The translations under genes were made by a program, and so were the position numbers. Source: Candidatus Komeilibacteria bacterium CG11_big_fil_rev_8_21_14_0_20_36_20 (lineage in GTDB: Bacteria; Patescibacteriota; Patescibacteriia; UBA1558; GWA2-36-10). From it: DNA of 64,000 nt. The first letter of the stretch is position 1. Each line of letters opens with the position of its first letter. Positions 1 through 64,000 of this stretch are shown one piece after another. Below the pieces are notes generated by a model that was given only the letters and a program-made list of their open reading frames with translations, did not search any database and had not been told where the DNA came from. The stretch covers positions 31,296 through 95,295 of the forward strand of contig PCWQ01000007.1 in the NCBI GenBank assembly GCA_002787405.1, written 5' to 3'.

Positions 1-942
1 TACAGCCATCTCTGTTATTTTCTTCCAATCAATCCCTCGACCATTATCAGAAACCTCCACTTGGATCTGATCATTTTGCAAAGAAGCTTCAATTATAATG
101 CGTCCATCTTTCTGTTGAGAGCTAATGCCGTGCACCACTGCATTGGTTAATAATTGAATGACAATCTCCACTAATTCATCAATAATCGCCTTATCTAGAG
201 ACAGGTCATTATCTCTAATCACCAATTCCACATTTTTGCCTTCCTTATTGGCAATATCCCTCACCAAATAAGGCAAAGAAGAAAATATCTGCGATAAAGA
301 TACTATTCTCATTTTCTCCAACTCTCGCTTTAAATTGATAACAATCCTATCAATCTCCATATATGAACTCAAAATTTTGGTATCACCAATTTCTTTAGCT
401 AAGCCCTTAGCTCCCATAATATTGATTAATAAATCATCTAATAAGTTATGCAGGGTATTCAAATTATAGGTGGATAATGTGATTTCAGTTGGTGTATACC
501 AGCTATAAGACATGCTGGATTTTTTGGAACCAGCACCTTGGCGGGACCCTTTAGATTTTTTTTCTACCTGTTTCAAAAACCTATTTAAAAAACTGCTATA
601 TTTAGTTAAATTAATCTCTTGGCCTTTATTTTTTATAGACTTAAAATTAGACTGCAAAACCTCTAAATAATCAAAAAAAGTATCCATGATTTTCTGATTA
701 ACCGATAATTCTTGACGATAAGCGGCGCTGAACACATCTTCAATAGAATGAAGCAAAATTACTGTCTTTTTATAACCCATCGTAGCAGAAGCTCCTTTCA
801 TAGAATGGATCAAACGCAAAATGTCTTCAATTATATCTCTATTTTGCGTCTCTTTTTCCAAGGAAATAAATAAGTCAGCCAGCTTCTTTAATTGCTTACT
901 CGCTGTCGCTACGTAAAAATCTTTATACTTCTCACTAATCAT
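1..942 (-). CDS. cheA: CheA-like chemotaxis histidine kinase (partial; C-terminus runs off the window edge)
   Basis: Minus-strand translation starts MISEKYKDFYVATASKQL and has an HPt motif (HSMKGASATMGY). The HATPase_c N-box and G1 motifs (LTNAVVHG, DNGRGID) lie near position 1. It overlaps the 3' end of cheW by 8 nt. Confidence 0.8.
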   Translation of the reverse strand, partial: MISEKYKDFYVATASKQLKKLADLFISLEKETQNRDIIEDILRLIHSMKGASATMGYKKTVILLHSIEDVFSAAYRQELSVNQKIMDTFFDYLEVLQSNFKSIKNKGQEINLTKYSSFLNRFLKQVEKKSKGSRQGAGSKKSSMSYSWYTPTEITLSTYNLNTLHNLLDDLLINIMGAKGLAKEIGDTKILSSYMEIDRIVINLKRELEKMRIVSLSQIFSSLPYLVRDIANKEGKNVELVIRDNDLSLDKAIIDELVEIVIQLLTNAVVHGISSQQKDGRIIIEASLQNDQIQVEVSDNGRGIDWKKITEMAV

Positions 943-1369
943 AAATATCAACTATTTTCCAGATTTCTTCTGGATATAAAATATAAACTTTATTTTGCCC
1001 TACTTTAATATACTTCTTGAAATATACCTGAGATTTATCAGTTAAAACTCCCTTAACAGTCACTGTTTCACCTCCTTTTGTAGCCAATAAAGCATAAGTA
1101 TCATTTTGAAAGTCAAAGAGTAGACATTGCTTATCTTCCTGACTCTCTTTGATTTTATTTTTGGGAAAGACTTTCTGTAATATTTTAAATGTATTCAAGA
1201 CCGTCACTATTCTACCTTTATTATAAATCAAGCCAACAATATTAATATTAACCTTTGGTATTGGAGTAATATTGCCACCGTCGATAAATTGAGTACCTGG
1301 CAAAAGCGGCAAAGCCCATAGCTTTTGCTCGATCATGAATAAAACAAATTTTTCTGATTTAACAGCCAT
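935..1369 (-). CDS. cheW: CheW-like coupling protein
   Basis: A 144-aa ORF with a CheW-domain-like sequence and size, positioned between the MCP and CheA genes. Confidence 0.75.
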   Translation of the reverse strand: MAVKSEKFVLFMIEQKLWALPLLPGTQFIDGGNITPIPKVNINIVGLIYNKGRIVTVLNTFKILQKVFPKNKIKESQEDKQCLLFDFQNDTYALLATKGGETVTVKGVLTDKSQVYFKKYIKVGQNKVYILYPEEIWKIVDIYD

Positions 1370-1370
1370 T

Positions 1371-2519
1371 TTAAGTTTTGCCGACTAAACTATTTAAAGT
1401 GCCAGTTACTTTATTCAAAGATCTTGATGATCTGTTCAGGTTTCTAGTAACGGCTGATTGTTGATCAATAATCTTAGTGATATCATTTGTCTGTTTAACC
1501 AGAGATTTAGCTTCATTGTTTAAATCGCCGATCATGGAATTAATTTTACTAGCTTCATTGTCGGTCTCCTCTGTTTCTTTACTAATTACTTTAATGCTCT
1601 GCGATATGCTACTGACATTATTAATTATACGACCTAAAAATTTAATTGCTTGAGTGATAATATTAATACTTTTACTTGTCTCTTCCTGTTCAAAAATAAC
1701 TGTTTGCTTAGACTGCTGGATTTGCCTCTGCATATCTTTAGCTAGTGTCTGAATGCTGGTCGCTGCCTGTTCCGTATTAATATTCAACTCTCTAATCTGT
1801 AAAACTAAATCCGAAAATGCTTCGCTAAAAGAAGTTTTATTGGCCTCAATAGAAACATTAAGACTTAAAAAATTAGCTGTTTCAGTCAGAGCTTCCGCTC
1901 GTTTGGCAATATTTTGCACTTGCGTGGCATATTCACCTAAAGCCTGGGTTAATTTCTGGTTTTCAGTGGCTAAATGCTTCAGAACCACCAAACTATCTAG
2001 AGACAACTTAGCTTGATCTCCGCCTTGGCTAGCTAATTTGTCAATTCTAACAGCATCTTGGGCAGATGCTTTTGTCTTTTGAGTAATTTGATTAAGGGAT
2101 TGCACCATCTCTTCTACTGCCTGATTGCCAGACTTTAATCCTTTTTGCTGTTGACGACTACTAGCCAACAGAAATTGGGCTACTTGACTATTATCTTTAC
2201 TAATTTCTAATAAATCCTGAATCGATTTAGATAAAGACTTAACTACTCTGGATAACTCTTGCACCGAAATATGAATAGGTTTGGTAATCAGCCCAGCTAA
2301 ATATTTAGTGGCTATCAGCGACAAAATTAAAACAAAGGCCAATGATATAAAGATGCCCAACAAAACCGCTCTTTGCAATCCTGAAGTATCAATGGTATTC
2401 ATTTCCGGTTTAAAAGCGTAAAAAATAATAAATAAAATGGCGATTGGTAAGAATGAAACGCCAATAAACCAAAAAATAAACTGCAGATAAATTTTTGTTT
2501 CGGCTAACTTCACTGCCAA
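1371..2519 (-). CDS. methyl-accepting chemotaxis protein (two N-terminal TM helices, then HAMP and MCP signalling domains)
   Basis: 382 aa with an N-terminal hydrophobic pair and a long coiled-coil. An MCP-signal-like segment reads LSLNVSIEANKTSFSEAF. It forms an operon with cheW and cheA. Confidence 0.7.
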   Translation of the reverse strand: MAVKLAETKIYLQFIFWFIGVSFLPIAILFIIFYAFKPEMNTIDTSGLQRAVLLGIFISLAFVLILSLIATKYLAGLITKPIHISVQELSRVVKSLSKSIQDLLEISKDNSQVAQFLLASSRQQQKGLKSGNQAVEEMVQSLNQITQKTKASAQDAVRIDKLASQGGDQAKLSLDSLVVLKHLATENQKLTQALGEYATQVQNIAKRAEALTETANFLSLNVSIEANKTSFSEAFSDLVLQIRELNINTEQAATSIQTLAKDMQRQIQQSKQTVIFEQEETSKSINIITQAIKFLGRIINNVSSISQSIKVISKETEETDNEASKINSMIGDLNNEAKSLVKQTNDITKIIDQQSAVTRNLNRSSRSLNKVTGTLNSLVGKT

Positions 2520-2624
2520 AATTATAACTTTTTATCTCCTAAATTATAACATATTCTAGCCCTAAAAACAAAATCGTCTAGCCAAAATAGACTAGAACGA
2601 CTGGACGAGATAATTAGAATAAAA

Positions 2625-4739
2625 CTATCTTATAAAACTATTAATCATCTCCGCCAAAGCAGACTGATTATTCTCCTCTAATTGCCTGGCAAATTGTTGG
2701 AGATGTTGATACTCATCATCCGTCAAGGCCTGCTTTCTTTCTGAAAAATTAATTTCCCTAATCTTATTTAGATTCTCCTCCATACCTGACAAATCGCCAC
2801 TAATCAAATAAACCTGGAACAGATTCCAATAGACCGGTTTAGCCCAAGGAGCTAGATTTTTTAATTCTATAGCGTTCTCCTCAGCCGCCTGAATATCACC
2901 GAAGATTAAATAGGTTCTAGTTAATTGTAAATAAATATCCGGCCTCTGGGGAGCTTGATTTTTTAATTTATTTAATAAATCAAGATTTTTTAAAATAAAC
3001 TCCTGATCAATTGTCGCAAAATCACTATAAAAACTGGACAGCATCATGTTTAACCTAACGTCGTAGGGATGCCTTTTACTCTCCTCTTCTAGATAACCCT
3101 CCACCAAGACAAACAACTTAGTTTTACTTTGATCATCAAGATAAGGATTAGTGGATACGTTTAGCATCATTTGCAATAAAACCTCCACTTTCTCTTTCTC
3201 GCCTAAACTACTTAAAGTAAAGGACCGCTGCCACTCCTCCAGGGCTTGATCAAAACTTTGCTGATCCCGAGCTAAGCTAATATTTCTAAATGATTTAGTT
3301 AATAATAAATTGCTTCCCAGTGGATTCCAGAAAAAAGTTAAAGAAAAACTAATGATAATCATTAAACTCAGTAAAGCATGAACTCCGTGTCCTCTTTTAA
3401 AAGGAATATGATCTCTCTTTTGTTGCTTAACACCGACCATAAATAAAAAAGAAAGGATCAGATACAAGATAAGGTTAGTATTTAAATTATCAAAAATAAA
3501 AAAATCATGAAACAGAAAACTTATCAGGAAAGCGATCCAAAAAAAACTAAAAAACCAATCATTATCCTGTTTATATTTTTGATATAAATAAAATATCAAG
3601 AAAACAAACACTGACAGATACAAAAAAAATCCGACAATACCCCCTTGCACCAAATGCTGAACTAAAATATTATGAGGCCGATCAAACCATAATTCCGAAC
3701 TTTCATCACGAAAAATTTCTATGGGAAAATAACCATTAAAAACATAATGAAAATTTTCTTCACCCCAACCCAATAAAGGCCTCTCCTGAACACCTCGCCA
3801 GCTATTACGCCAGATAGTTAAACGGGATTGAGTGGTAATATCATTTAAAGAAATGTGGGTTAATTTATAAGCCAGATGAATTCTGTCTACCCAGGCGCTA
3901 TCTTTTTGTTGCCATAATAATCCCAACAGTAAAAAGCTAGCCAACAAAATCCCTAGAGCAAAATAATACCCTGCCTTTCTTTCCCTTCTTTTAAACCAAA
4001 GATAGAATATTATTAATAAGAATATAAAAAATGCTAGACCTAAAAATGCCCCTCTAGTTTGAGTGACTATTAAAATAAAAATAAATAAACCGACGCTTAG
4101 AATATACCAAAAATTCAAAAAAGACCAACCTTTTAACCTTAATCTATTAAATAAGAGATAAACTGCCACTACTGTCTGAAGGAACATATATGACCCAACA
4201 TAAGCCGCATTACCTAAAGTGGAAGTTAATCTGCCTCCACCATATGATGGTAAAATAAAATTTAAATTAAATTGCTGCCCTAAAGCAACTAAAGCGACCA
4301 GCCAGGCGGCAATCAGAGAAATATTGAGAAGCTGCCGCCAAGATTTAGTGCTATTAACAACTCCCAACAAAACAAAAATATACATTAACAAATGATACCA
4401 ATTCACCAATCCATCCATTCTTTCAAAATTGCTCCAGAAACTAAAAGAAAAATTCATTCCCAGAAGACTGGAAACTGTTAACCCGATGACAAATAAAAAT
4501 ATAAAAATAAAAGCTTTATTAAATTTTGGACGAAAACTTTTGTTAGTTAGAATTAAATAAAAATAAAGACCAAAAATAATATCTATAATTAAACGAAAAA
4601 ATAAATTTCTTGGAACGATGAAAGGAAAATAAAAACCATCAATCACCACTAAAGGCAAAAATAGAACCAATAACAGCCCGATTTTAATTAATAATAATAG
4701 GCAATTATCCAGTCTGTTTAATTGAGATAAAACACGCAT
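2625..4739 (-). CDS. O-antigen ligase-like (Wzy_C domain) polytopic membrane protein with C-terminal TPR repeats; candidate O-oligosaccharyltransferase or polymerase
   Basis: 704 aa with more than 10 TM helices and a Wzy_C-like core (QTRGAFLGLAFFIF). The C-terminal third is soluble, TPR-like and helical. It is a paralog of 47034..49307. Confidence 0.65.
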   Translation of the reverse strand: MRVLSQLNRLDNCLLLLIKIGLLLVLFLPLVVIDGFYFPFIVPRNLFFRLIIDIIFGLYFYLILTNKSFRPKFNKAFIFIFLFVIGLTVSSLLGMNFSFSFWSNFERMDGLVNWYHLLMYIFVLLGVVNSTKSWRQLLNISLIAAWLVALVALGQQFNLNFILPSYGGGRLTSTLGNAAYVGSYMFLQTVVAVYLLFNRLRLKGWSFLNFWYILSVGLFIFILIVTQTRGAFLGLAFFIFLLIIFYLWFKRRERKAGYYFALGILLASFLLLGLLWQQKDSAWVDRIHLAYKLTHISLNDITTQSRLTIWRNSWRGVQERPLLGWGEENFHYVFNGYFPIEIFRDESSELWFDRPHNILVQHLVQGGIVGFFLYLSVFVFLIFYLYQKYKQDNDWFFSFFWIAFLISFLFHDFFIFDNLNTNLILYLILSFLFMVGVKQQKRDHIPFKRGHGVHALLSLMIIISFSLTFFWNPLGSNLLLTKSFRNISLARDQQSFDQALEEWQRSFTLSSLGEKEKVEVLLQMMLNVSTNPYLDDQSKTKLFVLVEGYLEEESKRHPYDVRLNMMLSSFYSDFATIDQEFILKNLDLLNKLKNQAPQRPDIYLQLTRTYLIFGDIQAAEENAIELKNLAPWAKPVYWNLFQVYLISGDLSGMEENLNKIREINFSERKQALTDDEYQHLQQFARQLEENNQSALAEMINSFIR

Positions 4740-4854
4740 TGTTAATAAATAAAGGCAATAAAAAGATAATCCATAAATAAACTAAATAAATAATAAAAAT
4801 TTGACAGTTAAGGTTATTTATATTATAATATAAAATACTATTTAATTCAAGCAA

Positions 4855-6219
4855 ATGAAAAAAATTACCCTATTTATCATTGACATTGTTTTACTCTATG
4901 CGAGTTTAGCTCTAACTTTATGGCTGCGCTATGGCCAGATCAACAAAGATTTATGGATGAGACATTTCTGGCCTTTTTCTATAATCTTTGCTCTTTGGAT
5001 TGTTGTTTTTTTTATTAATGGCTTATATGAAATACGTAAAGTTAGAAATGATTTTAAATTTTATGGAAATTTAATTCAAAATTTGCTAATCAATGCTCTG
5101 CTAGCCGTCTTAGTTTTTTATGTAATCTTAGGTAACTTCACCACCTTAAAACCGCAAACAGTTTTAGTTGTCCTGTTAATTATTTTTACAATACTTTTCC
5201 TTGTCTGGCGCAGATTATTTTACGAACTTATTTCCAGCGCTACCCTCAGAGACAATCTAGCTATTATCGGGATTAATGAAGGGTCACTACTCTTAGCTGA
5301 AGAAATCATTACTAAACCGCACCTGGGTTATAATTTAAAACTAATCATCAATCCCGATTATTCTTTGATCCCTGAAAAATTTCACATTATCTCTATTAGT
5401 AAAGATATCTCTGATTTAAAAAATCAACTAGTCACCCACAAAATTAACACTGTGGTCAGCGTTAATAACCCGAAATACAGTCCCGAAGTGGCTCGGTATT
5501 TATTTGAAACTATTGATTTAAAAATACAATATCTGAACCTCACCGACTTTTATGAAAAAGTTACTGGAAAAATACTGGTTACTGCTTTGGAGCGCAACTG
5601 GTTTCTAGAAAATATCACCAGAAAAAATAATGAATTATTTAAAGCTACTAAAAGAACCATCGATATAGTTTGCTCTGTTATTTTTGGCTTAATATCATTA
5701 ATTATTATGCCTATCCTCGCTCTATTAATTAAATCAGAATCAAAGGGTCCTTTAATTTATAAACAGGAACGAGTAGGGTTAAACGGCAAAAAAATCACGG
5801 TCTATAAATTTCGTTCTATGGTTCACAATGCAGAAACTACTCAAGAAATCTGGGCCCAAAAAAACGATAATCGGATCACCCGCATAGGCAAATTTATTCG
5901 TAAAACTCGGCTGGATGAAATACCCCAATTTTGGAATATCTTCAGAGGCAATATGAGTTTTGTCGGGCCAAGACCGGAAAGGCCTAAATTTGTAGAGCAA
6001 CTCAAAAAAAAGGTGCCTTTTTATAACGAAAGGCATCTGGTCAAACCTGGCTTAACCGGCTGGGCGCAAATCAATTTCCCCTATGGATCTTCAATTGAAG
6101 ATGCCCATGAAAAACTGCAATATGATCTGTTCTATATAAAAAATCAGTCAATCTCCTTAGATATTTCCATTATTTTAAAAACTATTAACGCTATTTTTAG
6201 TATTAATCTAGGCAGATAA
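4855..6219 (+). CDS. polyprenyl-phosphate hexose-1-phosphate transferase (WbaP/WcaJ-like initiating sugar transferase, Bac_transf domain)
   Basis: 454 aa with N-terminal TM helices. The C-terminal region reads IDIVCSVIFGLISLIIMPILALLIKSESKGPLIYKQERVGLNGKKITVYKFRSM...PRPERP, which is typical of this family. Confidence 0.85.
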   Translation: MKKITLFIIDIVLLYASLALTLWLRYGQINKDLWMRHFWPFSIIFALWIVVFFINGLYEIRKVRNDFKFYGNLIQNLLINALLAVLVFYVILGNFTTLKPQTVLVVLLIIFTILFLVWRRLFYELISSATLRDNLAIIGINEGSLLLAEEIITKPHLGYNLKLIINPDYSLIPEKFHIISISKDISDLKNQLVTHKINTVVSVNNPKYSPEVARYLFETIDLKIQYLNLTDFYEKVTGKILVTALERNWFLENITRKNNELFKATKRTIDIVCSVIFGLISLIIMPILALLIKSESKGPLIYKQERVGLNGKKITVYKFRSMVHNAETTQEIWAQKNDNRITRIGKFIRKTRLDEIPQFWNIFRGNMSFVGPRPERPKFVEQLKKKVPFYNERHLVKPGLTGWAQINFPYGSSIEDAHEKLQYDLFYIKNQSISLDISIILKTINAIFSINLGR

Positions 6220-6232
6220 AACTTTTAACCCT

Positions 6233-7216
6233 ATGAAAAATAAAAAATCAAACCTAAAAAATAAGACTATTCTTGTAACCGGCAGCGCCGGTTTCATTGG
6301 TTTTCATTTATCTAAGAGACTTTTAGAAGAAGGTGTCAAAATAATCGGACTAGACAATTTCAATAATTATTATGATCCCCAACTGAAAGAATCTCGAAAT
6401 AAAATCCTGGAAAAGTTTGATAACTTTAAGTTATATAGAGGCGACCTAACTGATTTAAATTTTGTCAAGAAAATTTTTCAAGAAAATAAAATTGATAAGG
6501 TTTGCCATCTAGCCGCTCAAGCTGGGGTAAGATACAGCTTAATTAACCCCTACGCCTATATTCAATCCAACTTAGTCGGCTTTCATCATATTATTGACGA
6601 AGCTAAAAATGCCGGCATCAAAGACTTCATCTATGCTTCCAGTAGTTCTGTTTACGGTAATAATAAAAAGGTTCCTTTTTCTGTAGATGATAGGATTGAT
6701 CATCCAATATCATTATACGCAGCCACTAAAAAATCTAATGAACTCCTAGCTCATACTTACCATCATCTTTATGACATGAATTGCACCGGTCTACGATTTT
6801 TTACAGTCTATGGCCCTTATGGCCGTCCAGATATGGCTTTATTTCTATTTACCAAAGCTATTCTAGAGAATCAACCAATTAAAGTATTTAACTTCGGCAA
6901 AATGGAAAGAGACTTTACTTATATTGATGATATTATTGATGGGGTTGTTTCCAGCTTAGAATATTCTTATCCCTATGAAATATTCAATCTAGGCAATAAT
7001 CAACCGGTCAAACTTGAAGATTTCATCCAACACATTGAAAATGAATTAAACCAAAAAGCCCAAAAAGAATATTTACCGATCCAACCCGGTGACGTGCCTA
7101 AAACTTTTGCGGATATAACCAGCAGCAAAGAAAAACTTAACTATCAACCCACTACACCTATAAAAAAAGGAATTAATAAATTTATGAATTGGTATAAAGA
7201 CTATTATAAAATATAA
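6233..7216 (+). CDS. NAD-dependent nucleotide-sugar epimerase (UDP-glucuronate 4-epimerase / WbpP-like, SDR family)
   Basis: The Rossmann motif reads TGSAGFIGFHLSKRL. A YASSSSVYG serine and a YAATKKSNE YxxxK motif are present. The N-terminal sequence matches UDP-glucuronate 4-epimerases. Confidence 0.8.
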   Translation: MKNKKSNLKNKTILVTGSAGFIGFHLSKRLLEEGVKIIGLDNFNNYYDPQLKESRNKILEKFDNFKLYRGDLTDLNFVKKIFQENKIDKVCHLAAQAGVRYSLINPYAYIQSNLVGFHHIIDEAKNAGIKDFIYASSSSVYGNNKKVPFSVDDRIDHPISLYAATKKSNELLAHTYHHLYDMNCTGLRFFTVYGPYGRPDMALFLFTKAILENQPIKVFNFGKMERDFTYIDDIIDGVVSSLEYSYPYEIFNLGNNQPVKLEDFIQHIENELNQKAQKEYLPIQPGDVPKTFADITSSKEKLNYQPTTPIKKGINKFMNWYKDYYKI

Positions 7217-7291
7217 TGTTTCAAAATTTAAGGCATAAGAGTTATTTTAATTGCAAATAAGCTTATAACTCCCAATAATTGGCCTATATAA

Positions 7292-8047
7292 CTATACAAT
7301 TATTTTGATAATAATACCTTTACCAAATAATTTAGGGAATATTTTATTTAAAATCGGAAGCCCTTCGTAAATTATAATCTTGTCCAATTTTAAATTTAAA
7401 GCCTTGCTCCACCATCTAACATCCTCTGCTGTCCAAAAACGCAAATGCTCTCCAGGATGAGCCATCCACTGCACAGGAAAACGGCCGCATAACAACCTCA
7501 AACGATGAATATAGTAACCTGTGTTGGGTATAGAGAAAATCAGTGCTTTCCTAGCTTTACTTTTTATATTTAAAACGAATTCCTCTGAGTTAGACATGTG
7601 TTCAATAATCTCTAACCCCAATATATAATCCACCTCCGGCAAATTCTTTAAATTATCAAAATTATTGATATCCATAGTTATTGTTTTGATACCTTCCTGT
7701 TTAGCTTTAACTAAAATTTCACTACTAATATCAACACCAATTCCATTTATACTCATCTTCTCCTTTAAATATTTTAAGATTCCACCATCTCCACAACCTA
7801 TATCTAGAACTTCTGAATTTGGCTCTAACATATCTAAAATATATTTTAGCCTTTGTTTTTGCCAACCAGACAAAACAGAAACCGACCCTTTTCTTTTTAA
7901 TTTCCAATATTTATTATAATCAACGGCTGTGCCGTTATTTAAATCACACCTTGGATAATTAAATAATGACGAAAAATCCCGTTTAATTTTGTATAAAAAA
8001 ATTTTAAACATATTATTAGACATATATATTAGTTTTATATAACTCAA
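7292..8047 (-). CDS. class I SAM-dependent methyltransferase (MetW-like)
   Basis: A SAM-binding motif reads LDIGCGDGGILKYL. The C-terminal segment PNTGYYIHRLRLLCGRFPVQWMAHPGEHLRFWT resembles the MetW family. Confidence 0.6.
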   Translation of the reverse strand: MSYIKLIYMSNNMFKIFLYKIKRDFSSLFNYPRCDLNNGTAVDYNKYWKLKRKGSVSVLSGWQKQRLKYILDMLEPNSEVLDIGCGDGGILKYLKEKMSINGIGVDISSEILVKAKQEGIKTITMDINNFDNLKNLPEVDYILGLEIIEHMSNSEEFVLNIKSKARKALIFSIPNTGYYIHRLRLLCGRFPVQWMAHPGEHLRFWTAEDVRWWSKALNLKLDKIIIYEGLPILNKIFPKLFGKGIIIKIIV

Positions 8048-8093
8048 TAATGTCTTTTGCTATATTTTCACTTAATTAATCAACCTATGATTA

Positions 8094-9407
8094 TTAAGAC
8101 AATCTCTCGAAACTAGAATGCACCACTGGCCCTTCTAATAAATCATAAAGTTTATGTGATACAACCGCTTGCTCTAATAAATTACAAACCTTTTCTGCTG
8201 CCTTCACATATAATTTGGCATAATCTTCTGTGAGGCTATAACTAACATATATAGTAGCCGAAGCCAAAACGCCTCTTTTAAGCATTTCTTGAGTAAATAA
8301 GGTACGAATAGCTTGACTATCTTTACCATAATCAAAAAAAAGATGAATCAATGGCGGTAATCCACTAATCTTAAGTTTCAAACCGCTATTTTCAGCTGAT
8401 GTCTTTAATCCTTTTATTATTAAGCGTCCAATTTTATCAAGCTGTTTAGGGACATCTTTGTCTATCATCTTCTTAATGGTCGTTATAGCCGCCATTGGGC
8501 CAACCCTCTCTGTCCAATAAGAACTGCTAATAAATGAAGTTTGAGCCGCTTGCATAACATTCCTATTGCCAATAATAGCCGCCATTGGGAAACCATTGCT
8601 CATTCCCTTAGCAAAAACAGCTATGTCAGGATTTACGTCGTATTTTAGATGAGCACCCCCAACATTAAGACGCCAAGCAATGGTTACTTCATCAAAAATG
8701 AGAACCGCTCCAATTTTATCAGCCAGATTTCTTATTTTTTTTAAAAAATCATCCTCTGGCTCATCATTCCTTAAAGGCTCCATAACAATTGCGCCAATAT
8801 CATTGTTTTTTAAAACAATATCCTCTAACTCCTTTATTTTATTATAGTGAAAAGGGATCGCTGTGCCAGCCAGCCCTCTTGGCACGCCCCTTGGCTCTAA
8901 TCCTGCTAATAAATGCCCATCCAGATGTTTATCGTTAAATAAATTAGCAGCTAAATACCAATCATGCCAACCATGATAGCCACAAAAAGCAATCTTATCT
9001 TTCCCTGAATATGCCCGAGCGATTCTGACAGCTACTGCCATTGCTTCTCCGCCACCTCTGGTATATCTAACCATCTCGGCCCAAGGATGCAATTTACATA
9101 GCAACTTCGCCAATTCTACATCTTCAGGAGAATTGAGTGTACAGATAGAACCTGATCTAATTACTTTTTCTACTGCTTCATTGACATCTGGATCGGCATA
9201 ACCCAATATACAAGCACCGACGCTAGCATAAGTATCAATATATTCATTGCCATCTAAATCCCAAACTTTAACGCCTTCCGCTTTTTTAAAATAAGAAGGC
9301 CAATGTTCTGGCAAAAACATCTCTGAACGTTTTGATAGTAATTGTGTTCCACCTGGAATAATTTTCTTTGCTTCGTTCCATAATAGAACACCTTTTGTTG
9401 ACTTCAT
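8094..9407 (-). CDS. class III aminotransferase (glutamate-1-semialdehyde aminomutase-like)
   Basis: 437 aa. The N-terminus (IIPGGTQLLSKR...KAEGVKVWDLDGNEYIDTYASVGACILGY) matches HemL-type PLP-dependent enzymes. Confidence 0.8.
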   Translation of the reverse strand: MKSTKGVLLWNEAKKIIPGGTQLLSKRSEMFLPEHWPSYFKKAEGVKVWDLDGNEYIDTYASVGACILGYADPDVNEAVEKVIRSGSICTLNSPEDVELAKLLCKLHPWAEMVRYTRGGGEAMAVAVRIARAYSGKDKIAFCGYHGWHDWYLAANLFNDKHLDGHLLAGLEPRGVPRGLAGTAIPFHYNKIKELEDIVLKNNDIGAIVMEPLRNDEPEDDFLKKIRNLADKIGAVLIFDEVTIAWRLNVGGAHLKYDVNPDIAVFAKGMSNGFPMAAIIGNRNVMQAAQTSFISSSYWTERVGPMAAITTIKKMIDKDVPKQLDKIGRLIIKGLKTSAENSGLKLKISGLPPLIHLFFDYGKDSQAIRTLFTQEMLKRGVLASATIYVSYSLTEDYAKLYVKAAEKVCNLLEQAVVSHKLYDLLEGPVVHSSFERLS

Positions 9408-10254
9408 AGCTGTTTGTTTTAAGTATAAAATAATTTTCTAAAAATAAAGCATCTAGCTCAGTATTGTTAAAAAGATTTAATGCCTGCTCAGGATTCTCCA
9501 CAATAGGTTCTCCCCTACCATTCATTGATGTATTCATAACAAGAGGGATCCCTGTAATTTTGTAAAATTCTTTTATTAAATTGTAATATGATTCATTAAC
9601 ATCTTTTTTTACAACTTGTGGTCGCGTTGAATTATCAACATGTAAAGCCGCCGGAATTTTATCTTGCATATTATTTTGTATATATCTAGCAATAATCATA
9701 AAATCGGCACAATTGGGAATATAGCCCTGGAGATATTTATGTTTATATTCATCTAAAATTGATACAGCAAGTGGCCGCCACTGTTCTCTATATTTTATTG
9801 TATTCATTCTTTCTTTGTTTTTCTTTTTTGTTGGGTTTGATAAGATACTTCTGTTCCCTAAAGCTCTTGCACCAGCTTCCATTTTGCCATTAAACCAACC
9901 AATAACTTTATCCTCAGCGATTAACTTTGCTGCTTGCTTATATGGTTCTTTAAGATATTCAAATCTTAGACCCTTAGATTTTAGCATTTTTTCTATATAA
10001 CTATTACTATATTTAGTGCCATAATATAGATGGCGCATCTCTTCAAAATCATTCCTCCCAGTTTTTTCAACATATTTCAACATTGCTGAACCAATCATAC
10101 TACCATTATCTCCAGCTAAAGGCTGGATAAAAATATCTTGAATCAACCCTGACTCTAAGATTTTACTATTCATAACGCAGTTCATCGCCACGCCACCAGC
10201 TAGACATAAATTATTACTTTTAAATTTCCTTTTCCCTATTTTTATTAGAATCAA
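9286..10254 (-). CDS. carbamoyltransferase (NodU/CmcH family), C-terminal part of a gene split by a frameshift
   Basis: Contains NLCLAGGVAMNCVMN, typical of O-carbamoyltransferases. Reading on in the +1 frame from the upstream ORF across the T8 run at 10323..10330 gives an uninterrupted sequence. Confidence 0.75.
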   Translation of the reverse strand: MILIKIGKRKFKSNNLCLAGGVAMNCVMNSKILESGLIQDIFIQPLAGDNGSMIGSAMLKYVEKTGRNDFEEMRHLYYGTKYSNSYIEKMLKSKGLRFEYLKEPYKQAAKLIAEDKVIGWFNGKMEAGARALGNRSILSNPTKKKNKERMNTIKYREQWRPLAVSILDEYKHKYLQGYIPNCADFMIIARYIQNNMQDKIPAALHVDNSTRPQVVKKDVNESYYNLIKEFYKITGIPLVMNTSMNGRGEPIVENPEQALNLFNNTELDALFLENYFILKTNSYEVNKRCSIMERSKENYSRWNTITIKTFRDVFARTLAFLF

Positions 10255-10268
10255 TAATACTTCTTCAA

Positions 10269-11090
10269 CTAAATCCTGGACCGCATAAGCAAGATCAACA
10301 TATTTCTTATCAAAATTTTCTCTTTTTTTTCTTCTAAAATATCAATTGCAAATGTAGCTTTAATATAATTGAATCTATCTTTCCAAGACGATGCTAATTT
10401 CTTGTGTCTTATTTGATAACCACTTCTTCTAAGTTTCATTATTTTTTTATCAAATAACTTTTTTATTTTTTTATCATAATTTCCATAAGCAGATAGTCCC
10501 ATAGTTTGACCTTCACCACTTATTGGTTTAAAACCTAGGAATCCTGTTATATCGGTATATATTTCTCCAATCGAATTAGGCCAATCAAATACTTTAATTT
10601 CTTTGAGCTTACCCTCCACTCCTTTAAAAATAACGGAAGATTCTTTTTCGCCAGCTCCATCTACTGTAATAACCAATGATTCATCAAACCCACTCAAATA
10701 GTAAGCTGATGCGGCGTGTGATAAGTGATGATTATAAAATGTAATTGGTGGCATTTTTAAATTACCAAATTTTAATTTAAGTTGATCATATATAATATCT
10801 TTTGCCTCTAATATCACCTCGCTATGTTTTAATCCTTTTTGTTTTACAAAAGGCCATTGTGTGGGTTCAAAAGGAATGGTGATATAATCTATATCAGATA
10901 AAGTTAAATTATTCATATTAAGTGTTATACTAATAGCATTAATAGGAAATTGTCCTTCTGCGTGCTTAACCCTAGTAAATCTTTCCTCTTCTAAAATTGA
11001 TATAATTTTGTTATCTTCCAATAAAATTACCGCCCCATCGTGAGTTCCAAAATAAGGTGGTATGCTTGGTTTAAAAGATAAAATTTTCAT
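10269..11090 (-). CDS. carbamoyltransferase (NodU/CmcH family), N-terminal part of a gene split by a frameshift
   Basis: The N-terminus reads MKILSFKPSIPPYFGTHDGAVILLEDNKIISILEEERFTRVKH, as in the carbamoyltransferase N-terminal domain. With 9286..10254 the total is about 595 aa, a normal size for the family. Confidence 0.75.
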   Translation of the reverse strand: MKILSFKPSIPPYFGTHDGAVILLEDNKIISILEEERFTRVKHAEGQFPINAISITLNMNNLTLSDIDYITIPFEPTQWPFVKQKGLKHSEVILEAKDIIYDQLKLKFGNLKMPPITFYNHHLSHAASAYYLSGFDESLVITVDGAGEKESSVIFKGVEGKLKEIKVFDWPNSIGEIYTDITGFLGFKPISGEGQTMGLSAYGNYDKKIKKLFDKKIMKLRRSGYQIRHKKLASSWKDRFNYIKATFAIDILEEKKEKILIRNMLILLMRSRI

Positions 11091-11106
11091 AATGTTATTT
11101 TAAATT

Positions 11107-11948
11107 ATTAAAATTTATTATATATTTTTTTCTTTCTGCAATAACCATAAAAGTATAGCTTTTTGTATATGTAATCTATTTTCAGATTGATTAAAAATAA
11201 TAGAATTATCGTGATTAATTGCATCACGAGAAATTTCATATCCTATTAACTTTACCATCAGTAAAAAATTCCATATTCATCCAAGTATCTGTATGTATAT
11301 AATTAACATCTTTTAATGCCTCTTGTAAATCTAGTGTTCTAATAACTAACCCAGTTGATTCAGCTTGTTTATTAAGCTTTGCATCAATGCTGCTTTTATC
11401 TGCTTTAGGGGAAACAATTATAAATTGAATGCCTAATTTTACACAGGCTAACATTAAAGTATTTGATACATTATTTTCAATCCCTAACCAAGCTACTCTT
11501 TTAATTTTATCTACCCCTTGGAATGCTCTGCCATAGTTAATATATCACTCAAGGCTTGGGAAGGATGATATTTTTCACTACATCCATCAATAACTGGAAT
11601 TTGATTATGCTTAGCAGCACTCAAGATATCATCTGTATTCACGGCACGAAACATTAAAATATCGCCAAAATTCATCATTGATTTTATTTCATCATTGAAA
11701 TCTGTTATAGAAAACTGAGTTGTTCGTATATCTATAAAAATAGCGTGACCACCTAGTTCGGTCATGGCTGTCTCATAAGACAATCGAGTTCTTGTAGATG
11801 TTTTTTGAAATAACATGAGTAAGGTTTGATTATGTAAATAATCTGGCAAATAATTTTTCTTTCTTTGCTTTTTTAATTTTTGTGCTAAAGTTAATATAGA
11901 TAAAATATCTTCCTTGCTTTGCTCTTTAAGAGAAATTAAATGTCTCAT
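11107..11948 (-). pseudogene. ornithine/aspartate carbamoyltransferase-like gene disrupted by at least two frameshifts
   Basis: STRTR and HPSQ motifs are found in ORF 11511..11948. The polypeptide continues in other frames (KIKRVAWLGIENNVSNT...VSP, then ISRDAINHDNSIIFNQSENRLHIQKAILLWLL). The HCLP active-site motif is replaced by EFFT. Confidence 0.65.
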
Positions 11949-11980
11949 AATCCTTTAAAGTTATTAAAATTGTTGATTGA

Positions 11981-12976
11981 TTATCGTGCCCCTTTTATAG
12001 CAATCACCACCATATGAGATGATAAACCATTATCTGCTAACCACTTCTGAAAAGAATCTGAGTATTTTTCCCATTCATCAATTAAGACCCGCTTGAAAAA
12101 TGCTTGTTTATCAAGTGAAATAACCCCCTCTCTTACTTTGTTTCTAACTAACTCAGCATCTAATTTACCAGGAGTTTTAATCTCCAAAACTTCAAAACCG
12201 TTGGTTTCTAATAATAAAGAAATGGATTCTGGATGAAAATAATTCAAATGATCTGGAGCAGTTGTATTATCAGAATGCTCTCCTAAAACTAATAAATCAA
12301 AACCTTTAATATTTGGGGTTGTTAAAAATAATAATCCACCGTCATTTAATTTATCTGATATGCTCTTAAGATACTCAATTGGATTAAACACATGCTCTAT
12401 GGACTCAATACTTGTCGCCACATTAACTTTATTAATATTCACATTTTCAATAAAACCCTCTACGACCTGCAAACCTTTCTGACGACAAGACTCTGCTGGA
12501 CTTGGGTCTGGCTCAACAGCAATTACTTGTTTAAATTTTCCTGTCTTTTTTATCTGCTCACAAAAAGTGCCACAACCAGCCCCAACATCCATGAATGATT
12601 CAGTAGGAATTTTATATTTTTCACAAAATTTAATAATTTCCTTCACCCGTGGCATAATAATATGCTTTATTCTAGCTGCCTCTGATTGAGGATAAACGTT
12701 TTCGTTCCAAAATTTTTCAGCTAAAGAAGTTTTATAATGTTCAAAGACTATTTGCTGCGTCGGTCGAGGATTTACAAAAACTGTTTCGCAAATATTACAT
12801 TGTACAAAAATAAAGCCGTCTCTTTTATAAAAAAAATTGTACTCTTTCTTGCCACAGGCAGGACAATTTATCTCTACAAATTGATCTTTCTTTGACAATA
12901 CCCTATCCTGATCTAATTTGTATAATCTCCTACCCTCGGCACGAAAATTATCCGCCCTGATATCATTTTCCTTCAT
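11981..12976 (-). CDS. SAM-dependent methyltransferase with an N-terminal Cys4 zinc ribbon (sugar C- or O-methyltransferase-like)
   Basis: A zinc-ribbon-like CPACG...CNIC is followed by the MTase motif DVGAGCGTFCEQI. 331 aa. Confidence 0.65.
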   Translation of the reverse strand: MKENDIRADNFRAEGRRLYKLDQDRVLSKKDQFVEINCPACGKKEYNFFYKRDGFIFVQCNICETVFVNPRPTQQIVFEHYKTSLAEKFWNENVYPQSEAARIKHIIMPRVKEIIKFCEKYKIPTESFMDVGAGCGTFCEQIKKTGKFKQVIAVEPDPSPAESCRQKGLQVVEGFIENVNINKVNVATSIESIEHVFNPIEYLKSISDKLNDGGLLFLTTPNIKGFDLLVLGEHSDNTTAPDHLNYFHPESISLLLETNGFEVLEIKTPGKLDAELVRNKVREGVISLDKQAFFKRVLIDEWEKYSDSFQKWLADNGLSSHMVVIAIKGAR

Positions 12977-13001
12977 TACTAATAAATTAATATTTATCGA
13001 G

Positions 13002-14105
13002 CTATTTGATTGGATCTTTCAATATCCACTCCCCTATTTTATTCTTTTTCCACATTGGTCCCCTAAATTTTTCAGCTACATTCCAGAATTTATCTAAAGT
13101 GATACCGATATAATCACAAAACTGTTTGATAAATTTCACGCCACATTTACCATCATATTCCCTAACGAGTTTGACGCCCTCTTCTCTGGTTATTCTACCA
13201 GCCCAGATATCAGCGCAAGCTTCATCGGTGGCAAAACCATAACCAAGTTTCATATGTTTTAACATCTGATTCATAATTCCCGTATCATCATCAAGGGCGT
13301 GATATTTTGTATAACGTCCCAACTCCAAAGCATCATCGGTTCTAATATGTAGACCTCTATTAATGGCAAACATTGCATGCTCATGTGGCGACCATCTCTT
13401 ATAATAGCCAAGATATATCATTTTGACTCCTGATTGTCTTATCTCCTCTTGAGATGGATAATGATAAGGGATTAGATCTTTAGCTGTCACACCATCACAA
13501 AGAAGATGGGATGAGTCACCCGAAAAACCTAAAGTATTTTGTTCATTAATTCTTGATGCATCACCACCATTTTTGTCTTCAGTGTCATCATCTAAAGTCG
13601 TAGTTTCAATATCAAAAATAACTAAGGGAACTTTATACATAATAGCTGCTCTCACCGGCGTTGCATATAAAGCATATTCCGAAGGCTTAACAGGGTTCCC
13701 CCAAGTATAAAAAGCCATTTTAGCCACTTTTTGACAGACCTTAGGATTAGGTCTAAACATAAAACAATCAAAGCCCATTTTTTGTAAATTATTGATATTA
13801 TGTCTGCCTATTTCAGTGATACCGTCAGGAACCATGTTGGCCAGCAGAACATTAAGACCAAGTACATCTCTGGCATAAAGCGCCATATAAGTACTGTCTT
13901 TGCCACCACTCACTCCAACCACACAATCATATTGAGCCCCTTTGTTTTTAGCTTCCTGAGCTATGTCTATAAGCTGTTTCCTCCTTCCCTCCCAGTCTAT
14001 CTTATCCAAGGATTCATAATAACGACAAAAGTTACAAACACCCCTGTCATCGAAATTTATACCTGGCCTTGTTTCAGGTACAACACATTTTGTACAATAC
14101 CTCAT
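13002..14105 (-). CDS. N-acetyl sugar amidotransferase (WbpG/PseA-like PP-loop ATP pyrophosphatase)
   Basis: An N-terminal Cys-rich region (MRYCTKCVVPETRPGINFDDRGVCNFC) and the PP-loop VVGVSGGKDSTYMALYA fit the WbpG/PseA family. Confidence 0.75.
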   Translation of the reverse strand: MRYCTKCVVPETRPGINFDDRGVCNFCRYYESLDKIDWEGRRKQLIDIAQEAKNKGAQYDCVVGVSGGKDSTYMALYARDVLGLNVLLANMVPDGITEIGRHNINNLQKMGFDCFMFRPNPKVCQKVAKMAFYTWGNPVKPSEYALYATPVRAAIMYKVPLVIFDIETTTLDDDTEDKNGGDASRINEQNTLGFSGDSSHLLCDGVTAKDLIPYHYPSQEEIRQSGVKMIYLGYYKRWSPHEHAMFAINRGLHIRTDDALELGRYTKYHALDDDTGIMNQMLKHMKLGYGFATDEACADIWAGRITREEGVKLVREYDGKCGVKFIKQFCDYIGITLDKFWNVAEKFRGPMWKKNKIGEWILKDPIK

Positions 14106-14130
14106 AATTTTATTATTAGTTTATTAATAA

Positions 14131-14985
14131 TTATCTTGATGTTAATTTTCTTTTTTTGAAAAATAAAGCTGTTTTTAACCAACTATAATATCTTAAATAT
14201 GTTATTAATATTAAAAATGGAAGAATGGCGATATCTTTAACAAAACCCGAACTTTTAAATGGTGTAATAAAATCGGTCATAAATGGATGACAATAAGATT
14301 TTAATTTTCTACTAATGCTCCAATTCTTAGCGTATTTCTTATAAAATAAACAGTCGCCACGACCATAACGAATCCAACGATCTATAATTGCTCCTATTGA
14401 AGCAAAACCCTTTTCATAACAAATAGCCTCAGAAATGGCAAATTTATGACCATCTTTAGCCATTCTAGTACAAAGATCTGTATCATCACTATTAGTCATA
14501 AAAGTATCATATCTATACTTTTTTAATACCTCTCTTAGAAAGAGAGTTGGCGTGCCAACTACATTCTTATAACCCGGCTTATATTTTTCTCTGTAAATAT
14601 TCTGAGCCCAACCAAGATAAGAATCTGTTTCACTTAACATTGTTATAGCAGAAACTATCGCACACTTATACTTCTCTAGATACTCTATCATCTTTATTAA
14701 AGATCCCTGGGGCATTATATTGTCAGCGCCAACAAAAACGATGTATTTACATTCGGCTGCATCTAATCCTATGTTTCGTGCATTGCCAAGCCCTTTTCGG
14801 CTATCATTAACAATTTTATCTACAAAAGGTCTGGCTATCTCTGTTGTTTTATCAGTTGAACCAGCGTCGACTAAAATTATTTCTTTAGGATTATTTTCTT
14901 TAACCGAGCTTAAGCATCCTTCTATTATCTCCTCACAATTATACGAACAAACAACCACCGATAGATCTAATAATTCATCTTCCAT
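14131..14985 (-). CDS. family 2 glycosyltransferase
   Basis: A GT-A signature reads LSVVVCSYNCEEII...ILVDAGSTDKT. 284 aa. Confidence 0.75.
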   Translation of the reverse strand: MEDELLDLSVVVCSYNCEEIIEGCLSSVKENNPKEIILVDAGSTDKTTEIARPFVDKIVNDSRKGLGNARNIGLDAAECKYIVFVGADNIMPQGSLIKMIEYLEKYKCAIVSAITMLSETDSYLGWAQNIYREKYKPGYKNVVGTPTLFLREVLKKYRYDTFMTNSDDTDLCTRMAKDGHKFAISEAICYEKGFASIGAIIDRWIRYGRGDCLFYKKYAKNWSISRKLKSYCHPFMTDFITPFKSSGFVKDIAILPFLILITYLRYYSWLKTALFFKKRKLTSR

Positions 14986-14986
14986 A

Positions 14987-16417
14987 TTATCTTTTCATGA
15001 CTAATTTTAAATAATGCATAATATAAATAAAGCTATCTTTAGTGTTTTTCACTTCATATTTTAAATTCCTTCTAATAGATGGCACGTCTTTGATTATTAA
15101 AAAAATTCTATTTGGCGGCAATTTAATCAATAAATTTACTAGCCATTTCAAATTCGGGAAACGAATTAAAAGATAACATAATTTATCTAAATTTATTAAT
15201 TGTCTTATATTATCCTGTTTTATAAGCGAATTATTGCTATCGGCGGTTGAACCAGCATTTTTGTAGGTAATTATATCTTTAAGATAATTATTATCAAGGC
15301 AATAATTCCCTATCTGAGTTTTAGGATAAGGTACCAAGACATTAGAGTTAATATCATCTAAATCAAGCTGCCTACATAAATTTATAGTCTCATAAGCATT
15401 ATCCATAGTTTCTCCTGGCCAGCCAAATATAATATCTGCGCCTATTCTAATTTGATATTTTTTTAACAGTTGACAAGCTGCTATTATTTGCTTATTGCTC
15501 ATGTTACGATTTAATAGCTCTTTTCTTAAAGTTTCATTGCCAGTTTGGATACCAATAACAAGCTTATCGCAACCAGCTTTTTTTAAAAGAGCAATATATT
15601 CTTCACTAATATCTTCAACTCTGGCATAAATTATAAATCCTGGCAATTTTTTTTCTATGTACAATTTCAAAAACTCTCTTACTTGTTCTAATTTTACATT
15701 AAAAGTTGCATCTTGAAACCTAGCCCATTTCAAACCATATTTATCTTTAACATATAATAGCTCCGCTATGAGCTTTTGAGGCGAATATAAGCGAAAATGA
15801 GTCCCGCCTCCATCCCTATAAAATTGATTTATCCAATTAGTATAGCAATAGGAACATCGAAAAGGGCAACCTCGTGATAAAATGAACGGTTTTGTCTCTA
15901 ACTTTCTTAATTTCTCATATTTCTTAAAATAAATATCTCTATCAAAAGAAGGTAAATGTTCTATATTATTAACATATGCTATGGCTGTATTTTTTTCCAC
16001 TTGTCCATTTTTCTTAAACCAAATTCCTGGAATATTGAAAAAATTTTCTTTCTTGTCTAGTCGATTTAAAATTTCTAGACAAGCTAACTCGCCGTCACCC
16101 ACACACATTAAATCTATACAATCCTCATTAACTATTTCCGGAAAAACTAAAGTAAATGCCCCGCCAATTAAAGTTAAAATATCTTTATTTATCTTCTTTA
16201 TCTCTCTCAAAATTGCAAGAACATCTTCCTGCTCTCCGATACATAAACTACAAGCAACTATATCGGGCTTAAAATTCATTACTGATTCGTAAAAACTATC
16301 TTCTTCCTCTAAACAAAAAACATCAACTACATGACCATGCTCCTTCAAAACTGAAGATATGGCCATGACGCCTAAATTTTCTAACAAGATATGCTGAAGA
16401 AAAGCAATTCTGGCCAT
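14987..16417 (-). CDS. cobalamin-binding radical SAM enzyme (class B radical SAM)
   Basis: An N-terminal B12-binding-like domain precedes the radical SAM motif CPFRCSYCY. The start codon overlaps the stop of the upstream paralog. Confidence 0.8.
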   Translation of the reverse strand: MARIAFLQHILLENLGVMAISSVLKEHGHVVDVFCLEEEDSFYESVMNFKPDIVACSLCIGEQEDVLAILREIKKINKDILTLIGGAFTLVFPEIVNEDCIDLMCVGDGELACLEILNRLDKKENFFNIPGIWFKKNGQVEKNTAIAYVNNIEHLPSFDRDIYFKKYEKLRKLETKPFILSRGCPFRCSYCYTNWINQFYRDGGGTHFRLYSPQKLIAELLYVKDKYGLKWARFQDATFNVKLEQVREFLKLYIEKKLPGFIIYARVEDISEEYIALLKKAGCDKLVIGIQTGNETLRKELLNRNMSNKQIIAACQLLKKYQIRIGADIIFGWPGETMDNAYETINLCRQLDLDDINSNVLVPYPKTQIGNYCLDNNYLKDIITYKNAGSTADSNNSLIKQDNIRQLINLDKLCYLLIRFPNLKWLVNLLIKLPPNRIFLIIKDVPSIRRNLKYEVKNTKDSFIYIMHYLKLVMKR

Positions 16418-18150
16418 TAAAGAGCCCCCCCTTCCAACAAATTCAATTCCTTGTTTATATCAATTTTAAAATGCTTAAAATAACTTCTAGAAGTCTCACT
16501 TGTCTTTAATATATCTTGAGCTTTATGCCAATTATCTTTAACCTTTAATAAATCCCCTTTGATTTCATACGCTTTGCCGAGAACATAATAAGCAATCGCA
16601 TGATCTGGTGCTAATTCAATCACTCCTTTAAAATCTCTAATTGCCTGATCTACTCTATCAGAATTTAAATTTCTGGAATTTATAAAATTGACCTCGAGAT
16701 TGGCTAAATAATTTTTTTCCAAAATATATTCTTTAGAAAAATTTGGCCAATCTACATTACTTGTAACCAAGGGATACCCATATCTTATACTATCAGCCAC
16801 AATATATCCTTTCTGGAGACACTCTTCAAATATTCTTGACCCAGGAATTGCTTGATAATTCCTAATTAAAGCCCAATCTAGATCTAAAGATCGAGCAAAC
16901 TCCAAAGTTTCTTCAACTTCTTTTTTAGTTTCAAAATGAAAACCCGAAATAAAAAAACCAATAATATAACCCTTGCCTAATTTTCTTATTCTTCTAACAA
17001 CATTTTTTGATATCTCTAAATTTAACACTTTGCCAATTTCTTTAAGTGTTTTCTGGCTGCCAGATTCAAAAGCAAGATTAAAGATAGCTATGCCACTATC
17101 ATACATCTTTTTTATTATTTCTTCATCTAGAAAATTTACACCTAAACCTCCTCCAACTCCCCAGCGAATATTCAAACCTCTTTTGATTATTTCATCCATA
17201 ATAGCCACAGCTTTTTTGGTGCTAACTGTAAAATTATCATCATTAAAAACTATTGCATTAACACCATATTCCTTAATAAGTAATTCTATCTCATCTACCA
17301 CATTTTTGGAATTACGATAACGTATTGATCTACCCCAAATGTGTTTTGCTGAACAAAAAGAACAAGAATATGGACAGCCTCGAGAAGCAGTCATAATGCC
17401 TATTTTAGCATTGTTACGACCTAAAACACGAAAGAGAAAATTTCTGCTTAAATTTCCATATTCTGAAAAATCATTGGGCATAATATAGTCATCCGGCGAT
17501 ATGTTAGTTCTGTCAGGAAAAGGCAACTCGTCTAAATTTTTGATTAAAAATTTATTTTCTTTAAATATAATATTTTTATCATCTCTATAAGCTATTCCAT
17601 GCAAATTTTCTACTCCTTTTTCTTTATTTAAAAAAAGAATTAAATCCATAAAACAAATCTCACCTTCTCCAATTATTGCATAATCTATATTATTATCTTT
17701 TAAAGCATCTGAATAAGAAATTGTAGGATAACTGCCGCCTATGACAGTGATTATGTCTGGTGATATTTTCTTTATAAGTGTACATGTTTGATGAACAATA
17801 TGTGATGTAGAATGAAACAAAGAACTCACTCCTATAATATCTGGGGAAACTTCTTCTATTTTATCTTTTAATAAACCCCAAGCTGCAGACATATCAACCT
17901 TCCCCTTAGAAATAAAATGCTTCATAGCCATTAAATTAGCATCAAAAATTTCAATCTCTACATCATTAATCTTACTTTGCAGATAAGAAGAAATATAACC
18001 AAGACCCAGTGGTGACTCTGCAAACTGACCACCAGATATTACCGTCTCGTAATTATAAGAATTGGTCTCTATAATAAATGGATTTATTAATAAAATTTTC
18101 TTGACTCTAGGCATAATTTTTATATAGTTTTTTTGATTTCCAGACAGCAT
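16417..18150 (-). CDS. cobalamin-binding radical SAM enzyme with a C-terminal TPR-like extension
   Basis: A B12-binding-like N-terminal domain precedes CPYSCSFCS. The C-terminal roughly 100 aa are TPR-like. Confidence 0.8.
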   Translation of the reverse strand: MLSGNQKNYIKIMPRVKKILLINPFIIETNSYNYETVISGGQFAESPLGLGYISSYLQSKINDVEIEIFDANLMAMKHFISKGKVDMSAAWGLLKDKIEEVSPDIIGVSSLFHSTSHIVHQTCTLIKKISPDIITVIGGSYPTISYSDALKDNNIDYAIIGEGEICFMDLILFLNKEKGVENLHGIAYRDDKNIIFKENKFLIKNLDELPFPDRTNISPDDYIMPNDFSEYGNLSRNFLFRVLGRNNAKIGIMTASRGCPYSCSFCSAKHIWGRSIRYRNSKNVVDEIELLIKEYGVNAIVFNDDNFTVSTKKAVAIMDEIIKRGLNIRWGVGGGLGVNFLDEEIIKKMYDSGIAIFNLAFESGSQKTLKEIGKVLNLEISKNVVRRIRKLGKGYIIGFFISGFHFETKKEVEETLEFARSLDLDWALIRNYQAIPGSRIFEECLQKGYIVADSIRYGYPLVTSNVDWPNFSKEYILEKNYLANLEVNFINSRNLNSDRVDQAIRDFKGVIELAPDHAIAYYVLGKAYEIKGDLLKVKDNWHKAQDILKTSETSRSYFKHFKIDINKELNLLEGGAL

Positions 18151-18914
18151 ACAGATAGTTGTTGGGGAATTGAATCAGATGATGTTCCATCATTCCATCC
18201 ATAATTATTATCATAAACAAAAATCTTTTTTTCTTCAATTTTAATATTAGGAAAATCTAACAATTTGTTTAAACGTTTATTGTCATATCGCAGCTCCAAA
18301 GCATACAACCCTAAACTATCTTTTTCAGTAATTATTTTTTCTCCTCCAAAAGGAACTGTTAATAATAGTTTGCCTCCTGGTTTTAAAACTCTAATCATTT
18401 CTTTCATTACCTTAAAATCTTCAGTCCATGTTTCAAGAGATGGAAAAAAATCAGGTAAATCTTTAGAACGATCAAATGAAGACCTCCCTCCCGCTAAATT
18501 AACCTTATCAAAGCCAATATGCTCAATGGTGGATATGCACATAATTTGGTTAAAAAAATTATCCGGATATGGTATATTGCGGGCATCAGCTTTTTGAAAT
18601 TTAATCTTTTCTTTCAACAAATCTGTCTCTACAAAATCTGCAAATCTTTTATAATTGAATGGAATAATATCTATAGAATAAAAATCTTCAGTGGAAAGTA
18701 TGAGTGATTCAAAAAAAACTTTAAAATATTTCCGATCAAAAAATGTTGTACTTAGATCTAATACTTTTTCATGTTTATCTTTTAAAACCCGTAAAATAAC
18801 CCAAGGAATTTCCACGCAACGCATTGATTTTTCCATTAACAAACTACTAAATCCCTGCTCACCGTGGCCAATATCATTTTTTTTATCTTGAAGGAATTTT
18901 TTTATTTCTTCCAT
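18120..18914 (-). CDS. class I SAM-dependent methyltransferase
   Basis: Methyltransf_11-like motifs are present (IPYPDNFFNQIMCISTIEHI and LKPGGKLLLTVPFG). Confidence 0.55.
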   Translation of the reverse strand: MEEIKKFLQDKKNDIGHGEQGFSSLLMEKSMRCVEIPWVILRVLKDKHEKVLDLSTTFFDRKYFKVFFESLILSTEDFYSIDIIPFNYKRFADFVETDLLKEKIKFQKADARNIPYPDNFFNQIMCISTIEHIGFDKVNLAGGRSSFDRSKDLPDFFPSLETWTEDFKVMKEMIRVLKPGGKLLLTVPFGGEKIITEKDSLGLYALELRYDNKRLNKLLDFPNIKIEEKKIFVYDNNYGWNDGTSSDSIPQQLSVCCLEIKKTI

Positions 18915-18915
18915 A

Positions 18916-21084
18916 TTAATGACTTAAATCAATGACTATTTTATTTCTAAATAAAGAATCTGATGAACTCAATAATTTTTCCTCTTTATTAGCTATAACA
19001 ATTATCTCTGAAAATTTGACAAGCTCTTTCAAGTTATCCGTCAATAATGAAGATATATGTGGAATATGATTTATAATATAGTTTTTATTAGCTCCAAATA
19101 TTCTTGCCATATAAATATTTTTATCAAATATTGACACTTCAATCCCTTTGCCTATTAAATGCTCTACTATATCTATCATGGGGCTGTTTCTTAAATCATC
19201 TGTATTTTCTTTAAACGATAAACCAATTATCCCAATTTTCTTTTTATTAAAAGATAAAATAGTCTTTAAAATATTCTTTATATGCATGTTGTTGCTATTT
19301 AAAATATTAAATATCACCGGCAATTCTAAATCTCTCTTTTTAGCTCTGTTAACAAAAGCATTCAAATCTTTAGGAAGACATGAACCACCAAAGGGTTTGC
19401 CTGGCTTTAAATAATACGGTGATAAATTTAATTTTCTATCTTTGCAAAATATCTCCATAACTTTATGAGAATTAACACCAGCTGACTTACAGAATGTATC
19501 AATTTCATTAGCAAATGAAACCTTAAGAGCATGAAAAACATTATCAACATATTTAACAGTCTCTGCTGTTTTAATGTCAGTAACCATTTTCTCGCCAGAA
19601 ACATTATTATACAATAAATCCATCAAAAATTTGCCATCCTTTTCATCTTCTGCTCCAATAATTATTTTAGGGGGATTATAAAAATCAAAAATAGCTGAAC
19701 CCTCTCTTAAAAACTCCGGATTATGACATAATTTAATATTCTTGAATACTTTTTCTCCACATATTTTTAATAACATTGGCTTAATTATTGAATCAATTGT
19801 CCCTGGTAAAATAGTACTCCTAATTATAATAGTATGTTCCGAATTCTTTACCAATAAAGCTTTTGCTATTGTCGTAATAGCTTTTTCAATACTTGTATAA
19901 TCAATGCTGCCATTAGCTAAAGATGGCGTACCCACGCAAATCACGCTAATAGCCGTATTGATTATTGCAAAATCAACATCATCGGTGGCTTTTAATCTTC
20001 CGCACTCGACAGCGCTTTTTATTAAAGGACCTAATTCTGTTTCTATTAATGGGGCAACTCCTTGATTAATGGCTCCGATTTTAATAGGATTAACATCAAC
20101 ACCGATAATTTCAAAATTATTCTTTGCTAAACAGGCAGCGGAAACACAACCAACGTAGCCTAAACCGAAAATGCTGATTTTATTTATTTGATCTACGGAG
20201 GGCAAGCTTATTTTATCAACCGGCTCGCTTACCTTGTGTACACTAGAGAAATCCTGATGCTGCATCAAACTTCTAATTGCTAATTGCTCCTCTTCTTTCA
20301 AGGATTTAAAATAACCATCATCTCTTTTTATGTCACTATTGATTTCTAGCAACTCCGGATAATCTTTTAATAAATTAAGTATATCTTTCATGAAAAAAAT
20401 ATTTCTATCTTTGTATAAATTCTTATACACTTCTCTGACAAATTTTAAATCGCGTTCTTCATCAACTGTCCAACGCATTTGAGAATAATCCTGATCACAA
20501 TCATCTCCCTGAAAAGTATTAATTTTAAAGATTTGAGAATTATTCCAAATATAAGGCGTCACATGTTCTCTCTCGGATTTTAACTTTGCTTCTTTCCATG
20601 CTTTTTCTAAAGAACTAAAATTAAATACTTCCGTGTCTAAACCATCAGGATATGCTGAATCCATTGATTTATTAGTATGAGCTGTGCTAACATAATCAAA
20701 ATTATTTTTTAAGAAATATTCTATTGTTTTATCTATGATATTTGGATCTATCAAAGGACAGTCGCCTGTGATCCTTACAATGATATCAGTTTTATATTTC
20801 TTTGCTGCTTGATAATATCTATCTAAAACATCTGATTCGCTTCCCGTATAAACATCAATGCCTATTTGAGACGCGACTTCAACTAACTTCTGATCTATCA
20901 GCTTGTCACTAGTGGCTAATATTACTTTATCAATTTTACTAGTGCTTTTGACCCTATTTACTACATGCCAAATCATTGGTTTGCCAGCAATATCAGCTAT
21001 TACTTTATTAGGCAACCTTTCCGCACTCATCCTAGCTTGAATAATTGCTACTATCATAATATTTGTGGGGCTAGACCATAACAA
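18916..21084 (-). CDS. bifunctional fusion of an N-terminal PseF/SpsF-like acylneuraminate cytidylyltransferase and a C-terminal UDP-sugar 6-dehydrogenase
   Basis: The N-terminus (IIQARMSAERLPNKV) is characteristic of the CTP_transf_3 family. The C-terminal half carries the NAD-binding motif GLGYVGCVSAACLA and the catalytic-Cys motif FGGSCLPKD of the UDP-glucose/GDP-mannose dehydrogenase family. Confidence 0.75.
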   Translation of the reverse strand: MLWSSPTNIMIVAIIQARMSAERLPNKVIADIAGKPMIWHVVNRVKSTSKIDKVILATSDKLIDQKLVEVASQIGIDVYTGSESDVLDRYYQAAKKYKTDIIVRITGDCPLIDPNIIDKTIEYFLKNNFDYVSTAHTNKSMDSAYPDGLDTEVFNFSSLEKAWKEAKLKSEREHVTPYIWNNSQIFKINTFQGDDCDQDYSQMRWTVDEERDLKFVREVYKNLYKDRNIFFMKDILNLLKDYPELLEINSDIKRDDGYFKSLKEEEQLAIRSLMQHQDFSSVHKVSEPVDKISLPSVDQINKISIFGLGYVGCVSAACLAKNNFEIIGVDVNPIKIGAINQGVAPLIETELGPLIKSAVECGRLKATDDVDFAIINTAISVICVGTPSLANGSIDYTSIEKAITTIAKALLVKNSEHTIIIRSTILPGTIDSIIKPMLLKICGEKVFKNIKLCHNPEFLREGSAIFDFYNPPKIIIGAEDEKDGKFLMDLLYNNVSGEKMVTDIKTAETVKYVDNVFHALKVSFANEIDTFCKSAGVNSHKVMEIFCKDRKLNLSPYYLKPGKPFGGSCLPKDLNAFVNRAKKRDLELPVIFNILNSNNMHIKNILKTILSFNKKKIGIIGLSFKENTDDLRNSPMIDIVEHLIGKGIEVSIFDKNIYMARIFGANKNYIINHIPHISSLLTDNLKELVKFSEIIVIANKEEKLLSSSDSLFRNKIVIDLSH

Positions 21085-21710
21085 GATCTAATAACCAGAT
21101 GGCGATGGATATTAAATCCATTTTTATTAATTTTTTCTGGATCTACATAACGTCCTATATAAACCCTATCACCATTGTGGTCCTTGTCAGAACACCAAAT
21201 AAAATCGTGCGCCCATAAAATCTGACCCTTATTTAATAAATAATAAGAAAAGAAAGTAAAAGCTGCTAAAATGGCTGAAGGGAAACCTTCCTTCATTTTT
21301 AAATCATTGTGTATTGTTTCAGGACTTTTACCACGACTATCTTCTGTAACATTTTTTTTAATTAAATACCATTTAAAATCTAAAACTTGATCATTAGCGA
21401 ATTTCTCATTCAAATACCAGTCCTGACTATAAAAACAGGGCTCTGATTTATCAGGCTGCCAACCAAAAATTGATCGCAGTTTGTTGATTGTTAATTTTTG
21501 TCCATCTGAGCTTTCGGGCATTCCTAGAATCAAAATATAATCATGTTTAATATTAATTTGCTCTAGATAATCCACGCTAAAAGGAACTTTTGGTATTGAT
21601 GATCTAAAGTTAAACGTATTAGATATTTTAAACTCGGAACTTATCGTCTTAAGCTCTTCCGGCCCAATAAAATCCGAGCCCATTATTTTTTTTATTTGTT
21701 GAAAATCCAT
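21054..21710 (-). CDS. hypothetical protein
   Basis: A 218-aa ORF in operon context with no recognisable motif. Confidence 0.4.
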   Translation of the reverse strand: MDFQQIKKIMGSDFIGPEELKTISSEFKISNTFNFRSSIPKVPFSVDYLEQINIKHDYILILGMPESSDGQKLTINKLRSIFGWQPDKSEPCFYSQDWYLNEKFANDQVLDFKWYLIKKNVTEDSRGKSPETIHNDLKMKEGFPSAILAAFTFFSYYLLNKGQILWAHDFIWCSDKDHNGDRVYIGRYVDPEKINKNGFNIHRHLVIRSCYGLAPQIL

Positions 21711-21716
21711 ATTTAA

Positions 21717-22310
21717 CTACTTTTGTTTCTCTTTCCAACTTTGATAATCCACTGCTGCTCTAATACTAACCAGATGGCCCTTTTTTCTATATTGTTTTAT
21801 TTTTGCCAACTCCACCCCTAAAAGTTGCAAGCGAGTTAGATTAGAATAACTAGTTTGTTCAAACCAGGAAAGGTCGCGAGCAGGCGCATTAAATATTTGT
21901 ATTTTTAATCTTGCCTGCTTCATTGCTTGTAAAAATGTAAGAAATGCTCTATCTTGATGAAAATGTGAAGCAACCAAAATTATTTTTTTCCACTTTTTAT
22001 TCCTTACTATCTTCATCACCTCCACCCCCTGATCATAGGTGTTCTGAGAATTATCTTCTATAACAATTTTATTTTTTGGTACACCTGCTTTTAATAATTT
22101 TTTAGCTAATAGACCAGCAGGAATAGTAAACTGCGGTACACTAGTGCACCCGCCTGAGACAACAATATTTTTTGCTAAGCCATCTTGAAATATTTTTAAG
22201 GTCTGTTTGAATCGATTATAACCATCTCCTTCTAACCAAATAACAGCATCTGATTTTTTAACAATGTCATTACTAGTGATGGCTATTAATGCTACCTCGT
22301 TAAATTTCAT
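21717..22310 (-). CDS. hypothetical protein (possibly DUF218/YdcF-like)
   Basis: 197 aa. The IVVSGG stretch is reminiscent of DUF218; the similarity is weak. Confidence 0.35.
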   Translation of the reverse strand: MKFNEVALIAITSNDIVKKSDAVIWLEGDGYNRFKQTLKIFQDGLAKNIVVSGGCTSVPQFTIPAGLLAKKLLKAGVPKNKIVIEDNSQNTYDQGVEVMKIVRNKKWKKIILVASHFHQDRAFLTFLQAMKQARLKIQIFNAPARDLSWFEQTSYSNLTRLQLLGVELAKIKQYRKKGHLVSIRAAVDYQSWKEKQK

Positions 22311-22325
22311 AATTATTTTAATTAT

Positions 22326-23438
22326 CTAATTAAGATCTCCCCAATATATTGCTTCTCTGGCTTTAATATCATTCTTAGCTCTGCGTCCAACTATAGTATC
22401 CTTATGTTTTGGAAGAATACCTACCGCTGGTCTTAATTCAATAATATCATCATCTTTAATAACTTCGCCTTTATTAATGTCTTTCTTGGCGTGCAATGAA
22501 CGACGTTGAACAATTACCGTTTCTGCTTCTTCTTCAACCACATCTTTCACGGTACTGCCAAGGGCTTTCTCTAATAATCTTATTTGCTCAACCATTTTTT
22601 TGAATTTTTGTGCTTCCATTGAATGAGGATGATCTGGTCCATTGTCTTTATTGCTCAAAGTAAAATGTTTTTCAATCACCCTTGCTCCTAAGGCGACTGC
22701 TCCTAAAACCACTAAACTGCCAGGGGAATGATCAGAATAACCAGTCATAACATCAAAAGTGTTTTGATACGTTTTTAATACATTAATATTAGCACTCTCA
22801 ACTTTTGATGGATAATTAGTAATGCACTGCAAAAGCACTAAATCATTATTGCCTGTTGATTTGATAATTTTAACCGCCTCATCTATTTCAGCGAGGGTGC
22901 TATCTCCAGTTGACAGCATTATTGGTTTATTTTTCTTAGCAATGTATTTTAATATTTCATGCCAAGTGATATCTCCTGAACCAATCTTAAAAAAATCAAC
23001 TCCTAACTCATCCAAAAGATCTACAGCTGCAAAATCATAAGGAGCAGAAGTAAACAAGACACCTATTTGCTGACAATAATCAAAAAGTTCTCTATGCCAT
23101 TCTCTTGGAAATTCAGCTTCCTTAAAAACTTCATCAATAGGCTTATCCCATGTTCCATGCACTCCCTTTAACTTCATTTTGGAAAAACTTGGCCCAGAAA
23201 CAATCGTATCAGCCGAAAAAGTCTGAAACTTTACTACATCAGCACCAGATTTTTTAGCAGCCAAGGCTAACTTTTTAGCTTTTTCTAAACTACCATCAAA
23301 ATTTGCTCCAATATCAGCTATAATTAAGGTAGAGTGACCTTCACCAATAAATTTATGAGCAATGGGAATATTTTTAGAAAATTTACTCATACACTTTACT
23401 TTAATAATAATTTCTTTAAATCTTTTGCTGTCATCCAC
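22326..23438 (-). CDS. nonulosonic acid synthase (NeuB/PseI/LegI family, with C-terminal SAF domain)
   Basis: LIIADIGANFDGSLEKAKKLALAAKKSGADVVKFQTF is typical of NeuB-family aldolases. 370 aa. Confidence 0.85.
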   Translation of the reverse strand: MDDSKRFKEIIIKVKCMSKFSKNIPIAHKFIGEGHSTLIIADIGANFDGSLEKAKKLALAAKKSGADVVKFQTFSADTIVSGPSFSKMKLKGVHGTWDKPIDEVFKEAEFPREWHRELFDYCQQIGVLFTSAPYDFAAVDLLDELGVDFFKIGSGDITWHEILKYIAKKNKPIMLSTGDSTLAEIDEAVKIIKSTGNNDLVLLQCITNYPSKVESANINVLKTYQNTFDVMTGYSDHSPGSLVVLGAVALGARVIEKHFTLSNKDNGPDHPHSMEAQKFKKMVEQIRLLEKALGSTVKDVVEEEAETVIVQRRSLHAKKDINKGEVIKDDDIIELRPAVGILPKHKDTIVGRRAKNDIKAREAIYWGDLN

Positions 23439-24367
23439 TCTTTATTTGTGTCGCTAACAAAACCAATGTTAGACTCCATCTTCTTCCCCATATCTAAAAA
23501 CTTTTTAAAATGTTCTTCCTTATTATAAGACTCGGACAAAACAACAAAATATTTATCTAACTCTACTGTATGTCTGGTTTCTTCTTTAGTTACCAGTGTT
23601 TCGTGTAATTTTTCACCAGGCCTGATGCCAATGATTTCCCTAGGGACGTTAGGCGCTAGGGCGTTAACTAAATCAACTAGTTTCATACTCGGAATTTTTG
23701 GTATAAAAATTTCTCCTCCCTGCATATTCTCTAGAGTAAATAACACTAATCTAAAAGCTTGCTCTAAGGTTATCCAAAATCTAGTCATCCTTTCATCAGT
23801 TATATATACCTTTTCAAGACTTGATTTCTTCAAAAGATGTTCCACAATACTTCCCCGACTGCCTATAACGTTGCCGTATCTAACACAACTAAACTTAGTT
23901 TTATCAGTGGCGTAAGAATTACCACTGCTAAATAATTTTTCTGCACAAAGTTTGGTCGACCCGTATAAATTGACCGGCTGAGCAGCTTTATCAGTCGAAA
24001 TTAATACCACTCTCTTAACTTGCTGATCAATAGCGGCATCAATAACGTTCTGGCTGCCTAGAATATTCGTTTTTACTGCCTCAAATGGATTATATTCTAA
24101 TGTTGGAATTTGTTTTAAAGCCGCTGCATGAATAATAATATCAACCCCACGAAAAGCCCGTTGCAATCTCTGTAAATCTCGCACATCACCAAGAAAAAAT
24201 CTTAACCTATCATCAGATATTTCTTTTTTCATTTCTGACTGCTTTAATTCATCACGGCTGAAGACGATTAATTTCTTTAGTTGATAATTATCAAGTAAAA
24301 ATTTTGTAAAGCTTTTGCCAAAAGATCCGGTTCCACCGGTGACTAAAACGGTTTTATTGTCTAACAT
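23396..24367 (-). CDS. UDP-GlcNAc 4,6-dehydratase (PseB/CapD-like SDR)
   Basis: The N-terminus reads MLDNKTVLVTGGTGSFGKSF...IVFSRDELKQSEM, as in PseB/FlaA1. Confidence 0.85.
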   Translation of the reverse strand: MLDNKTVLVTGGTGSFGKSFTKFLLDNYQLKKLIVFSRDELKQSEMKKEISDDRLRFFLGDVRDLQRLQRAFRGVDIIIHAAALKQIPTLEYNPFEAVKTNILGSQNVIDAAIDQQVKRVVLISTDKAAQPVNLYGSTKLCAEKLFSSGNSYATDKTKFSCVRYGNVIGSRGSIVEHLLKKSSLEKVYITDERMTRFWITLEQAFRLVLFTLENMQGGEIFIPKIPSMKLVDLVNALAPNVPREIIGIRPGEKLHETLVTKEETRHTVELDKYFVVLSESYNKEEHFKKFLDMGKKMESNIGFVSDTNKEWMTAKDLKKLLLK

Positions 24368-24414
24368 AAATTTAAAATTATAATTTATTATTATTTTATT
24401 AAAATTTAAGATTA

Positions 24415-25836
24415 CTATTTTAATGCCTCAATTACTCTCTTGGTCATATTAGACATACTCTCTTGTCTACTAATTTTTGTTGGTAAATCAGTGGGATTGA
24501 TAATAAAAGCATCAAAATTAATATTATCGACGCTTTTCAAATAATTAATAATATCCTGCTGATTTATACGAAAACCATTTTTAATTCTATTAAAAGCCAC
24601 CTTACAACTTTCAACATTATTCACTCTAAAAACACCAGGACAATCTCTATACCAGGGAAGTCCGAAGATAAGAGGTGGCTTAGAATTTAATAATGCTTCC
24701 CAGCCAGCTGTCCCAGTAACTGTAGCCACCGCTTGTGCTTTATAGATAAGATCAAAGGTACTAGTCGAAACTGGGATTAAAGACACATTCTTTAATTTTA
24801 AAATCTTTGTATAATAACCTGGATAGCGACCATCTGCATAATTTATTCCATGAAACCACCATTGAGCAGGGTGTTCCTTTGTATATATAACCCAATCATC
24901 AGGCAAGGCGCTACTCAAAACCTCTAACATAAGAATTTGATCAACAAATACATCGCCCATAGGGCTAGTTGTATATTCGGGCTGATATTGCAGTGGTACG
25001 TAAATAAATTTTTTGGATAAATCCGGAACACATTGAAATTTAAGATATTCTTTTTTGGTATTTTGTTTTAATCTCTTATTAAGATGCCCCATGGCCGATT
25101 TCAAAATCTTCCCCCGCTTAATATGCTTACCTGTAATTTTTAATTTAGTTAAAAATAAATTGACCCCAGTATACTGCCTCCTTCCTTCTTTCATATATAT
25201 TGGCGTCGCATCGCGATTCTTATCCACACCTTGAATATAGTGTTCTCGTAAATCATTACTAAGATCTTCGATGGAAAAATGTTTACCTCTATTACTCTCT
25301 ATTTCCTTACATAAGACCTGACTACCCTTACGAAAGTCTTCGTACATGATAGTTTTACCAAACTGCCATGTTGATTCGAACATTAGTGTTTTTATTCTGA
25401 ATAATTTTGCTAAGGAATAAATCACATAATCATGCGATGAATGAGGTGGAAAGGCATAAACAATAGCATCTGGTTTATATTTTTTAAGAACGCCATTCCA
25501 ATATTGTAAAAGGTTGTAATATAAATGTTTGCGTTCATCAACCCTCTGCATGCCATGACACTTTCTATTCATCATGGTTAAAATTAAAGATTCATCATGA
25601 TATAATTTCTCTATTAAATCAACACCCGGCGCTGGAAATTGCGATGTATCAACACCCGGCGCTGGTTTAGCGACCCAAGCATCTGGATGATTATGAAAAA
25701 TAATTTCAGGATATTTCTTTTCTACTCCCCCAGAAAACCCTAGCCAATAAACAACCTTATGAGAATTTCTTTTTAATTCTAATAGTAATTCTTCTATTTC
25801 TGGCCCACATTGTGTCCAACTCAAAAGTATACGCAT
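24415..25836 (-). CDS. capsule-polysaccharide-biosynthesis-like protein (KpsC/KpsS family, Capsule_synth); candidate retaining Kdo or nonulosonic-acid transferase
   Basis: The segment YVPLQYQPEYTTSPMGDVFVDQILMLEVLSSALPDDWVIYTKEHP matches the Capsule_synth core pattern (vLfPLQ...vvKeHP). Confidence 0.5.
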   Translation of the reverse strand: MRILLSWTQCGPEIEELLLELKRNSHKVVYWLGFSGGVEKKYPEIIFHNHPDAWVAKPAPGVDTSQFPAPGVDLIEKLYHDESLILTMMNRKCHGMQRVDERKHLYYNLLQYWNGVLKKYKPDAIVYAFPPHSSHDYVIYSLAKLFRIKTLMFESTWQFGKTIMYEDFRKGSQVLCKEIESNRGKHFSIEDLSNDLREHYIQGVDKNRDATPIYMKEGRRQYTGVNLFLTKLKITGKHIKRGKILKSAMGHLNKRLKQNTKKEYLKFQCVPDLSKKFIYVPLQYQPEYTTSPMGDVFVDQILMLEVLSSALPDDWVIYTKEHPAQWWFHGINYADGRYPGYYTKILKLKNVSLIPVSTSTFDLIYKAQAVATVTGTAGWEALLNSKPPLIFGLPWYRDCPGVFRVNNVESCKVAFNRIKNGFRINQQDIINYLKSVDNINFDAFIINPTDLPTKISRQESMSNMTKRVIEALK

Positions 25837-25841
25837 ACAAA

Positions 25842-27623
25842 CTAATTATTTCTTAAATTATATATTTTAAAAAAATAAGAATTTTTATTTTTTAATAATG
25901 CCTTTGGCCTTCCTTGTTCAATAATTTTACCTCCACTTAAAACAATCAATCTATCCGCATCAGTTATCGTTGATAATCTATGCGCAATCACTAGAACTGT
26001 CATATAACCTTTAAGATGATTAATAACTTCTTGTATTTCTTTTTCCGATTCAACATCCAAAGCGCTCGTTGCTTCATCAAAAATCAATAATTGTGGATTT
26101 TTAACCAAAATACGCGCAATAACAACTCTTTGACGCTGTCCAGCTGAAAGTAAAATACCGCGCTCGCCAATTATAGTATCAAACTTATCAGGATAACCTT
26201 GAATAAAATTATAGATACTAGCCATCTTAGCAGCTTGTTCTACTTCTTGATCACTAATGGAGTTATCATAAAATTTAATATTATTGGCAATTGTATCGTT
26301 TATTAAAAATATATCTTGAGAAACATAACCAATGTTCTTTCGCCAATCATCTAAACTAATGGAATTAATATTTTTTCCGTCCAACAAAATTTGTCCATCC
26401 TTAGGATTAAATAAACGCAAAATCAAATCAATTAACGTGGTCTTTCCAACTCCCGAAGGACCTATAATACCAATCATCTCCCCTTTCTTGACTCCAAAAT
26501 TAATATTAGACAATATTTTTTTATGATGCTCATAATAAAAATTTATATTTTTAAATTCTAAATTTTTATTAAACAAAAAGGGAGCTGATCCCTTATTAAT
26601 TTCTTTGTTAGCGACAGCTTTTTGTTCGTAACTTAATACACTATTCAAATATGGAACAAATTCATTAATAGTATTTAAATTGCTTTGTAATTGCTGAAAA
26701 TATACAAAAATTCTTTCTATTAAATATATTATTGCCGCTAGAGACGCAAAATTAAAATCGGGTGATTTATAGAAAAAAGCAAAGATTAAACAAATAAAAA
26801 TTATACTAACAGGTTGAATAAGAGAATATGAGATGGCCTGCAATAAAAGAATTTTTATTGATATTTTTTTTAACTTATTAAAATAATCTTGCCCCTTTAA
26901 CAATACTTTATTCTCAACAGACATTCCTTTGACTGTTTTAATCCCCATAATATTCTCATTAACATAATGCGCTATCTCCTTATTACTATCTGACATCTTT
27001 CTAGAAGATACTTTAATCTTATAAATTATCGGTTTTAAAAAAAGAAACAGTAACATTCCTATGGCGAAAACCAGTGCAGTAATAGTCATAGAAATGTTTA
27101 TTGCTACTAAAGTATAAATCAATAAACTAGTTATTTGCATTATAGCGGCACTAATTTGTCTTAATAAAACCGCACTGGCACGCACATCTGTCATTATGAC
27201 AGTTTCTAGATAGCCTAACTTTTGCTTTAATAAATATGGCCAGTCGGCCTTAAGAGTTTTATCTAATAATAAGCCCCTGGTTTTTTCTTCATAATCCGAA
27301 GTTATTTTTATCTTAATATAATTAAAAATAACTGTTGCAACTGTTTTTAAAAAAAACAAAATACTAATAAATATTAGTAGCCATATTACACTTGGGGTAA
27401 TATGAATAAACGAGAAAAAATTACCAATAATTCTAGATATCAAATTATCGCCAGATTGATCCTTTAAGATAAAAGAAAATAAAGGAATTAAAGTATTAAT
27501 TCCAATACCTTCCAACAAACTTGCTATAAAGCCCAATATTACTAAAATTATGATTTGTGATTTATATTTTCCAAACGCTTCTTTTGATAATTTTAGAATT
27601 GTAGTTACTCTATTATTTCTCAT
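25842..27623 (-). CDS. ABC exporter, fused permease and ATPase (MsbA/PglK-like)
   Basis: Six N-terminal TM helices are followed by Walker A (GPSGVGKTT), the ABC signature (LSAGQRQRVVIAR) and Walker B (LLIFDEATSALD). Confidence 0.85.
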   Translation of the reverse strand: MRNNRVTTILKLSKEAFGKYKSQIIILVILGFIASLLEGIGINTLIPLFSFILKDQSGDNLISRIIGNFFSFIHITPSVIWLLIFISILFFLKTVATVIFNYIKIKITSDYEEKTRGLLLDKTLKADWPYLLKQKLGYLETVIMTDVRASAVLLRQISAAIMQITSLLIYTLVAINISMTITALVFAIGMLLFLFLKPIIYKIKVSSRKMSDSNKEIAHYVNENIMGIKTVKGMSVENKVLLKGQDYFNKLKKISIKILLLQAISYSLIQPVSIIFICLIFAFFYKSPDFNFASLAAIIYLIERIFVYFQQLQSNLNTINEFVPYLNSVLSYEQKAVANKEINKGSAPFLFNKNLEFKNINFYYEHHKKILSNINFGVKKGEMIGIIGPSGVGKTTLIDLILRLFNPKDGQILLDGKNINSISLDDWRKNIGYVSQDIFLINDTIANNIKFYDNSISDQEVEQAAKMASIYNFIQGYPDKFDTIIGERGILLSAGQRQRVVIARILVKNPQLLIFDEATSALDVESEKEIQEVINHLKGYMTVLVIAHRLSTITDADRLIVLSGGKIIEQGRPKALLKNKNSYFFKIYNLRNN

Positions 27624-27644
27624 TGATAATTATAAAATATTTGA

Positions 27645-27932
27645 TTACCATTTATTAATTTTATTCACTACTTTTTTCTTGGCTGTCAAATAATATTTAG
27701 TCGCCTTTTTTTCTGCTTTAGGGGATATCAAACGTAATATTTCCTTACCCAAAATTCTATATTGTCCGCCAACTTTGTTAGCCCTAATAAGTCCCTTTTT
27801 TAACATGCGCTTAATAGTGCTGTTACTTATTTTTAACAGCTCTTGTGCCTCACTGGTAGTGTAAACAATGTTTGGTCTTATTTCTCTATTATCCATAATA
27901 ATATAATACACTGAAGTATCAAATGGTGTCAA
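27645..27932 (-). CDS. excisionase-family HTH (HTH_17) DNA-binding protein with a Lys-rich tail
   Basis: The sequence TTSEAQELLKISNSTIKRMLKKGLIRANKVGGQYRI has the MerR/excisionase-type HTH pattern. Confidence 0.6.
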   Translation of the reverse strand: MTPFDTSVYYIIMDNREIRPNIVYTTSEAQELLKISNSTIKRMLKKGLIRANKVGGQYRILGKEILRLISPKAEKKATKYYLTAKKKVVNKINKW

Positions 27933-28017
27933 TAAGTGTCAATGTGGATAAAAAATATATCCAACCTTGCTAAATTGAATATATTTTATCATTTTTGGCT
28001 CTAATAATCATATTGAA

Positions 28018-28728
28018 TCATGGACGTTCAATAGATCTTAAATAATTTGAACATTCTTCATTGTCAATGTTATCTAATTTAAGTTTACCGTCCGTTTTTT
28101 CAAAAAGATATTCCTCTACTTCCTTATAATATCTATGCCATTTATCATAAAATTTCTGATCTTTAGGAACCTTTGCTTTATTTTTGTCTCGTGCTTCTTC
28201 AAGAGAAACTACATTAACATTTCTTACTCTAGCATCAGAATAGGCTATTATAAGTTGTTCTAGGGGTATCTCATCAATTGCTTTACTTCGTGCCTCATTA
28301 TCTTCAATATAAATTTCAGGTACTCGACCTGCATATGAAGCAGTTTGTATGAATTGTTCTGAATAACCAGCCTGTTCTAGTAAAATTGTAAGTCGACCCT
28401 CTTTTTTTTCAGTATCGTATCTAACATCCCTTTCTATATCTATCCTTTTACTGACATCATGTAAAATAGCAGCTGACTCAACTAGTTCTGGATCAATGTC
28501 TTGGCCAGCTGTTTTTAATTTTTCTGCTAAAAATCCGGCTAAAGAACTAACCACCATAAGATGTTCTGTAACATTACGCCAATCCTTATTATCTTTTCCT
28601 AAGAGTCCGGCCTTTTTAATAACTCTCATTTCTTTCATATGCCTCTTAGCAAAGCTATCCCAAGTCTTTATTTTTTCTTTTTCCCCACCAGTAAATTGAG
28701 TAGTATCTATATTAAATTTTTCTGGCAT
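28018..28728 (-). CDS. HD-domain phosphohydrolase
   Basis: The segment VTEHLMVVSSLAGFLA...AAILHDVSKR fits an HD motif. Confidence 0.55.
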   Translation of the reverse strand: MPEKFNIDTTQFTGGEKEKIKTWDSFAKRHMKEMRVIKKAGLLGKDNKDWRNVTEHLMVVSSLAGFLAEKLKTAGQDIDPELVESAAILHDVSKRIDIERDVRYDTEKKEGRLTILLEQAGYSEQFIQTASYAGRVPEIYIEDNEARSKAIDEIPLEQLIIAYSDARVRNVNVVSLEEARDKNKAKVPKDQKFYDKWHRYYKEVEEYLFEKTDGKLKLDNIDNEECSNYLRSIERP

Positions 28729-28806
28729 AGATTATTTTGTTTCATGATACATATAATTATATTAGACGGTATCATATTAAAATTGAATTTTTATTCCTTT
28801 TATTAT

Positions 28807-28818
28807 CCCCCCCCCCCC
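28807..28818. repeat. C12 homopolymer tract (G12 on the coding strand) about 80 nt upstream of the HD-domain gene start
   Basis: Twelve consecutive C residues were counted directly in a region that is otherwise about 25% GC. Confidence 0.9.
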
Positions 28819-28864
28819 TCTTATTCCAAATATAGTTTTTTACTTCATCATCATTAAAAAAATT

Positions 28865-29968
28865 TTAATTTTTCTGACTATAGTATTCATAATATTTACT
28901 AACTGTCTTATACCAAGAAAATCTACTGGCAAATTCTTGAGAATGATGTTTCCACTGCTCTTGATCTGATGCTAACACTTTTATAATTTTATCATAGATA
29001 TCATTAGGTTGTCTCTGCTCGGCCAGATATCCGTTATAGCCATTCTGCAAAGCGTCTTCTATCCCACAATTTTTACTGCCAATGACTGGTAAACCAAAAG
29101 TTGCAGCCTCCAAAAAGACCAAGCCGAATCCTTCAAAATAATCACCGTTATTAACTGAAGTCATAATAAAAACATCAGATCTTTGATAAAAAAAAGATAA
29201 AACCTTGTCGCTCGCTTTATTGATGATGATGACATTATCAGAAATTTTATTGTTATGGCAATATTTCTTTATCTTATCAACATATTTTTTGTCAGCATCA
29301 GAACCGATGATAAAGTATCTAAAATCAGGATATTTTGATTTTAATTGCGTTATAGCTTGTAAACTATAATACTGGCCTTTTCTGCTCTTGATGGCGCCGA
29401 CTGTCAAAAATACAGGATAATGGTCTTTCAGCTTGTATTCTATTTTAAATTTACTTACCTCTTCATCAGACAATAAATTTAATCTCGTGGCACCCAACAA
29501 GACAGTTAATAAATTAGATGGTTTTAGCTTTTCTGATATTTTCTTTTTGGTGTAATCACTAATGCAAAAAATTTTTTCTGCCCTGATGAATGCTTTTTTC
29601 ATCAACCATTTTTTGCATTTAAAGTTAAACGGATCCACCGAATAAGTGCCTACACCACTAATAAATAATTTTTTATTCCTCCCTAAGGAGGAAAAGTAAC
29701 CATAAACGGCATAAGGCCAACCATCAAAGGCATGAATAATATCAAAGTCTTTGGCTAGTTTTCTGACTTTGAAAATATTACTTATTAATTTAAAAACGGA
29801 AATAGTGGGAGATAAAATATTCAGTTCATTGCTCTGATTGCTCCCTTTTTCCGTCACTACTTTATAGACCAGACCAAACTTAAGATACTCCTTAAGAATT
29901 GAAGAAGAATATCTGCCCCAACCGGATTTATTATTTATATCATGAGTAATAACTAGAATTTTTATCAT
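28865..29968 (-). CDS. family 4 glycosyltransferase
   Basis: A GT4 C-terminal motif reads EGFGLVFLEAATFGLPVIGS. Confidence 0.8.
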   Translation of the reverse strand: MIKILVITHDINNKSGWGRYSSSILKEYLKFGLVYKVVTEKGSNQSNELNILSPTISVFKLISNIFKVRKLAKDFDIIHAFDGWPYAVYGYFSSLGRNKKLFISGVGTYSVDPFNFKCKKWLMKKAFIRAEKIFCISDYTKKKISEKLKPSNLLTVLLGATRLNLLSDEEVSKFKIEYKLKDHYPVFLTVGAIKSRKGQYYSLQAITQLKSKYPDFRYFIIGSDADKKYVDKIKKYCHNNKISDNVIIINKASDKVLSFFYQRSDVFIMTSVNNGDYFEGFGLVFLEAATFGLPVIGSKNCGIEDALQNGYNGYLAEQRQPNDIYDKIIKVLASDQEQWKHHSQEFASRFSWYKTVSKYYEYYSQKN

Positions 29969-29992
29969 AATCTTTTTATCTATTGTAACTCA

Positions 29993-30254
29993 TCAGGTTA
30001 TAAAATCTATTATCTGTTTGGCTCGCTCCAACCAAGTATACTTTTGAACTTTAGAATAAGCTTTATCAGATAATTTCTCTCTTAAATCAGGATTAGGATT
30101 ATCTAATAGAAATTTAATCTGCTTGGCTAAATCTGCAGGATCATCCGGCTGTCAGAAAACCATTGGCCAATGGTGTCTGGCCTAAATCTAAAATTTTAAC
30201 TAAATCTTTTGAACCACATATTCTACAATCATCCTTATGTATATAATTCCTCAT
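29993..30254 (-). pseudogene. gene remnants: the N-terminal 35 aa of a sugar C-methyltransferase (TylCIII/TcaB9-like zinc ribbon) abutting the C-terminal roughly 50 aa of a GT4
   Basis: Minus-strand translation gives MRNYIHKDDCRICGSKDLVKILDLGQTPLANGFLTAG followed by a stop. The next frame reads DDPADLAKQIKFLLDNPNPDLREKLSDKAYSKVQKYTWLERAKQIIDFIT, homologous to the C-terminus of the GT4 at 31673..32863. Confidence 0.6.
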
Positions 30255-30264
30255 AGTTAATTAT

Positions 30265-31128
30265 CTAGTATCTAAGTAATTTTAAAGTAGGAAGCCACTC
30301 TTCTCTAAGATATTCTTCTAATGCTTTTTGCCAATCTCTGGCTAAATCAAAACGTTTTGAGACCATACTTTCGTTCATACCTCTTTGCGCTGGTAAATTG
30401 AAATAACTTGAATCCACTGGCATTACTTTGACATCTTTCCCCAGCACTTCAATAATTTTCACTACCATATCATAACGTGAACATACGCCTTTATTGCTAA
30501 GATGAAAAATTCCTTTAGCATCTTTTTTTATGAGGTATTTTAAATGATTTATCAAATCTTTACCAAATGTCGGCGAGATAAATGAATCGTTAATCGCTTT
30601 TATCTCCTGACAATCTTTTTTCTTAAGCTGATTAATTATTTTACTGACAAATTTCTGATCTTTCTTGGGGCCACCTCCAAAAACTCCACATACTCGAGCA
30701 ATAATATAATCATCTGAAATGTCCCTCACTACAACTTCTCCGATATATTTTGACCGTCCGTAAAAATACTGTGGATTAGTTTTATCATCCTCACTATAAG
30801 GATCCTTGCTAAATCCGTCAAATACCGCTGAAGTAGAAACATAGACCATCTTTGCTCCTACTTTTTGAGCGGCTACCGCCACATTATAAGTGCCGATTGC
30901 GTTAACAAAATAAGCATACATAGGGTCTCTTTCACATCTATCAACATCTGTCTCAGCCGCTAAATGTATAATTGCTCTTGGTTGGTATTGATCAATAATT
31001 TTCATTGTCTCCATAAGATCAGTCACATCAAGCAAACGTTTATTTACTTTGATACCAAAATCCACATAAGACCCCACCATGCCATTGGCACCGGTAATAA
31101 CAGTTTTATCTAAAATATTATCATCCAT
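30265..31128 (-). CDS. NAD(P)-dependent sugar reductase/epimerase (RmlD-like)
   Basis: An N-terminal Rossmann motif reads VITGANGMVGSYV. 287 aa, SDR fold. Confidence 0.65.
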   Translation of the reverse strand: MDDNILDKTVITGANGMVGSYVDFGIKVNKRLLDVTDLMETMKIIDQYQPRAIIHLAAETDVDRCERDPMYAYFVNAIGTYNVAVAAQKVGAKMVYVSTSAVFDGFSKDPYSEDDKTNPQYFYGRSKYIGEVVVRDISDDYIIARVCGVFGGGPKKDQKFVSKIINQLKKKDCQEIKAINDSFISPTFGKDLINHLKYLIKKDAKGIFHLSNKGVCSRYDMVVKIIEVLGKDVKVMPVDSSYFNLPAQRGMNESMVSKRFDLARDWQKALEEYLREEWLPTLKLLRY

Positions 31129-31142
31129 AATTATTCAATTAA

Positions 31143-31598
31143 TTATCTATTTTTAACCTGCCAATCAAAACCAATCTCCTTAGAATCATAAGGAATACGA
31201 TGTTCATCAGGATTGTCGGCGTCATAACGCTCGGTGGTATGATAAAACAATCCAACTTTCTTATTACCTAAAACACTATAACCATGCGCTACCCCTTTGG
31301 GTATATAGATTAAGACCGGATTGTCTTCTCCAGCGCAAATCACCTGTGTCTCCCCTTTAGTTTTTGATTTATCTCTCAAATCATATAAAACAACCTTGGC
31401 CATGCCTCGAGAAACAAACCAGATATCATCTTGCTTTTTATGATAATGAAAGGCCTTAATAACACCAGGATGCGTCTCGGTATAGGAAGTTTGTTTTATG
31501 ACAGAAAAAAATGGATCATCCGAGGCCAATATTTCAGCAAAAAATCCTCTGTCATCACAATATTTGACTATTTTCTTTATTTGTACGCCATCTATCAT
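31143..31598 (-). CDS. dTDP-4-dehydrorhamnose 3,5-epimerase-like cupin (RmlC family)
   Basis: An RmlC-like pattern is present (DDRGFF...HYHKKQDDIWFVSRG...PKGVAHGYSVL...Y). Confidence 0.7.
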   Translation of the reverse strand: MIDGVQIKKIVKYCDDRGFFAEILASDDPFFSVIKQTSYTETHPGVIKAFHYHKKQDDIWFVSRGMAKVVLYDLRDKSKTKGETQVICAGEDNPVLIYIPKGVAHGYSVLGNKKVGLFYHTTERYDADNPDEHRIPYDSKEIGFDWQVKNR

Positions 31599-31672
31599 AA
31601 TTTATGTTTTAATTTATTTAATTCATATAAACATTAACAATTATAAACCCAAAAGACAAATATGACAACCAA

Positions 31673-32863
31673 TTATGACACAAAATCTACTATCTTGTCC
31701 ACTCTGTTCTGCCAAGTATAATTCTGCACCTTATTATAAGCTTGCTTGGCTATTTTTTCACTTAACATGTCATCATTGAGCACTACTTTAATTTTCTCAG
31801 CCAAATCTTTTGGATTATCCGGTTGGAAGAAAACACAGTTTTCTGAATCCAAAACTTCTCTGGCGCTAGGCAAATCAGAGCTGACAATTGGTCTTTGCAT
31901 CGCCATATATTCAAATAACTTCAAAGGTGAAGTATATAATCTTGAAATATCATTTTTCGCAGAATTAGGCAACACCAAAATATCAGCCGCTCTCAAATAT
32001 AAAGGCACCTCCTCATGGGGCTTGCGTCCAGCTATTAAAATATTTTTATGCTTATTATTTTTTTCCTTAAATTTTATAATATCTTCATCTGTACCTCCAA
32101 GAAAAATAATTAATTCCTTTTCTGACAAAAAACCTGCTGCGTCCGCTAAAATCTGCGCGCCCTTCCAGTCATATAAATGTCCCGAATAAAGAATTACTTT
32201 TTTATCTAGTGGAAATTTTAATAAACTTCTTATTTCTTCTTTACTTTTTTGATCACCTGAAAATAGTTCTAAATCCACTCCATCCGGAGCAACAATTATT
32301 TTATCTCTACTTAATCCTAAATTAATCAATTCACTTTTTAAACCATTACTAATCGTGATAATACCCGCGCACTTCTTCCAGTATTTTAAATAATACTTAT
32401 GATGTTGCGGTAAATCATGACACTCCCAATAAACTTTACTGGAAAATAATTGCAACACCGGCAATAAATATTCATCTCGTGTATAAAATATTTTATCTTT
32501 CTTATTTTTCAAAAAAATAAAATAGAAAAATAATCTTACAATAAAAAATAAGGATTGAAACTTTATATAGGTGCCCGCTGGAAATTTTAAAAGAAAACGC
32601 GGATCAATCGTCCAAAGTTTTCTAATTTTAAAATTTTCTTCAATTTTATAATAATCAAAAATATTCTCTTTACTAAAAGATGGATTTTTTCTTTTTGGCA
32701 AAATTAATGTCAAATCAATATTTCGAACAGCAAAAAGATGGCACATTTTTAATATCTGTAAACCATGCGCCTTCTCTGTGGGAATTCTTGAATTTGCTAT
32801 GTATAATAATTTCACCGCGCTAGAAATTTCACTTTTATTACTTCTTATTTTTTCCATAGTCAA
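31673..32863 (-). CDS. family 4 glycosyltransferase
   Basis: A 396-aa GT4-like protein whose C-terminus ([13 protein letters not shown]) is shared with the remnant at 29993..30157. Confidence 0.75.
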
Positions 32864-32894
32864 TGATGGTTATCCCCGTGATTTCTAACGGGGT

Positions 32895-34742
32895 TCACAT
32901 CTTATACTTTTTATACCAAATCTGAAAATTAATCAAAGACCAAACAGTGTTCAAGGCATATTCCTTTTGGCTAATATGATTATCCAAAATTACTTTTATT
33001 GCCTCAAAATTAAACAATTCTTTTGTTTCTGGATTATAATCCGGTGATAAAACCTCATAGGCCATATTTTTCATGCCCGTCCTTAACCACTTGGCGGTTG
33101 GCGCAAAAAATCCTCTCTTCTTCTGATTATACACAAAATCAGGAATATATTCTTTCAAAGCTTGTTTGAAAATTAATTTACCTTGTTCGGCACTATTTAT
33201 TTTATATTTACTGGCAATCTTCATAGATAATTCAACTACCTCTTTATCTAAAATAGGCACTCTTTGTTCCACTCCCCAAGCCATACTCATTTTATCTGAT
33301 TGAGCTAAAGACTCGTCAATCAGCCAAGTGTCTATATCTGCTTTCATTAATTTTTTCAAAAAATCATCTGGTTTACCTTTGAAATTATGATCAGCAATAT
33401 ATTCTTTATTGGCTGTTAAATTACTAACTTGAGGATTAAGAAACCGGCTAACCATTTTTTCTTTTTGAGCTCGCCAAGACCAAAAGACATCAAGTGGCGC
33501 AGTTAAATTCAGTTTATTATAATTCTTTTGTTTGCCTGATAAAGCAAAAATTTTTTCAATTAAACCATTCTGGCGCAGAACTTTTGGCATCCTCTGCCAG
33601 CGACGAATTAAATTATAATAATAATAACGATCATAACCACCAAATAATTCATCACCTCCATCACCACCAAGCACAACCTTGATGCCCTCTTGTTTAGTAA
33701 ACTTAGATAAAAGAAAAATTGAAATTTGGGTAGGGTTGGCTACCAAATCATCCATATGCCAAATGACCTCCTCTAAATTATCCAAAACATCCTGCGACTT
33801 AATAATCAGCTCATGATGCTCCGTCTGATAATGTTTAGCCGTCTGACGGGCCAAAAGATAATCACTATTAAATTTATCCTGTTCCACGTCTATATCAAAG
33901 CCAACGGAAAAGGTCTGAATTGGCTGATCAGTAAATTCCGACATCAAACCCAAAACTACTGTTGAGTCAATGCCACCTGATAAAAACATGCCAACCGGCA
34001 CATCGGCAATCATTTGTCGTTTAACTGCGGCTTTTAGCGTCTCTCTAATTTTATCAATTGACTCCTCTCTATTAAAACTATCTTCGTAATCCTCTATTTG
34101 CCAATATTTTTGAATATTAATTTTATTATTTTTTAAGACTAAATAACTAGCCGGTGGTAATTTATAAATATTCTGCCAAATTGTTTCCGGACCATTAATA
34201 TACAAAAACCTGAAATATAAATTTAGGGCATTAATATTGAGATCTCTTTTAACATCATGTTTTAAAACCGCTTTAATCTCTGAGGAAAAAATAAATTTGG
34301 AACCGTCAAAATAATAGAAAACTGGCTTAACTCCTAAATGATCGCGAGCAATAAACAACTCTTGTTTCTGGTTATCCAAAATAGCTAGAGCAAAAATGCC
34401 ACTAAATTTATTTACACAATCATAGCCCCATTTTCTATAGGCAGCGAGAATAACTTCCGTGTCGCTCTGCGTCTTAAACGGATAAATATCCTTTAATTCT
34501 TTTTTTAATTCACGATAATTATAGATTTCTCCATTAAAAACAATCCCCTGTTTTTTATCAAAACTAAACATTGGTTGGTTTGCTTCTTTTGATAAATCAA
34601 TAATGCTCAAACGATTATGCCCTAAAGAAATATCACTACTAGTAAAAACCCCGGCATCGTCCGGGCCACGATATGAGATTATTTCATTCATATCTAGAAT
34701 TAAGGCCTCATCTTTATAATTAAAACCGTTAATAGAGCACAT
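32895..34742 (-). CDS. asparagine synthetase-like glutamine amidotransferase (AsnB/WbpS-like)
   Basis: The N-terminus MCSINGF provides a Cys2 nucleophile. The PP-loop SGGIDS is present. 615 aa. Confidence 0.85.
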   Translation of the reverse strand: MCSINGFNYKDEALILDMNEIISYRGPDDAGVFTSSDISLGHNRLSIIDLSKEANQPMFSFDKKQGIVFNGEIYNYRELKKELKDIYPFKTQSDTEVILAAYRKWGYDCVNKFSGIFALAILDNQKQELFIARDHLGVKPVFYYFDGSKFIFSSEIKAVLKHDVKRDLNINALNLYFRFLYINGPETIWQNIYKLPPASYLVLKNNKINIQKYWQIEDYEDSFNREESIDKIRETLKAAVKRQMIADVPVGMFLSGGIDSTVVLGLMSEFTDQPIQTFSVGFDIDVEQDKFNSDYLLARQTAKHYQTEHHELIIKSQDVLDNLEEVIWHMDDLVANPTQISIFLLSKFTKQEGIKVVLGGDGGDELFGGYDRYYYYNLIRRWQRMPKVLRQNGLIEKIFALSGKQKNYNKLNLTAPLDVFWSWRAQKEKMVSRFLNPQVSNLTANKEYIADHNFKGKPDDFLKKLMKADIDTWLIDESLAQSDKMSMAWGVEQRVPILDKEVVELSMKIASKYKINSAEQGKLIFKQALKEYIPDFVYNQKKRGFFAPTAKWLRTGMKNMAYEVLSPDYNPETKELFNFEAIKVILDNHISQKEYALNTVWSLINFQIWYKKYKM

Positions 34743-34743
34743 T

Positions 34744-35553
34744 TTACAAAGAATTATACAATTTACTAATTATTTTTTGTGCATCTTCATCTACATTTAG
34801 ATATTTAGTTACAACTATTCGTAAAAATCTGATAGCTACCAAAGTGATATAAATAATAAAAAACCATTTTAAGAAATGACTACTATTAAAGAAATCAACA
34901 ACGTAAACCAGTAAAAACATAAATATCATTAAATCATTTCTAGCGATGATAGTTGAAAATTTAAGAATCTTTAATAGCTTTAATAATGCTCTATTAGCTG
35001 GTGTGATTTTCCTTTCCTGATTATGATATTGCCTAACCCATTCTATCTTCTTGAAAAACAACATAAAATAGATAAAAGTTGAGCTGATAGTATTAAAAAT
35101 AATTAAAACTACAACTAAAAGAGTTAAAAATAGATAAATATTGTCTTGATAAGTAAAAAATAATTTTAGTCCCAGACCAGTTAAAATACTCGGCATAAAA
35201 ACAAAATGGTAAACTTGTTCTAATAATCCCCCCCTTAAGGTGTCTCTTTTTAGATAACGAGCTAATTCCCCATCAACCTTATCCAAAAGAATACTCAGAA
35301 TAATTAAAATGAAAGCTAAAATATTTATACGAAAACTATGGTGGCGCAGCGTTAGGCCTCCAAGTATTATTAATATAATATTCAAGACGGAAATAAAATT
35401 AGGGTTTATTTTTTTATTAGTAATTAACAAAAAAAATTTTGTAATGTAAATAGAAATATCACGATATAATAAATATCCTGCCATACTAAACTTGGGTGGT
35501 TTATTTCTTTTACTAGCTTGGCAAATTTCTTTTAACTCTTTAATTGATTCCAT
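34744..35553 (-). CDS. polytopic membrane protein with a degenerate CDP-alcohol phosphatidyltransferase-like motif
   Basis: LDKVDGELARYLKRDTLRGGLLEQVYH matches D-x2-DG-x2-AR-x8-G-x3-(D>E)-x3-(D>H). Confidence 0.4.
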   Translation of the reverse strand: MESIKELKEICQASKRNKPPKFSMAGYLLYRDISIYITKFFLLITNKKINPNFISVLNIILIILGGLTLRHHSFRINILAFILIILSILLDKVDGELARYLKRDTLRGGLLEQVYHFVFMPSILTGLGLKLFFTYQDNIYLFLTLLVVVLIIFNTISSTFIYFMLFFKKIEWVRQYHNQERKITPANRALLKLLKILKFSTIIARNDLMIFMFLLVYVVDFFNSSHFLKWFFIIYITLVAIRFLRIVVTKYLNVDEDAQKIISKLYNSL

Positions 35554-36875
35554 TACTTTGTATATCTAAAATTAATTATAGGTGTTAAACTAAAAATTTT
35601 CTTCAAAATATTATTTTTCTCCAAAGCGGTCCAGACATATTCAGCTGCTTGACTCTGCTTTAAACTAACTGATTCTTTGTGCCGGAAAATTGAAAAATTA
35701 ATCTCATTCTTTAAAGCTATTTTTCTAACCTGATGATTAGTGTATTGATTTTTATTTTGCAATTCAGTAGTTGAAAAATTACTAGTGGCTTTTCCATAAC
35801 CATGGTCAGACAATTTTAATATCTCATTATTAGGTATTCCTCGGCCAACATAACTTTTCAAATTATATAACCCTGACAAAACCACCGGCTGATCATCCTT
35901 GACTAAATTAGCATTATTGGCATAAAGAAAATAAATACTGTCTTCTTTTTTTATTTCTTTGACAAAATCATGAGTGTGATCCGAAAAATAATTTAGATCA
36001 GTAATTTGATTCAAAACATCCTGCAACAACATAAAAGTAGTCAAACGAGTAGCCAAACCGTAATTTATCAAAACCTTAAGCGTATCTCTAAAAATATTAT
36101 AATATTTATTACCTTGATTAAGGCCGATAAATTCTGACCGATAAACTATTTTATTTAAAATTTCTGAATTAAGCACAGAGCTTGGGCCCCCTTGACCCAT
36201 ATGATAAAGAATAAAAATCTGCCCTTCTTTAACTCCCCATTTGCTGGCCTGTTCTTGGTCAAAAATCTCGTCAGCAACTTGAACTTCAATAAAATGATTA
36301 CCTTGCAGAAAACTCCCAATATTATTCCTTAAATATTGATGGCCATTTTTCCAATCATCATTAAAATAATCAAAAATATCTTTATTGATATTTGCTACTT
36401 GGGGAGAATCTACATTAAATATATTATCAACTGATTGTTTAAATTTACTCTGCAAATATGCCGGCCCTTGCAGACACACTTCATAAAACTCCTTCCGACT
36501 TAAAGAATATTTATTAGGCAAAGGACGTCTTAATTTAGAAAATATTCCTTTAATAAGGCCTTTATTAAAATTTAATAAAGCTTTTTCCAGCTTATCTATG
36601 GTCTCGGTGCTATAACTCAGTTCTGTTTTGATTAAAGACTTTCCGCAATTAATATTAACGGCGCTTAATTGGGGATACAAAATATCTCTACTTAGCGAAC
36701 CAAAACTGGATGGGATATATCCTTTGTACCCCATTCTGGCTCCTTCTTTTTTTAAATGTATATCAGGCAAAACTAAGAGCTCTTCTACGCCAGGCAAACT
36801 CGCTATCTCCTGAATTCTTTGCAAAAGTTTTGTTGATAATTTTTCCTTATCAATGGTAAATTTTATATTTGCCAT
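35553..36875 (-). CDS. divergent RtcB-family protein (RNA 3'-phosphate ligase fold) embedded in the glycan operon
   Basis: RtcB motifs were found in order: LPGVEELLVLPDIH (PDxH), AVNINCGKS (the D/N-I-N-C-G metal site), GNHFIEVQ, and HMGQGG in place of HSGSRG. Confidence 0.6.
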   Translation of the reverse strand: MANIKFTIDKEKLSTKLLQRIQEIASLPGVEELLVLPDIHLKKEGARMGYKGYIPSSFGSLSRDILYPQLSAVNINCGKSLIKTELSYSTETIDKLEKALLNFNKGLIKGIFSKLRRPLPNKYSLSRKEFYEVCLQGPAYLQSKFKQSVDNIFNVDSPQVANINKDIFDYFNDDWKNGHQYLRNNIGSFLQGNHFIEVQVADEIFDQEQASKWGVKEGQIFILYHMGQGGPSSVLNSEILNKIVYRSEFIGLNQGNKYYNIFRDTLKVLINYGLATRLTTFMLLQDVLNQITDLNYFSDHTHDFVKEIKKEDSIYFLYANNANLVKDDQPVVLSGLYNLKSYVGRGIPNNEILKLSDHGYGKATSNFSTTELQNKNQYTNHQVRKIALKNEINFSIFRHKESVSLKQSQAAEYVWTALEKNNILKKIFSLTPIINFRYTK

Positions 36876-36880
36876 AAATC

Positions 36881-37954
36881 TTACTTTTTATATAAATCTA
36901 CAATTTCTTTAGATAATACTTCCAAATTTTGATGATGCTGAATATATTGACTTAAAGACAGTAATAACCCCCCTGAACTTTCATTGATAGCTTTGATCAC
37001 TTTATCCGCCATATCTTTATGGTCGTATATATATAATGAAGGATGCAGAGAGTTTAAAATATCTTCAAAAGCAACATTAGAAGATATTACTAAAGTTCCG
37101 CAACTCATTGCTTCTAGAACATTTTTATCTAAACTGCCGGTCTTGCTAAAATTTAAGAAAATATCTGCCTCCTGATAGAACTTAGGGGTATTAACATTGG
37201 AAACCGAGCCGACAAATTCCACACTGTCCTCTAGATTAAAACTCTTCACGTTTTTCTTTAATTCCTCCAGATAAATTTTATCCCCAGCCAAACTTGGCGC
37301 GCCCACAATTTTTAATAAAACTGGCTTGGACAATTTTTGCCTTAACTCACGAACTAAGTCAATCATCAATTGAATATTTTTAGTTGGTGAAATCCGACTG
37401 ACGGATAATAAAATTAATTTTTCTTTATTAATTGTCTCTTTAAAATAAAAAATGTCACTATCAATACCATGATGCATGACGATTAATTTTTTGCTCGGCA
37501 AACGGAAACTTTCTTTAGATGCTGTAACCATTACATCCGAAAGCATATTTAATAGCCGCAGCTTCCAGTTAACGCCCTTGTGTGTATACCAAGCTATTAA
37601 TTTTTTTCTAAAAATTTTAGCCCAAGGGGCAATCAAAATGCCATACTCCGGATTTTGATGGGCAAAAACGCCATCCACTTTTGGCAATAATCTGACTGCT
37701 AACCGCTGAAACTGCCAAAACTCTTGCCAACGATTTTTACCTTTTTCCTTACCTAAAGAATAAACTCTAATATTATCCGGCAAGCCGCTATCATTGCCTT
37801 TTTCCAAACAAATAACGTAAAGTTTATCCAAGTTAGCGGCTATTTTTTTAATCCAATTATAAGTAAAACCGGCCAAACCGTCATCTTGATCTACTCTTCT
37901 AGTAATCATTAATAATTTCATCTTGGTAATTTTTGCTCTATAATATCTTCCCAA
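36881..37954 (-). CDS. family 4 glycosyltransferase
   Basis: The GT4 C-terminal domain reads NVLEAMSCGTLVISSNV. Confidence 0.8.
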   Translation of the reverse strand: MGRYYRAKITKMKLLMITRRVDQDDGLAGFTYNWIKKIAANLDKLYVICLEKGNDSGLPDNIRVYSLGKEKGKNRWQEFWQFQRLAVRLLPKVDGVFAHQNPEYGILIAPWAKIFRKKLIAWYTHKGVNWKLRLLNMLSDVMVTASKESFRLPSKKLIVMHHGIDSDIFYFKETINKEKLILLSVSRISPTKNIQLMIDLVRELRQKLSKPVLLKIVGAPSLAGDKIYLEELKKNVKSFNLEDSVEFVGSVSNVNTPKFYQEADIFLNFSKTGSLDKNVLEAMSCGTLVISSNVAFEDILNSLHPSLYIYDHKDMADKVIKAINESSGGLLLSLSQYIQHHQNLEVLSKEIVDLYKK

Positions 37955-39057
37955 AATTTAACAATCTGTTCTGTATTATCACTAAATTTTTCCCTCATTA
38001 ACTGACGCCCGTTTTCTCCTAGGCGCTCTGCTTCGGTTGGAGAATTTAATAAATATAAAATTTTATCAGCCATAGCTTGAGCGTCTCCGATCGGCACCAG
38101 CCAGCCGTTATAACCATCTCGCACTATTTCTTTGGCTCCGGTGGTGGCGGTTGCCACAACCGGCTTGCCACAGGCGTTGGCCTCCACTAATACTTTGCCG
38201 AAACTTTCAGAATCTGATGACAAAACAAACAAATCACAATTTCTATATTCTTTCGGTAAATCATCATGATCTTTGGCTCCTAATAATTCTATATAATCTA
38301 AACCAGCTGTTAATTTTTTTATTTTATCTTTTTCAGGCCCCGCACCAGCAATACGAAGTATGATATCCTTTCTTTTCTTATAAACAATCTCTATTGCTTT
38401 TATTAACAAAGGAATATTTTTAACTATTACCAATCGTCCTACCGAAAGAATAATTTTTTTATCTCTACTTTGTTTCTTTTCTACAGGTAAAGAAAACTTC
38501 TGTAAATCAACGGGCGTGGGGATTACTCGAATTTTATTTTCTCTAAGGCCAAAATTAATTAGCTTATCCTTAATGCCTTGACTCATTACCCGAATAGCGT
38601 CCGCTTGCCTAACGACCTTCTGGCCTAAAATCAATAACAAGCGATTATACCAATCTTCTCTCAGCCATAGTTTGTTGTCAAAAAAATCTCCGTGAAAATG
38701 GATTAACAACTGACAATTAAATTTTTTCTTCACCAAAGTGCCAACCAATCCTGTCAAAAAAGGATCCTGCGTCAAAACTAAATCAATTTTATTTTGTAAA
38801 CAAATATTCTTAGCAATCTTCCAGGCATCCCACAAAAAATTTATCTGATTAGCCGAATTAGTCGGATAAACAAAAACATTATGAGATAATTTTTTATTTT
38901 TTAAATTTAAACTTTTCTTAGCATAAGTAATAGAATGAATACTGTTAACATATTTACCATATTCTATATTGCGAATCTGCGCATCACCAAAATCCGGCTG
39001 ATTCATTGCCAAAGTCGGATCCCAGGAAACAGTCAAAATGTTAATTGCTCTAGCCAT
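37918..39057 (-). CDS. family 4 glycosyltransferase
   Basis: The GT4 motif reads FGKVLVEANACGKPVVATATTGAKEIV. Confidence 0.8.
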   Translation of the reverse strand: MARAINILTVSWDPTLAMNQPDFGDAQIRNIEYGKYVNSIHSITYAKKSLNLKNKKLSHNVFVYPTNSANQINFLWDAWKIAKNICLQNKIDLVLTQDPFLTGLVGTLVKKKFNCQLLIHFHGDFFDNKLWLREDWYNRLLLILGQKVVRQADAIRVMSQGIKDKLINFGLRENKIRVIPTPVDLQKFSLPVEKKQSRDKKIILSVGRLVIVKNIPLLIKAIEIVYKKRKDIILRIAGAGPEKDKIKKLTAGLDYIELLGAKDHDDLPKEYRNCDLFVLSSDSESFGKVLVEANACGKPVVATATTGAKEIVRDGYNGWLVPIGDAQAMADKILYLLNSPTEAERLGENGRQLMREKFSDNTEQIVKFWEDIIEQKLPR

Positions 39058-40493
39058 TATGTTTTTCTAATAAGATTATAAATTTTTCTTAAAGCTTTAC
39101 CTAAAACGCCTTTCTGCTCAATGGCGATGCCTGATAAATATTCCACAGCGTAAATATCAAGGGCTAAGCCAAAAAAACGATGACGGATCCTCCACTCAAA
39201 CCAGCTGATCACTGGACCTAATCTCCAATTTAAAAATTTAAAATATTCCCGAATGCGCCAGACCTTTTTAACGTCAGTCCAAGGCGATTCAAAATTCTTG
39301 CGAAAACGATCTATTTTGCCCCAATCCTCGGTTCTGGTTGGCGGCTGAAAACCGCTTTCTATGGCAAAATCATACATTTTTGAACCAGGATAAGGCAAAT
39401 AAGCCCCAAGGGTAAAAACGGCCTGCGGATGAATTTTATAGATTTGATACAATAAATCAATAGTTGACTCAAACTCTTCTTCGGTCTCTGTCGGCAGTCC
39501 AACAATCACCGAATAGCTGGCCGGCAAATCGTATTTTTTTAAGATTTTCACTGCTTCAATTATTTTGTCTGTCGTGAATTTTTTGTCTATTAACTTCAAT
39601 AAACGGTTACTGCCAGATTCAACGCCAATAAGCATATCAAACACCCGATACTCTTTTAATTTCGCCGCTACCTCATCATTAATGGAATCAATCCTAATCT
39701 CCAGATGGGAAGGCAGATTAATGCGTTCTAATATTTCCAGAGCCCGATACTTATTAACAAAAAAATTATCATCATAAAATTTAATGGCGTCAATATTGTA
39801 TTTTTCTTTTAAAAAGTTAATATCCTCAACCACCGCATCAATAGACCAAGTGCGCCATTTATTTTTATTAAAGGCATTATTATAACAAAAAGCACAATTA
39901 AAAGGACAACCGCGGGAACTTTTATAAGCAATCGCCCTTTTATACTTTCCTAAAGGGAAAATAAATTTAGACATGTCAATTAAAGAAAAATCTAAACGGT
40001 ATTGATCAAGATTTTCTATAAAAGGCCGCCAAGGATTAATCACCGGCTGATTATTCTTTTTATAACCAACGCCCAACACTCCTTCCATTTCTTTCTGATC
40101 TACAATCCGCTGGGTAAACTCAACCACACTGATTTCACCCTCGGAAATAATAACATAATCAATATAATCTTCCTGCAGACATTGTTCTGGTAAAAGTGAA
40201 GGATGGATACCGCCCCACAAAACAGGAATGGAACTTTTGGCTTTAATCCTTTGTGATAACTCGGCGCTGTGTTGAGTTTGGATACCGGTCATGATCGACA
40301 AACCAAAATATAACGGCTTTTCTTTAACAATATAATCAGCCGTGTCATTAATTTCTTTTTCAGTAATATTAATCAACTCTACCGTAAAACCTGCTTCTTT
40401 TAGAGCACTGCCCACGCATAAAATCCCCATTGGCAGAATCTTCTCTGAATGATCTTGACTATAATTAATTTGCGCTAAAATAATCTTAGGCAT
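39057..40493 (-). CDS. cobalamin-binding radical SAM enzyme
   Basis: A B12-binding-like N-terminal domain is followed by CPFNCAFCY. Confidence 0.8.
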   Translation of the reverse strand: MPKIILAQINYSQDHSEKILPMGILCVGSALKEAGFTVELINITEKEINDTADYIVKEKPLYFGLSIMTGIQTQHSAELSQRIKAKSSIPVLWGGIHPSLLPEQCLQEDYIDYVIISEGEISVVEFTQRIVDQKEMEGVLGVGYKKNNQPVINPWRPFIENLDQYRLDFSLIDMSKFIFPLGKYKRAIAYKSSRGCPFNCAFCYNNAFNKNKWRTWSIDAVVEDINFLKEKYNIDAIKFYDDNFFVNKYRALEILERINLPSHLEIRIDSINDEVAAKLKEYRVFDMLIGVESGSNRLLKLIDKKFTTDKIIEAVKILKKYDLPASYSVIVGLPTETEEEFESTIDLLYQIYKIHPQAVFTLGAYLPYPGSKMYDFAIESGFQPPTRTEDWGKIDRFRKNFESPWTDVKKVWRIREYFKFLNWRLGPVISWFEWRIRHRFFGLALDIYAVEYLSGIAIEQKGVLGKALRKIYNLIRKT

Positions 40494-40498
40494 ATTCT

Positions 40499-41941
40499 CT
40501 ACTTGGTGACAAATTTCTTAGCTAGTTTAAATTCTAATGGAAAAGCAAAAAACTTTAATTTCCATCTCAACTTGCATAAGAGCACAAAAACTAATTTAAT
40601 CAATTTTTGCGCCTTAATGCTGGAGCCCATCGCGCTACTGATACTATGCGCGCCAAATCTAACATAGGCCTCCATTGATTCCACAAAATCTTTATGCTTG
40701 ACCCAAGGAAAATTTTGGACAGTTAAATAACTTAATTCATTTTCTACTAAGTGCGCCCATGCTTCTGAGTTTTGTGGAGCTTTCCAGCCAGCGGCCAAAC
40801 ATTCCTGATATAATTCTGATCCAGGATATGGCCGAAAAGCTTGTGGGCCTAAAATCTGCACTTTATTATCTAATTTAATCAACTTGTCAATCAAATCCAA
40901 GGTCATTCTCATATCTTTTTTGGATTCACCGGGCAAACCAATCATAAAAGAATATTGCGGGATAATATCATATTTTAAACACATCTTAGCTGAATGTAAA
41001 ATTTCCGCCGGTGTAATATCTTTTTTAATTTTTTTTAAGATAATCGGACTACCTGACTCCGCGCCAAAAGATAATAAATAACAACCTGACCTTTTCAGTT
41101 TTGCCATTAACTGATCATCAATCCTTCCTTCTCTAATATAATTAGCCCTGACTGTTGTTTCCCAAGGAATAGTTAATCCTTTTGCAATCATACCTTCGAT
41201 AATTTTCTTTGATCTTTCAATATCCACAAAAAAATTTTCGTCCCAAAAACGCAATCTCTTACCTTTAAAATAATCTTTCTCCTTAATTATTTTGATATCT
41301 TCCAAAACCTGCCCCACTGTGCGATATCTCCACCTATTCTTCAAAATGGCATTAATACAAAAAGTACATCTGTGTGGACATCCTCTCGAAGTTAAAGAAG
41401 GAATGATATCTAATTTATACAAAATACTCTTAGGCATTAGATCCCATTTAAATAAAGGCATCTTGGCCGGATCATGTAATTCCTGAGGCGGATTAATAAC
41501 AATGCTGCTATCTTTATAGGCAATGCCTTGAATTTTATTTAAATCCTTATGACTGGCGATCTCATACAAAGTATGTTCTCCCTCACCCACACAAACAATA
41601 TCCACTAAGGGATGGTCAATGGTCTGCTCAACAAAAAATGTTGGGTGCGAGCCCCCCCAAATAATCGTGCAGTCTGGCTTAATATCCTTAATAAATTTAC
41701 TAACTTCCAAAGCATTGGAAATTTGAGTGGTCATCACGGAAATGCCAGCATAATCACAGTCAACAATCTTTTCTTTTATTAAATCAAAATAATTCTTTTC
41801 ACGAGCACCATCAACAATCTCCACCGGCATGTCTTTACTATTCAAATAACTAGCTAAACTTAACAAGCCAACCGAAATTGAGCTGTCATAATTTTCTTTG
41901 GCAATATTAAAAGGTGGATTGATTAATAAAACTTTACTCAT
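40499..41941 (-). CDS. cobalamin-binding radical SAM enzyme
   Basis: A B12-binding-like N-terminal domain is followed by CPHRCTFCINA. Confidence 0.8.
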   Translation of the reverse strand: MSKVLLINPPFNIAKENYDSSISVGLLSLASYLNSKDMPVEIVDGAREKNYFDLIKEKIVDCDYAGISVMTTQISNALEVSKFIKDIKPDCTIIWGGSHPTFFVEQTIDHPLVDIVCVGEGEHTLYEIASHKDLNKIQGIAYKDSSIVINPPQELHDPAKMPLFKWDLMPKSILYKLDIIPSLTSRGCPHRCTFCINAILKNRWRYRTVGQVLEDIKIIKEKDYFKGKRLRFWDENFFVDIERSKKIIEGMIAKGLTIPWETTVRANYIREGRIDDQLMAKLKRSGCYLLSFGAESGSPIILKKIKKDITPAEILHSAKMCLKYDIIPQYSFMIGLPGESKKDMRMTLDLIDKLIKLDNKVQILGPQAFRPYPGSELYQECLAAGWKAPQNSEAWAHLVENELSYLTVQNFPWVKHKDFVESMEAYVRFGAHSISSAMGSSIKAQKLIKLVFVLLCKLRWKLKFFAFPLEFKLAKKFVTK

Positions 41942-41942
41942 G

Positions 41943-43097
41943 CTACACTTCTTTTAACAATTTTACTGTTTCATTAATTGTATTTTCCCAATTAAATTTC
42001 TTTAAAGTTAACTTAGCATTATTAACTAAATTATCAGCAAATTGTTCATCACTTAATATTTTGATAGCTGCATTCTTTAATTCTTCAATATTATTATAAC
42101 CAATTAATAAACCATTTCTATGATTCTCAATAACTTCCGGGTTACCTCCAATATTAGTTGTAATGATTGGAACGGCTGCTTTAATAGCTTCTAATAAAGT
42201 ATGTGATAAACCTTCATAATTTGTATTTAAAACAAATAGATCTGCTGCCTTAAAATAATTGATAATTTCATCATGTCTAATTCTGCCCAGAAAATGAACA
42301 CTATCGGCAACGTTGAATTCATTGGCTAGATGCTTTAAATTATCCATTTCCGGACCATCTCCCAAAACAAGAAAATTAACGTTACCTATTTTTTGTTTAA
42401 TCTGTGGTAAGGATTTGATAATCCCATCAACTCCTTTCCAGCGGGTAAGCCGACAGGCGGTAACAATTATCTCTGCATCCTGACCATATTGTTTTTTAAT
42501 TTCTTCAACTTTATCTAGTTGAACAACGTTGTCTTTAATAAAATCTATGGAATTATAAATAACTTTAATTCTATCTTTATCAACACCAATTTTTTCAGCG
42601 ATCATGGCAATAAAATTACTAACGGCAATAATTCTATTGGCATTAACCAAAATTTTCTGCCTTCTCTTTTTTAACCTTTCAATCTGATCATTATAAACCT
42701 TATCCTGAAAATCAACGATGTAATCCTGAGTCCAACCGCTGGCTACGGCCATCTCCCAAGCTCCGTCACCGGCAAAACGCACAATATATTTCTTACCGGT
42801 CATCTTTTTAATTAAGTAAGCAAAATATCCGACGCTATAAGTATCGGTAACATAAATTAAATCTGCCTGGCGTGACAATCTGAACATCTTCCATAAATAC
42901 TGCCAACGGCTAAAAAATTTATTTTTGACAATTCTAAAAACTTCTTCCCTATCATTATTATGTTTTTTAATATTGGAATAAGTAATTATCTGTACACTTA
43001 AACCTTTCTCCTTTAAAGAATAGGAAAGGGCTTCCAAAATTGTTGCTGGTCCTCCAATATCCGGCGGATAAATACCTGTTGCGATTAAAATTTTCAT
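41943..43097 (-). CDS. family 4 glycosyltransferase
   Basis: The GT4 C-terminal domain reads EGLSHTLLEAIKAAVPIITTNIGGNPEVI. Confidence 0.8.
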   Translation of the reverse strand: MKILIATGIYPPDIGGPATILEALSYSLKEKGLSVQIITYSNIKKHNNDREEVFRIVKNKFFSRWQYLWKMFRLSRQADLIYVTDTYSVGYFAYLIKKMTGKKYIVRFAGDGAWEMAVASGWTQDYIVDFQDKVYNDQIERLKKRRQKILVNANRIIAVSNFIAMIAEKIGVDKDRIKVIYNSIDFIKDNVVQLDKVEEIKKQYGQDAEIIVTACRLTRWKGVDGIIKSLPQIKQKIGNVNFLVLGDGPEMDNLKHLANEFNVADSVHFLGRIRHDEIINYFKAADLFVLNTNYEGLSHTLLEAIKAAVPIITTNIGGNPEVIENHRNGLLIGYNNIEELKNAAIKILSDEQFADNLVNNAKLTLKKFNWENTINETVKLLKEV

Positions 43098-43202
43098 AAT
43101 TTCTATTTATAATTTATAGTAGCAACCCTGAGCGACCTCGAGTCTGTGAAGAGGGAGTCGAAGGGTGGCGATTAAAATTTTCATAATTTCTATTTATAAT
43201 TT
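43081..43202. repeat. 35-bp perfect direct repeat (43081..43115 and 43168..43202) flanking a 52-bp GC-rich insert
   Basis: The sequence gcgattaaaattttcataatttctatttataattt occurs twice. It contains the start codon plus 18 nt upstream of the GT4 gene at 41943..43097. The intervening sequence is about 60% GC in a background of about 30% GC. Confidence 0.85.
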
Positions 43203-43923
43203 TCTTAAAAATACACACTAATGCTTGACCATAATTTTTAAACATAGGCAGTTTACAAAAATAATTATCAATAGTATGAATAAACTTATTAGAAAACCAA
43301 AATCTTGGTATCTTTAAATAATGAAGTGGAGGAAACAAAGTGCTGGCTCTGGAATCAACTAAAACGAAGTTTTGCTTCTCCATAATCTCAATCCATTTTC
43401 TTAATTTAAAATCATATTGATGTTGATTAGGGTCCCACCCTTCTTTATAAACCGTCTTGCCTTTTCTTCTAATAATTTTACGCCCGACAAATCGAAATAA
43501 ATTTTCCCATTTATCATGCATGGCCGGAAAAGTAATTAATACTTCTCCATCATCTTTTAATAACCTATAAATCTCACTTACTAACTTATCTGGATTAATA
43601 ACGTGCTCGATAATATCAATAGCAATACATTTATCAAAGGGTTCATCTAAAGGTAAATCTTCTACATTGGCTTCCCTGGCCTCAAAATTATCTATTTCAT
43701 AATATTCCATCAATTTTCGGGCGGTTTCTAAACTCTTAGAATTTATATCAACGCCTACCATTCTCTTAAAATTTCCTTTGTAGGTCAGCGCCTGTACACC
43801 GTCACCACAACCAACATTCAACACGGAATCTTCTTTGTTGATTGGAAAAAATTCTGGATAAATAACCCCCGATGTTAATTTCCCTTTTTTAAATTCAAAG
43901 TCTGGATATTTTCTTTCTCGCAT
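43114..43923 (-). CDS. class I SAM-dependent methyltransferase
   Basis: LNVGCGDGVQALTY and LKDDGEVLITFP are present. The last 17 aa or so are encoded by the GC-rich insert and the second repeat copy. Confidence 0.7.
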   Translation of the reverse strand: MRERKYPDFEFKKGKLTSGVIYPEFFPINKEDSVLNVGCGDGVQALTYKGNFKRMVGVDINSKSLETARKLMEYYEIDNFEAREANVEDLPLDEPFDKCIAIDIIEHVINPDKLVSEIYRLLKDDGEVLITFPAMHDKWENLFRFVGRKIIRRKGKTVYKEGWDPNQHQYDFKLRKWIEIMEKQNFVLVDSRASTLFPPLHYLKIPRFWFSNKFIHTIDNYFCKLPMFKNYGQALVCIFKKIINRNYENFNRHPSTPSSQTRGRSGLLL

Positions 43924-43925
43924 GA

Positions 43926-45068
43926 TTATCTTTTCATATTTTGGAAAATAATCTTCATTTTAGCGGCAACGCTGTCCCAAGAATATTTTTCTAAAACAAG
44001 CTGGCGACCGTTATCAGCAATCCGCTGATATAAATCTTTATCCCTGACATATCTCTCTACGGCCTGGCCAATACTAACTGGATTTCTAACTTTACAAAAA
44101 ACTCCGGTTTCTCCATCTTTTAAAAAATCGGGAATTCCACCTACCTCTGTGCCAATAATCGGCGTGCCAAGCACCATCGCTTCCAAAAAAGAATTACCTA
44201 GTCCCTCTGATAAAGACGGGCGGATAAAAATATCAGACATTTCCACATATTTTGGCAATTGACTGTGCTCCATATAACCTAAGAATAAAACATGGTCGGC
44301 TATACCAAGCTTCTTGGCCAGATTTTTCAATTCCTCTTCATCTGGTCCAGTGCCTAAAATAATCAATTTGGCTTTAATCCCACTTTTAAACAACAAAAAA
44401 TTCATAGATTTAATCAAATCATCTAAACCGTTTTTTAAAGCCAAACGCGAAGTAGTGATGAGTACAGTTTGATCAGGGCTAATGCCTAATTCACTTTTCA
44501 TTTTCTCTTTTTCCTCCACCGACAAAGTGTTTTTAAAAACATTAAAATCAACTCCATTGGGGATTAAGACTATTTCTCCTTTATTACCCTCTTTCCTAGA
44601 ACGTTTGGCTAAAAATTTACTAATCGCCTGGGTAATTTTAGCCCGACGGTAAATTCTCTTATATAAAAAACTCCAAAACCAAGTTCTCTTTCTTAAAAAT
44701 TCATCGCTGTCTCCGCTTTGTAAAGTTAAAAGATAAGAAACTTTGATTCGGTATTTCAAAAACAAAGCAGCCAGGCCAGCATAAAAAGCCATCATACTCC
44801 AAGCAAAATCAAATTTAATTCGTCGATGGAGTTTAACCGCATAGGCAACAGCTCGAAAAGGAAATAGATATTTATCGATTTTTTTGCCTTGGCCCAGACG
44901 ATAAATATAAACCTGGCCGATTTTTTCCTGCTCCGGCCATTGGGCGTCGAATTTATTAGTAATTAAATGATATTCATTTTCCGGCAAACGATCGGTTATT
45001 TCTTTAATCGCTATTTCTGCTCCGCCGACAAAAGGATAATAGGCAATGGAAAATATTAAGATTTTCAT
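43926..45068 (-). CDS. family 4 glycosyltransferase
   Basis: The GT4 C-terminal domain reads EGLGNSFLEAMVLGTPIIGTEVGGIPDFL. Confidence 0.8.
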   Translation of the reverse strand: MKILIFSIAYYPFVGGAEIAIKEITDRLPENEYHLITNKFDAQWPEQEKIGQVYIYRLGQGKKIDKYLFPFRAVAYAVKLHRRIKFDFAWSMMAFYAGLAALFLKYRIKVSYLLTLQSGDSDEFLRKRTWFWSFLYKRIYRRAKITQAISKFLAKRSRKEGNKGEIVLIPNGVDFNVFKNTLSVEEKEKMKSELGISPDQTVLITTSRLALKNGLDDLIKSMNFLLFKSGIKAKLIILGTGPDEEELKNLAKKLGIADHVLFLGYMEHSQLPKYVEMSDIFIRPSLSEGLGNSFLEAMVLGTPIIGTEVGGIPDFLKDGETGVFCKVRNPVSIGQAVERYVRDKDLYQRIADNGRQLVLEKYSWDSVAAKMKIIFQNMKR

Positions 45069-45142
45069 AAAACAAGACTTGCTTTACCTTATTAAATACT
45101 ATAAAATTATACCAGTATTTACGAAATAAATCAATTGATAAA

Positions 45143-46342
45143 ATGCCTAATCTTAGCAAAAAAGATAAATTAAAAAACCAAAAAATCCTCTTCTTAATCA
45201 CCCAAACTAAGTGGGGTGGAGCCCAGAAGTATGTTTTAGAATTGGCTGAATACTTTAGCCAAAACAATGAAATTCACCTGACCTATGGAGAAACTGATAA
45301 TATTAACCAGCAGTTTCTAAATTATTGTAAAGAATTAAAAATCAAAACCATACCAATCCCCACTTTACACAGGAAAATAAATTTTACCAAAGATTTCCTA
45401 GCCATAGTCGATACGCTCAAAATTTTGAATAAAGAAAATTATAATTTAATTCACCTCAATAGTTCTAAAGCTAGTTTTGTCGGCAGCGTGGCTGCTAAAA
45501 TGTACAGCTATAACCCAGCCAACACAAAAACGCGGGTTGTTTACACGGCTCATGGCTTTGTCTTCAATGAACCATTGTCTAAAATAAGAAAAAAGGCATA
45601 TATCTTTTCAGAAAAAATAGCGGCTGCTTTTCAATATTTAATCATTGCTGTTTCTGAAACCGACCGGCAAAGTGCTATTGACCAGCAAATATGTAATCCT
45701 AATAAAATTTTCACCGTGCACAACGGCTTGAATTTTGATAAATATAATTTTTATAGTAAAGAAGAAGCCAGAAATAAATTAAATTTATCAGCAGATAAAA
45801 AATATTTTGGCACGATTGCCAGCTTTTATGAAACTAAGGGCTATGAATATTTAGTAGAAGCCATTAAAATACTGCGAAATAAACAGTCTCAAATCTTAAA
45901 AAATTATCAGTGGGTCTTAATTGGTGAAGGACCAAATCTAGAAAAAATAAAAAAACAAGTCGCAGACAATAATTTGTCTCCCTACATTAAATTTATTCCT
46001 GCTCAAGATAATGACTGGAAATTTTTAAAAGCTTTTGACTGTTTTATTTTGCCTTCAATCAAAGAAGGCCTGCCTTATACTATTCTGGAAGCTGGCTTAG
46101 CTCAAATTCCGATCATTGCCACCAAAGTTGGCGGTCTTCCTGAAATCATTACCAATGAAAAAACCGGCTTATTGATAACGCCGGCTAATCCTCTCTCTTT
46201 AGCGCAAGCTATGGAAAAAATGTCTCAAGATCATGATCTCTCTGAAAAATTTGCAGAAAGCAACTATCAAAATATTAAAAATAATTTTAATCTCCAAAAT
46301 ACTTTAGATAAGACTGAAGAACTATATTTAAAATTATTTTAA
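45143..46342 (+). CDS. family 4 glycosyltransferase
   Basis: EGLPYTILEAGLAQIPIIATKVGGLPEII. This is the only plus-strand gene in the right half of the cluster, divergent from 43926..45068. Confidence 0.8.
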   Translation: MPNLSKKDKLKNQKILFLITQTKWGGAQKYVLELAEYFSQNNEIHLTYGETDNINQQFLNYCKELKIKTIPIPTLHRKINFTKDFLAIVDTLKILNKENYNLIHLNSSKASFVGSVAAKMYSYNPANTKTRVVYTAHGFVFNEPLSKIRKKAYIFSEKIAAAFQYLIIAVSETDRQSAIDQQICNPNKIFTVHNGLNFDKYNFYSKEEARNKLNLSADKKYFGTIASFYETKGYEYLVEAIKILRNKQSQILKNYQWVLIGEGPNLEKIKKQVADNNLSPYIKFIPAQDNDWKFLKAFDCFILPSIKEGLPYTILEAGLAQIPIIATKVGGLPEIITNEKTGLLITPANPLSLAQAMEKMSQDHDLSEKFAESNYQNIKNNFNLQNTLDKTEELYLKLF

Positions 46343-46908
46343 CCTTCGAGGTCGATTTCAACTAATCTTCTGATATAAACATCTAAATTCTTAGTATACT
46401 CTTGAAAGTCAACTAGATAATCCTGGTTGACTAATTTAAATTTTGCTCGATGAATATAATCATAATGGGAGCTGTAGAGCCAATCATTAATATTCTTTGT
46501 TAACTTATGTTTAAGCGGATTTAGATTAATATAACTAATGACAGTCTCAAGATAATTATCATCTTCGACAAGTTTAGACTTAAATGAACCCGCAAAAATT
46601 CTCCCTGAATGCTCTTTATGTATATTAAAATATTTACTATAAGAATTAGATAAAAGTGAAATAAAACGAGATATAGCTGATGATTCGACCTTCGAGGTCA
46701 AATCCGGCTCTTGCAATAGAAAATGCCAATGGTTGGGCATTACGCAATAAGCTAGAATTTTAACATGCGTTTTTTCTTTATAAAATAAAGCTTTTTCAAG
46801 AAAATAAGTATAATCTTGCTCCGTATAAAAAATAGTCCTTTTTTCCACCGCACGATTATAAATATGGTGGATAGTATTGGGGAAAAAATTTCTTGGTTTA
46901 TTAGGCAT
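46339..46908 (-). CDS. IS200/IS605-family Y1 (HUH) transposase-like protein, probably a REP-associated tyrosine transposase (RAYT)
   Basis: The HUH motif reads CVMPNHWHFLLQ. A C-terminal WLYSSHYDY (W-x-SS...Y) is present. 189 aa. The gene is flanked by palindromic repeats. Confidence 0.75.
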   Translation of the reverse strand: MPNKPRNFFPNTIHHIYNRAVEKRTIFYTEQDYTYFLEKALFYKEKTHVKILAYCVMPNHWHFLLQEPDLTSKVESSAISRFISLLSNSYSKYFNIHKEHSGRIFAGSFKSKLVEDDNYLETVISYINLNPLKHKLTKNINDWLYSSHYDYIHRAKFKLVNQDYLVDFQEYTKNLDVYIRRLVEIDLEG

Positions 46909-46919
46909 AAAACAAAATC

Positions 46920-46950
46920 AACCTCGAAGGTTGTTTCAACCTTCGAGGTT
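46920..46950. repeat. REP-like hairpin: 13-bp perfect stem (aacctcgaaggtt / aaccttcgaggtt) with a 5-nt loop, immediately 5' of the RAYT gene
   Basis: Inverted repeat verified by eye. Related copies of aaccttcgaggtc lie at 46341..46355, 46686..46700 and 47023..47036. Confidence 0.8.
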
Positions 46951-47033
46951 ATAAATCAAAAATAAAAAAACCGCTTTTCTTCATATGTAAAATAATATCC
47001 AAATCTTACAATATTGTCAACCAACCTTCGAGG

Positions 47034-49307
47034 TCAAGACGGCTGAAACTCGCCGTTTTTAATTCTCTCGATAAAATCTTCGGATTGAGTCAAATATGGC
47101 TCGCCGAATTTTTTAACTTCTTCAGCAATAGCAATGGCCTGATCATTCATCCCCAAACTAGCGTAGGATAAAGCTAAACTAATATAATACTGGGGATTCT
47201 CTGAATACTGCTGCCTCAAAATATCGTAAAAATAAGCCGACCAAGTAAAATCTTGGGCGTTGACTGCTGCACTGGCCATGCGGTTCAAGGGTTCCTCTTG
47301 TTTATAATTCAAATTCATTGAATCCATGGTTTCAAGATATGGCTGCACTTTATCCGGCTGATGACTGGCCAATAAAACCATAACCATATTAATATAAGAT
47401 TCTAAAACATCGTCATTCAAATCTATGGCTTTTTGAAAATTAACCACCAAATCGCTCTGATACTTAGCGGCTTCTTCTGGTTTGCCCTGATCTGTCAGCC
47501 ATAAATAAAGATACAAATCAGCATAGCCCATTTCCTCATAAATTTGCAGTCTAGTAGGACTATATTTTAAAGCCGTTTCTCCCAACGGAAAAACTTTATA
47601 CAATCTATTTGGATCTAAAACATAAGTATAGTTATAATGACGCATAAATAACAAATAATTAGCTACGTCAGCTGGATTTTCTGCAATGCGTTTTTCCAAT
47701 TCCTGATCTATATGTGTGACATACTGTGTGGCATTATAGGGCGTAATTAACTGATGAACAATTAAACCATCAACAAATTCAACAACTCTTCTCCTAAATT
47801 CATTGGTGCCGGAAGTACGGTAATCAATTGCCTGAAAATAAGTATTAACCGCCTGAGGAACATCAACATTTTCCAAATGCAAGGCATCAATCACAGTCAA
47901 ATTGGCTTTAGCTTCTTTAAGATTAACCCAATACATAATTGGACCCAAGGCAATAAGGTAAACCACCAAAATAGCCGCCATAACTTTACGTCCAGTGAAC
48001 TCAAATTTAGGTTTGGTATATTTTTGAGCTATCAAAACTATAATCAAAAACAAAGGTAGATAAGTAACCATGGCCTCAAAAACAAAAATTCCTTGAACAA
48101 TAAAAGCTATAATGGCTAGAGCCAAAATTTGATTGCCAAAATCAATATTTTTTGATTCCTCTTTTCTCCCAGCCGTTGCTTTCTTTAAAACTATATAAAG
48201 CGGCCATAATATTAAAAGACTATACAAAAGCAAACCAATAATGCCCCCCGTAACTAAATGATCAAGAAAAATATTATGAGCTCGGTCAAACCAAACTTGT
48301 GAACCGGCGTGTGAATATATTTCCGGATTAAAATACTTGTTAAAAACAACAGAAAAATTTTCCTGACCATAACCCAAAATCGGCTTTTCTTTAAATCCCT
48401 GCCAAGCGGAATTCCAGGTCATTAAACGGGTCTGGGCGGTTCTTTCTGATAAAGAAATACTGGTCATTCTCCTTAGAGCTTCATTATTCTGAATAAAATC
48501 GCTTGAGCGATTGACATAGATAACGGCGCCCAGCACACACAAAATCAACCCCAGAGCAATTAATGAATATTTGATTTTTTTATGGCTTATTCGAAAAATA
48601 TTGTAGATAACAAAAATCAAGGCACTAGCTAAAATTGCCACAAAAGCACCACGAGTACCGGTCTGAACCATGACAAACAAATCAATCAAAATGGCCACAA
48701 TATAATAAATACTTAAATACTTATTGTGACGTTTAATCATCAAATAAAGACCAAAAAAGACCGCCAACAAAGAATAACCAGCCAGATAAGCAGCATTACC
48801 AATAGTCGAAGCGACCCGACCATCAGTCACTCCTGTTCTATTAATAAAATCAACATTAAAATACTGCAACAAGCCGATTAAGACCACTATTTGAGCGGCA
48901 ACGAAAAATACTTCCCATAAAAATAGCCACTCTTTTCGGTTGGAGATAAAATTACGCAGGATAAAAAATAAAATAAACATGTGAGACCAGAGCAAAAGGC
49001 CTTCTGATCTCTCAATATTACTCCAGAAGCTAAAATAAAAATTATCACCCAGTAAAGAGGAAAGAAACATAGAAACCAATAAGATAAAAAAGACAATCGT
49101 CAGCCAATCAATTTTAACCTTAATTTCTTTCTTCACTAGAACGTAAATGAGCCACAATAAGAGCAAGACTTCCACTAAAATTCTAAAAGCCAGGGCTTTA
49201 CTGTAAATATAGGGAAAGAAAAAATTACTATTAATATAAATAGGGGTCAGCATAATTAGAATCAAAGCTGACCAAATAAGCTTGGAAAATATTTTATCTG
49301 CTTTCAT
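47034..49307 (-). CDS. O-antigen ligase-like (Wzy_C) polytopic membrane protein with C-terminal TPR repeats; paralog of 2625..4739
   Basis: 757 aa. Shared blocks with 2625..4739 include FSFWSNIERSEGLLLW and QTGTRGAFVAILAS. The C-terminal half is TPR-like and soluble. Confidence 0.65.
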   Translation of the reverse strand: MKADKIFSKLIWSALILIMLTPIYINSNFFFPYIYSKALAFRILVEVLLLLWLIYVLVKKEIKVKIDWLTIVFFILLVSMFLSSLLGDNFYFSFWSNIERSEGLLLWSHMFILFFILRNFISNRKEWLFLWEVFFVAAQIVVLIGLLQYFNVDFINRTGVTDGRVASTIGNAAYLAGYSLLAVFFGLYLMIKRHNKYLSIYYIVAILIDLFVMVQTGTRGAFVAILASALIFVIYNIFRISHKKIKYSLIALGLILCVLGAVIYVNRSSDFIQNNEALRRMTSISLSERTAQTRLMTWNSAWQGFKEKPILGYGQENFSVVFNKYFNPEIYSHAGSQVWFDRAHNIFLDHLVTGGIIGLLLYSLLILWPLYIVLKKATAGRKEESKNIDFGNQILALAIIAFIVQGIFVFEAMVTYLPLFLIIVLIAQKYTKPKFEFTGRKVMAAILVVYLIALGPIMYWVNLKEAKANLTVIDALHLENVDVPQAVNTYFQAIDYRTSGTNEFRRRVVEFVDGLIVHQLITPYNATQYVTHIDQELEKRIAENPADVANYLLFMRHYNYTYVLDPNRLYKVFPLGETALKYSPTRLQIYEEMGYADLYLYLWLTDQGKPEEAAKYQSDLVVNFQKAIDLNDDVLESYINMVMVLLASHQPDKVQPYLETMDSMNLNYKQEEPLNRMASAAVNAQDFTWSAYFYDILRQQYSENPQYYISLALSYASLGMNDQAIAIAEEVKKFGEPYLTQSEDFIERIKNGEFQPS

Positions 49308-49314
49308 ATTTAAT

Positions 49315-50019
49315 TTAAAAAGTATGCTCCGGGTCTAATTCTAAAATTTTGTTTTTATAATACTCGGCCTTATTGGCGTCTAGTTGTTTATCTTTAAAGA
49401 AATAATACAAATACTGGTAAAAATTAACATCCGACTGTCCGGCCGGCTTACTCATTCCATCCAACATAATAGTCTCTACTCTATAGGACTCTGCCGGTAA
49501 ATAAGTTTCGTATAAATCAGCATAAGAAACATAATAGTGATAATAGCCAATATTATCTTTGTTAATGGATAAATCAAAATAATAAGCAGCCTGATCATAA
49601 TCTCGGGCAAATGACTTGTAATAGTTGCCTAAATTGGAAAAAGCTAAAGGATTGATGGGATTTAAAACAGTGTCATATTTCCAGGCCTCTACCGCCCCCT
49701 CGAAATCCATCAAGCCAAGCTTAAGATTGCCGATTTCTATCCATAAATCATAAACATCATAGTCATCCGCCTGATGTAAATATCCATAATCATTATTCAG
49801 CCGGTCCACTAAGTTCTGGGTAGACTCTTCATCCATATCCGTATCAGGAAAATCACTAAGCTGATAAACATAATCAATCGGTGGTTGATTATTATTATTT
49901 TGACCTTGGTTGTTATTAGAACCAAAAATCAACCAAATAGCTAGGGCGATAACCGCCAAAATTAAAATAATAAAAAGATTTTTTTTATTCACCCTGTTAG
50001 AAATTTTAAGATTATTCAT
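49315..50019 (-). CDS. hypothetical membrane-anchored protein (N-terminal TM; Asn/Gln-rich linker; Tyr-rich TPR-like C-terminus)
   Basis: A 234-aa ORF with a single N-terminal hydrophobic helix. Confidence 0.4.
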   Translation of the reverse strand: MNNLKISNRVNKKNLFIILILAVIALAIWLIFGSNNNQGQNNNNQPPIDYVYQLSDFPDTDMDEESTQNLVDRLNNDYGYLHQADDYDVYDLWIEIGNLKLGLMDFEGAVEAWKYDTVLNPINPLAFSNLGNYYKSFARDYDQAAYYFDLSINKDNIGYYHYYVSYADLYETYLPAESYRVETIMLDGMSKPAGQSDVNFYQYLYYFFKDKQLDANKAEYYKNKILELDPEHTF

Positions 50020-50117
50020 AAAATAAAACTTAATAATATGACCTCGCTAGATTTTGTGAATTTCTAACGGGGTTCATAATACTTGTCTATTGTATTATAT
50101 CTGCTTATATTTGACAA

Positions 50118-50147
50118 CACCCTTCCCCCTTTACAGGGGGAAGGGTG
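50118..50147 (-). terminator. candidate intrinsic terminator hairpin downstream of the surface-protein gene
   Basis: A 12-bp GC-rich stem (cacccttccccc / gggggaagggtg) with a 6-nt loop lies about 45-70 nt 3' of the stop at 50191. On the minus strand it is followed by a T-rich stretch. Confidence 0.5.
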
Positions 50148-50190
50148 AATTGTCTATCTCTAATTACTTATTGCAAGTAAAAAGATTTTC

Positions 50191-53100
50191 TTAACCTGAC
50201 CAGCTAATAGTATAACTTGGAGTTGACGTAGTGACAGCTCCTAAGCCGGATACGAGGTATCCATTATACCATTGTCCGTATTCTGTAGCGGTAGCTCCTG
50301 TTGTGTCTATACCTCTACCTTTATAGTTGTCTGACCAGACAAAGTTACCTTGATTTAAGGCGCCCCAAGCATCAGCATAGTTAGTATTAATATCTGTGGT
50401 TGGATTACCATAACCATCAGATGACGTCGAAGAAGCAGTATCACCTAACATAGCTACACTAACATTCTCTCCTGTTCCAGCAAGAGCAATAGTACAATTA
50501 TAGTAATAAGTCTCGCTAGAGCCGGCTGAAATTTGTAAAGGCTCTAATTCATCACTATGTGAAATAAGAGGATTATCAAAGGTGTAAGTATTATAGCCAC
50601 CATAGCCGTCACCTCCATCTAAATCGGTTGGATCAGCAGCAGTGCCGACAACATTACCGTCGCTATCTCTTAGATAACAACTGGTAACATTAATAGTACC
50701 ACCAGTAGCCACAGTAAGAGTAGCGCGATATAGCAACACTTCATTGCCCGAAGCATCAGCCGCCACATTAAAGGCATAAAGATCAATTGCGCCGTTAGTC
50801 AAAGATGTAGCTGCGCCTAAAGGAGCGCTGGCAGTTGAATGAGTAACAGTTGGCAAAGCTTTGTGAAGCACCATACCAGTAGTGGTTGAACCATTATAAG
50901 TCTCGGAAGTAACCACATCGTTAGAATCAACACCTGTGGTTTTAACACCATCTGTGCCGCCTAGACCAAATCTGACATCAGCGCCTGGAGTACCAGGAGC
51001 ATTATCAGCACTTGAACTAATAGTTCCTAGGTCAGCTTTAACAGTAATGGTTTTTGAACCGTCTTGAGGAATGGTTAAAGTGTTATTAGGAAAGTTGAAA
51101 GTATAGTATCCAGTTGATGGAATGGCAGCACTACCTAATAAAGTAGAACCGTCATATAAATACACTTTTGAGACATCCTGATAATTACCGGTAGCTGTAC
51201 CAGTAATATTACCGTCAGCCACAAAAACTTTCAATTGATCAAGATCAAGATTTTCATTAAACGCTTCCAGTCGAATATTACCAAAGGTTACTCCAGTAGC
51301 GCCGGCTCTAACAATTGCGGCGCTAGGATTGTTGTAAGTGCTAATGGTCAAAGTGCCGGCTGTGGCTACAGTCATGGTAGCACCCATGTCAGCGGTCAAA
51401 GTAACTATCCCTCTGTTTCCACTAGTAACACCATAAGCAATGACTGAAGCATTAGCTGTGGTGCTTACATCAACTAAACCAAAGATACCTACTTGTTCAG
51501 CAACAGCTCCGGTATTGACATCGGCAATCAACTGAATGGTCTTTGAAGTTCCTTTAGTAAGCACAATTGGATCATCAAAGGCAAAAGTTGAAGAAGCTGA
51601 ATCATAGCCATCGTTGTCTGCTGGGGCATCATTGACTGGACTCTTGGCTACACCACCGCTGCCAAAGACACCGTCATAAATAGTCAAGTTGGTGAAATTG
51701 GTGGAAGAGGCATGAACAACTATTGAAGTTATTCTAATATCTTCACCTGAATTTGTACCGTCAAAGTTCCAAGAACCCACTAAAACATCTTGAGCGCCGG
51801 CAATTACTGTAGCGTTGGCTGGCAAGGTGTTTCTAGTGACAGTCAAATTAGCGGCCTTAACTGTCTGGGTGTTGGTATCAACATTAGCTGCTGGGCTAGC
51901 GGTAATTGAATTACCGGTTACCTGACCAGTAGCAGTAATAGCGCTAGCTGCAGTTGCAAGTCTAGCATAAATAGTATCGTCAGTAGCCCATCCGCCGCTG
52001 ATATTCAAATTACCCATAATTGTATATTCACTCTCGCCAACTGGCAAAGTAAATGTATCCGTGAAAGCTACGGTTAAAGCATCATTGGTAATATCAGTTG
52101 GACCGGCCACAGTTACGCCATTGCTATCAACTATTTTAACTCCTTCCAAAGCATCTTCAATCTGAGCGCCAGAAGAAGAAACAATGGTTAAGGTCAATTC
52201 AGTGACGTCAATTGGTTCACCTTTAACCGTAAATTTAAAGGCGCCTAGAGTTTGGTCGCTTCCAACTGTAACATTGTCAGCACCAACACTGGATCCTCTT
52301 TCCACAGTCATATTACCATTAGCAATTTGAAATTCATTAGCGCTTAAGACTGGCTTAGTAGCAGCAGAACCAGTACCGCTATAGGTTGGGGTAATATTAT
52401 AACCATAAGTATTACCTTTTACTAATAGGTCTGTAGTTCTGTAGATACCTAAATCAACTGTTCGGGCTGAACCGCTCTCAACATCGGCTTGCACCTGATA
52501 TTGATAGGTCTGGCCTTTAGGAATAGTGGTGGCAGCAATACTAAAGTTAATATACTTACCATCAACCACACCGTCGGCGATCTTGGTACCGTCTTTTAAC
52601 AAGGCATATCCAGAAAGATCTTCACTTAAGCTGGCTGTACCTTCTTGGTAAACAGAAACCTGATTAAAGGTCACATCTTCAACTGAACCTGCTTGGATTT
52701 GGAAAGCAAAGAAAGTATAGTCCTGTTTGCCTACTTCAATGGTAGTAGAACTAGCATTGTTATAGGAACCTCTTTGAACAGTAGCTGTACCAATTGTAAT
52801 GGTATGGTTTAAAGTCTGGGTATTACCATAGGCAGGCAATGAGCCAATAACTGAACCACTACCTTTCAAAGTAATAGAAGCTAAACCAAGGGCTGGATTT
52901 TCACCAGCATAGCTGTCTAAAGAAGCAGCCATATTACCGGCTAAATAAATATATTGAGTGGTGTTGGCTGGGATGACAACATCCTTGGTAAAGGTAGCTT
53001 GGTGATTGGAGTTGAAAGTCTTTGAGTTTTGATCAAAAGGAATCATGGTGCTGCCGTCCAAAACATCAATGGTTGAAAAAGCAGCATCCTGCCCGATTCC

Positions 53101-53994
53101 ACCTCTTTGAACAACCATTGTGTCAATGGTTACTCCTTCGCTACCGGTGGTTAATTTAAGTTTGGTGAAAGGATATCTAGCGGCACCTTCAACTACAATG
53201 CCGGAAGCTGGCGTATCGCTAGCCAATGACACTGTTAGGTCGCCACCAGAAACTGGTCCACCGCCTTCACCCGGCATATAACCTGCCAGTTCTGTTTCTT
53301 CACCGGTGATTGATTCGCCGGTTGAATAACCATCTACGTTAGCCACGTCAATAACATAGTCATAACTAAAGTTATTGGCTTCAAAGGCATCAGAAGTAGC
53401 AAATGGTCGGACTGTATCGCCTTCACCGACATAATACAAATCCTCGCCCACCTGCAGCAATGTACCTTCTGGATACATAGTGCTTAAATCAGAACCAGTG
53501 GTATAGCTGGATGAAAAATAACCTGGGATAACATCTAGAACTCTAGATCCCCAATCGGCACCATACAAATCTTCAGCCACGTCTCCTGTAGGAATCCAGT
53601 GGAGTGTTCCACCCGGACCAACAGCATAAATTTTGGCTGTATTCATATGGGTAACCAATTTGGTTCCCGGTCGATAAGTCACGGCGCCGCCGTCTGCATA
53701 CAAATCCAGTTCAGCTACGTTAACTCTGACCACATTGTCAAAGTTATCATACCAAGTATTATATGTTTTTCCATCTGGGAAAACATATTTCATACCATCT
53801 GAACCAATGTAATAAACAGCTGCACCAGATTGACCTTCTAAGGCAAGCAAAGAGCCTGCTCCGTAATTACCAGCGGCTTTGGCTACTGGCGCAAAAGATA
53901 CGCCAACTGACCAAAGGGCAGTGGTAATCACCAAAGAAAATACAGCAAATTTCTTTAATAAGTGCATGTTTCTTTTTTTTAAAAAAGTCCCCAA
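50191..53994 (-). CDS. large secreted Thr/Ser/Gly/Ala/Val-rich surface protein (S-layer or adhesin-like, repeated beta-sandwich-like modules)
   Basis: 1267 aa. The signal-peptide-like N-terminus reads MGTFLKKRNMHLLKKFAVFSLVITTALWSVGVSFAPVAKAAG. Two related modules of about 90 aa are followed by more than 1000 aa of low-complexity T/S/G-rich repeats. GC content is about 45% against about 30% elsewhere. Confidence 0.7.
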   Translation of the reverse strand: MGTFLKKRNMHLLKKFAVFSLVITTALWSVGVSFAPVAKAAGNYGAGSLLALEGQSGAAVYYIGSDGMKYVFPDGKTYNTWYDNFDNVVRVNVAELDLYADGGAVTYRPGTKLVTHMNTAKIYAVGPGGTLHWIPTGDVAEDLYGADWGSRVLDVIPGYFSSSYTTGSDLSTMYPEGTLLQVGEDLYYVGEGDTVRPFATSDAFEANNFSYDYVIDVANVDGYSTGESITGEETELAGYMPGEGGGPVSGGDLTVSLASDTPASGIVVEGAARYPFTKLKLTTGSEGVTIDTMVVQRGGIGQDAAFSTIDVLDGSTMIPFDQNSKTFNSNHQATFTKDVVIPANTTQYIYLAGNMAASLDSYAGENPALGLASITLKGSGSVIGSLPAYGNTQTLNHTITIGTATVQRGSYNNASSTTIEVGKQDYTFFAFQIQAGSVEDVTFNQVSVYQEGTASLSEDLSGYALLKDGTKIADGVVDGKYINFSIAATTIPKGQTYQYQVQADVESGSARTVDLGIYRTTDLLVKGNTYGYNITPTYSGTGSAATKPVLSANEFQIANGNMTVERGSSVGADNVTVGSDQTLGAFKFTVKGEPIDVTELTLTIVSSSGAQIEDALEGVKIVDSNGVTVAGPTDITNDALTVAFTDTFTLPVGESEYTIMGNLNISGGWATDDTIYARLATAASAITATGQVTGNSITASPAANVDTNTQTVKAANLTVTRNTLPANATVIAGAQDVLVGSWNFDGTNSGEDIRITSIVVHASSTNFTNLTIYDGVFGSGGVAKSPVNDAPADNDGYDSASSTFAFDDPIVLTKGTSKTIQLIADVNTGAVAEQVGIFGLVDVSTTANASVIAYGVTSGNRGIVTLTADMGATMTVATAGTLTISTYNNPSAAIVRAGATGVTFGNIRLEAFNENLDLDQLKVFVADGNITGTATGNYQDVSKVYLYDGSTLLGSAAIPSTGYYTFNFPNNTLTIPQDGSKTITVKADLGTISSSADNAPGTPGADVRFGLGGTDGVKTTGVDSNDVVTSETYNGSTTTGMVLHKALPTVTHSTASAPLGAATSLTNGAIDLYAFNVAADASGNEVLLYRATLTVATGGTINVTSCYLRDSDGNVVGTAADPTDLDGGDGYGGYNTYTFDNPLISHSDELEPLQISAGSSETYYYNCTIALAGTGENVSVAMLGDTASSTSSDGYGNPTTDINTNYADAWGALNQGNFVWSDNYKGRGIDTTGATATEYGQWYNGYLVSGLGAVTTSTPSYTISWSG

Positions 53995-54371
53995 ACATTA
54001 TTTAATCATCTAAAATATAAGCGCTTCTGTTTGTTTTCTAAACAGAAACCAAACCATTATCTTGAGTGCCCCCAGCATACGCCGGACCGACCTTTCAGAC
54101 AACACTAAGCCAATGGGCTTATAAGTTAGTTTGATAAAAATTTTGTTTAGGAACGACTAATTAGAGCCCGAAATTGATTTCTCAACTTCAGGACTTACCA
54201 CATACCAATAAGTATATGGTCAAATCCCTAATCGCGCGCGATTTAGCGATAAGTTAGGGATAATAGCTTTCAAACTTTTTGAAAGCTAAATACCCTCAAC
54301 CTATCTGCCAACTCGACAAGCTGGATAATCGCGCTTTAAGGATTTTTTATAATTAATTATTAAACGACAAA

Positions 54372-55712
54372 TTAATTATTAATTTCCGTAACTGCAGAAT
54401 CATCGACTACTGGTTCTTCTAATTCTACTTCTTTTAATTCTACTTCATCAATCCCAACTGCAGAGGCCTCTACTGTTTCTGACTCTTCTTTTAAATTACC
54501 GTCCATATCAGCAGGAGTCGTGCTGGCTGTCTGTCCACTATCAATAGAATCCTTATTTTCTGCCTGCTTATTGTTGGATATCTGTTCTAAAACTGTTTCT
54601 GCCTCACTATTGATCTCTTTACTTTCAGAAACTTTATTAAGTGCATCTTTCAAGGCACCTTCTCCCAATAAAACCTTGGCTTCATCCAGAACAACCTCCG
54701 CTGCTCCCGGTTTTGACTTAATGCTATTAATGTTTGTTAAATCCTCTTGCTGGCCAACTGATGCATCTGTATTATTTTCTTGTTCTTCACCAGCAACATC
54801 CACCTTTTCTTTAGTGTTTTTAATTTCTGAAGACAAATCGTCAATTTCAGAGGCAATAATTTCAGTCACTAAATTTTTAATTGTTTGAGCATCCCTTTCT
54901 TCAATATAAGTTTGCGGAGTAGTACTATTAGTGGAAATCTCTTGGTCAATTACTGATTTTTTCATAGCTGATTCTACTTCTTCATGAACTTCTACCGCTA
55001 AATTGACCGCTGATTCTTTAGCTTCTTCATTAAATTTTTTAACATCATTCAACGCTTCTTTAAAAACTGCATTTTTACTCTTATTGGCTTCTTCCAATGA
55101 GCTCACTTTATTCTTAGTTTCCTTAGTAGCATCTTTAACTTTTTTAGCTAAAGAGACTGCTTCTACTGGTTTCTTCTCCTCTTTAACTATCTTCAAAGAA
55201 GTGTCAACTGCTGTGACGTCCTGTTCTAAATGGCCGACTGCCTTTTTTATTGCTTTTTCACTTTTGACAGTTTGTCCGGGTTGATCGGTTTTATTTAAAT
55301 CTTTCACAATTTTATCAATTTCTGCCAATCTTTTATTGACATGCTTAATATGAACTTCTGTCTCTCTAACCGGACTAAGAGTAACCGTTAATTCCGCTTT
55401 TTCTATTGATCTCTTAATCGGCCAAAGAACTTCACCAGGCACTGAAGCTTGAGCGGCAAAACCGACTCCTGAACCCATCATGATAATCAAAAATCCAGCA
55501 ATAACTTTACTAACCGAAGGAACAGTGCGGCGCATTACCCGACTAACAAATAAATCAACCTTTTCTGAATTGGTTAATTTTTGCGCTTTCATTAATCTGT
55601 TCTGAGCAGAGATTTCAGAAAGTAAATCATATTTAGTTGTGTCTTCCCATTTTTTATTCGGCTGTAATTCAGCTAAATTCTTTAGTTGGGAAATTTTTTT
55701 AGTTAAACTCAT
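54372..55712 (-). CDS. anti-sigma-factor-like protein (single TM; coiled-coil, acidic extracytoplasmic region)
   Basis: It lies immediately downstream of the ECF sigma gene. A short N-terminal cytoplasmic segment is followed by a TM helix (VIAGFLIIMMGSGVGFAA) and a long helical, Glu/Lys-rich C-terminus. Confidence 0.55.
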   Translation of the reverse strand: MSLTKKISQLKNLAELQPNKKWEDTTKYDLLSEISAQNRLMKAQKLTNSEKVDLFVSRVMRRTVPSVSKVIAGFLIIMMGSGVGFAAQASVPGEVLWPIKRSIEKAELTVTLSPVRETEVHIKHVNKRLAEIDKIVKDLNKTDQPGQTVKSEKAIKKAVGHLEQDVTAVDTSLKIVKEEKKPVEAVSLAKKVKDATKETKNKVSSLEEANKSKNAVFKEALNDVKKFNEEAKESAVNLAVEVHEEVESAMKKSVIDQEISTNSTTPQTYIEERDAQTIKNLVTEIIASEIDDLSSEIKNTKEKVDVAGEEQENNTDASVGQQEDLTNINSIKSKPGAAEVVLDEAKVLLGEGALKDALNKVSESKEINSEAETVLEQISNNKQAENKDSIDSGQTASTTPADMDGNLKEESETVEASAVGIDEVELKEVELEEPVVDDSAVTEINN

Positions 55713-55734
55713 ATATTTGAGATTATTTTATATA

Positions 55735-56286
55735 TTATTTTTCCGTAATTTCTTTTAATTTATTTAAAGCCCTATGTAAAATAACTCGAACATTATTTTT
55801 ATCTTTTTCTATAATTTGGGAAATGTCCTCAATTGATAAATCTTCCACATAACGCAAGAGTAGGATTTCTTGATATTCTGGCTTAAGTTGAGATAACTGC
55901 CGCAATAAATTATCTGCATCTAATGACTTATCTAAATTGGTTATAGTTTTATCAGTCAAATAATTATTTGTTTCGAAGATATAATCCAAAGGTAACTCCT
56001 GTCGATTGGATCTCCGATAATGATCAATCACGGCGTTGCGAGCTATGCGGAAAATAAATGCCTGGAAATTTTTAATATGCCTCTTATCAACTAAATGCTG
56101 CCAAATTTTTAAAAAAATATCTTGAGTTAAGTCTTCTGCTATTTGCTTGTTTGATACCTTGATCATAACAAAGCGGTAGATACGAGATACATATTTGTCA
56201 TAAAAAAAGGCAAAAGCGTCAGAATCCCCGGCTTTTAATTTTAAAAAAGCTATTCTTTCTTGTAAATTGTCTTTAAAACTTTTCAT
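55735..56286 (-). CDS. RNA polymerase ECF-type sigma-70 factor
   Basis: Region 2 (EDLTQDIFLKIWQHL...ARNAVIDHYR) and a region 4 HTH (LSIEDISQIIEKDKNNVRVILHRALNKLKE) are present. 183 aa. Confidence 0.8.
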   Translation of the reverse strand: MKSFKDNLQERIAFLKLKAGDSDAFAFFYDKYVSRIYRFVMIKVSNKQIAEDLTQDIFLKIWQHLVDKRHIKNFQAFIFRIARNAVIDHYRRSNRQELPLDYIFETNNYLTDKTITNLDKSLDADNLLRQLSQLKPEYQEILLLRYVEDLSIEDISQIIEKDKNNVRVILHRALNKLKEITEK

Positions 56287-56339
56287 ATATATAGACGTAA
56301 CAACCCTAAAAATATTACATTTTTAATAATTATAAATTT

Positions 56340-56353
56340 AGCTAATATTAGCT
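56340..56353. promoter_or_regulatory. 14-bp perfect palindrome agctaatattagct in the divergent promoter between the ECF sigma gene and the HTH gene; candidate operator
   Basis: Self-complementary 14-mer verified by eye. A second 10-bp inverted repeat (catctaaaat / attttagatg, 20-nt spacer) lies at 56395..56434. Confidence 0.35.
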
Positions 56354-56619
56354 AAAAAAATAAATAAATCTTAATAATTTTTCTCTAATATAGTCATCTA
56401 AAATAAAGTGGAGCTAATTATAGCATTTTAGATGTTTTTTGTAAATGTAAATTCCCCACAAAATTTGAACTGATGATACCAAATATTAACATATTTTAGA
56501 TTATTTGTCTTATAAAAAGAGCCCTATATTTTATAAAGTTATCCACAGATATTGATAAAAAGTATAGAATATTCTATACTTAATTATATAAAATAATCAA
56601 AATATTAACTGTATATTAT

Positions 56620-56901
56620 ATGGAAAATATTATTCGTTTATCAGTATCTGAAGCAGCTAAATTGTTTGGGGTATCCACTAAAACTATTCGGCAAGCCATT
56701 AAAAAAGAGGAAATAAGATATATTGTGGTCAACGGTCGTTATAAAATAAACTTCGCTTCTTTAATGGAGTGGTCGCAACTTTCTACCCGCCGCGCTAATT
56801 TACTCAAACAACAGGGAGTTGGTCAGTATATTGATCGGTGGAAAATAAGGAATAAAAAATTCAGCCCCAGTGAAAAATTAATAAACAAAAAAACTTTCTG
56901 A
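56620..56901 (+). CDS. excisionase-family HTH (HTH_17) DNA-binding protein
   Basis: LSVSEAAKLFGVSTKTIRQAIKKEEIRYIVVNGRYKI resembles 27645..27932. Confidence 0.6.
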   Translation: MENIIRLSVSEAAKLFGVSTKTIRQAIKKEEIRYIVVNGRYKINFASLMEWSQLSTRRANLLKQQGVGQYIDRWKIRNKKFSPSEKLINKKTF

Positions 56902-56935
56902 ACAGCAGAAAGTTTTTCGAAAATGATTTATATAG

Positions 56936-58030
56936 TTATAGTTTGACTTCTAAATCCTGCTCTACACCCTCTCTAGAAACTTTAATAATAACAATGTCTC
57001 CGGGACGATAATTTTGAATAATTGAAGTTAGGGTTTTATTATTTGAGATGGCTGTATTGTTGACTGCGACAATTTGATCCCCGGCCTGTAAACCAGCTTG
57101 ATAGGCTGGAGAGTTGAAACTAACTGCTCTTAAAGTAGGGTGGAAGATAAAATTGCCTAATTCAGTAAAACCGCTATTATTCTCCTTGTCCACATACCAA
57201 ATACCTAAACTAGGCCTTTCTGTATTATTTAATAAATGTTTAACTGCTTGTTTTAAATATTCAGCCGGTAAAAGAACTTCGCTATCATTAACTTTATAAG
57301 CAAGTCCTAATAAATCCCCTTCCATATTAAAATACGGGGCGGCTAAAAAATTATCATTTGATAAATCATCAGACACCTGCAAATAGTAATCAATCCTATC
57401 ACTTGATAAGTACTGCCCTACACTATAATGAATATTAGATAAAAATGTTGCATAAAAAGTATGATAAAAACTATGCGGTAAATCAATATTAGTAAACAAT
57501 CTTTCTCCTGCTTTCAAACTATCAGTTAATTGAAAATCAACTGGTTGCAAAGACTGGCCATCTACCTTAATAAATACAGCTCCTGTAAATTCATCTATTT
57601 TAATGTCTTCTATAATATATAAATCATCATTAAGAGCCACCACACCCTGCTGATCAGTAATCACTTGATCAGTTGTCATCAACCAGCCATCAGAAGTCAC
57701 TACGACCGCTGAACCTAAAAATTGATCTTCATTAAACAATGGCTGCCCCACTGTCGCAATGGTCTTAACAGGCCGATAGACGCCGGCTACGCTATTTTGA
57801 TATTTATCAGCCACATTAGTCAATGGCTGCTCTATATTAATCTTGATGTCCCGCTGATTATTGATCAAATCTAAATAATTGACATCCGTCATTGGTTTAA
57901 AAGTCTTGGCCATTAGATATCCCCCAAAACCAGCCGCCGCTCCAAATAAAACCGCCAAAAGCGTCAAATTAAACAATGAAGGTGGCCTAGTGGTTGTTGG
58001 CCTCTCAAAATGAGTTTTTCTTTCTTCCAT
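56936..58030 (-). CDS. membrane-anchored HtrA-like trypsin-fold protein with a C-terminal PDZ domain; probably catalytically inactive
   Basis: GSAVVVTSDGWLMTTDQVI aligns to GSGFII..G.ILTNNHVV with His replaced by Gln. FNMEGDLLGL aligns to GNSGGPL with Ser replaced by Glu. The PDZ-like C-terminus reads GDQIVAVNNTAIS...GDIVIIKVSREG. Confidence 0.5.
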   Translation of the reverse strand: MEERKTHFERPTTTRPPSLFNLTLLAVLFGAAAGFGGYLMAKTFKPMTDVNYLDLINNQRDIKINIEQPLTNVADKYQNSVAGVYRPVKTIATVGQPLFNEDQFLGSAVVVTSDGWLMTTDQVITDQQGVVALNDDLYIIEDIKIDEFTGAVFIKVDGQSLQPVDFQLTDSLKAGERLFTNIDLPHSFYHTFYATFLSNIHYSVGQYLSSDRIDYYLQVSDDLSNDNFLAAPYFNMEGDLLGLAYKVNDSEVLLPAEYLKQAVKHLLNNTERPSLGIWYVDKENNSGFTELGNFIFHPTLRAVSFNSPAYQAGLQAGDQIVAVNNTAISNNKTLTSIIQNYRPGDIVIIKVSREGVEQDLEVKL

Positions 58031-58043
58031 ATTTTTAAAATAA

Positions 58044-58775
58044 TTAAGTAATAATTGAAGTGCCCAATAAAAGAAAAATGCTTAATAAAAATAATCCTAA
58101 ATATAGCTGAAAATACTTTAACTGACTAACGATATTGTCTATTATAAAGAAAAACCATAAAGTTGCAATAGTGCCGGCTATATAAAAGCTAACTGGCAAA
58201 AAATATAAAGCCGCCAAGGCCTGGGCTAATAAAAACATAGCAAACCAAACGTAGTATTTATTAATATTCTCTGCAGATTTAAATATATCTTGCATCCATA
58301 AAAAAGTAGCTAGCAACATCAAGAATAGACAAGACAGAGCTGATAAATTCAAAAAAATAATCAGAGAATACAAACTAGACGACAAAAACCAAAAACCAAG
58401 ATAATAAAAAAATCTGCTAAAGGCCAAATAATCCTTATTGCCCGTATCTTTATCTTTAATAACCTGAAAATATTTTTTAAGTAAAATCCACAACACCAAC
58501 CAAGCCAGCACTAAAATAAAAGAACTAAGATATCTAACTGTTTCTGAAGTTAATAATAATAAAAATAATAATTCCGCTATATAAACAACCATTAAATTAA
58601 ACCAAAGTAATTTAAATTTCCAAAAATAGCGTTGAGATAATATTCTGCCAGTCAAAAGAATAGCCAGTAATGAAAGTACAACCAGCCAAACAAGACCGGA
58701 TTGATAATAAAAAAATAGCCAAAAACCAACAAGTAAAATTAAAGGATTGAAAAATAGAACAAGATACTTATACAT
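58044..58775 (-). CDS. polytopic membrane protein of unknown function
   Basis: 243 aa, about 7 hydrophobic helices. Confidence 0.4.
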   Translation of the reverse strand: MYKYLVLFFNPLILLVGFWLFFYYQSGLVWLVVLSLLAILLTGRILSQRYFWKFKLLWFNLMVVYIAELLFLLLLTSETVRYLSSFILVLAWLVLWILLKKYFQVIKDKDTGNKDYLAFSRFFYYLGFWFLSSSLYSLIIFLNLSALSCLFLMLLATFLWMQDIFKSAENINKYYVWFAMFLLAQALAALYFLPVSFYIAGTIATLWFFFIIDNIVSQLKYFQLYLGLFLLSIFLLLGTSIIT

Positions 58776-58778
58776 AAG

Positions 58779-59096
58779 TTAAAATAAAGAATCAGCGTCT
58801 ACCTTCTGCCAATCATCCTTGTCTTCCGACCAAATAAAAATTTCCAGATAAGAAACATTTTCATCTTCGGAATAAATATAATCAACTTTAACATCTGAAC
58901 CAGCCCGATTAGAATAGGTAGTCTTCTTATCTAACACTTTCGGCTTAGTGACAAACCTCATCTGCGTCTTCCCCTGTGGGCCAACAAATTCAACAACTTC
59001 AACTGCGCCGGGAGATAACTCCTCCGAATATTCATTCTCAATACTAAAACTTTCTTTTATTTGATGTTTTATTTCTCGCCAACGTTCTTCGGTCAT
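58779..59096 (-). CDS. hypothetical protein
   Basis: A 105-aa ORF in operon context. Confidence 0.35.
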   Translation of the reverse strand: MTEERWREIKHQIKESFSIENEYSEELSPGAVEVVEFVGPQGKTQMRFVTKPKVLDKKTTYSNRAGSDVKVDYIYSEDENVSYLEIFIWSEDKDDWQKVDADSLF

Positions 59097-59113
59097 ATAT
59101 TTAAAATAATAAA

Positions 59114-59602
59114 TTAAGAACTATAATACTGTATCTTAACTTCATCGCCTACTTTAATATCAAATTTTTCAATACTACCACTAGAAAATTCAAGAACTTT
59201 ATTAACTGGTGATGGTGAAATATATCTTGGTAAATTACTGTCGCTCAGACCTGTTTCTGGAGGAAGCATATTATGTTCAAAACCAACAATTTGATTATTA
59301 TTGATCCATAATAGATCAATCGCAAAATTCATGTCTTTCATCCAAAAAGATCTTAAATCAGCTTCTGGAAAAACAAATAACATTCCTTGATTATCTCTTA
59401 TCTCTAATCGACCTGATAATCCTCTAATCAGCTCTTCACTACTTGCAGCTATTTCAGCATTAATTAAATTATTATTAATAAATACAGAGGCTCCTTCTAC
59501 TTCGATTAACGGACCAATTTCTTTTGGCTGAGACCAAACAAAATAAATAATAGCTGCTAAAATTATCAATAATATCAAAATAATAACTTTAACCTTCTTC
59601 AT
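59114..59602 (-). CDS. DUF192 (COG1430) family protein
   Basis: GMLFVFPEADLRSFWMKDMNFAIDLLWI matches the DUF192 core. An N-terminal TM or signal sequence is present. Confidence 0.6.
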   Translation of the reverse strand: MKKVKVIILILLIILAAIIYFVWSQPKEIGPLIEVEGASVFINNNLINAEIAASSEELIRGLSGRLEIRDNQGMLFVFPEADLRSFWMKDMNFAIDLLWINNNQIVGFEHNMLPPETGLSDSNLPRYISPSPVNKVLEFSSGSIEKFDIKVGDEVKIQYYSS

Positions 59603-60674
59603 TGATTCTTCTTAAGCGATAATTCAGCCAAATGCTTAATAAAAACATAAAAACTAATAAAATTATCAAGGCGCTAATTTTTGCTTTAGTAGTAAAAAAT
59701 ATTGAAACTAAACCAAAACACAGACTGATTAAACTCAAAAATACAACAATCTGCCGTTGCGATAGACCTAATGATAATAACCTAAAATGCAAATGTTGTC
59801 TATCTCCCTTGAAGATATTCTGACCTTTTTTTAAGCGCCAAAATATTACCCAAATAACGTCTAAAAAGGGCAAGCCCATGACTAATAAAGCAGTCGCTAT
59901 TTTGCTGCCGGAAATAATAGCCAAAACACCCAAAGAAAAACCAATAAAGGTGCTGCCTCCTTCTCCTAAAAATATTTTAGCTGGATGCCAATTCCAAATT
60001 AAGAAACCTAACAAAATACCTGCTAAGCTCAAAGATAATAAAGATGTAGTAGAGCCAACTACATCCCAAGACAAACTAACTATAAAAATCACCAAGCTCG
60101 CTATCAGACCAACGCTAGTAGTTAAACCATCAATACCATCTAATAATTTAGTGGTGTAAGTAATGCTCATCAACCAGATAAAAGTAATTATAGCTGTCAG
60201 CCAAGAAAAACTATATTCTAATCCACCCCATTGGAACAACCAAGTAAACAAATTATCTAAATATAACACTCCTCCGTCCGGATGGGTAATATAAGTGATT
60301 TTCAACCCCCCTATGATGATAAGTATAGAAGCAATTATCGGCCCCCAAATAGTGATATGAGCCGGCCAAGAAAATTTATCATCAAGAAAACCGTTAATAA
60401 TCAAAATCAGCCCCGCTAATAAAAACCAGCAAATAATCGACCAACTAATCCGTTCATCCAAAAGTTGGTGACTTTGCCATAATATAAAAACCGCTATTAT
60501 AAAAGAAAAGAAAATAGCCACTCCGCCTAAGAGAGGCATGGGTTGCTGATGAATCTTCCGTTGATCTTTCGGATAATCCAAAATAGCTGTCCTCTTGGCT
60601 AAAACCATCACGAATTTAGTGATGACAAAAGACAAAGCCAGAGAAATGAGAAAGACAAAAATATAATTATTCAT
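59589..60674 (-). CDS. MraY/WecA-family polyprenyl-phosphate N-acetylhexosamine-1-phosphate transferase
   Basis: 361 aa, 10-11 TM helices. LDGIDGLTTSVGLIAS matches the N-x-x-D-G-(I/L)-D-G-L motif. Confidence 0.7.
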   Translation of the reverse strand: MNNYIFVFLISLALSFVITKFVMVLAKRTAILDYPKDQRKIHQQPMPLLGGVAIFFSFIIAVFILWQSHQLLDERISWSIICWFLLAGLILIINGFLDDKFSWPAHITIWGPIIASILIIIGGLKITYITHPDGGVLYLDNLFTWLFQWGGLEYSFSWLTAIITFIWLMSITYTTKLLDGIDGLTTSVGLIASLVIFIVSLSWDVVGSTTSLLSLSLAGILLGFLIWNWHPAKIFLGEGGSTFIGFSLGVLAIISGSKIATALLVMGLPFLDVIWVIFWRLKKGQNIFKGDRQHLHFRLLSLGLSQRQIVVFLSLISLCFGLVSIFFTTKAKISALIILLVFMFLLSIWLNYRLRRINEEG

Positions 60675-61074
60675 TGGTTTGAGATAAAAAAGTATCCAAA
60701 ATAGCTGTAGCGGCGTGTTTATCTATCTCCTGACTAACTCCCATTTTATAAAATAATTTAGAGGTTAATTGTTCATCAACTGTCTTGACTGGTATATTTT
60801 GAGCTAATAAATATTTACTTAGTAATTTAATAAAATTCTCCGTTATTTTTAATCTCTCATTATCATAGCCGGTTAAACTATGCGGCAATCCAACTACCAC
60901 TATACTGATATTTTCTTCTTTAATGATTTTGTCTAAATCATCTATTAATGTCTCTAAATTTTTATTAAACAAGATTTTATAAGGAACAGCAATACTACCA
61001 ACTTCCGCCATAGCCAAACCAACTCTCCGATCGCCATAATCAATACCTAATACTTTTTTTCTTTGATTGCTCAT
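60667..61074 (-). CDS. ruvX: Holliday-junction resolvase-like / pre-16S rRNA nuclease RuvX (YqgF)
   Basis: The N-terminus KKVLGIDYGDRRVGLAMAE is present. 135 aa. Confidence 0.85.
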   Translation of the reverse strand: MSNQRKKVLGIDYGDRRVGLAMAEVGSIAVPYKILFNKNLETLIDDLDKIIKEENISIVVVGLPHSLTGYDNERLKITENFIKLLSKYLLAQNIPVKTVDEQLTSKLFYKMGVSQEIDKHAATAILDTFLSQTNE

Positions 61075-61075
61075 T

Positions 61076-61822
61076 CTACTCTGTCAAAATTAAATAACCG
61101 GTTTCTGTGACTGCTACTGAATGCTCAAAATGAGCCGTTAAGCTACTATCCTGTGAATTGATGCTCCAACCGTCATTACCGATTATTACTTTATGATTAC
61201 CTCCCATAATAATCATGGGCTCAATAGCAATAACCAGACCGGGAAACATTTTATCCAGTTTTTTACCAGAATCATAATTAGGAACCATTGGGTCTTCGTG
61301 AATATCTCGCCCCACCCCATGACCAGCTAAATCACGCACAATACCATAGCCCAAAGGGCTAATATAGGCCTCTATGGCCCTTCCAATATCTCCAATGTAA
61401 CCATCGGGGCTTACTTGAGAAATTCCCACAAATAAGGACTCTCTAGTGGCCTTTAAGAGCTGTTTAACTTCCTCCCTAATCTGACCAATAGCCACAGTAG
61501 AAGCAATATCAGTATAAAATCCCTTGTATTTCATACCCATATCCAAGCCAACTAAATCGCCCTCCTTAAACGGTAGATTATTAGGAATGCCGTGCACTAC
61601 TGTTTCATTAACAGAAACACAAAGGGCACAAGGAAACCCCTGATAATTTTTAAAAGCAGGTGCACCTCCGGCTTCTTTAATCAAATCTTCCGTGATTTTA
61701 TTTAACTCGTGACCAGTTATTCCCAACTTTGCTCTGCTCTCCACTGTACTTAAAATTTGACTTAATATCTTACCGCCTTCCCTTAAGATATTAATTTCTT
61801 CTGATGTTTTTTTGTTTAACAT
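61076..61822 (-). CDS. map: type I methionine aminopeptidase
   Basis: 248 aa with MetAP metal-binding motifs (D...D...H...E...E; GHGVGRDIHEDP). Confidence 0.9.
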   Translation of the reverse strand: MLNKKTSEEINILREGGKILSQILSTVESRAKLGITGHELNKITEDLIKEAGGAPAFKNYQGFPCALCVSVNETVVHGIPNNLPFKEGDLVGLDMGMKYKGFYTDIASTVAIGQIREEVKQLLKATRESLFVGISQVSPDGYIGDIGRAIEAYISPLGYGIVRDLAGHGVGRDIHEDPMVPNYDSGKKLDKMFPGLVIAIEPMIIMGGNHKVIIGNDGWSINSQDSSLTAHFEHSVAVTETGYLILTE

Positions 61823-62450
61823 TTCTTTGTAAATATTCTAAAATCTTTTTATTAACTGTAATGATAGAGCCGTGCCCATCAAAAATAACTAATTTTTGCT
61901 GTTGCATATAATAATCTAACAACTTGCTTGTGTTTTGATGATAGATGATTAATCTTTGGACCACCGCTTCCTCTTGATCATCTATTCTATGATATAAGGG
62001 CTGACGACAAATATCACACTGGTGATCTTTCATTGGCTGACGATAATCATTATGAAAAATATGCCCTTGCGGACAGATTAATCGACCTTGTATCCGCCTA
62101 ATGGCCTCATCATCTGAAATTTCAATATTAAAAACTTTATCAATAAAATAGTGTTTATCTAAAATTCTAGCTTGCCTAATATTGCGAGGAAAGCCATCCA
62201 ACAAAAATCCTTGCTGATATTCTGAATTATCTAATCTGCCAAATATCAATTCTATAATATCTTGATCTGGAATTAAAGCTCCTTTATTAACTAAACGGCC
62301 TATTCTTTTACCTAGGTCGGTTTTCCCCTCAATGGATCGTCTAATAATATCCCCCGATGATAAAATTTTTACTCCTAGAAAATCAGCTATTATTTTGCCT
62401 TGAGTGCTCTTGCCCGATCCTTGGGGACCCAAAATAATTACTCTGTTCAT
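61791..62450 (-). CDS. adk: adenylate kinase (Zn-lid type)
   Basis: The P-loop reads GPQGSGKSTQ. The zinc lid reads CPQGHIFH...CDICRQPL. Confidence 0.9.
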   Translation of the reverse strand: MNRVIILGPQGSGKSTQGKIIADFLGVKILSSGDIIRRSIEGKTDLGKRIGRLVNKGALIPDQDIIELIFGRLDNSEYQQGFLLDGFPRNIRQARILDKHYFIDKVFNIEISDDEAIRRIQGRLICPQGHIFHNDYRQPMKDHQCDICRQPLYHRIDDQEEAVVQRLIIYHQNTSKLLDYYMQQQKLVIFDGHGSIITVNKKILEYLQRNVKQKNIRRN

Positions 62451-62568
62451 TATTGAAAATTAGTCCTACTGATTAAAAGTATAACAAAATCTGGCGATTT
62501 ACTCAATTTCTGACAAAACAAAAAACCTGGCGATTTTAAATAATTAGCCGGGTTTTATAAATCAGATT

Positions 62569-63849
62569 TTAAAATCCTTCGTAATCCCTCATAACTAACT
62601 GCGCATCTATTTGCTTCACTGTCTCAATAACTACTGCTACAACGATCAATAAACTAGTGCCGCCAATAGTCATTGTAGCGAGTCCAGTTAAAGGACCCAC
62701 CACCAAAGGTAAAACAGCTATCAGACCTAGAAATAATGCTCCGGTTAAAATAATACGATTCATTACTGTATTTAAATAATCAGCCGTATGCCGACCGGGT
62801 CTGATACCAGGTATAAACCCGCCCTGTTTTTGTAAATTTTCTGCAATTTGCTGTGGATGGAAAATGACGGCTGTATAAAAATAAGTAAAAATAACCACCA
62901 TTAAAAAATAGAATATAGCATAAAATCTTCTGTTTTGGAAAAAGTCTATAATCCATTGAGAGGAAGCAGCAATCCAAGATACATCTGAATGCAGAAAAAA
63001 CTGAGCAATCATCGGTGGAATAATAATTACGGAAATAGCAAAGATGATTGGAATTACTCCGGCCTGATTAACTCTTAAAGGTAAATGCGTGTTGACTCCC
63101 CCCACACTTTTTTGGCCAACCATATGCCGAGCATAGGAGATAGGAATATTCCTTTGCCCTTCAGTAATAAATACAATAGTGACAATAGTTACTAAAGCAA
63201 TTAAGATAAAAATAACTAAACTTAAAACCATAGTACTATCAAAGGCAACTAAAGTGTTTCTAATAGACTGCGGTAAACCAGCCACAATACCGGCAAAAAT
63301 AATCAAAGAAACACCATTGCCAATATGTTTTTCTGATATTAACTCACCGAGCCACATTAAGAAGATTGTGCCAGCAGTGACAATAATAATAGTGGATAAG
63401 AGCTGAAACCCGGTTATATCAGCTAATAAACGTCCTTGAGTCTGATTAGATAATAATTTAATAAAACTATAAGTCTGGACAGTGGCTAAAGGAATAGTTA
63501 ATAATCTGGTATATTGATTAATCTTCTGCTGACCATAGTCCCCTTCTTTTGACAAAGCTTCCAATTTAGGAACAATCATAACCAACAACTGAAAAATGAT
63601 GGAAGCGGTAATATAAGGTCCGACGCCCAGCATCACTACAGAAAAATTTTCCATTGCTCCGCCAGAGAATAGATTTAAAAATCCCAAAACCTGGTTGCCT
63701 TGAAAAAATTCCTTCAAATCACCAACATTAACTCCAGGAATAGGCACATGGGCGGCAATTCTAAAAACAACCAACAAAGCCAAAACAAACAAAATATTTT
63801 TGCGGATATCTTTAGCTTTCCATAATTGTTTTAATTTATCACTAATCAT
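62569..63849 (-). CDS. secY: preprotein translocase subunit SecY
   Basis: 426 aa with 10 TM helices. The SecY pattern is present (GVNVGDLKEF...GGAMENFSVVMLGVGPYITASII). Confidence 0.9.
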   Translation of the reverse strand: MISDKLKQLWKAKDIRKNILFVLALLVVFRIAAHVPIPGVNVGDLKEFFQGNQVLGFLNLFSGGAMENFSVVMLGVGPYITASIIFQLLVMIVPKLEALSKEGDYGQQKINQYTRLLTIPLATVQTYSFIKLLSNQTQGRLLADITGFQLLSTIIIVTAGTIFLMWLGELISEKHIGNGVSLIIFAGIVAGLPQSIRNTLVAFDSTMVLSLVIFILIALVTIVTIVFITEGQRNIPISYARHMVGQKSVGGVNTHLPLRVNQAGVIPIIFAISVIIIPPMIAQFFLHSDVSWIAASSQWIIDFFQNRRFYAIFYFLMVVIFTYFYTAVIFHPQQIAENLQKQGGFIPGIRPGRHTADYLNTVMNRIILTGALFLGLIAVLPLVVGPLTGLATMTIGGTSLLIVVAVVIETVKQIDAQLVMRDYEGF

Positions 63850-63857
63850 CTTAAAAA

Positions 63858-64000
63858 TTATTCGCTTTTATTTTTTTTCTCTTCACTAGCTGAGAACTGA
63901 CCAACCACTACGGTTTGACCACCGGCTTTCTCAATTTTGGCTTTAGCCGTAACGGAAAAAGCATCGGCCTCCACTGTGAATTTTTTGCTTAATTTTCCTT
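63858..64000 (-). CDS. rplO: 50S ribosomal protein L15, 3' end (partial; continues beyond the window)
   Basis: Minus-strand translation gives GKLSKKFTVEADAFSVTAKAKIEKAGGQTVVVGQFSASEEKKNKSE followed by a stop. This is the L15 C-terminus in the conserved rplO-secY arrangement. Confidence 0.8.
   Translation of the reverse strand, partial: GKLSKKFTVEADAFSVTAKAKIEKAGGQTVVVGQFSASEEKKNKSE

What the first reader, a model, noticed from the sequence alone, without database searches (positions are those of the whole stretch)
43081..43202. 35-bp perfect direct repeat duplicating a gene start, around a GC-rich 52-bp insert that extends a methyltransferase ORF
The first 17 nt of the GT4 CDS (41943..43097) plus 18 nt upstream are repeated exactly, 87 bp further upstream. 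In between is a 52-bp segment of about 60% GC (gcaaccctgagcgacctcgagtctgtgaagagggagtcgaagggtg) in a background of about 30% GC. The insert carries a cgacctcgag core resembling the REP repeats near the RAYT at 46339..46908.

The insert and the second repeat copy now encode the last 17 aa or so of the methyltransferase (…HPSTPSSQTRGRSGLLL). They also create a second in-frame-start mini-ORF (MKILIATLRLPLHRLEVAQGCYYKL).

This looks like a small mobile or REP-like insertion with a long target duplication, or a recombination footprint.
Basis: seen in the sequence. Interest (0 to 1): 0.55.

Follow-up and report, generated by a model that had tools for sequence, protein, structure and literature searches.

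The report
Solo palindromic repeat insertion with 35-bp duplication
A 52-bp GC-rich hairpin from a widespread family of small repeated DNA elements was inserted between two sugar-pathway genes of a candidate-phyla-radiation bacterium, duplicating 35 bp of the target so the downstream gene kept its start; it is a real but fairly ordinary insertion scar, and only the long duplication is unusual.

Summary
An exact 35-bp direct repeat (43081-43115 and 43168-43202) flanks a 52-bp segment of 56% GC (core 62%) in a 33% GC genome, Candidatus Komeilibacteria, CG11 Crystal Geyser MAG.

It is not an assembly artefact. The identical structure occurs in independent ENA and JGI assemblies.

It is not ancestral coding sequence. 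About 120 methyltransferase homologues end 1-7 residues after the conserved FKK. Four relatives with the same gene order have the methyltransferase abutting or overlapping the GT4 gene, with no insert and one copy of the gene start.

The insert is not an orphan. It belongs to a dispersed family with the form CCTGAGCG(A/G) - variable hairpin - GAGTCGAAG(G/A). My covariance model scores it at 40 bits (E about 1e-9). The family fold is a hairpin with tandem G.A mismatches, supported by covariation. It is multi-copy in GC-rich IMG/VR contigs, has a second candidate-phyla-radiation (CPR) copy in L013, and is absent from Rfam.

It differs from the ACCTTCGAGGT hairpins that flank the neighbouring RAYT gene. 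It is the only copy in about 84 kb of this genome.

No other family member shows a flanking duplication. How the 35-bp duplication arose is therefore unresolved. A CRISPR-type ectopic integration is unlikely.

The parts
43081..43115 (-). Direct-repeat copy 1. It holds 18 nt upstream of the GT4 start (ribosome-binding region) plus the first 17 nt of the functional GT4 CDS. Its first two bases, together with the last base of the insert, form the TAA stop of the methyltransferase (43116-43114).
43116..43167 (+). 52-bp inserted segment, 55.8% GC. It consists of about 10 nt of 5' lead (ATAGTAGCAA), the hairpin element, and 2 nt.
   Evidence: absent from the related loci L004, L005, L049 and L050
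43126..43165 (+). Core of the repeat-family element: CCCT GA GC GA CCTC-gagtctgtgaa-GAGG GA G(t)C GA AGGG. The fold has an outer stem, a tandem G.A, a GC/GC step with a bulged T, a second tandem G.A, and an apical hairpin. The G.A-bearing strand is the + strand, which is antisense to the operon. The model match spans 43121-43171.
   Evidence: (40 bits, E 1.1e-9)
43168..43202 (-). Direct-repeat copy 2. This duplicated GT4 start region is now read in another frame as methyltransferase residues IINRNYENFNR. It also supplies the ATG (43184-43182) of the mini-ORF.
43114..43923 (-). Class I SAM-dependent methyltransferase ORF of 269 aa. Residues 242-269 (28 aa) are lineage-specific read-through of copy 2 and the insert.
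41943..43097 (-). GT4 glycosyltransferase gene. Its start region was duplicated, and it keeps an intact start codon and upstream region.
43107..43184 (-). 25-aa mini-ORF created by the duplication. It has the same start context as GT4 and stops 9 nt before the GT4 ATG. It is probably a by-product.
46339..46908 (-). RAYT-like IS200-type Y1 transposase gene, 3.2 kb away, with its own ACCTTCGAGGT mini-hairpins at 46342, 46688, 46921, 46939 and 47024. It is context only; involvement in the insertion is not shown.

Best explanation
The 52-bp segment is a single copy of a dispersed, REP-like DNA hairpin element. The family signature is CCTGAGCG(A/G) - variable apical hairpin - GAGTCGAAG(G/A), and the stem is interrupted by tandem G.A mismatches.

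**Shown.** In the lineage of this Komeilibacteria species the element entered the very tight methyltransferase/GT4 junction of a surface-glycan operon. With it, 35 bp of target were duplicated: the GT4 ribosome-binding region plus its first 17 nt. As a result:
- GT4 keeps an intact start downstream of the element.
- The methyltransferase frame now runs through the upstream repeat copy and the element. It gains 28 unrelated residues and stops at a TAA formed at the element/repeat junction, 16 nt before the GT4 ATG.
- A 25-codon mini-ORF appears as a by-product.

**Inferred.** The event was a one-off, non-canonical insertion and not the element's normal way of moving. The hairpin DNA was joined in at two strand breaks 35 nt apart in this 20% GC stretch, and both single-stranded copies were filled in or retained. 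One possible route is ligation between a nascent lagging-strand 3' end and a displaced 35-nt flap. A plain insertion anywhere in these 35 bp would have destroyed the GT4 start, so only an event with a duplication would survive selection.

The nicking and joining enzyme is unknown. The Y1/HUH RAYT 3.2 kb away is a candidate, but it is not implicated by sequence.
For: **Real, and fixed in every assembly found**
- The identical repeat-insert-repeat occurs in ENA ERZ27293344 and JGI 3300025124 contigs.
- The 269-aa methyltransferase with the tail is indexed in 48 blocks of the collection. Its 90% identity cluster has a single member sequence.

**Insertion, not ancestry**
- In the 15 homologues aligned, the protein stops 1-7 residues after FKK. 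The 120 listed hits are mostly 235-250 aa and cover 84-91% of the query.
- L004, L005, L049 and L050-52 keep the order GT4-MT-GT4-rSAM-rSAM. Their MT/GT4 junctions range from an 8-nt overlap to a 5-nt gap. None has the insert or a second copy of the gene start.

**Family membership**
- A second CPR copy lies at L013:16703-16749.
- A degenerate scan of IMG/VR returned 34 loci. Most carry the full signature tGTCAT(C/T)CTGAGCG...GAGTCGAAG(G/A)A(T/C)C. Several are multi-copy or in inverted pairs.
- Model R1 gives 54 hits (46 distinct) in 278 kb, with the window copy at 40 bits.

**Structure**
- 89% of cells form standard pairs, against 75% in shuffles.
- Compensatory changes occur at pairs 7-52 (CG/UA), 6-53 and 17-41 (CG/GC/UA/AU), with almost no mispairs. 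Slid controls collapse to 30-50% paired.

**Composition and strand**
- The insert is foreign in composition: 56-62% GC against 33%.
- GC skew is negative on the + strand and genes lie on the - strand. The G.A strand is therefore on the nascent lagging strand, which fits the flap idea (inference).
Against: - No other family member examined has a flanking direct repeat of 8 nt or more. The duplication is therefore not explained by the element's own mechanism.
- From established knowledge, Y1/HUH-mobilised elements (IS200/IS605, REP/REPIN) insert without target duplication.
- The element is single-copy in about 84 kb of this genome, so activity here is unproven.
- No empty-site allele or closer relative (above 81% protein identity) was found, so the event cannot be dated or its steps ordered.
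- A simple excision of insert plus one repeat leaves the methyltransferase with no in-frame stop. It would be 289 aa and overlap GT4 by about 110 nt. At least one more change must therefore have occurred, probably a 1-nt slip in the A-run at the repeat boundary; removing one A gives ...FKKL*, 242 aa.
- Single-sequence folding energies are only modestly better than shuffles: RNA z about -2.3, DNA z -1.3.
Confidence: 0.6

Rival explanations
1. Two-step or recombinational origin. The element first sat between the methyltransferase and an intact GT4 start, giving the allele 'MT-element-35-GT4'. That allele is viable: the MT would be 261 aa and stop at a TAG 5 nt before the ATG. The 35 bp then appeared on the other side by illegitimate or unequal recombination with an element-free allele, by homology-facilitated illegitimate recombination after DNA uptake, or by template switching at the stable hairpin. 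Alternatively, a 35-bp tandem duplication arose first and the element landed at its junction.
For: - The intermediate allele reconstructs to an intact gene pair.
- Other family members have no target duplication, so a separate origin for the repeat is reasonable.
- The locus lies in a 45-kb glycan-biosynthesis island. From general knowledge, such regions recombine often.
- The missing in-frame stop in the simple empty-site reconstruction already requires more than one event.
Against: - There is no useful microhomology at either novel junction. Only 'AC' follows a mismatch.
- No intermediate allele and no donor locus was found in any collection.
- It needs two rare events at exactly the same 35 bp.
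Confidence: 0.25
2. Ectopic, CRISPR-type integration. A Cas1-Cas2-like integrase inserted a short foreign DNA at a non-CRISPR site and duplicated the 35 bp between its two attack points. That would create a repeat-spacer-repeat 'proto-CRISPR'.
For: - The geometry (short foreign-composition insert between about 35-bp exact duplications) is what spacer integration produces. This is established knowledge. Off-target integration and spontaneous array birth are discussed in PMC6698737, citing Nivala et al. 2018, and in PMC11788318.
- A review table lists CasY (Cas12d) in Komeilibacteria (PMC8894546).
Against: - The insert is 52 bp (49 if the repeat is taken as 38). From memory, that is well above usual spacer lengths.
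- It is a complete member of a repeat family with element-like boundaries, not a random protospacer.
- No protospacer match exists in IMG/VR, phages or plasmids.
- The window and its 10-kb flanks hold no CRISPR array and no cas gene.
- The only CRISPR-repeat hit in Rfam scores 18 bits against a gathering score of 47, E 2.3.
- From memory, CasY arrays have about 26-nt repeats and 17-19-nt spacers.
Confidence: 0.05
3. The element is a bona fide REP of the neighbouring RAYT and was moved here by it.
For: - A RAYT-like Y1 transposase lies 3.2 kb away.
- The second CPR copy (L013) lies 6 kb from that genome's RAYT orthologue.
- The RAYT mini-hairpin ACCT-CGA-AGGT shares CCT...CGAAGG with the family's outer stem. 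The insert also contains GACCTCGA, the first 8 nt of GACCTCGAAGGTT.
- GTAG lies 3 nt before the hairpin.
Against: - The hairpins that flank RAYT orthologues in three genomes are a different, much shorter motif, (G)ACCT-NNN-AGGT(C).
- Two further RAYT loci, L053 and L056/57, hold no clear family member within 10 kb. The best hit is 13 bits.
- The rest of the family has TGTCAT, not GTAG, at the 5' side.
- From established knowledge, Y1 transposition makes no duplication.
Confidence: 0.08
4. Assembly artefact or ancestral coding sequence.
For: A 35-bp repeat is of k-mer size. The segment lies inside an ORF.
Against: - Independent assemblies from different pipelines and samples are identical.
- All homologues lack the tail, and four relatives are empty sites.
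Confidence: 0.02

Closest known systems
REP / REPIN elements and their RAYT transposases (Bertels & Rainey 2011, PMC3116915; PMC3337134; PMC5581495)
   Same: It is a short GC-rich imperfect palindrome. The family is dispersed and multi-copy in some genomes, often as inverted pairs and tandem clusters (L022, L029, L031). It lies mostly between genes. A single-copy RAYT-like gene flanked by its own hairpins is present in the window.
   Different: - It is single-copy in the sampled 84 kb of this genome.
- It is not the motif that flanks the resident RAYT.
- The conserved 5' lead is TGTCAT, not GTAG.
- The stem carries conserved tandem G.A mismatches.
- This copy has a 35-bp target duplication, which REP/REPINs are not known to make.
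Rickettsia palindromic elements (RPE): palindromic repeats inserted in frame into protein genes (from memory: Ogata et al. 2000)
   Same: A selfish palindromic repeat ends up translated as part of a host protein without destroying it. Here it adds 17 of the 28 extra C-terminal residues of the methyltransferase. In L020/L038 another family member is translated inside a signal-peptide region.
   Different: RPEs are 100-150 bp, multi-copy in the same genome, unrelated in sequence, and have no long target duplication.
Off-target Cas1-Cas2 spacer integration ('spontaneous CRISPR loci', Nivala et al. 2018, cited in PMC6698737 and PMC11788318)
   Same: A short insert of foreign composition is flanked by an exact duplication about 35 bp long, the length of a CRISPR repeat.
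   Different: The insert is too long for a spacer. It is a repeat-family hairpin. No cas genes or array are in reach, and no protospacer was found.
MITEs with target-site duplications (for example Correia and ERIC; from memory)
   Same: A small non-autonomous palindromic insert flanked by a direct duplication of the target.
   Different: MITE duplications are 2-10 bp and occur at every copy. Here the duplication is 35 bp and occurs at this copy only.
Extraordinarily stable DNA mini-hairpins d(GCGNAGC) with sheared G.A pairs (from memory: Hirao and co-workers)
   Same: Many family members have GCGAAGC, GCGTAGC, GCGCAGC or GCGGAGC as the apical hairpin, with tandem GA/GA steps along the stem. 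This suggests the element acts as single-stranded DNA.
   Different: The window copy has a CCTC/GAGG stem with an 11-nt loop in place of a GNA mini-loop. No functional test exists.

Membership tests
Tandem-G.A hairpin repeat family defined here (model R1) | Conserved arms CCTGAGCG(A/G) and GAGTCGAAG(G/A) in this order on one strand | tested here: met
   Window 43127-43164 carries both arms exactly. R1 scores the match at 40 bits, E 1.1e-9.
Tandem-G.A hairpin repeat family defined here (model R1) | Fold: outer stem, GA/GA, GC/G(T)C, GA/GA, variable apical hairpin | tested here: met
   The window copy fits every pair of the consensus: CCCT/AGGG, GC/GtC, CCTC/GAGG. The family shows covariation.
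Tandem-G.A hairpin repeat family defined here (model R1) | Conserved 5' lead TGTCAT and 3' A(T/C)C | tested here: not met
   The window has TAGCAAC and GTG, and L013 has ATGTC and CAC. The CPR copies diverge at the tips.
REP / REPIN | Short imperfect palindrome repeated many times in the same genome | tested here: inconclusive
   The palindrome requirement is met. Only one copy was found in the window plus 20 kb of flanks, about 84 kb. The rest of the roughly 1-Mb genome could not be fetched.
REP / REPIN | The same sequence flanks the genome's RAYT gene | tested here: not met
   The RAYT is flanked by ACCTTCGAGGT hairpins, a different motif that is conserved at RAYT orthologues.
REP / REPIN | Extragenic location | tested here: not met
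   The element now lies inside the methyltransferase ORF, although the ancestral site was a gene junction.
REP / REPIN | Insertion without target duplication (Y1/HUH single-strand mechanism) | tested here: not met
   A 35-bp exact duplication flanks this copy.
CRISPR repeat-spacer-repeat unit made by Cas1-Cas2 | cas1/cas2 and a CRISPR array in the genome, with repeat length equal to the duplication | not testable with these tools
   None in the window or its 10-kb flanks.
CRISPR repeat-spacer-repeat unit made by Cas1-Cas2 | Spacer-sized insert (about 26-45 bp) derived from a mobile element | tested here: not met
   The insert is 52 bp. It has no match in IMG/VR, phages or plasmids beyond a 22-nt chance hit. 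It is a repeat-family member.
MITE | Target-site duplication of fixed short length at every copy | tested here: not met
   No flanking repeat of 8 nt or more at the other family members examined; the one 8-nt match found lies about 60 nt out on each side.
Any Rfam RNA family | Covariance-model match at the gathering score | tested here: not met
   No hit for the window at the gathering threshold. Nothing relevant at E up to 10 around the insert. Nothing at E up to 0.1 in seven family-bearing loci.

The most novel reading that the evidence does not exclude
The repeat-insert-repeat could be a fresh, undecayed footprint of how this undescribed family of tandem-G.A hairpin elements (or REP-like elements generally) enters DNA. 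One route is a single-stranded hairpin joined into the nascent lagging strand at a displaced flap. Another is joining by an integrase with widely spaced active sites. Either would leave a duplication of about 35 bp that is normally lost or never fixed. In the extreme version it is a natural off-target Cas1-type integration in a CPR bacterium, that is, the birth of a proto-CRISPR unit.
Probability: 0.1. Interest if true: 0.7.

Novelty: new member of a known kind. Interest (0 to 1): 0.35.

Why it matters
This is a clean natural example of a selfish palindromic repeat landing in the most constrained spot of an operon. In relatives the two genes are 8 nt overlapping to 5 nt apart. The insertion was tolerated only because the downstream gene's start was duplicated, and it gave the upstream enzyme a 28-residue tail.

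It also led to a widespread hairpin repeat family with conserved tandem G.A mismatches. The family occurs in GC-rich IMG/VR contigs and, sporadically, in Patescibacteria. It is not in Rfam, and I could not find it in the literature by sequence.

How REP-like elements are inserted is poorly documented, so a copy with an intact, unusually long duplication is a small but concrete lead. For genome annotation, the practical lesson is that the methyltransferase C-terminus and the mini-ORF are insertion by-products.

Tried and rejected
- **Other copies in the window.** Exact and 3-mismatch searches and blastn-short found none.
- **REP identity with the RAYT hairpins.** Rejected. The ACCTTCGAGGT motif occurs only at 46342-47034 and is not in the insert.
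- **Rfam.** Nothing for the whole window, the region at E up to 10, or family-bearing loci. The CRISPR-DR50 hit is 18 bits against 47. ARAGORN was run only on L013.
- **Intrinsic terminator or promoter at the element.** No terminator. The promoter-like hits simply reflect the AT-rich repeat.
- **Protospacer or donor search.**
  - Two 20-mers in IMG/VR gave one chance 22-nt match, in a 60% GC contig.
  - A central 22-mer gave 0 hits in genome contigs and metagenome contigs. These collections evidently do not hold the source genome, so the negative is weak.
  - blastn against phages and plasmids found nothing useful.
- **Empty-site allele.** A 45-mer spanning the reconstructed junction gave 0 hits in both large collections. 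No methyltransferase variant of at least 90% identity exists in the protein collection.
- **Literature by sequence string.** No relevant paper. Nivala et al. 2018 (PMC5832444) is not held.
- **Association of the family with RAYT loci.** Two of the four RAYT neighbourhoods in hand (window, L013) carry a copy; L053 and L056/57 do not. This is inconclusive.
- **Assembly artefact and ancestral coding.** Both rejected, as set out in the report.
Full report
**1. The observation**

Reading 42900-43400 and running the repeat finder confirm the finding. An exact 35-bp direct repeat lies at 43081-43115 and 43168-43202, 87 bp apart. It extends to 38 bp with one mismatch.

With up to three mismatches these are the only two matches in the window, and shuffles gave none. 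It is the only high-identity short-range direct repeat of at least 20 bp in all 64 kb; the one other family found is 77% identical.

On the minus strand each copy reads AAATTATAAATAGAAATT-ATGAAAATTTTAATCGC. That is 18 nt of upstream region plus the first 17 nt of the GT4 glycosyltransferase gene at 41943-43097.

The 52 bp between the copies (43116-43167) are 55.8% GC. The 40-nt core is 62.5% GC, against 30-35% in the flanks and 33.4% overall.

The methyltransferase (MT) ORF 43114-43923 ends IINRNYENFNR (copy 2) plus HPSTPSSQTRGRSGLLL (insert). Its TAA stop is built from the last insert base and the first two bases of copy 1. The 25-aa mini-ORF at 43107-43184 exists as described.

**2. Organism and context**

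The MT and RAYT proteins are named by NCBI as hypothetical proteins COV55_01060 and COV55_01075 of 'Candidatus Komeilibacteria bacterium CG11_big_fil_rev_8_...'. A flanking contig belongs to GCA_002788435.1.

The window from about 2.6 to 49 kb is one long minus-strand glycan-biosynthesis island. It holds GT4 and GT2 transferases, several B12-binding radical SAM enzymes, methyltransferases, NeuB, epimerases, Wzy-type ligases and an ABC exporter. Ribosomal-protein and pilus genes lie beyond the ends.

There is no CRISPR array and no cas gene in the window or in 10 kb on either side.

**3. Not an artefact, not ancestral**

The exact 269-aa MT is indexed in 48 blocks of the assembly collection, and the GT4 protein in 44. 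Contigs from ENA ERZ27293344 (k141-type names) and JGI 3300025124 carry the repeat-insert-repeat base for base.

The MT's 90% identity cluster has one member sequence, and the next hit is only 81% identical. No empty-site allele is therefore on record. A 45-mer spanning the reconstructed empty junction found nothing in either large collection.

The 120 MT homologues listed (50-81% identity) are mostly 235-250 aa. In the alignment of 15 of them, all stop 1-7 residues after the invariant F239/K241 (FKKKI*, FVKNKDL*, FKKQNK* and so on). The window protein carries 28 further residues.

Four related loci keep the order GT4-MT-GT4-rSAM-rSAM, with the MT stop between 8 nt inside and 5 nt before the GT4 start:

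| Locus | MT protein | Identity to window MT |
|---|---|---|
| L004 | P0002 | 80% |
| L005 | P0003 | 81% |
| L049 | P0009 | 72% |
| L050-52 | P0016 | 67% |

None has the insert or a second copy of the gene start. This is an insertion.

**4. A wrinkle in the reconstruction**

Deleting the insert plus one repeat copy leaves the MT frame open for 48 codons beyond FKK. The protein would be 289 aa and overlap GT4 by about 110 nt.

Removing one further A from the A-run at the repeat boundary gives ...FKKL* (242 aa), with the TAA 9 nt before the ATG. That looks like the relatives. At least one more small change (a 1-nt slip) accompanied or followed the insertion.

An allele with the element but without the upstream repeat would also be viable. 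Its MT would be 261 aa, stopping 5 nt before the ATG.

**5. What the insert is**

It is unique in the window. It has no match in Rfam, phages or plasmids. In IMG/VR it gave only a chance 22-nt match.

A central 22-mer gave no hit in the genome or metagenome collections. Those scans did not even return the source locus, so they say little.

The lead came from the RAYT. I fetched the locus of a 64%-identical RAYT orthologue from an 847-kb Patescibacteria contig (L013). There I found CCCTTCGACTC...TCGCTCAGG, the same 11-mer and 9-mer as in the insert, in the same order and at similar spacing, in an intergenic GC island beside two tRNA-Ser genes.

A degenerate scan of IMG/VR for CCTGAGCGA-N(8-36)-GAGTCGAAGG returned 34 loci. 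A handful look like chance coding matches. Most share a much longer signature, tGTCAT(C/T)CTGAGCG(A/G) - variable segment - (G)GAGTCGAAG(G/A)A(T/C)C. They often occur several times per contig, as inverted pairs or as tandem clusters.

**6. Structure of the family**

In every member the variable segment is itself a hairpin. The conserved arms can pair as follows:
- CCU with AGG;
- 5'-GA-3' opposite 5'-GA-3';
- GC with G(U)C;
- a second GA/GA step;
- then the apical stem, often GCGAAGC, GCGTAGC, GCGCAGC or GCGGAGC.

On a 22-sequence alignment, 89% of cells form standard pairs, against 75% in shuffles and 30-49% when partners are slid. Clean compensatory changes occur at pairs 7-52 (CG 18, UA 4), 6-53 and 17-41 (CG 9, GC 9, UA 2, AU 1, UG 1; no mispairs).

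A covariance model built from this alignment (R1) finds 54 matches (46 distinct) in 278 kb of fetched DNA. The covariation pattern is the same, with the caveat that this second alignment is fitted to the model.

The window insert scores 40 bits (E about 1e-9) and fits every pair: CCCT GA GC GA CCTC-loop-GAGG GA GtC GA AGGG.

Only one strand carries the G.A steps. In the window that is the + strand, antisense to the operon. It folds better than the mRNA-sense strand: -19.3 against -15.4 kcal/mol as RNA, and -8.2 against -5.3 as DNA. Single-sequence z-scores are modest.

From established knowledge, tandem sheared G.A pairs and d(GCGNAGC) mini-hairpins are unusually stable in single-stranded DNA. 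This is why I lean towards a DNA-level, REP-like element and away from an RNA gene. That step is inference.

**7. Relation to the RAYT**

The Y1 transposase gene at 46339-46908 (PF01797) belongs to a clade that is widespread in Patescibacteria, with mostly one listed protein per contig, and JGI annotates several members as RayT.

It is flanked, and even interrupted, by ACCTTCGAGGT / AACCTCGAAGGTT mini-hairpins. Five copies all lie within 46342-47034, where 0.36 are expected by chance.

The same kind of motif sits at the RAYT orthologues in L013 and L053: (G)ACCT-NNN-AGGT(C). That is the RAYT's cognate hairpin, and the insert does not carry it.

The two share CCT...CGAAGG, and the insert contains GACCTCGA, but this is thin. 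Of the four RAYT neighbourhoods in hand, two hold a family member (window, L013) and two do not (L053, with a best hit of 13 bits, and L056/57). I therefore do not file the insert as a REP of this RAYT.

**8. Copy number here**

With filters off, R1 finds no second copy in the window; the next hit is 14 bits. It finds none in the 20 kb of flanks or in the relatives' loci. In the roughly 84 kb of this genome that I could see, the element is solitary.

**9. How the 35-bp duplication arose**

None of the other family members examined has a flanking direct repeat of 8 nt or more. By established knowledge, Y1/HUH-mobilised elements insert without duplication. The repeat is therefore special to this event.

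The insert begins and ends close to the family's own boundaries, with at most about 4-10 nt extra on one side and 2 nt on the other. This argues for insertion of an element and against capture of a random fragment.

My preferred reading, about 35-40% on its own, is a one-step aberrant insertion at two strand breaks 35 nt apart in this 20% GC stretch. One route is the hairpin strand being joined between a nascent lagging-strand 3' end and a displaced 35-nt flap. The + strand has persistently negative GC skew and most genes are on the - strand. The G.A strand would therefore be on the nascent lagging strand.

The main rival, about 25%, is a two-step history: unequal or illegitimate recombination between alleles with and without the element, or a tandem duplication followed by insertion. 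Neither novel junction shows useful microhomology.

A Cas1-Cas2-type ectopic integration would give exactly this geometry. Off-target integration and spontaneous array birth are documented (PMC6698737 and PMC11788318, both citing Nivala et al. 2018). CasY systems are reported in Komeilibacteria (PMC8894546). Against it:
- the insert is too long for a spacer;
- it is a repeat-family hairpin;
- no cas genes or arrays are in reach.

I give it about 5%.

Whatever the route, selection explains why we see this form. Any insertion into these 35 bp without a duplication would have removed the GT4 ribosome-binding site or start codon.

**10. Consequences**

Shown:
- GT4 keeps its start.
- The MT gains a 28-residue non-homologous tail.
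- A mini-ORF with the GT4 start context ends 9 nt before the real ATG.

Inferred only: the hairpin in the polycistronic mRNA could modulate relative expression or coupling, as REPs do in enterobacterial operons (general knowledge). No terminator-like feature is present at the element.

**11. Verdict**

This is a real, fixed, lineage-specific insertion of a solitary REP-like hairpin, with an unusually long target duplication. It is a new member of a known kind of element. The repeat family itself appears uncatalogued: it is absent from Rfam, and sequence strings returned no relevant paper. Interest is moderate to low. The 35-bp duplication is the only feature a specialist would stop at.

Noticed in passing
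L015-L047 (IMG/VR contigs), e.g. L029:880-2080, L031 (at least 10 copies), L022:380-502: There is a large, apparently uncatalogued family of GC-rich hairpin repeats: tGTCAT(C/T)CTGAGCG - variable hairpin - GAGTCGAAG(G/A)A(T/C)C. It has conserved tandem G.A steps and GCGNAGC-type apical loops. Copies occur as inverted pairs with TGTCAT...ATGACA tips and as tandem clusters. It has no Rfam match, and no paper was found by sequence.
   Followed up: partly
L020:212-330 and L038:~4420-4500: A family member lies inside the 5' end of an ORF. It is translated as CHPERPERSGGSRRT between the start and the hydrophobic signal-peptide-like segment of a 313-aa protein. This is another case of the element being absorbed into coding sequence.
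   Followed up: no
window 46342-47034; L013:9869-9895, 9957-9970, 10569-10581; L053:9864-9915, 10192-10245, 10587-10629: RAYT orthologues (52-64% identical) in different Patescibacteria are each flanked by mini-hairpins (G)ACCT-NNN-AGGT(C). In the window and L053 one also lies inside the coding sequence. The loop triplet differs between genomes (TCG/CGA against CGC/GCG). In three loci (L013, L056, L057) plus two gene tables returned without DNA, the gene sits in conserved synteny between a T4SS-like block and recG. In the window and L053 it sits beside GT4 genes instead.
   Followed up: partly
window 43196-43210 (minus strand ...TTTAAGAAAATTATAAATAG): The reconstructed empty site has no in-frame stop for the methyltransferase. 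An extra A in the A-run exactly at the repeat boundary is the simplest explanation, so a second small mutation accompanies the insertion.
   Followed up: yes
L013:16780-16830 and 17100-17210: Next to the second CPR copy lies a diverged partner in inverted orientation (CCATGAGCAGA-GTTCTGCAAAGCAGAAC-GGAGTCGAATGG), directly abutting tRNA-Ser(GCT). Further on, a partial duplicate of the tRNA-Ser(TGA) 5' half (CAAGACCGCCGCATTCGACC...) looks like an old integration scar.
   Followed up: no
window 14987-18150, 39057-41941 (and L050): The glycan island holds at least four B12-binding radical SAM enzymes interleaved with GT4 transferases and methyltransferases. The gene order GT4-MT-GT4-rSAM-rSAM is conserved in L004 and L049, and L050 carries the same gene set in another order. 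The pathway is uncharacterised.
   Followed up: no
window 50191-53994: A 1267-aa ORF with a TTG start lies in a stretch of 42% GC, against 33% elsewhere, and the locus table lists no Pfam family for it. It follows an ECF sigma factor and a DUF5667 gene.
   Followed up: no
window 35553-36875: An RtcB-type RNA ligase gene is embedded in the glycosyltransferase cluster.
   Followed up: no
L053:1468-1514 and L053:15895-16158: A weak relative of the hairpin family lies in an intergenic gap: GAGCGAAACTTCGCGAAGCGAGGTGAAGTCGA, 13 bits, without the outer CCT/AGG stem. A small GIY-YIG gene lies in the same RAYT/GT4 neighbourhood.
   Followed up: no

Follow-up and report, generated by a model that had tools for sequence, protein, structure and literature searches.

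The locus comprises a 189-aa open reading frame on the minus strand, lying between a Wzy_C gene and a convergent GT4 gene, together with five copies of a short palindromic motif in and around it (Table 1). It is part of a 64-kb stretch of a Komeilibacteria genome, referred to here as the window. The frame encodes an HUH/Y1 protein that holds both YCVMPNHWHFLL, containing the HUH motif, and DWLYSSHYDY, in line with the HUH motif and W-x-SS...Y C terminus described in an earlier sequence-only reading. Pfam Y1_Tnp matches the protein at 39 bits, and NCBIfam REP_Tyr_transpos (NF047646) matches it end to end (profile positions 3-146 of 146) at 70 bits, a score below the cut-off of 80, so that this equivalog model is not passed. 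No IS200 TnpA model matched the protein in the NCBIfam search. When the homologue alignment (A1) was used as a profile, PDB 4ER8 (TnpA_REP) was matched with E = 1e-9 and ISDra2 TnpA with E = 0.28.

Across 27 aligned homologues, H60, H62, Y126 and N130 are invariant columns, and Y126-x-x-x-N130-P represents Y---NP, defined as the class-2 TnpA_Y1 signature (PMC6006769). The AlphaFold (AF2) model (pLDDT 89.1, pTM 0.87) shows a helical C-terminal extension and a dip in pLDDT at residues 71-80, in a loop between E60-66 and H78-97. With this model, Foldseek returned 4er8_A as the top match (E = 3e-9, TM 0.63/0.72), and the TnpA proteins of ISDra2 and IS608 ranked behind it. Because of the Y-x-x-x-N-P signature and a best sequence and fold match to E. 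coli TnpA_REP (4ER8), the protein is, by its sequence and predicted structure, RAYT-like and not IS200-like, which bears out the RAYT assignment of the sequence-only reading.

A search of the window for AACCTTCGAGGT with at most one mismatch yielded five copies against 0.09 expected, a count reached in 0 of 100 shuffles. All five lie within 46341..47035, the 695-bp unit of the gene itself, at 46341, 46687, 46921 (minus strand), 46938 and 47023, and the 9-mer core CCTTCGAGG recovers the identical five sites. The general form of the motif is (A/G)ACC-N5-GGT(T/C), a 13-nt mini-hairpin whose stem is 5 bp and whose loop is 3 nt. In the consensus drawn from 37 copies, nCAACCTCnnAGGTTGAn, there is no GTAG or GTGG foot; the REPs of RAYT subclasses 2.6 and 3 are likewise footless (PMC6006769).

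Table 1. Features of the RAYT-like locus, in window coordinates.
Feature	Position	Strand	Remarks
Station 1: single motif copy, sense strand GACCTCGAAGGTT	47023..47035	-	ends 2 nt before the -35 box
Predicted promoter, TTGACA-17-TATTAT	46992..47020	-	11/12 consensus matches; reads into the RAYT gene
Conserved leader box GAAGAAAAGCG	46972..46982	-	from the upstream regions of 15 loci side by side
Station 2: two inverted motif copies, perfect hairpin	46920..46950	-	arms 46920-46933 / 46937-46950; 14-bp stem, 3-nt loop
RAYT-like HUH/Y1 nuclease gene	46339..46908	-	HUH H60/H62; candidate catalytic Tyr Y126 in YINLNP; C-terminal part W-x-Y-S-S
Station 3: in-frame motif copy in the CDS, codons L-T-S-K-V-E	46687..46699	-	residues ~68-73; loop between HUH strand and next helix
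Station 4: motif copy encoding the last RAYT residues (D-L-E-G) and stop (..IDLEG*)	46341..46353	-	also overlaps, on the other strand, the stop of the convergent GT4
18-nt inverted repeat, 94% complementary	left arm 46341..46358, right arm 46915-46932	.	arms bracket the ORF exactly, REPtron-like

The copies at the two boundaries overlap the stop codons of the neighbouring genes, and a further copy lies inside the RAYT coding sequence (46687.., in ..LTSKVE..), all as previously described: station 1 overlaps the Wzy_C stop (TGA, minus strand, 47034-47036), and station 4 starts within the GT4 stop (TAA, 46340-46342). These boundary copies share the same orientation and are 682 nt apart, an arrangement common to IS200 and REPtrons and hence non-discriminating. 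Taken in isolation they are very weak hairpins (-1.7 kcal/mol, not better than shuffles). The single station-3 copy, which falls in a variable-length region of A1, folds at -6.7 kcal/mol. The station-2 hairpin folds as DNA at -15.4 kcal/mol (z = -9.5); it had been described as perfect with a 13-bp stem, and it is indeed perfect, with one more base pair. Because it is followed on the sense strand by ATTTTGTTTT and then ATG, it looks, on sequence grounds, like a terminator or attenuator, and it was scored as a terminator-like site. The sole SD-like GAGGT is buried in this hairpin. In simpler relatives the leader box takes the form AAGAAAAGCG and runs directly into ATG.

Conservation of the stations across homologous loci

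In 14 further loci that encode close homologues, the local motif holds the same stations, and its variant differs by locus, with at least eight different variants among 74 local copies over the 15 loci. Because the motif differs in this way yet follows the gene from locus to locus at unchanged positions, the comparison supports copies that are cognate to the RAYT gene. Over the 15 loci, station 1 is found at about -90 to -230, station 2 at about -23 to -80, station 3 at +203 to +256, and station 4 from 13 nt before the end of the ORF to ~35 nt beyond. Station 1 is next to the -35 box and, in most of the 14, keeps the same position relative to TTGACA, which directly follows or overlaps the hairpin. 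Station 2, in the leader, is occupied in about half of these 14 loci, and the station-4 motif is on or just past the stop codon in 12 of them. Station 3 lies just after HUH at the same site in 14 loci in differing frames (T-S-K-V, N-P-T-G-W and others), and therefore the conserved feature is the DNA and not the peptide.

The stem itself covaries. Among 37 distinct copies, 95.7% of cells are paired, compared with 84.6% in shuffles, a level reached by 0 of 500; sliding the partner by one column lowers pairing to about 52%. The innermost stem pair is UA in 19 copies and CG in 18, with zero unpaired cases, and the stem changes are thus compensatory. The outer bases A-C...G-T are invariant and the centre varies.

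As a pattern of sequence, this covariation is equally compatible with a single-strand hairpin and with a palindromic duplex binding site. The palindromes might then be duplex operators, bound by a dimer of the RAYT or of a host protein and autoregulating a domesticated gene whose job is unrelated to DNA movement. Such operators would suit a station 1 that, in most loci, touches the -35 box or extends into it, a station 2 in the leader, the fixed outer bases around a variable centre, and a gene that is single-copy and vertically inherited (see below). However, it is hard to see what an operator would do within the CDS or on the stop codon, copies without a RAYT occur at other gene ends, and the solved relatives (the 4ER8, IS608 and ISDra2 complexes) bind single-strand hairpins. 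We consider such an operator function distinctly improbable.

Inheritance of the gene and motif copies elsewhere

Orthologues of the gene hold their position between genomes. At the same position in L065 and L271, identity is 64% for the RAYT, 62% for RecG, 82% for a VirB4-like protein and 71% for EF-P; between L269 and L274 it is 72% for the RAYT and 74% for GT4. The exact 189-aa protein has one context in all contigs read, and near-identical RAYT duplicates were seen neither in these contigs nor, as a second copy, in 83 kb of the source genome. RAYT paralogues in one genome are 55% identical and have different hairpins. In the contigs read, the gene is thus single-copy and vertically inherited. 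Since its orthologues hold position between genomes at 60-80% protein identity, it behaves as a resident gene and not as an active IS. Distant homologues sit in differing genomic contexts, and the more distant ones (YIHLNP, 210-230 aa) have no shared internal and flanking repeats.

These observations bear on whether the locus is an ordinary IS200-like insertion sequence, in which a ~695-bp unit (the 47023 to 46353 hairpins) would be mobile, the boundary copies its left and right ends and the other copies incidental. The unit has an IS200-like size of about 700 bp; its boundary hairpins form a 13-nt direct repeat, GACCTCGAAGGTT, in the same sense-strand orientation, with the promoter and the terminator-like leader hairpin inside these ends; and deletion of the sequence between the direct repeats would keep both neighbours' stop codons. 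Varying context among distant homologues and the fact that three related genomes have no RAYT at the orthologous junction would also fit. Against this stand the single context in every contig read and the lack of near-identical copies there, the 55% identity and differing hairpins of same-genome paralogues, and orthologues that remain syntenic over 60-80% divergence of housekeeping proteins. In addition, the signature is Y---NP and not the class-1 Y---Q, and the TnpA_REP match is far above that to IS608 or ISDra2 TnpA. We therefore regard an ordinary insertion sequence as unlikely.

Outside the 695-bp unit, the window and a further 19 kb of flanking sequence yielded no motif copy; together these make up ~83 kb, or ~8-10% of a genome assumed to be ~1 Mb, and none of the other intergenic regions covered uses the motif. 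This bounds the ectopic load at an estimated <36 per Mb or so (Poisson, 95%). The sequence-only reading had called the copies REPs, found a RAYT with such repeats noteworthy in an AT-rich, CPR-like genome, and suggested it as a possible driver of rearrangements at 43081..43202 and 29993..30254. The copies are indeed cognate at the gene, as the 14 other loci indicate, and a count over the window did find them clustered, all five within 695 bp; dispersed copies in the ~83 kb and the GT[AG]G foot are absent, there is no motif copy at or near either rearrangement, which leaves the suggested link to them unsupported, and the RAYT clade is common in Patescibacteria. Overall, that reading is partly supported: the cognate hairpins are borne out, and genome-wide REP enrichment is unproven.

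In relatives, two ectopic sites were found in ~262 kb. In L272, a 51-nt module (two hairpins and a spacer) that matches the sequence 5' of the RAYT promoter at 50 of 51 positions lies 6 kb away, on the stop codon of a gene for a reverse transcriptase; in L089, a terminator-like doublet lies 4 kb off. At the orthologous Wzy_C/GT4 junction, no RAYT is present in three related genomes. L279/L280 have a solo 26-nt palindrome of the motif there, CAACCTTCGAGGTT|AACCTCGAAGGTTG, identical over 32/32 positions to the station-1 doublet of L065, and L281 has an unrelated GC-rich terminator. The doublets in L279 and L089 have A-run and T-run flanks and lie between or after genes.

Such sites raise the idea that the hairpins are mere terminators or attenuators of a compact genome, whose mutual likeness is unrelated to the adjacent enzyme. 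The terminator-like score of the leader doublet with its T-run, the A-run/T-run flanks of the L279 and L089 doublets, and the use of an unrelated terminator at the same junction in L281 all agree with it. It leaves unexplained the in-frame copy at one fixed protein site in 14 loci, the joint change of the motif variant at several stations per locus, and the restriction of the motif to this one locus among the intergenic regions of the 83 kb, and we give it very little credence.

Proposed mechanism and significance

We favour, as the probable explanation, a compact REPtron, in which a gene that is single-copy and vertically inherited, coding for a TnpA_REP-like HUH/Y1 ssDNA nuclease, is accompanied by mini-hairpins cognate to it. 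The data above establish the class of the enzyme, the fixed stations, the locus-specific variants with compensatory changes, the syntenic inheritance and the rare RAYT-less module copies in relatives. By analogy with TnpA_REP on REPs and IS608 TnpA on its end hairpins, the protein would bind the hairpins on single-stranded DNA and would cut and rejoin adjacent to them. It may work mostly in cis, so that copies build up and renew at its own gene, and occasional transfer of a hairpin-bounded module to another gene end could create a terminator there. Expression is probably held very low, as in IS200, by the leader hairpin with its T-run together with the -35-box hairpin. In this tightly packed genome, copies would be largely or wholly restricted to the gene's own 695 bp.

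More tentatively, and with some doubt on our part, the clade may be a previously undescribed Patescibacteria RAYT subclass. Its hairpins would form a self-contained, co-evolving four-station module and not a genome-wide REP population, and a mainly cis-acting enzyme would renew or exchange the cassettes, set its own expression and rarely seed terminator modules at other gene ends. If true, the four-station cis module would represent a REP/RAYT partnership reduced to a minimum and maintained over long periods in ultra-small genomes.

REP/RAYT systems are described mainly in Proteobacteria, Cyanobacteria and Bacteroidetes, and the puzzle there is why a 'domesticated' transposase kept as a single copy should survive alongside its repeats. 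With the present locus, a type of system familiar from Proteobacteria is seen in ultra-small (CPR) bacteria as well, here Komeilibacteria. In this Patescibacteria clade the repeats have shrunk to 13 nt and are almost confined to the gene, yet they are position-conserved and co-vary with it. If the enzyme acts on these sites, the clade offers a very small, tractable model for the determinants of hairpin recognition, for enzyme-repeat co-evolution and for the conversion of modules to gene-end terminators. For annotation, 'transposase' calls of this kind in CPR genomes are to be read as resident genes of RAYT type and not as active insertion sequences.

Comparison with known systems

IS200 carries hairpins near both ends of a ~700-bp unit, a terminator-like leader hairpin and a buried ribosome-binding region. 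The Komeilibacteria locus resembles it in the size of the unit and the hairpins near both ends, in its leader hairpin and buried ribosome-binding region, and in encoding a protein of the same fold superfamily as class 1 TnpA of the IS200/IS605 family. In contrast to the Y-x-x-x-Q, core-only TnpA of ~150 aa in that family, the protein here has YINLNP, 189 aa and a helical C-terminal extension. IS200 is present in multiple, nearly identical copies (Table 1 of PMC6006769), whereas this RAYT gene is single-copy and syntenic between species in the contigs read.

The best sequence and fold match is the E. coli TnpA_REP/REPtron (4ER8; subclass 2.2 of Quentin et al. 2018), which shares HUH with a single Tyr, Y---NP, and a single-copy gene between cognate palindromes in inverted orientation. 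The two proteins are ~20% identical, with the present one below the NCBIfam equivalog cut-off, and the palindromes differ in being footless 13-nt mini-hairpins with no dispersed population in 83 kb and with additional copies at the leader, coding-sequence and stop-codon stations.

Patescibacteria are absent from the taxa of every subclass in Table 1 of PMC6006769. Subclass 2.4 (Bertels group 4) is already known to carry REPs inserted in frame between HuH and Y (PMC6006769), and the present protein resembles it in its in-CDS copy (46687-46699, residues ~68-73, loop) and in length (2.4 median 194 aa). It differs in having NHWH, (I)F-A (clade consensus F-Q) and YINLNP where 2.4 has NH[IFV]H, WQ and YIxNNP (PMC6006769), and in its 13-nt footless hairpins, where 2.4 has long or 'double-foot' GT[AG]G REPs. 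The pattern closest to the clade is that of subclass 2.1 (Bertels group 1; TIRYT-like), with NH[YF]H, FQ, Y[IV]HLNP and a proximal SS tail, and the more distant homologues lack shared repeats, as reported for 2.1. Members of 2.1 are longer (median 238 aa), with a C-terminal HTH-like domain and no REPs, whereas the clade described here has proteins of ~190 aa with cognate hairpins.

Enzyme class and the motif copies at its gene

The product of the 189-aa ORF, which includes YCVMPNHWHFLL and DWLYSSHYDY, is, judged from its sequence and a predicted fold, a RAYT-class protein. It matches Pfam Y1_Tnp at 39 bits and is covered end to end by the NCBIfam model REP_Tyr_transpos at 70 bits, under the cut-off of 80. 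A single-sequence search of the PDB returned E. coli TnpA_REP (4ER8, E = 0.003) as the sole real match; with a 27-sequence profile, 4ER8 reached E = 1e-9 and ISDra2 TnpA only 0.28. An AlphaFold model built from the 27-sequence alignment was confident (pLDDT 89.1), and Foldseek ranked 4er8_A first against this model (E = 3e-9, TM 0.63/0.72), with the ISDra2, IS608 and IS200 transposases behind. The alignment shows no variation at H60, H62, Y126 and N130, and the tyrosine motif of the protein is YINLNP; Y---NP defines class 2 (RAYT-like), and Y---Q class 1 (IS200), in Quentin et al. 2018 (PMC6006769). The sequence-only reading had named the protein an IS200-like RAYT. The second half of that name stands, given the Y---NP motif and 4ER8 as the best match in both sequence and fold, while the first half does not, since the protein matched no IS200 TnpA model of NCBIfam.

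The 12-mer AACCTTCGAGGT, with up to one mismatch, occurs at five sites in 64 kb where 0.09 are expected, all within a 695-bp unit around the gene, and a search of the window with the 9-mer core gave the identical five sites. The clustering of REP-like copies at this gene, claimed from the sequence alone, is thus confirmed, as are the single copies over both neighbouring stop codons and the further copy within the coding sequence. We write the motif as ACCTCGAAGGT / ACCTTCGAGGT for the window locus and ACCCCTAGGGT for the homologue P0037, and number its stations in sense-strand order. The hairpin 5' of the gene is perfect, as had been said, with one base pair more than the 13 first given for its stem; as DNA it folds at -15.4 kcal/mol (z = -9.5). 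Alone, each of the two outer single copies folds very weakly (-1.7 kcal/mol), and an 18-nt inverted repeat brackets the ORF. Downstream of the station 2 hairpin come ATTTTGTTTT and then the ATG, so that station 2 scores as a terminator-like site. We regard it as highly improbable that the hairpins are plain terminators without relation to the enzyme. Rfam gave sub-threshold chance matches only.

Positions of the gene, its motif copies and other features in the window
Feature	Position	Strand	Description
RAYT-class ORF	46339..46908	-	189 aa
Unit with all five copies	46341..47035		695 bp
Station 1 copy	47035..47023	gene sense strand	ends 2 nt 5' of promoter-like TTGACA-17-TATTAT; overlaps stop codon of upstream Wzy_C gene
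Leader box	46972-46982		AAGAAAAGCGAT
Station 2	46950..46920	gene sense strand	two inverted copies; perfect hairpin, 14-bp stem
Station 3 copy	46699..46687	gene sense strand	in frame, CDS residues L-T-S-K-V-E
Station 4 copy	46353..46341	gene sense strand	encodes last four RAYT codons and stop; opposite strand overlaps TAA of convergent GT4
Inverted-repeat arms	46341-46358 / 46915-46932		18 nt, bracketing the ORF
Direct repeat	43081-43115 = 43168-43202		35 nt, perfect
Palindrome	43116-43167		52 nt, imperfect
GT4 gene	41943..43097	-	
Methyltransferase ORF	43114..43923	-	
Stretch without ORF >= 40 aa	29969-30264		~296 nt, between two minus-strand genes
Segment of higher GC	50001-54000		GC 0.42 vs about 0.29-0.36 across the remaining window

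Motif stations across homologous loci

Many homologues were found at 45-66% identity, nearly all in Patescibacteria or unnamed metagenome bins. Upon comparison with 14 other loci of the clade, a local 11-13-nt motif, (A/G)ACC-N5-GGT(T/C), recurred at matching stations in all 14. Station 1 lies about 90-230 nt 5' of the ATG and adjoins or overlaps a TTGACA box in most loci; station 2, present in about half, lies about 23-80 nt 5' of the ATG; station 3 is found at +203-256 nt within the ORF, shortly after HUH; and in 12 of the 14, station 4 falls at the stop codon or just 3' of it. Motif variants differ between loci (ACCTCGAAGGT, ACCTCGGAGGT, ACCCCTAGGGT, ACCCGACGGGT, ACCTCGCAGGT, ACCCCACGGGT, ACGTCGGACGT, ACCCCGCGGGT, ACCCTGAGGGT); where one genome has two RAYT paralogues at a distance of 10 kb, each keeps to its own variant at all stations.

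The stem is preserved by covariation. Pairing of the 5-bp stem, scored over 37 distinct copies, holds in 95.7% of cells vs 84.6% in shuffles (none of 500 reached the observed value), and shifting the partner by one column lowers pairing to about 52%. At the innermost position, 19 copies have UA and 18 have CG, and no copy is unpaired. We also weighed the alternative that a domesticated regulator uses the copies as operator sites in duplex DNA, and consider it quite unlikely. At station 3, the reading frame varies between loci, as does the length of the insert (a single copy, a doublet or longer), which argues that the DNA rather than the peptide is conserved there. In the AlphaFold model this station is a lower-confidence loop leading from the HUH strand to the next helix. 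More distant homologues, of the YIHLNP type and 210-230 aa long, mostly lack a repeat common to ORF and flanks.

The leader has further structure. The box AAGAAAAGCGAT is conserved between the window and the leaders of the homologous loci L065-L274. It is continuous with the ATG in simpler loci; in others a 50-60-nt stretch, which includes the station 2 hairpin and a second AT-rich hairpin with a T-run, separates the two, and in the locus L074 the box flanks this stretch on both sides. We rejected an upstream ORF (MKKS...) as a conserved element of the leader, because neither start codon nor frame is conserved between loci.

Individual loci showed additional features. A RAYT pseudogene (6438-6799 in the contig stretch L089) has lost an internal segment that starts at the usual place of the in-frame hairpin and stops before the D-W-x-Y-T-S-H motif, with the flanking hairpins retained. 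The stretches L065 (10001-10582) and L067 (10001-10576) carry RAYT paralogues of one 847-kb JGI contig, whose proteins are also present on a 1.04-Mb contig. These paralogues, each 55-64% identical to the window protein, have different hairpin motifs and face outward from a ~10-kb segment with S6, SSB, S18, EF-P and PrgI / TraC-like / VirB4-like type IV secretion genes; one of them holds the same position in another genome (L271).

Residence of the gene and copies away from it

Three related genomes keep the gene order of the window (a ~1250-aa protein, a ~228-aa protein, Wzy_C and the convergent GT4), with neighbour proteins 47-69% identical to those of the window, and their stretches L279 and L281 continue with further GT4 and radical-SAM genes as in the window. 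In all three, the RAYT is absent from the Wzy_C/GT4 junction. The 48-nt gap in L279 and L280 (L279 8326-8373) holds a solo perfect palindrome, CAACCTTCGAGGTT/AACCTCGAAGGTTG, flanked by an A-run and a T-run; its motif is that of the window, and the doublet that precedes the RAYT promoter in L065 matches it at 32 of 32 positions. The gap in L281 and L282 (L281 8296-8346) holds an unrelated GC-rich terminator hairpin, and the junction in L283 (6269-7763) a 494-aa ORF of unassigned function. This junction is a variable spot among related genomes, and presence of the RAYT is lineage-specific. Insertion of the gene into a pre-existing doublet, splitting it, was rejected: the left boundary copy of the window and the left arm of the doublet in L279 point in opposite directions.

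Where orthologues share a position, the RAYT has diverged alongside its neighbours. Between L065 and L271, identity is 64% for the RAYT, 62% for RecG, 82% for the VirB4-like protein and 71% for EF-P, and stations 1-3 have come to differ in hairpin variant; between L269 and L274, it is 72% for the RAYT and 74% for GT4. Judged by these comparisons, the RAYT orthologues hold position while their neighbours diverge, and the gene behaves as a resident rather than as an active insertion sequence. RAYTs likewise behave as resident genes in Bertels et al. 2017. It is unlikely that the locus is instead a mobile unit of IS200 type with the 13-nt direct repeat GACCTCGAAGGTT at its boundaries. Cutting out the segment between the repeats would spare both neighbouring stop codons, but copy number, synteny and the tyrosine motif all speak against such a unit.

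The exact 189-aa protein is on record for Candidatus Komeilibacteria CG11 (GCA_002788435.1), with one gene context in every contig read. Outside the 695-bp unit, the 11-mer core (up to one mismatch) was absent from the window and ~19 kb of extra flank from the same population, a search of ~83 kb or ~8-10% of a genome assumed to be ~1 Mb. The repeat density of E. coli would predict about ten copies per 83 kb.

Across the clade, ~262 kb of flanks contained two further RAYT-less sites vs 74 local copies. The L272 site is a 51-nt module, two hairpins with their spacer, that is 50/51 identical to the segment 5' of the RAYT promoter. It lies 6 kb from the RAYT, its edges coincide with the hairpin edges, and it sits exactly at the stop codon of a gene for a reverse transcriptase. 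The L089 site, 4 kb from the RAYT, is a doublet that resembles a terminator. Together with the L279/L280 palindrome, these sites indicate that the hairpin modules of the clade do occur off-gene, at gene ends, but rarely. L272 also carries a diversity-generating-retroelement-like pair, bAvd and an RVT_1 reverse transcriptase (14434-16843), 4-6 kb from the RAYT.

We also scanned metagenomes for pairs of motif copies no more than 30 nt apart, the loop being degenerate. Among the matches listed, which were on unrelated contigs, there were at least 98 doublets; 51 of 98 clearly had no RAYT beside them and 2 were within RAYT genes, suggesting from sequence a wider repeat class with an ACCT-N3-AGGT core. 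The listed doublets (L149-L228) are 29 nt long (11 + 7 + 11; ACCT-YSR-AGGT, 7 nt, ACCT-YSR-AGGT, e.g. AAACCTTCAAGGTTTTGGAAACCTTGAAGGTTT), on contigs of 28-71% GC, and form tandem arrays in L152 (44-nt period), L153 (111-nt period) and L203. In viral contigs, the 14-base motif pattern gave 58 single matches, which is chance level; single copies are uncountable in large collections.

Two other features of the window had been proposed as RAYT-driven rearrangements, at 43081..43202 and 29993..30254. Neither contains a motif copy, and nothing ties either to the RAYT. The first, a perfect direct repeat around an imperfect palindrome (DNA -8.2 kcal/mol, z = -2.0), has no further occurrence within the window and resembles a small insertion that came with a long duplication; its palindrome has one 9-mer in common with the motif flank, near chance for 64 kb. 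The repeat spans the start codon of the GT4 gene at 41943..43097 and the sequence upstream of it, and the palindrome is now the 3' end of the methyltransferase ORF. The second lies in an ORF-free stretch of an otherwise tightly packed region, includes the palindrome ccattggccaatgg and may be a decayed gene.

Proposed working and relation to known systems

Starting from the observed enzyme class, stations, co-variation, synteny and rare ectopic modules, we consider it reasonably probable that the locus as a whole is a RAYT with cognate mini-hairpins that works by single-stranded DNA recognition and cut-and-rejoin, mainly in cis and at low expression. The protein would recognise the mini-hairpins on single-stranded DNA, and cut and rejoin beside them, because its solved relatives bind in this way: TnpA_REP on the REP hairpin, and IS608 and ISDra2 TnpA on their end hairpins. 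Acting in cis, it would make copies pile up at its own gene and turn over in concert, and cis action best explains both. Most insertions elsewhere would not survive in genomes packed as tightly as these. Expression may be kept low both by the hairpin at the -35 box and by the strong hairpin of the leader with its T-run; the leader hairpin buries the only SD-like GAGGT. Such a low-expression arrangement resembles that of IS200.

We conclude that the feature is real and non-chance: a gene of RAYT class and its cognate mini-hairpins in REPtron-like association. The clade to which it belongs is common in Patescibacteria. A literature search for RAYT/REP systems in Patescibacteria turned up no paper on them, the nearest being a mention of the K07491 annotation in an archaeon. 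Precedents exist for the in-frame copy and for the flanking palindromes. None is known for such tiny foot-less hairpins, for four fixed stations that change in concert, or for a dispersed population nearly absent from the sequence searched. By its key motifs (NH[WF]H, F-Q, YI-x-LNP and the SS tail) the protein is nearest to subclass 2.1, whose members are longer and without REPs. Its in-frame repeat resembles that of subclass 2.4, in which in-frame REP copies at the place of station 3 are already known (PMC6006769).

Follow-up and report, generated by a model that had tools for sequence, protein, structure and literature searches.

The 64-kb window, by which we mean the whole stretch of DNA that was analysed, contains an envelope cassette that is conserved across Patescibacteria (CPR). 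On the minus strand, on which all features given with coordinates below lie, the gene of an ECF sigma factor is followed by that of a single-pass DUF5667 membrane protein, a 404-nt gap, the gene of a secreted protein of 1258 aa and a strong hairpin. The three ORFs are found where the sequence-only reading had placed them; its gene order, sigma factor and hairpin hold, whereas its start of the large gene, gap length, repetitive protein and foreign origin had to be given up. In 61 of 66 loci the sigma gene lies upstream of the large gene on the same strand, and the synteny is kept down to 27-30% protein identity. Synteny and promoter evidence thus back the proposed coupling of an ECF sigma factor and a membrane anti-sigma-like partner to a giant secreted surface protein with a strong terminator. 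Our best reading of the region, to which we give a probability of about 0.6, is an ECF-controlled operon for a probably glycosylated envelope protein of the S-layer type.

The sigma factor (group 4, 183 aa; 55735..56286) contains the Pfam domains Sigma70_r2 and Sigma70_r4_2 and scores 90.7 bits against TIGR02937 (sigma70-ECF, cutoff 42.9), which agrees with the identity first proposed for it. The best equivalog model, the BldN-family TIGR02952, remains below its cutoff (122.6 vs 206.45 bits), and no description of this ECF sigma group was found in the searchable literature. The best promoter-like site of the region is of the housekeeping type with an extended -10 (TTTACA-N17-TGnTATAAT, 11 of 12 matches plus the TG) and is located upstream of the sigma gene at 56417..56445; both of its hexamers are invariant in nine related loci (alignment A8). 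An ECF-type promoter, TGTAAT-N16-CGTC, occupies 56294..56319, and its CGTC ends 7 nt before the sigma ATG, implying a leaderless, autoregulated sigma mRNA. This promoter is invariant in nine close loci, and about 28 loci from many clades have TGTAAY-N16-CGTC at the corresponding place; in approximately 1.07 Mb the motif was counted 61 times on the gene strand and 4 times on the opposite one. The earlier suggestion to look for an ECF-type -35/-10 upstream of 53994, in the leader of the large gene, yielded none: the single match in the 64-kb window (0.15 expected) adjoins the sigma ATG instead, and operon read-through is therefore the simplest link to the large gene in this genome. In five Doudnabacteria-type loci without an adjacent sigma gene (L016, L019, L020, L048 and L049) the motif precedes the large gene by 230-300 nt, and no ORF intervenes; in L040 it is situated between the DUF5667 gene and the large gene. 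The position of the motif in front of the large gene where sigma is not adjacent supports regulon membership.

The second gene (54372..55712) encodes a putative membrane anti-sigma factor of 446 aa, assigned by its PF18915 match, hydropathy and place after the sigma gene. The protein consists of a conserved cytoplasmic N-terminal helix motif, one transmembrane segment at about residues 67-90 (the only hydrophobic segment by hydropathy), an extracytoplasmic DUF5667 domain matching PF18915 marginally (27.9 bits vs a cutoff of 27, residues 91-191) and a variable acidic tail. The single-pass partner with an acidic ectodomain described before is thus confirmed (D+E 76 vs K+R 47), and in about 50 loci sigma is followed by a protein of the same TM-DUF5667 architecture. 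Searches recovered no known anti-sigma domain in the protein of the window; we infer its anti-sigma function. Upstream of the sigma gene, 56936..58030 encodes a membrane-anchored HtrA-like PDZ protein (PDZ_2, 48.2 bits), syntenic in many loci, which is a pseudoprotease: alignment to DegP-like chains shows that the catalytic triad is lost (His to Gln, Asp to Thr, GNSGGP to NFLAAP). A small HTH_17 gene is divergently placed in this window and in L005.

The large gene (50191..53967) almost certainly starts at ATG 53967 (MHLLKK...): this start is the one that lines up with the N-terminal ends of homologous proteins, and it gives a protein of 1258 aa instead of the 1267 aa assumed before. Homology, AF2 models and composition mark the product as a large secreted envelope protein and a candidate S-layer protein. 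Residues 1-31 (53875..53967) form a signal peptide with n-, h- and c-regions and an AKA/AG site, as judged by eye, from hydropathy and from conservation in homologs. They are followed by two alpha/beta modules and by a predicted series of beta-sandwiches of the Ig/cohesin-like kind, and the C-terminus carries a conserved motif, GNFVWSD...QWYNGYLVSGL. At least 289 homologs are conserved over their full length, with members in many CPR classes, relatives are encoded in 233 GTDB species genomes, and the family shares 35-70% identity over the whole length, with invariant residues. Pfam, NCBIfam and PDB sequence searches returned no match; by sequence comparison, the protein represents an unannotated, full-length-conserved family in Patescibacteria. 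The AF2 models (pLDDT 89.2 and 86.6) are all-beta, the C-terminal half is predicted to be compact (pTM 0.74), and the structural matches are generic beta-sandwiches of the surface-protein type. Structure prediction therefore bears out the Ig-like part of the body once described as low-complexity Ig-like repeats, with an Ig/cohesin-like fold, but not the repetitive sequence: conservation extends over the whole length, tandem repeats are absent, and BLASTP detects no internal ones. The two N-terminal modules are indeed related, albeit weakly (local score 63 vs 32.5 ± 6.2 for shuffles, maximum 57), but no Pfam or PDB match supports the sugar- or cell-wall-binding role that had been suggested for them. 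The protein is acidic, contains 2 Cys, is rich in T, G, A, V and S, and lacks homology to characterised S-layer proteins and anchoring domains; we infer that it is most likely the major surface (S-layer-type) protein. Among the genes most strongly expressed in cultured Paceibacteria are those of large, secreted, Ig-like proteins (PMC10936435), and S-layer lattices are predicted in a preprint for proteins from Patescibacteria that are 1131-1274 aa long (10.1101/2024.05.28.596244).

The GC content of the large gene is 0.428 compared with 0.334 for the window, ranging from 0.41 to 0.46 along the gene and from 0.29 to 0.36 in the flanks; the elevation reported earlier is real, at about 43% rather than 45%. 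Such a step would be expected if the gene had been acquired horizontally, as was considered, yet its GC3 of 0.302 falls among the values of neighbouring genes, its amino-acid composition and host codon usage lead one to expect a GC of 0.420, and dozens of related genomes have the gene at the same place in the syntenic order. The higher GC is fully explained by amino-acid composition and gives no sign of foreign origin; synteny, GC3 and the composition-expected GC together refute horizontal acquisition, to which we leave next to no probability.

The hairpin located 3' of the large gene, previously placed at 50118..50147, has a stem of 12-13 bp, extends over 50113..50154 and is GC-rich and of the terminator type (-33.5 kcal/mol vs -8.3 for shuffles), with a weak U-tail in this window. 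An equivalent hairpin is present in 50 of 50 loci (mean -26.7 vs -10.7 for shuffles), in many of them with U-tails. Further downstream, 49315..50019 encodes a membrane-anchored, TPR-like protein of 234 aa with an N-terminal hydrophobic segment; 35 of 55 loci have a homolog of it no more than 3.5 kb downstream, and TPR matches of its orthologs are faint or weak. It is followed by a Wzy_C membrane protein of 757 aa with a C-terminal TPR-like region (47034..49307; PF04932, 77.3 bits), whose superfamily is that of O-antigen ligases and O-oligosaccharyltransferases. A Wzy_C homolog is encoded downstream of the large gene in 43 of 55 loci, with GT4 glycosyltransferases after it. The 757-aa protein is accordingly placed as a candidate glycosylation enzyme for the surface protein, which, given these conserved genes, is probably O-glycosylated.

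The most unusual part of the locus, overlooked in the earlier note, is the leader that separates the DUF5667 gene from the large gene. With the start moved to ATG 53967 its length becomes 404 nt (53968..54371) instead of 375, and it folds with an MFE of -140.6 kcal/mol vs -89.8 ± 5.3 for shuffles (z = -9.66). Leader blocks are invariant among loci whose proteins are just 36-70% identical (alignment A2), and Rfam 15 contains no family that matches the leader of the window or the strong copies from other lineages. A TAATAAT-like box, conserved immediately 3' of the DUF5667 stop, would be a candidate for a promoter of the large gene's own. The clade-specific 5' domain (54222..54344), delimited by alignment A2, the fold and motif positions, comprises an invariant CG palindrome AATCGCGCGCGATT at 54230..54243 and a long hairpin at 54248..54305, the tip of which varies among relatives. 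The 3' domain is enclosed by a long-range helix (53987..54154) present in the MFE and centroid folds, with the arms GUUCCUAAACA (54144..54154) and UGUUUGGGGAC (53987..53997); RNAalifold retains 6 of its pairs across 10 sequences, with compensatory changes. Within this domain are a covarying hairpin (54023..54049), whose stem sequence is different in every relative, and the AAAGGUCG bulged hairpin (54052..54116).

The latter is built of a P1 5' arm, the unpaired AAAGGUCG (54088..54095), a P2 hairpin and a P1 3' arm, and single-sequence folds show this architecture in about 40 loci. In alignments fitted to the structure of the model, which inflates the pairing counts, pairing reaches 94% vs 54-57% when shuffled, with 13 of 14 pairs compensatory, and the covariation score is 0.81-0.86 vs 0.19-0.20 for shuffled and at most 0.18 for slid controls. 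Over 2.1 Mb the model gives 34 matches, 30 of them upstream of the large gene; among the 4 off-target ones, 3 were carried over from the seed alignment and 1 is weak and lies upstream of the sigma gene (L030; 16.3 bits, E = 5.9). Scored with the pan-CPR model, the copy in the window falls short of significance (12.1 bits, E = 4.6), but it is positionally orthologous to those of L005 (29.5 bits) and L035 (22.9 bits). No conserved pseudoknot partner was found for the loop of the element. The AAAGGUCG bulged hairpin is a previously undescribed pan-CPR covarying RNA element, absent from Rfam.

A mechanism may be proposed in which the sigma gene is transcribed from the housekeeping-type promoter and also from its own ECF-type promoter, the autoregulated mRNA being leaderless. 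The short conserved cytoplasmic helix of the DUF5667 protein would hold the sigma factor, and the extracytoplasmic domain would monitor the condition of the envelope. Transcription in this genome would most likely read through into the leader and the large gene and end at the very strong terminator; control of the large gene here presupposes such passage through 404 nt of stable structure. The AAAGGUCG hairpin is most likely a protein-binding, processing or stability element and would allow the level of the structural mRNA to be set independently of that of the regulators. The large protein would be exported by Sec as an acidic Ig/cohesin-like chain of the S-layer type, and the Wzy_C/TPR and GT4 enzymes would probably glycosylate it.

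The gene order could also be conserved without direct regulation, the large gene having a housekeeping promoter of its own at the leader start and the ECF sigma factor controlling other genes. This would account for the absence of an ECF motif from the leader in the window and for an AT-rich TTTAATAAT block conserved at the leader 5' edge in close relatives, and the sigma gene, too, has a housekeeping-type promoter. However, no -35 partner is conserved for the AT-rich box, synteny persists at 27-30% protein identity, and the shift of the ECF motif to the front of the large-gene leader in the five loci without adjacent sigma, and in L040, is hard to explain without regulon membership; we consider this explanation unlikely. 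Slightly less probable still is that the leader blocks work mainly at the DNA level, as operators bound by a repressor (the neighbouring HTH_17 protein, for instance), and not as functional RNA. The occurrence of the invariant palindrome AATCGCGCGCGATT in a 33% GC genome would suit such a role, as would a similar AATCGCGCGC element that, in L001, L023 and L005, immediately precedes the ECF -35 in front of the sigma gene, and the divergent HTH_17 gene here and in L005. On the other hand, the stems are lineage-specific in sequence yet complementary, including G-U pairs workable only on the sense strand, the folding energy is far beyond that of shuffles, and the pan-CPR AAAGGUCG element has no palindromic symmetry. 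The two views are compatible, as the 5' palindrome could act at the DNA level and the remainder of the leader at the RNA level.

As for the large protein, it is possible, though doubtful, that it is an adhesin for host attachment, or another kind of extended fibre on the surface of an episymbiotic CPR cell, tuned by the ECF module upon host contact. The structural matches include cohesins, pilins, MSCRAMM-type adhesins and integrin legs and, being generic, would suit an adhesin equally well as an S-layer protein; the N-terminal modules differ between lineages, as expected for a binding tip, and two homologs have a dockerin match. Moreover, in the interpretation of Kuroda et al., secreted Ig-like or PG-binding proteins with high expression serve in host attachment. 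Against this stand the full-length conservation at a near-constant size of ~1200-1300 aa, with one copy per locus, across free-living-type groundwater lineages, and the compact C-terminal half. An acidic, almost Cys-free, T/G/A/V/S-rich composition, a strong terminator and a long, structured leader, all present here, typify S-layer genes with very high expression, and lattices are predicted for CPR proteins of similar size in the preprint (10.1101/2024.05.28.596244). We thus favour an S-layer-type protein.

The cassette resembles E. coli sigmaE-RseA-DegS in its ECF sigma factor, membrane anti-sigma-like protein and adjacent membrane-anchored HtrA-family PDZ protein. However, no RseP-like gene is seen in the cassette, and the HtrA-like protein, lacking the His-Asp-Ser triad, cannot be a DegS-type site-1 protease. 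Like known structured 5' leaders and cis-regulatory RNAs (Rfam families, ribosomal-protein leaders, riboswitches), the leader presents unpaired conserved sequence on covarying helices, in a fixed 5' position and with one gene family; it differs from them in having neither an Rfam 15 match nor a conserved pseudoknot partner.

S-layer genes with adjacent S-layer glycosylation (slg) clusters occur in Geobacillus stearothermophilus (sgsE-wsaB) and Paenibacillus alvei (spaA), and highly expressed S-layer genes typically combine a strong terminator with a 5' UTR that is long and structured. The cassette shares the latter two features, a large, acidic, Cys-poor, Thr/Ser-rich secreted protein, and a Wzy_C-superfamily membrane protein with glycosyltransferases after the structural gene. 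Unlike in those systems, the large protein, known from sequence and models, carries no SLH, CWB2 or other known anchoring domain and has no sequence or specific structural similarity to characterised S-layer proteins. In phylum, size class and multi-domain beta build it is similar to the predicted Patescibacteria S-layer proteins of the preprint, such as Doudnabacteria A0A1F5NRV7 (1264 aa) and Parcubacteria GMX59286.1 (1185 aa), one of which comes from a highly expressed secreted set; the searchable preprint text makes no mention of sigma/anti-sigma linkage, promoter or leader RNA (10.1101/2024.05.28.596244). The Doudnabacteria member identified here, A0A1F5NKF4, is a different accession from A0A1F5NRV7.

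With the ECF sigma/membrane anti-sigma modules of Gram-positive bacteria (B. subtilis SigX, SigM, SigV and SigW; Streptomyces BldN-RsbN) the cassette has in common a two-domain group-4 sigma factor, a co-located single-pass membrane partner and an autoregulatory promoter of the classic 'AAC'-N16/17-'CGT' type, here TGTAAY-N16-CGTC, which we take to be close to the SigX/SigM/SigV consensus. BldN-RsbN controls the chaplin and rodlin surface proteins of Streptomyces, and the control of a cell-surface structural protein that we propose here would be alike, although the BldN equivalog threshold is not reached. In contrast to the Gram-positive modules, the partner has a short conserved helix and DUF5667 in place of a recognisable class I anti-sigma domain, the promoter adjoins the ATG and gives a leaderless mRNA, and the structural target lies inside the same cassette across the whole radiation.

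The cassette lies on the minus strand. Its 5'-most listed gene encodes a membrane-anchored HtrA-like PDZ protein (56936..58030), followed by genes for a 183-aa sigma factor (55735..56286) and, directly after it, a 446-aa DUF5667 protein (54372..55712). A long non-coding gap then separates these regulators from the large gene, listed as an ORF at 50191..53994, behind which stands a strong hairpin. Downstream of the hairpin come a 234-aa membrane/TPR-like protein (49315..50019) and a 757-aa polytopic membrane protein (47034..49307) with a Wzy_C domain (PF04932, 77.3 bits against a cutoff of 31.7). This agrees in outline with the sequence-only reading, which had described an ECF sigma factor, a single-pass membrane protein, a gap, a large ORF and a hairpin; Pfam, TIGR02937 and hydropathy bear out the arrangement. 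A small HTH_17 gene (56620..56901, plus strand) sits between the HtrA-like gene and the sigma gene; such a MerR/excisionase-like insertion on the opposite strand is also seen in the related locus L005 (L005:4753-5049) and is absent from L001, and it could be a local regulator or a mobile-element remnant.

In three homolog contigs the gene order is identical: HtrA-like protein, sigma factor, DUF5667 protein, gap, large gene, TPR protein, one or more Wzy_C proteins and GT4 glycosyltransferases. The synteny survey was extended to 80 GTDB loci. Among those with enough sequence, a sigma gene was found on the same strand no more than 3.2 kb upstream of the large gene in 61 of 66, even where the large proteins share only 27-30% identity, and downstream a Wzy_C homolog was present in 43 of 55 loci and a TPR protein in 35 of 55. 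The cassette is very probably a functional unit. One Portnoybacteria-type locus carries a second large ORF of 1188 aa upstream of the cassette (L003:1984-5550), with an IS200-type Y1 transposase gene after it (L003:5622-6239). Many TPA MAG records that contain the Patescibacteria cassette (L008-L010, L015, L018, L022, L025-L028 and others) bear discordant titles such as 'uncultured Gammaproteobacteria', 'Candidatus Saccharibacteria' or even 'Thermoplasmatales archaeon', which look like placeholder or wrong taxonomic labels.

The sigma factor scored 54.7 bits for Sigma70_r2, 55.1 bits for Sigma70_r4_2 and 90.7 bits for TIGR02937 (cutoff 42.9). It has regions 2 and 4 only and its length falls within the ~170-200 aa of ECF (group 4) sigma factors. 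The best-scoring model was the BldN-family equivalog TIGR02952, but its 122.6 bits remain below the cutoff of 206.45. In an alignment of the region upstream of the sigma gene from nine close relatives (A8), two elements are invariant: a housekeeping-type promoter, TTTACA-N17-TGnTATAAT (window 56417..56445), and an ECF-type promoter, GTGTAAT-N16-CGTCT (56294..56319, minus strand). The core of the latter, TGTAAT-N16-CGTC, has the form expected where an ECF sigma regulates its own gene: a -35 element of 'AAC' type and, some 16-17 nt on, a -10 element of 'CGT' type. Because CGTC ends 7 nt 5' of the sigma ATG, the autoregulated sigma mRNA is predicted to be leaderless.

Within the 64-kb window, TGTAAT-N15-17-CGTC occurs only at the sigma ATG (0.15 occurrences expected). 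The search for an ECF promoter upstream of 53994, which the sequence-only reading had proposed, was negative in this genome: neither a strict nor a relaxed pattern found one in the leader, and the relaxed pattern added nothing near the large gene. Across all loci (~1.07 Mb) the motif occurs 61 times on the gene strand against 4 on the opposite strand. In about 28 loci, drawn from many clades, its end lies 7 nt from the sigma ATG on the upstream side; in Portnoybacteria-type loci it stands immediately before the DUF5667 gene, and in L040 between the DUF5667 gene and the large gene. In five Doudnabacteria-type loci without an adjacent sigma gene (L016, L019, L020, L048, L049) it precedes the large gene by 230-300 nt, and no ORF intervenes. 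That the motif moves in this way is the strongest evidence at hand for placing the large gene in the regulon of this ECF sigma; in the lineage of the window, read-through from the sigma promoters would be the simplest mechanism for its transcription. In six Uhrbacteria-type loci (L072, L073, L074, L078, L080, L081) the motif falls at a fixed offset, ~319 nt inside the apparent sigma ORF, and in L078 and L081 an ATG follows it after 7 nt; either the sigma start is mis-set there or the motif marks an internal or second promoter.

In the DUF5667 protein of the window a single hydrophobic segment spans about residues 67-90, the marginal match to DUF5667 lies just beyond it, and the ectodomain is acidic (76 D+E against 47 K+R), just as had been read from the sequence. 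In about 50 loci the product of the gene behind sigma was invariably built alike: a conserved cytoplasmic motif at the N-terminus (L-K-x-L-x-x-h-x-P-x-x-x-W-x-x-x-x-R/K-x-x-L-L), then a single TM helix spanning about residues 55-75, then an extracytoplasmic part whose length varies. A Pfam search of the window protein and of three orthologs, read down to E <= 1, matched no class I anti-sigma domain (ASD, zf-HC2 or RskA type); DUF5667, located after the TM helix, was the only match. Topology and co-conservation with sigma fit a membrane anti-sigma factor. Our literature searches returned nothing on DUF5667, on ECF sigma factors in CPR or on the linkage of sigma to the large gene. The HtrA-like protein, conserved upstream of sigma, was considered as a DegS-like site-1 protease. 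Alignment to DegP, DegQ and DegS revealed the replacements His to Gln, Asp to Thr and GNSGGP to NFLAAP; since the catalytic His, Asp and Ser are lost, the protein is not a DegS analogue, and by its sequence it is a membrane-anchored pseudoprotease, which may serve as a sensor or adaptor.

The start of the large gene had been placed so as to give a 1267-aa protein and a 375-nt leader. Homolog N-termini, MSL(L/I)KK..., align in register with MHLLKK of the window, so the start is almost certainly the ATG at 53967, which gives a protein of 1258 aa and a gap of 404 nt. MHLLKK is followed by 20 hydrophobic residues and AKA|AG, a pattern kept in homologs, and by inspection and hydropathy the protein appears to carry a conventional Sec signal peptide. 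At least 289 homologs, every one annotated 'hypothetical', can be aligned from end to end at 35-70% identity; their sources are Parcubacteria-, Komeili-, Buchanan-, Doudna-, Portnoy-, Uhr-, Falkow- and Magasanikbacteria-type genomes, and 233 GTDB species genomes encode a relative. The family has many invariant Gly, Pro and Asp positions and a C-terminal motif, GNFVWSD...QWYNGYLVSGL, while the N-terminal modules vary by lineage. The protein had been called repetitive and low-complexity, a description that did not hold: the gene has no tandem repeats and BLASTP detected no internal repeats in the protein. The two N-terminal modules, previously taken for related copies of a sugar- or cell-wall-binding unit, are indeed weakly related (score 63; shuffles 32.5 +/- 6.2, maximum 57), and Pfam and NCBIfam gave no match to the whole protein or to its isolated N-terminal, middle and C-terminal pieces. 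A search of PDB sequences with the family profile also returned nothing. AlphaFold2 modelled residues 32-640 with pLDDT 89.2 and pTM 0.57 and residues 601-1258 with pLDDT 86.6 and pTM 0.74, as a string of beta-sandwiches preceded by two small alpha/beta modules.

The large gene is GC-rich, as claimed earlier, at 0.428 against 0.334 for the window, rather than the ~45% first given, and a foreign origin had been suggested on that ground. Its GC3, however, is 0.302, like that of the neighbours, and its expected GC is 0.420 when the protein is back-translated with codon frequencies taken from nine other genes of the window; the excess therefore stems wholly from a Thr/Gly/Ala-rich composition, and GC3, the composition-expected GC and synteny together rule out horizontal transfer. 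The mature protein contains 126 D+E against 53 K+R and 2 Cys and is rich in T, G, A, V and S; with 12.6% T, 11.7% G and 10.3% A it matches the typical composition of S-layer proteins. These properties, like the strong terminator-type hairpin and the long structured leader, fit a major envelope protein of S-layer type, and we lean towards an S-layer subunit. The same properties are compatible with an adhesin, and searches for an S-layer anchoring module (SLH, CWB2 etc.) or for homology to a characterised S-layer protein were negative, the structural matches being to generic folds only. A preprint from 2024 (10.1101/2024.05.28.596244) puts forward predicted S-layer lattices for proteins from Patescibacteria that measure 1131-1274 aa, the size class of the large protein, and one of the candidates described there was drawn from highly expressed secreted proteins of cultured Paceibacteria (PMC10936435). 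Exact look-ups of members of our family returned A0A1F5NKF4, A0A2H0VER5, A0A1F5QBV1 and A0A1F5P3U2; A0A1F5NRV7, listed in the preprint, is not among them.

The hairpin behind the large gene (50118..50147), described as strong from the outset, is real: with its flanks (50113..50154) it folds to -33.5 kcal/mol against -8.3 for shuffled sequences, and a check for an intrinsic terminator gave a stem of this dG and the tail AAAUAUAAGC. Of 50 loci compared, all 50 have a GC-rich hairpin behind the large gene, averaging -26.7 against -10.7 kcal/mol for shuffles and often bearing a U-tract.

The 404-nt leader (53968..54371, minus strand) folds to -140.6 kcal/mol, shuffles giving -89.8 +/- 5.3 (z = -9.66). 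It contains blocks that are invariant among loci whose large proteins are just 36-70% identical, and between them stems that differ in sequence and length yet are still complementary. The 3' domain is closed off by a long-range helix (54144..54154 with 53987..53997), which ten relatives retain, with compensatory changes; the 5' domain (54222..54344), which is clade-specific, contains a 28-bp-class hairpin and an invariant CG palindrome. This palindrome, AATCGCGCGCGATT (54230..54243, minus strand), stands out in a genome of 33% GC, and the similar AATCGCGCGC lies just upstream of the ECF -35 box in the sigma-upstream regions of L001, L023 and L005 (A8); it may be a DNA operator rather than an RNA feature. 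Other conserved leader hairpins, each specific to its clade, were seen in Buchananbacteria-type loci (L015, L018, L037, L038, L043, L059, L061), where GUUGUUAGGUUCGCCUAGGCGUAACAAUAUC lies at about -60 to -90 from the ATG, and in Doudnabacteria-type loci (L016, L019, L020, L048, L049), where UUGAUUGUCNCAAUUGAACAAUUAAA lies at about -30 to -60.

One leader element is pan-CPR. The conserved AAAGGUCG, 78-214 nt upstream of the large-gene ATG, stays single-stranded, flanked on its 5' side by the first strand of a helix, P1, and on its 3' side by a hairpin, P2; the second strand of P1 comes immediately after P2. The element is present in about 40 loci (e.g. L058:5864-5910, L061:5851-5897, L078:5860-5910). 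A strict descriptor found 27 perfect instances in ~11 kb of upstream zones and 24 in the remaining ~2.2 Mb, several of the latter still being upstream of a large gene at other offsets. Since the variable stems defeated alignment by MAFFT/RNAalifold alone, two copies of the same geometry served as the starting point for bootstrapping covariance models (R1 to R3). They gave 34 matches in 2.1 Mb, 30 of them upstream of a large gene and 4 off-target, of which three are R2 false positives carried into the R3 seed that persist by construction and the fourth is weak (L030, 16.3 bits, E = 5.9, upstream of a sigma gene). In alignments fitted to the structure of the model, pairing reached 94.3% against 56.8% for shuffles with 20 sequences (A6) and 94.0% against 53.8% with 34 sequences (A7); covariation was 0.805 against 0.188 (slid controls <=0.145) and 0.861 against 0.201 (slid controls <=0.177), respectively, and 13 of the 14 pairs showed double compensatory changes in both. 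The window copy (54062..54106 in the frame of the model, 54052..54116 on the minus strand with extended P1) scored only 12.1 bits, and its membership rests on positional orthology with L005 (29.5 bits) and L035 (22.9 bits) and on its own fold.

Several more ordinary explanations of the leader were considered. A 'TATAAT-like' box at ~54055 might have been a promoter; it is the 3' strand of helix P1 and covaries with its partner, which rules this out. The hairpins between the DUF5667 gene and the large gene might have marked a terminator or attenuator, a reading rejected since they lack U-tracts in relatives. Known RNA families (RNase P, 6S, tmRNA, riboswitches, ribozymes) are ruled out by Rfam 15, which gave no gathering-level match in the window and nothing above chance level in the leader and in the strong copies from L058 and L061. 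Complements that could pair with the GGUCG loop as a pseudoknot were not enriched nearby over shuffles and none was conserved, so a protein or ligand contact is more likely. In several lineages, among the window-clade copies of the element (e.g. L001, L005, L008, L024, L081; A11 columns 81-91), the last 3-4 nt of the P1 5' arm (GACC/GAUC) can pair instead with GGUC of the conserved loop, and this alternative mini-hairpin would compete with P1 and could act as a switch.

From these results a model may be put forward, to which we give a probability of roughly 0.6. The housekeeping promoter would provide basal transcription of sigma and its membrane partner, which would bind it; the partner would release sigma in response to a signal for which the DUF5667 ectodomain is the presumed sensor, perhaps together with the PDZ pseudoprotease, and the leaderless ECF promoter would amplify the operon. 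Transcription would then run through the structured leader into the envelope-protein gene and end at the strong hairpin. The leader, the AAAGGUCG element above all, probably stabilises or processes the structural mRNA or mediates feedback, so that a very abundant product and low-abundance regulators could come from one transcription unit. The large protein would be secreted, would probably receive O-glycans from the Wzy_C/TPR and GT4 enzymes, and would assemble at the surface of the cell, possibly as a lattice. A bolder view, which we consider unlikely, takes the AAAGGUCG hairpin for a new cis-regulatory RNA class that spans the phylum and is devoted to the gene for the major envelope (S-layer) protein of CPR. 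On this view the hairpin, an ECF sigma that amplifies itself from a leaderless mRNA and a DUF5667 anti-sigma factor of non-canonical type would make up a previously unknown circuit by which organisms of minimal regulatory repertoire match S-layer supply to the growth of the cell surface; AAAGGUCG could, for example, be where the surface protein, the envelope-sensing module or a small ligand binds so as to exert feedback on the stability or translation of the mRNA.

A large part of bacterial diversity belongs to the CPR/Patescibacteria, whose cells show conspicuous surface layers by cryo-EM; to our knowledge, hardly anything has been characterised of the genes behind these layers or of how they are regulated. 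The locus supplies a concrete, widely conserved candidate for the main CPR envelope protein, a testable regulatory model (ECF promoter motif, leaderless sigma mRNA, non-canonical membrane partner, pseudoprotease neighbour) and a new covarying RNA element restricted to the large-gene leader. The promoter motif can be used now for ECF regulon prediction in hundreds of CPR genomes, and the RNA model for annotating the 5' end of the large gene and for seeking processing or feedback in existing metatranscriptomes. If the large protein is an S-layer subunit, it becomes an obvious target for structural work and for studies of cell-cell attachment of CPR episymbionts.

Compared with known systems, the cassette resembles S-layer/slg loci in combining a structural gene with glycosylation genes, and differs from them in having no defining S-layer domain. 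BldN, which controls surface proteins, is the closest functional analogy, although the sigma factor of the cassette falls below the BldN equivalog threshold. The cassette would work like the ECF/anti-sigma modules of Gram-positive bacteria, and its promoter type is classic. We regard it as a surface-protein operon under ECF control that has three unusual features: a partner of non-canonical type, an autoregulatory promoter that would yield leaderless mRNA, and a new RNA element. All three are conserved across a large, poorly understood radiation.
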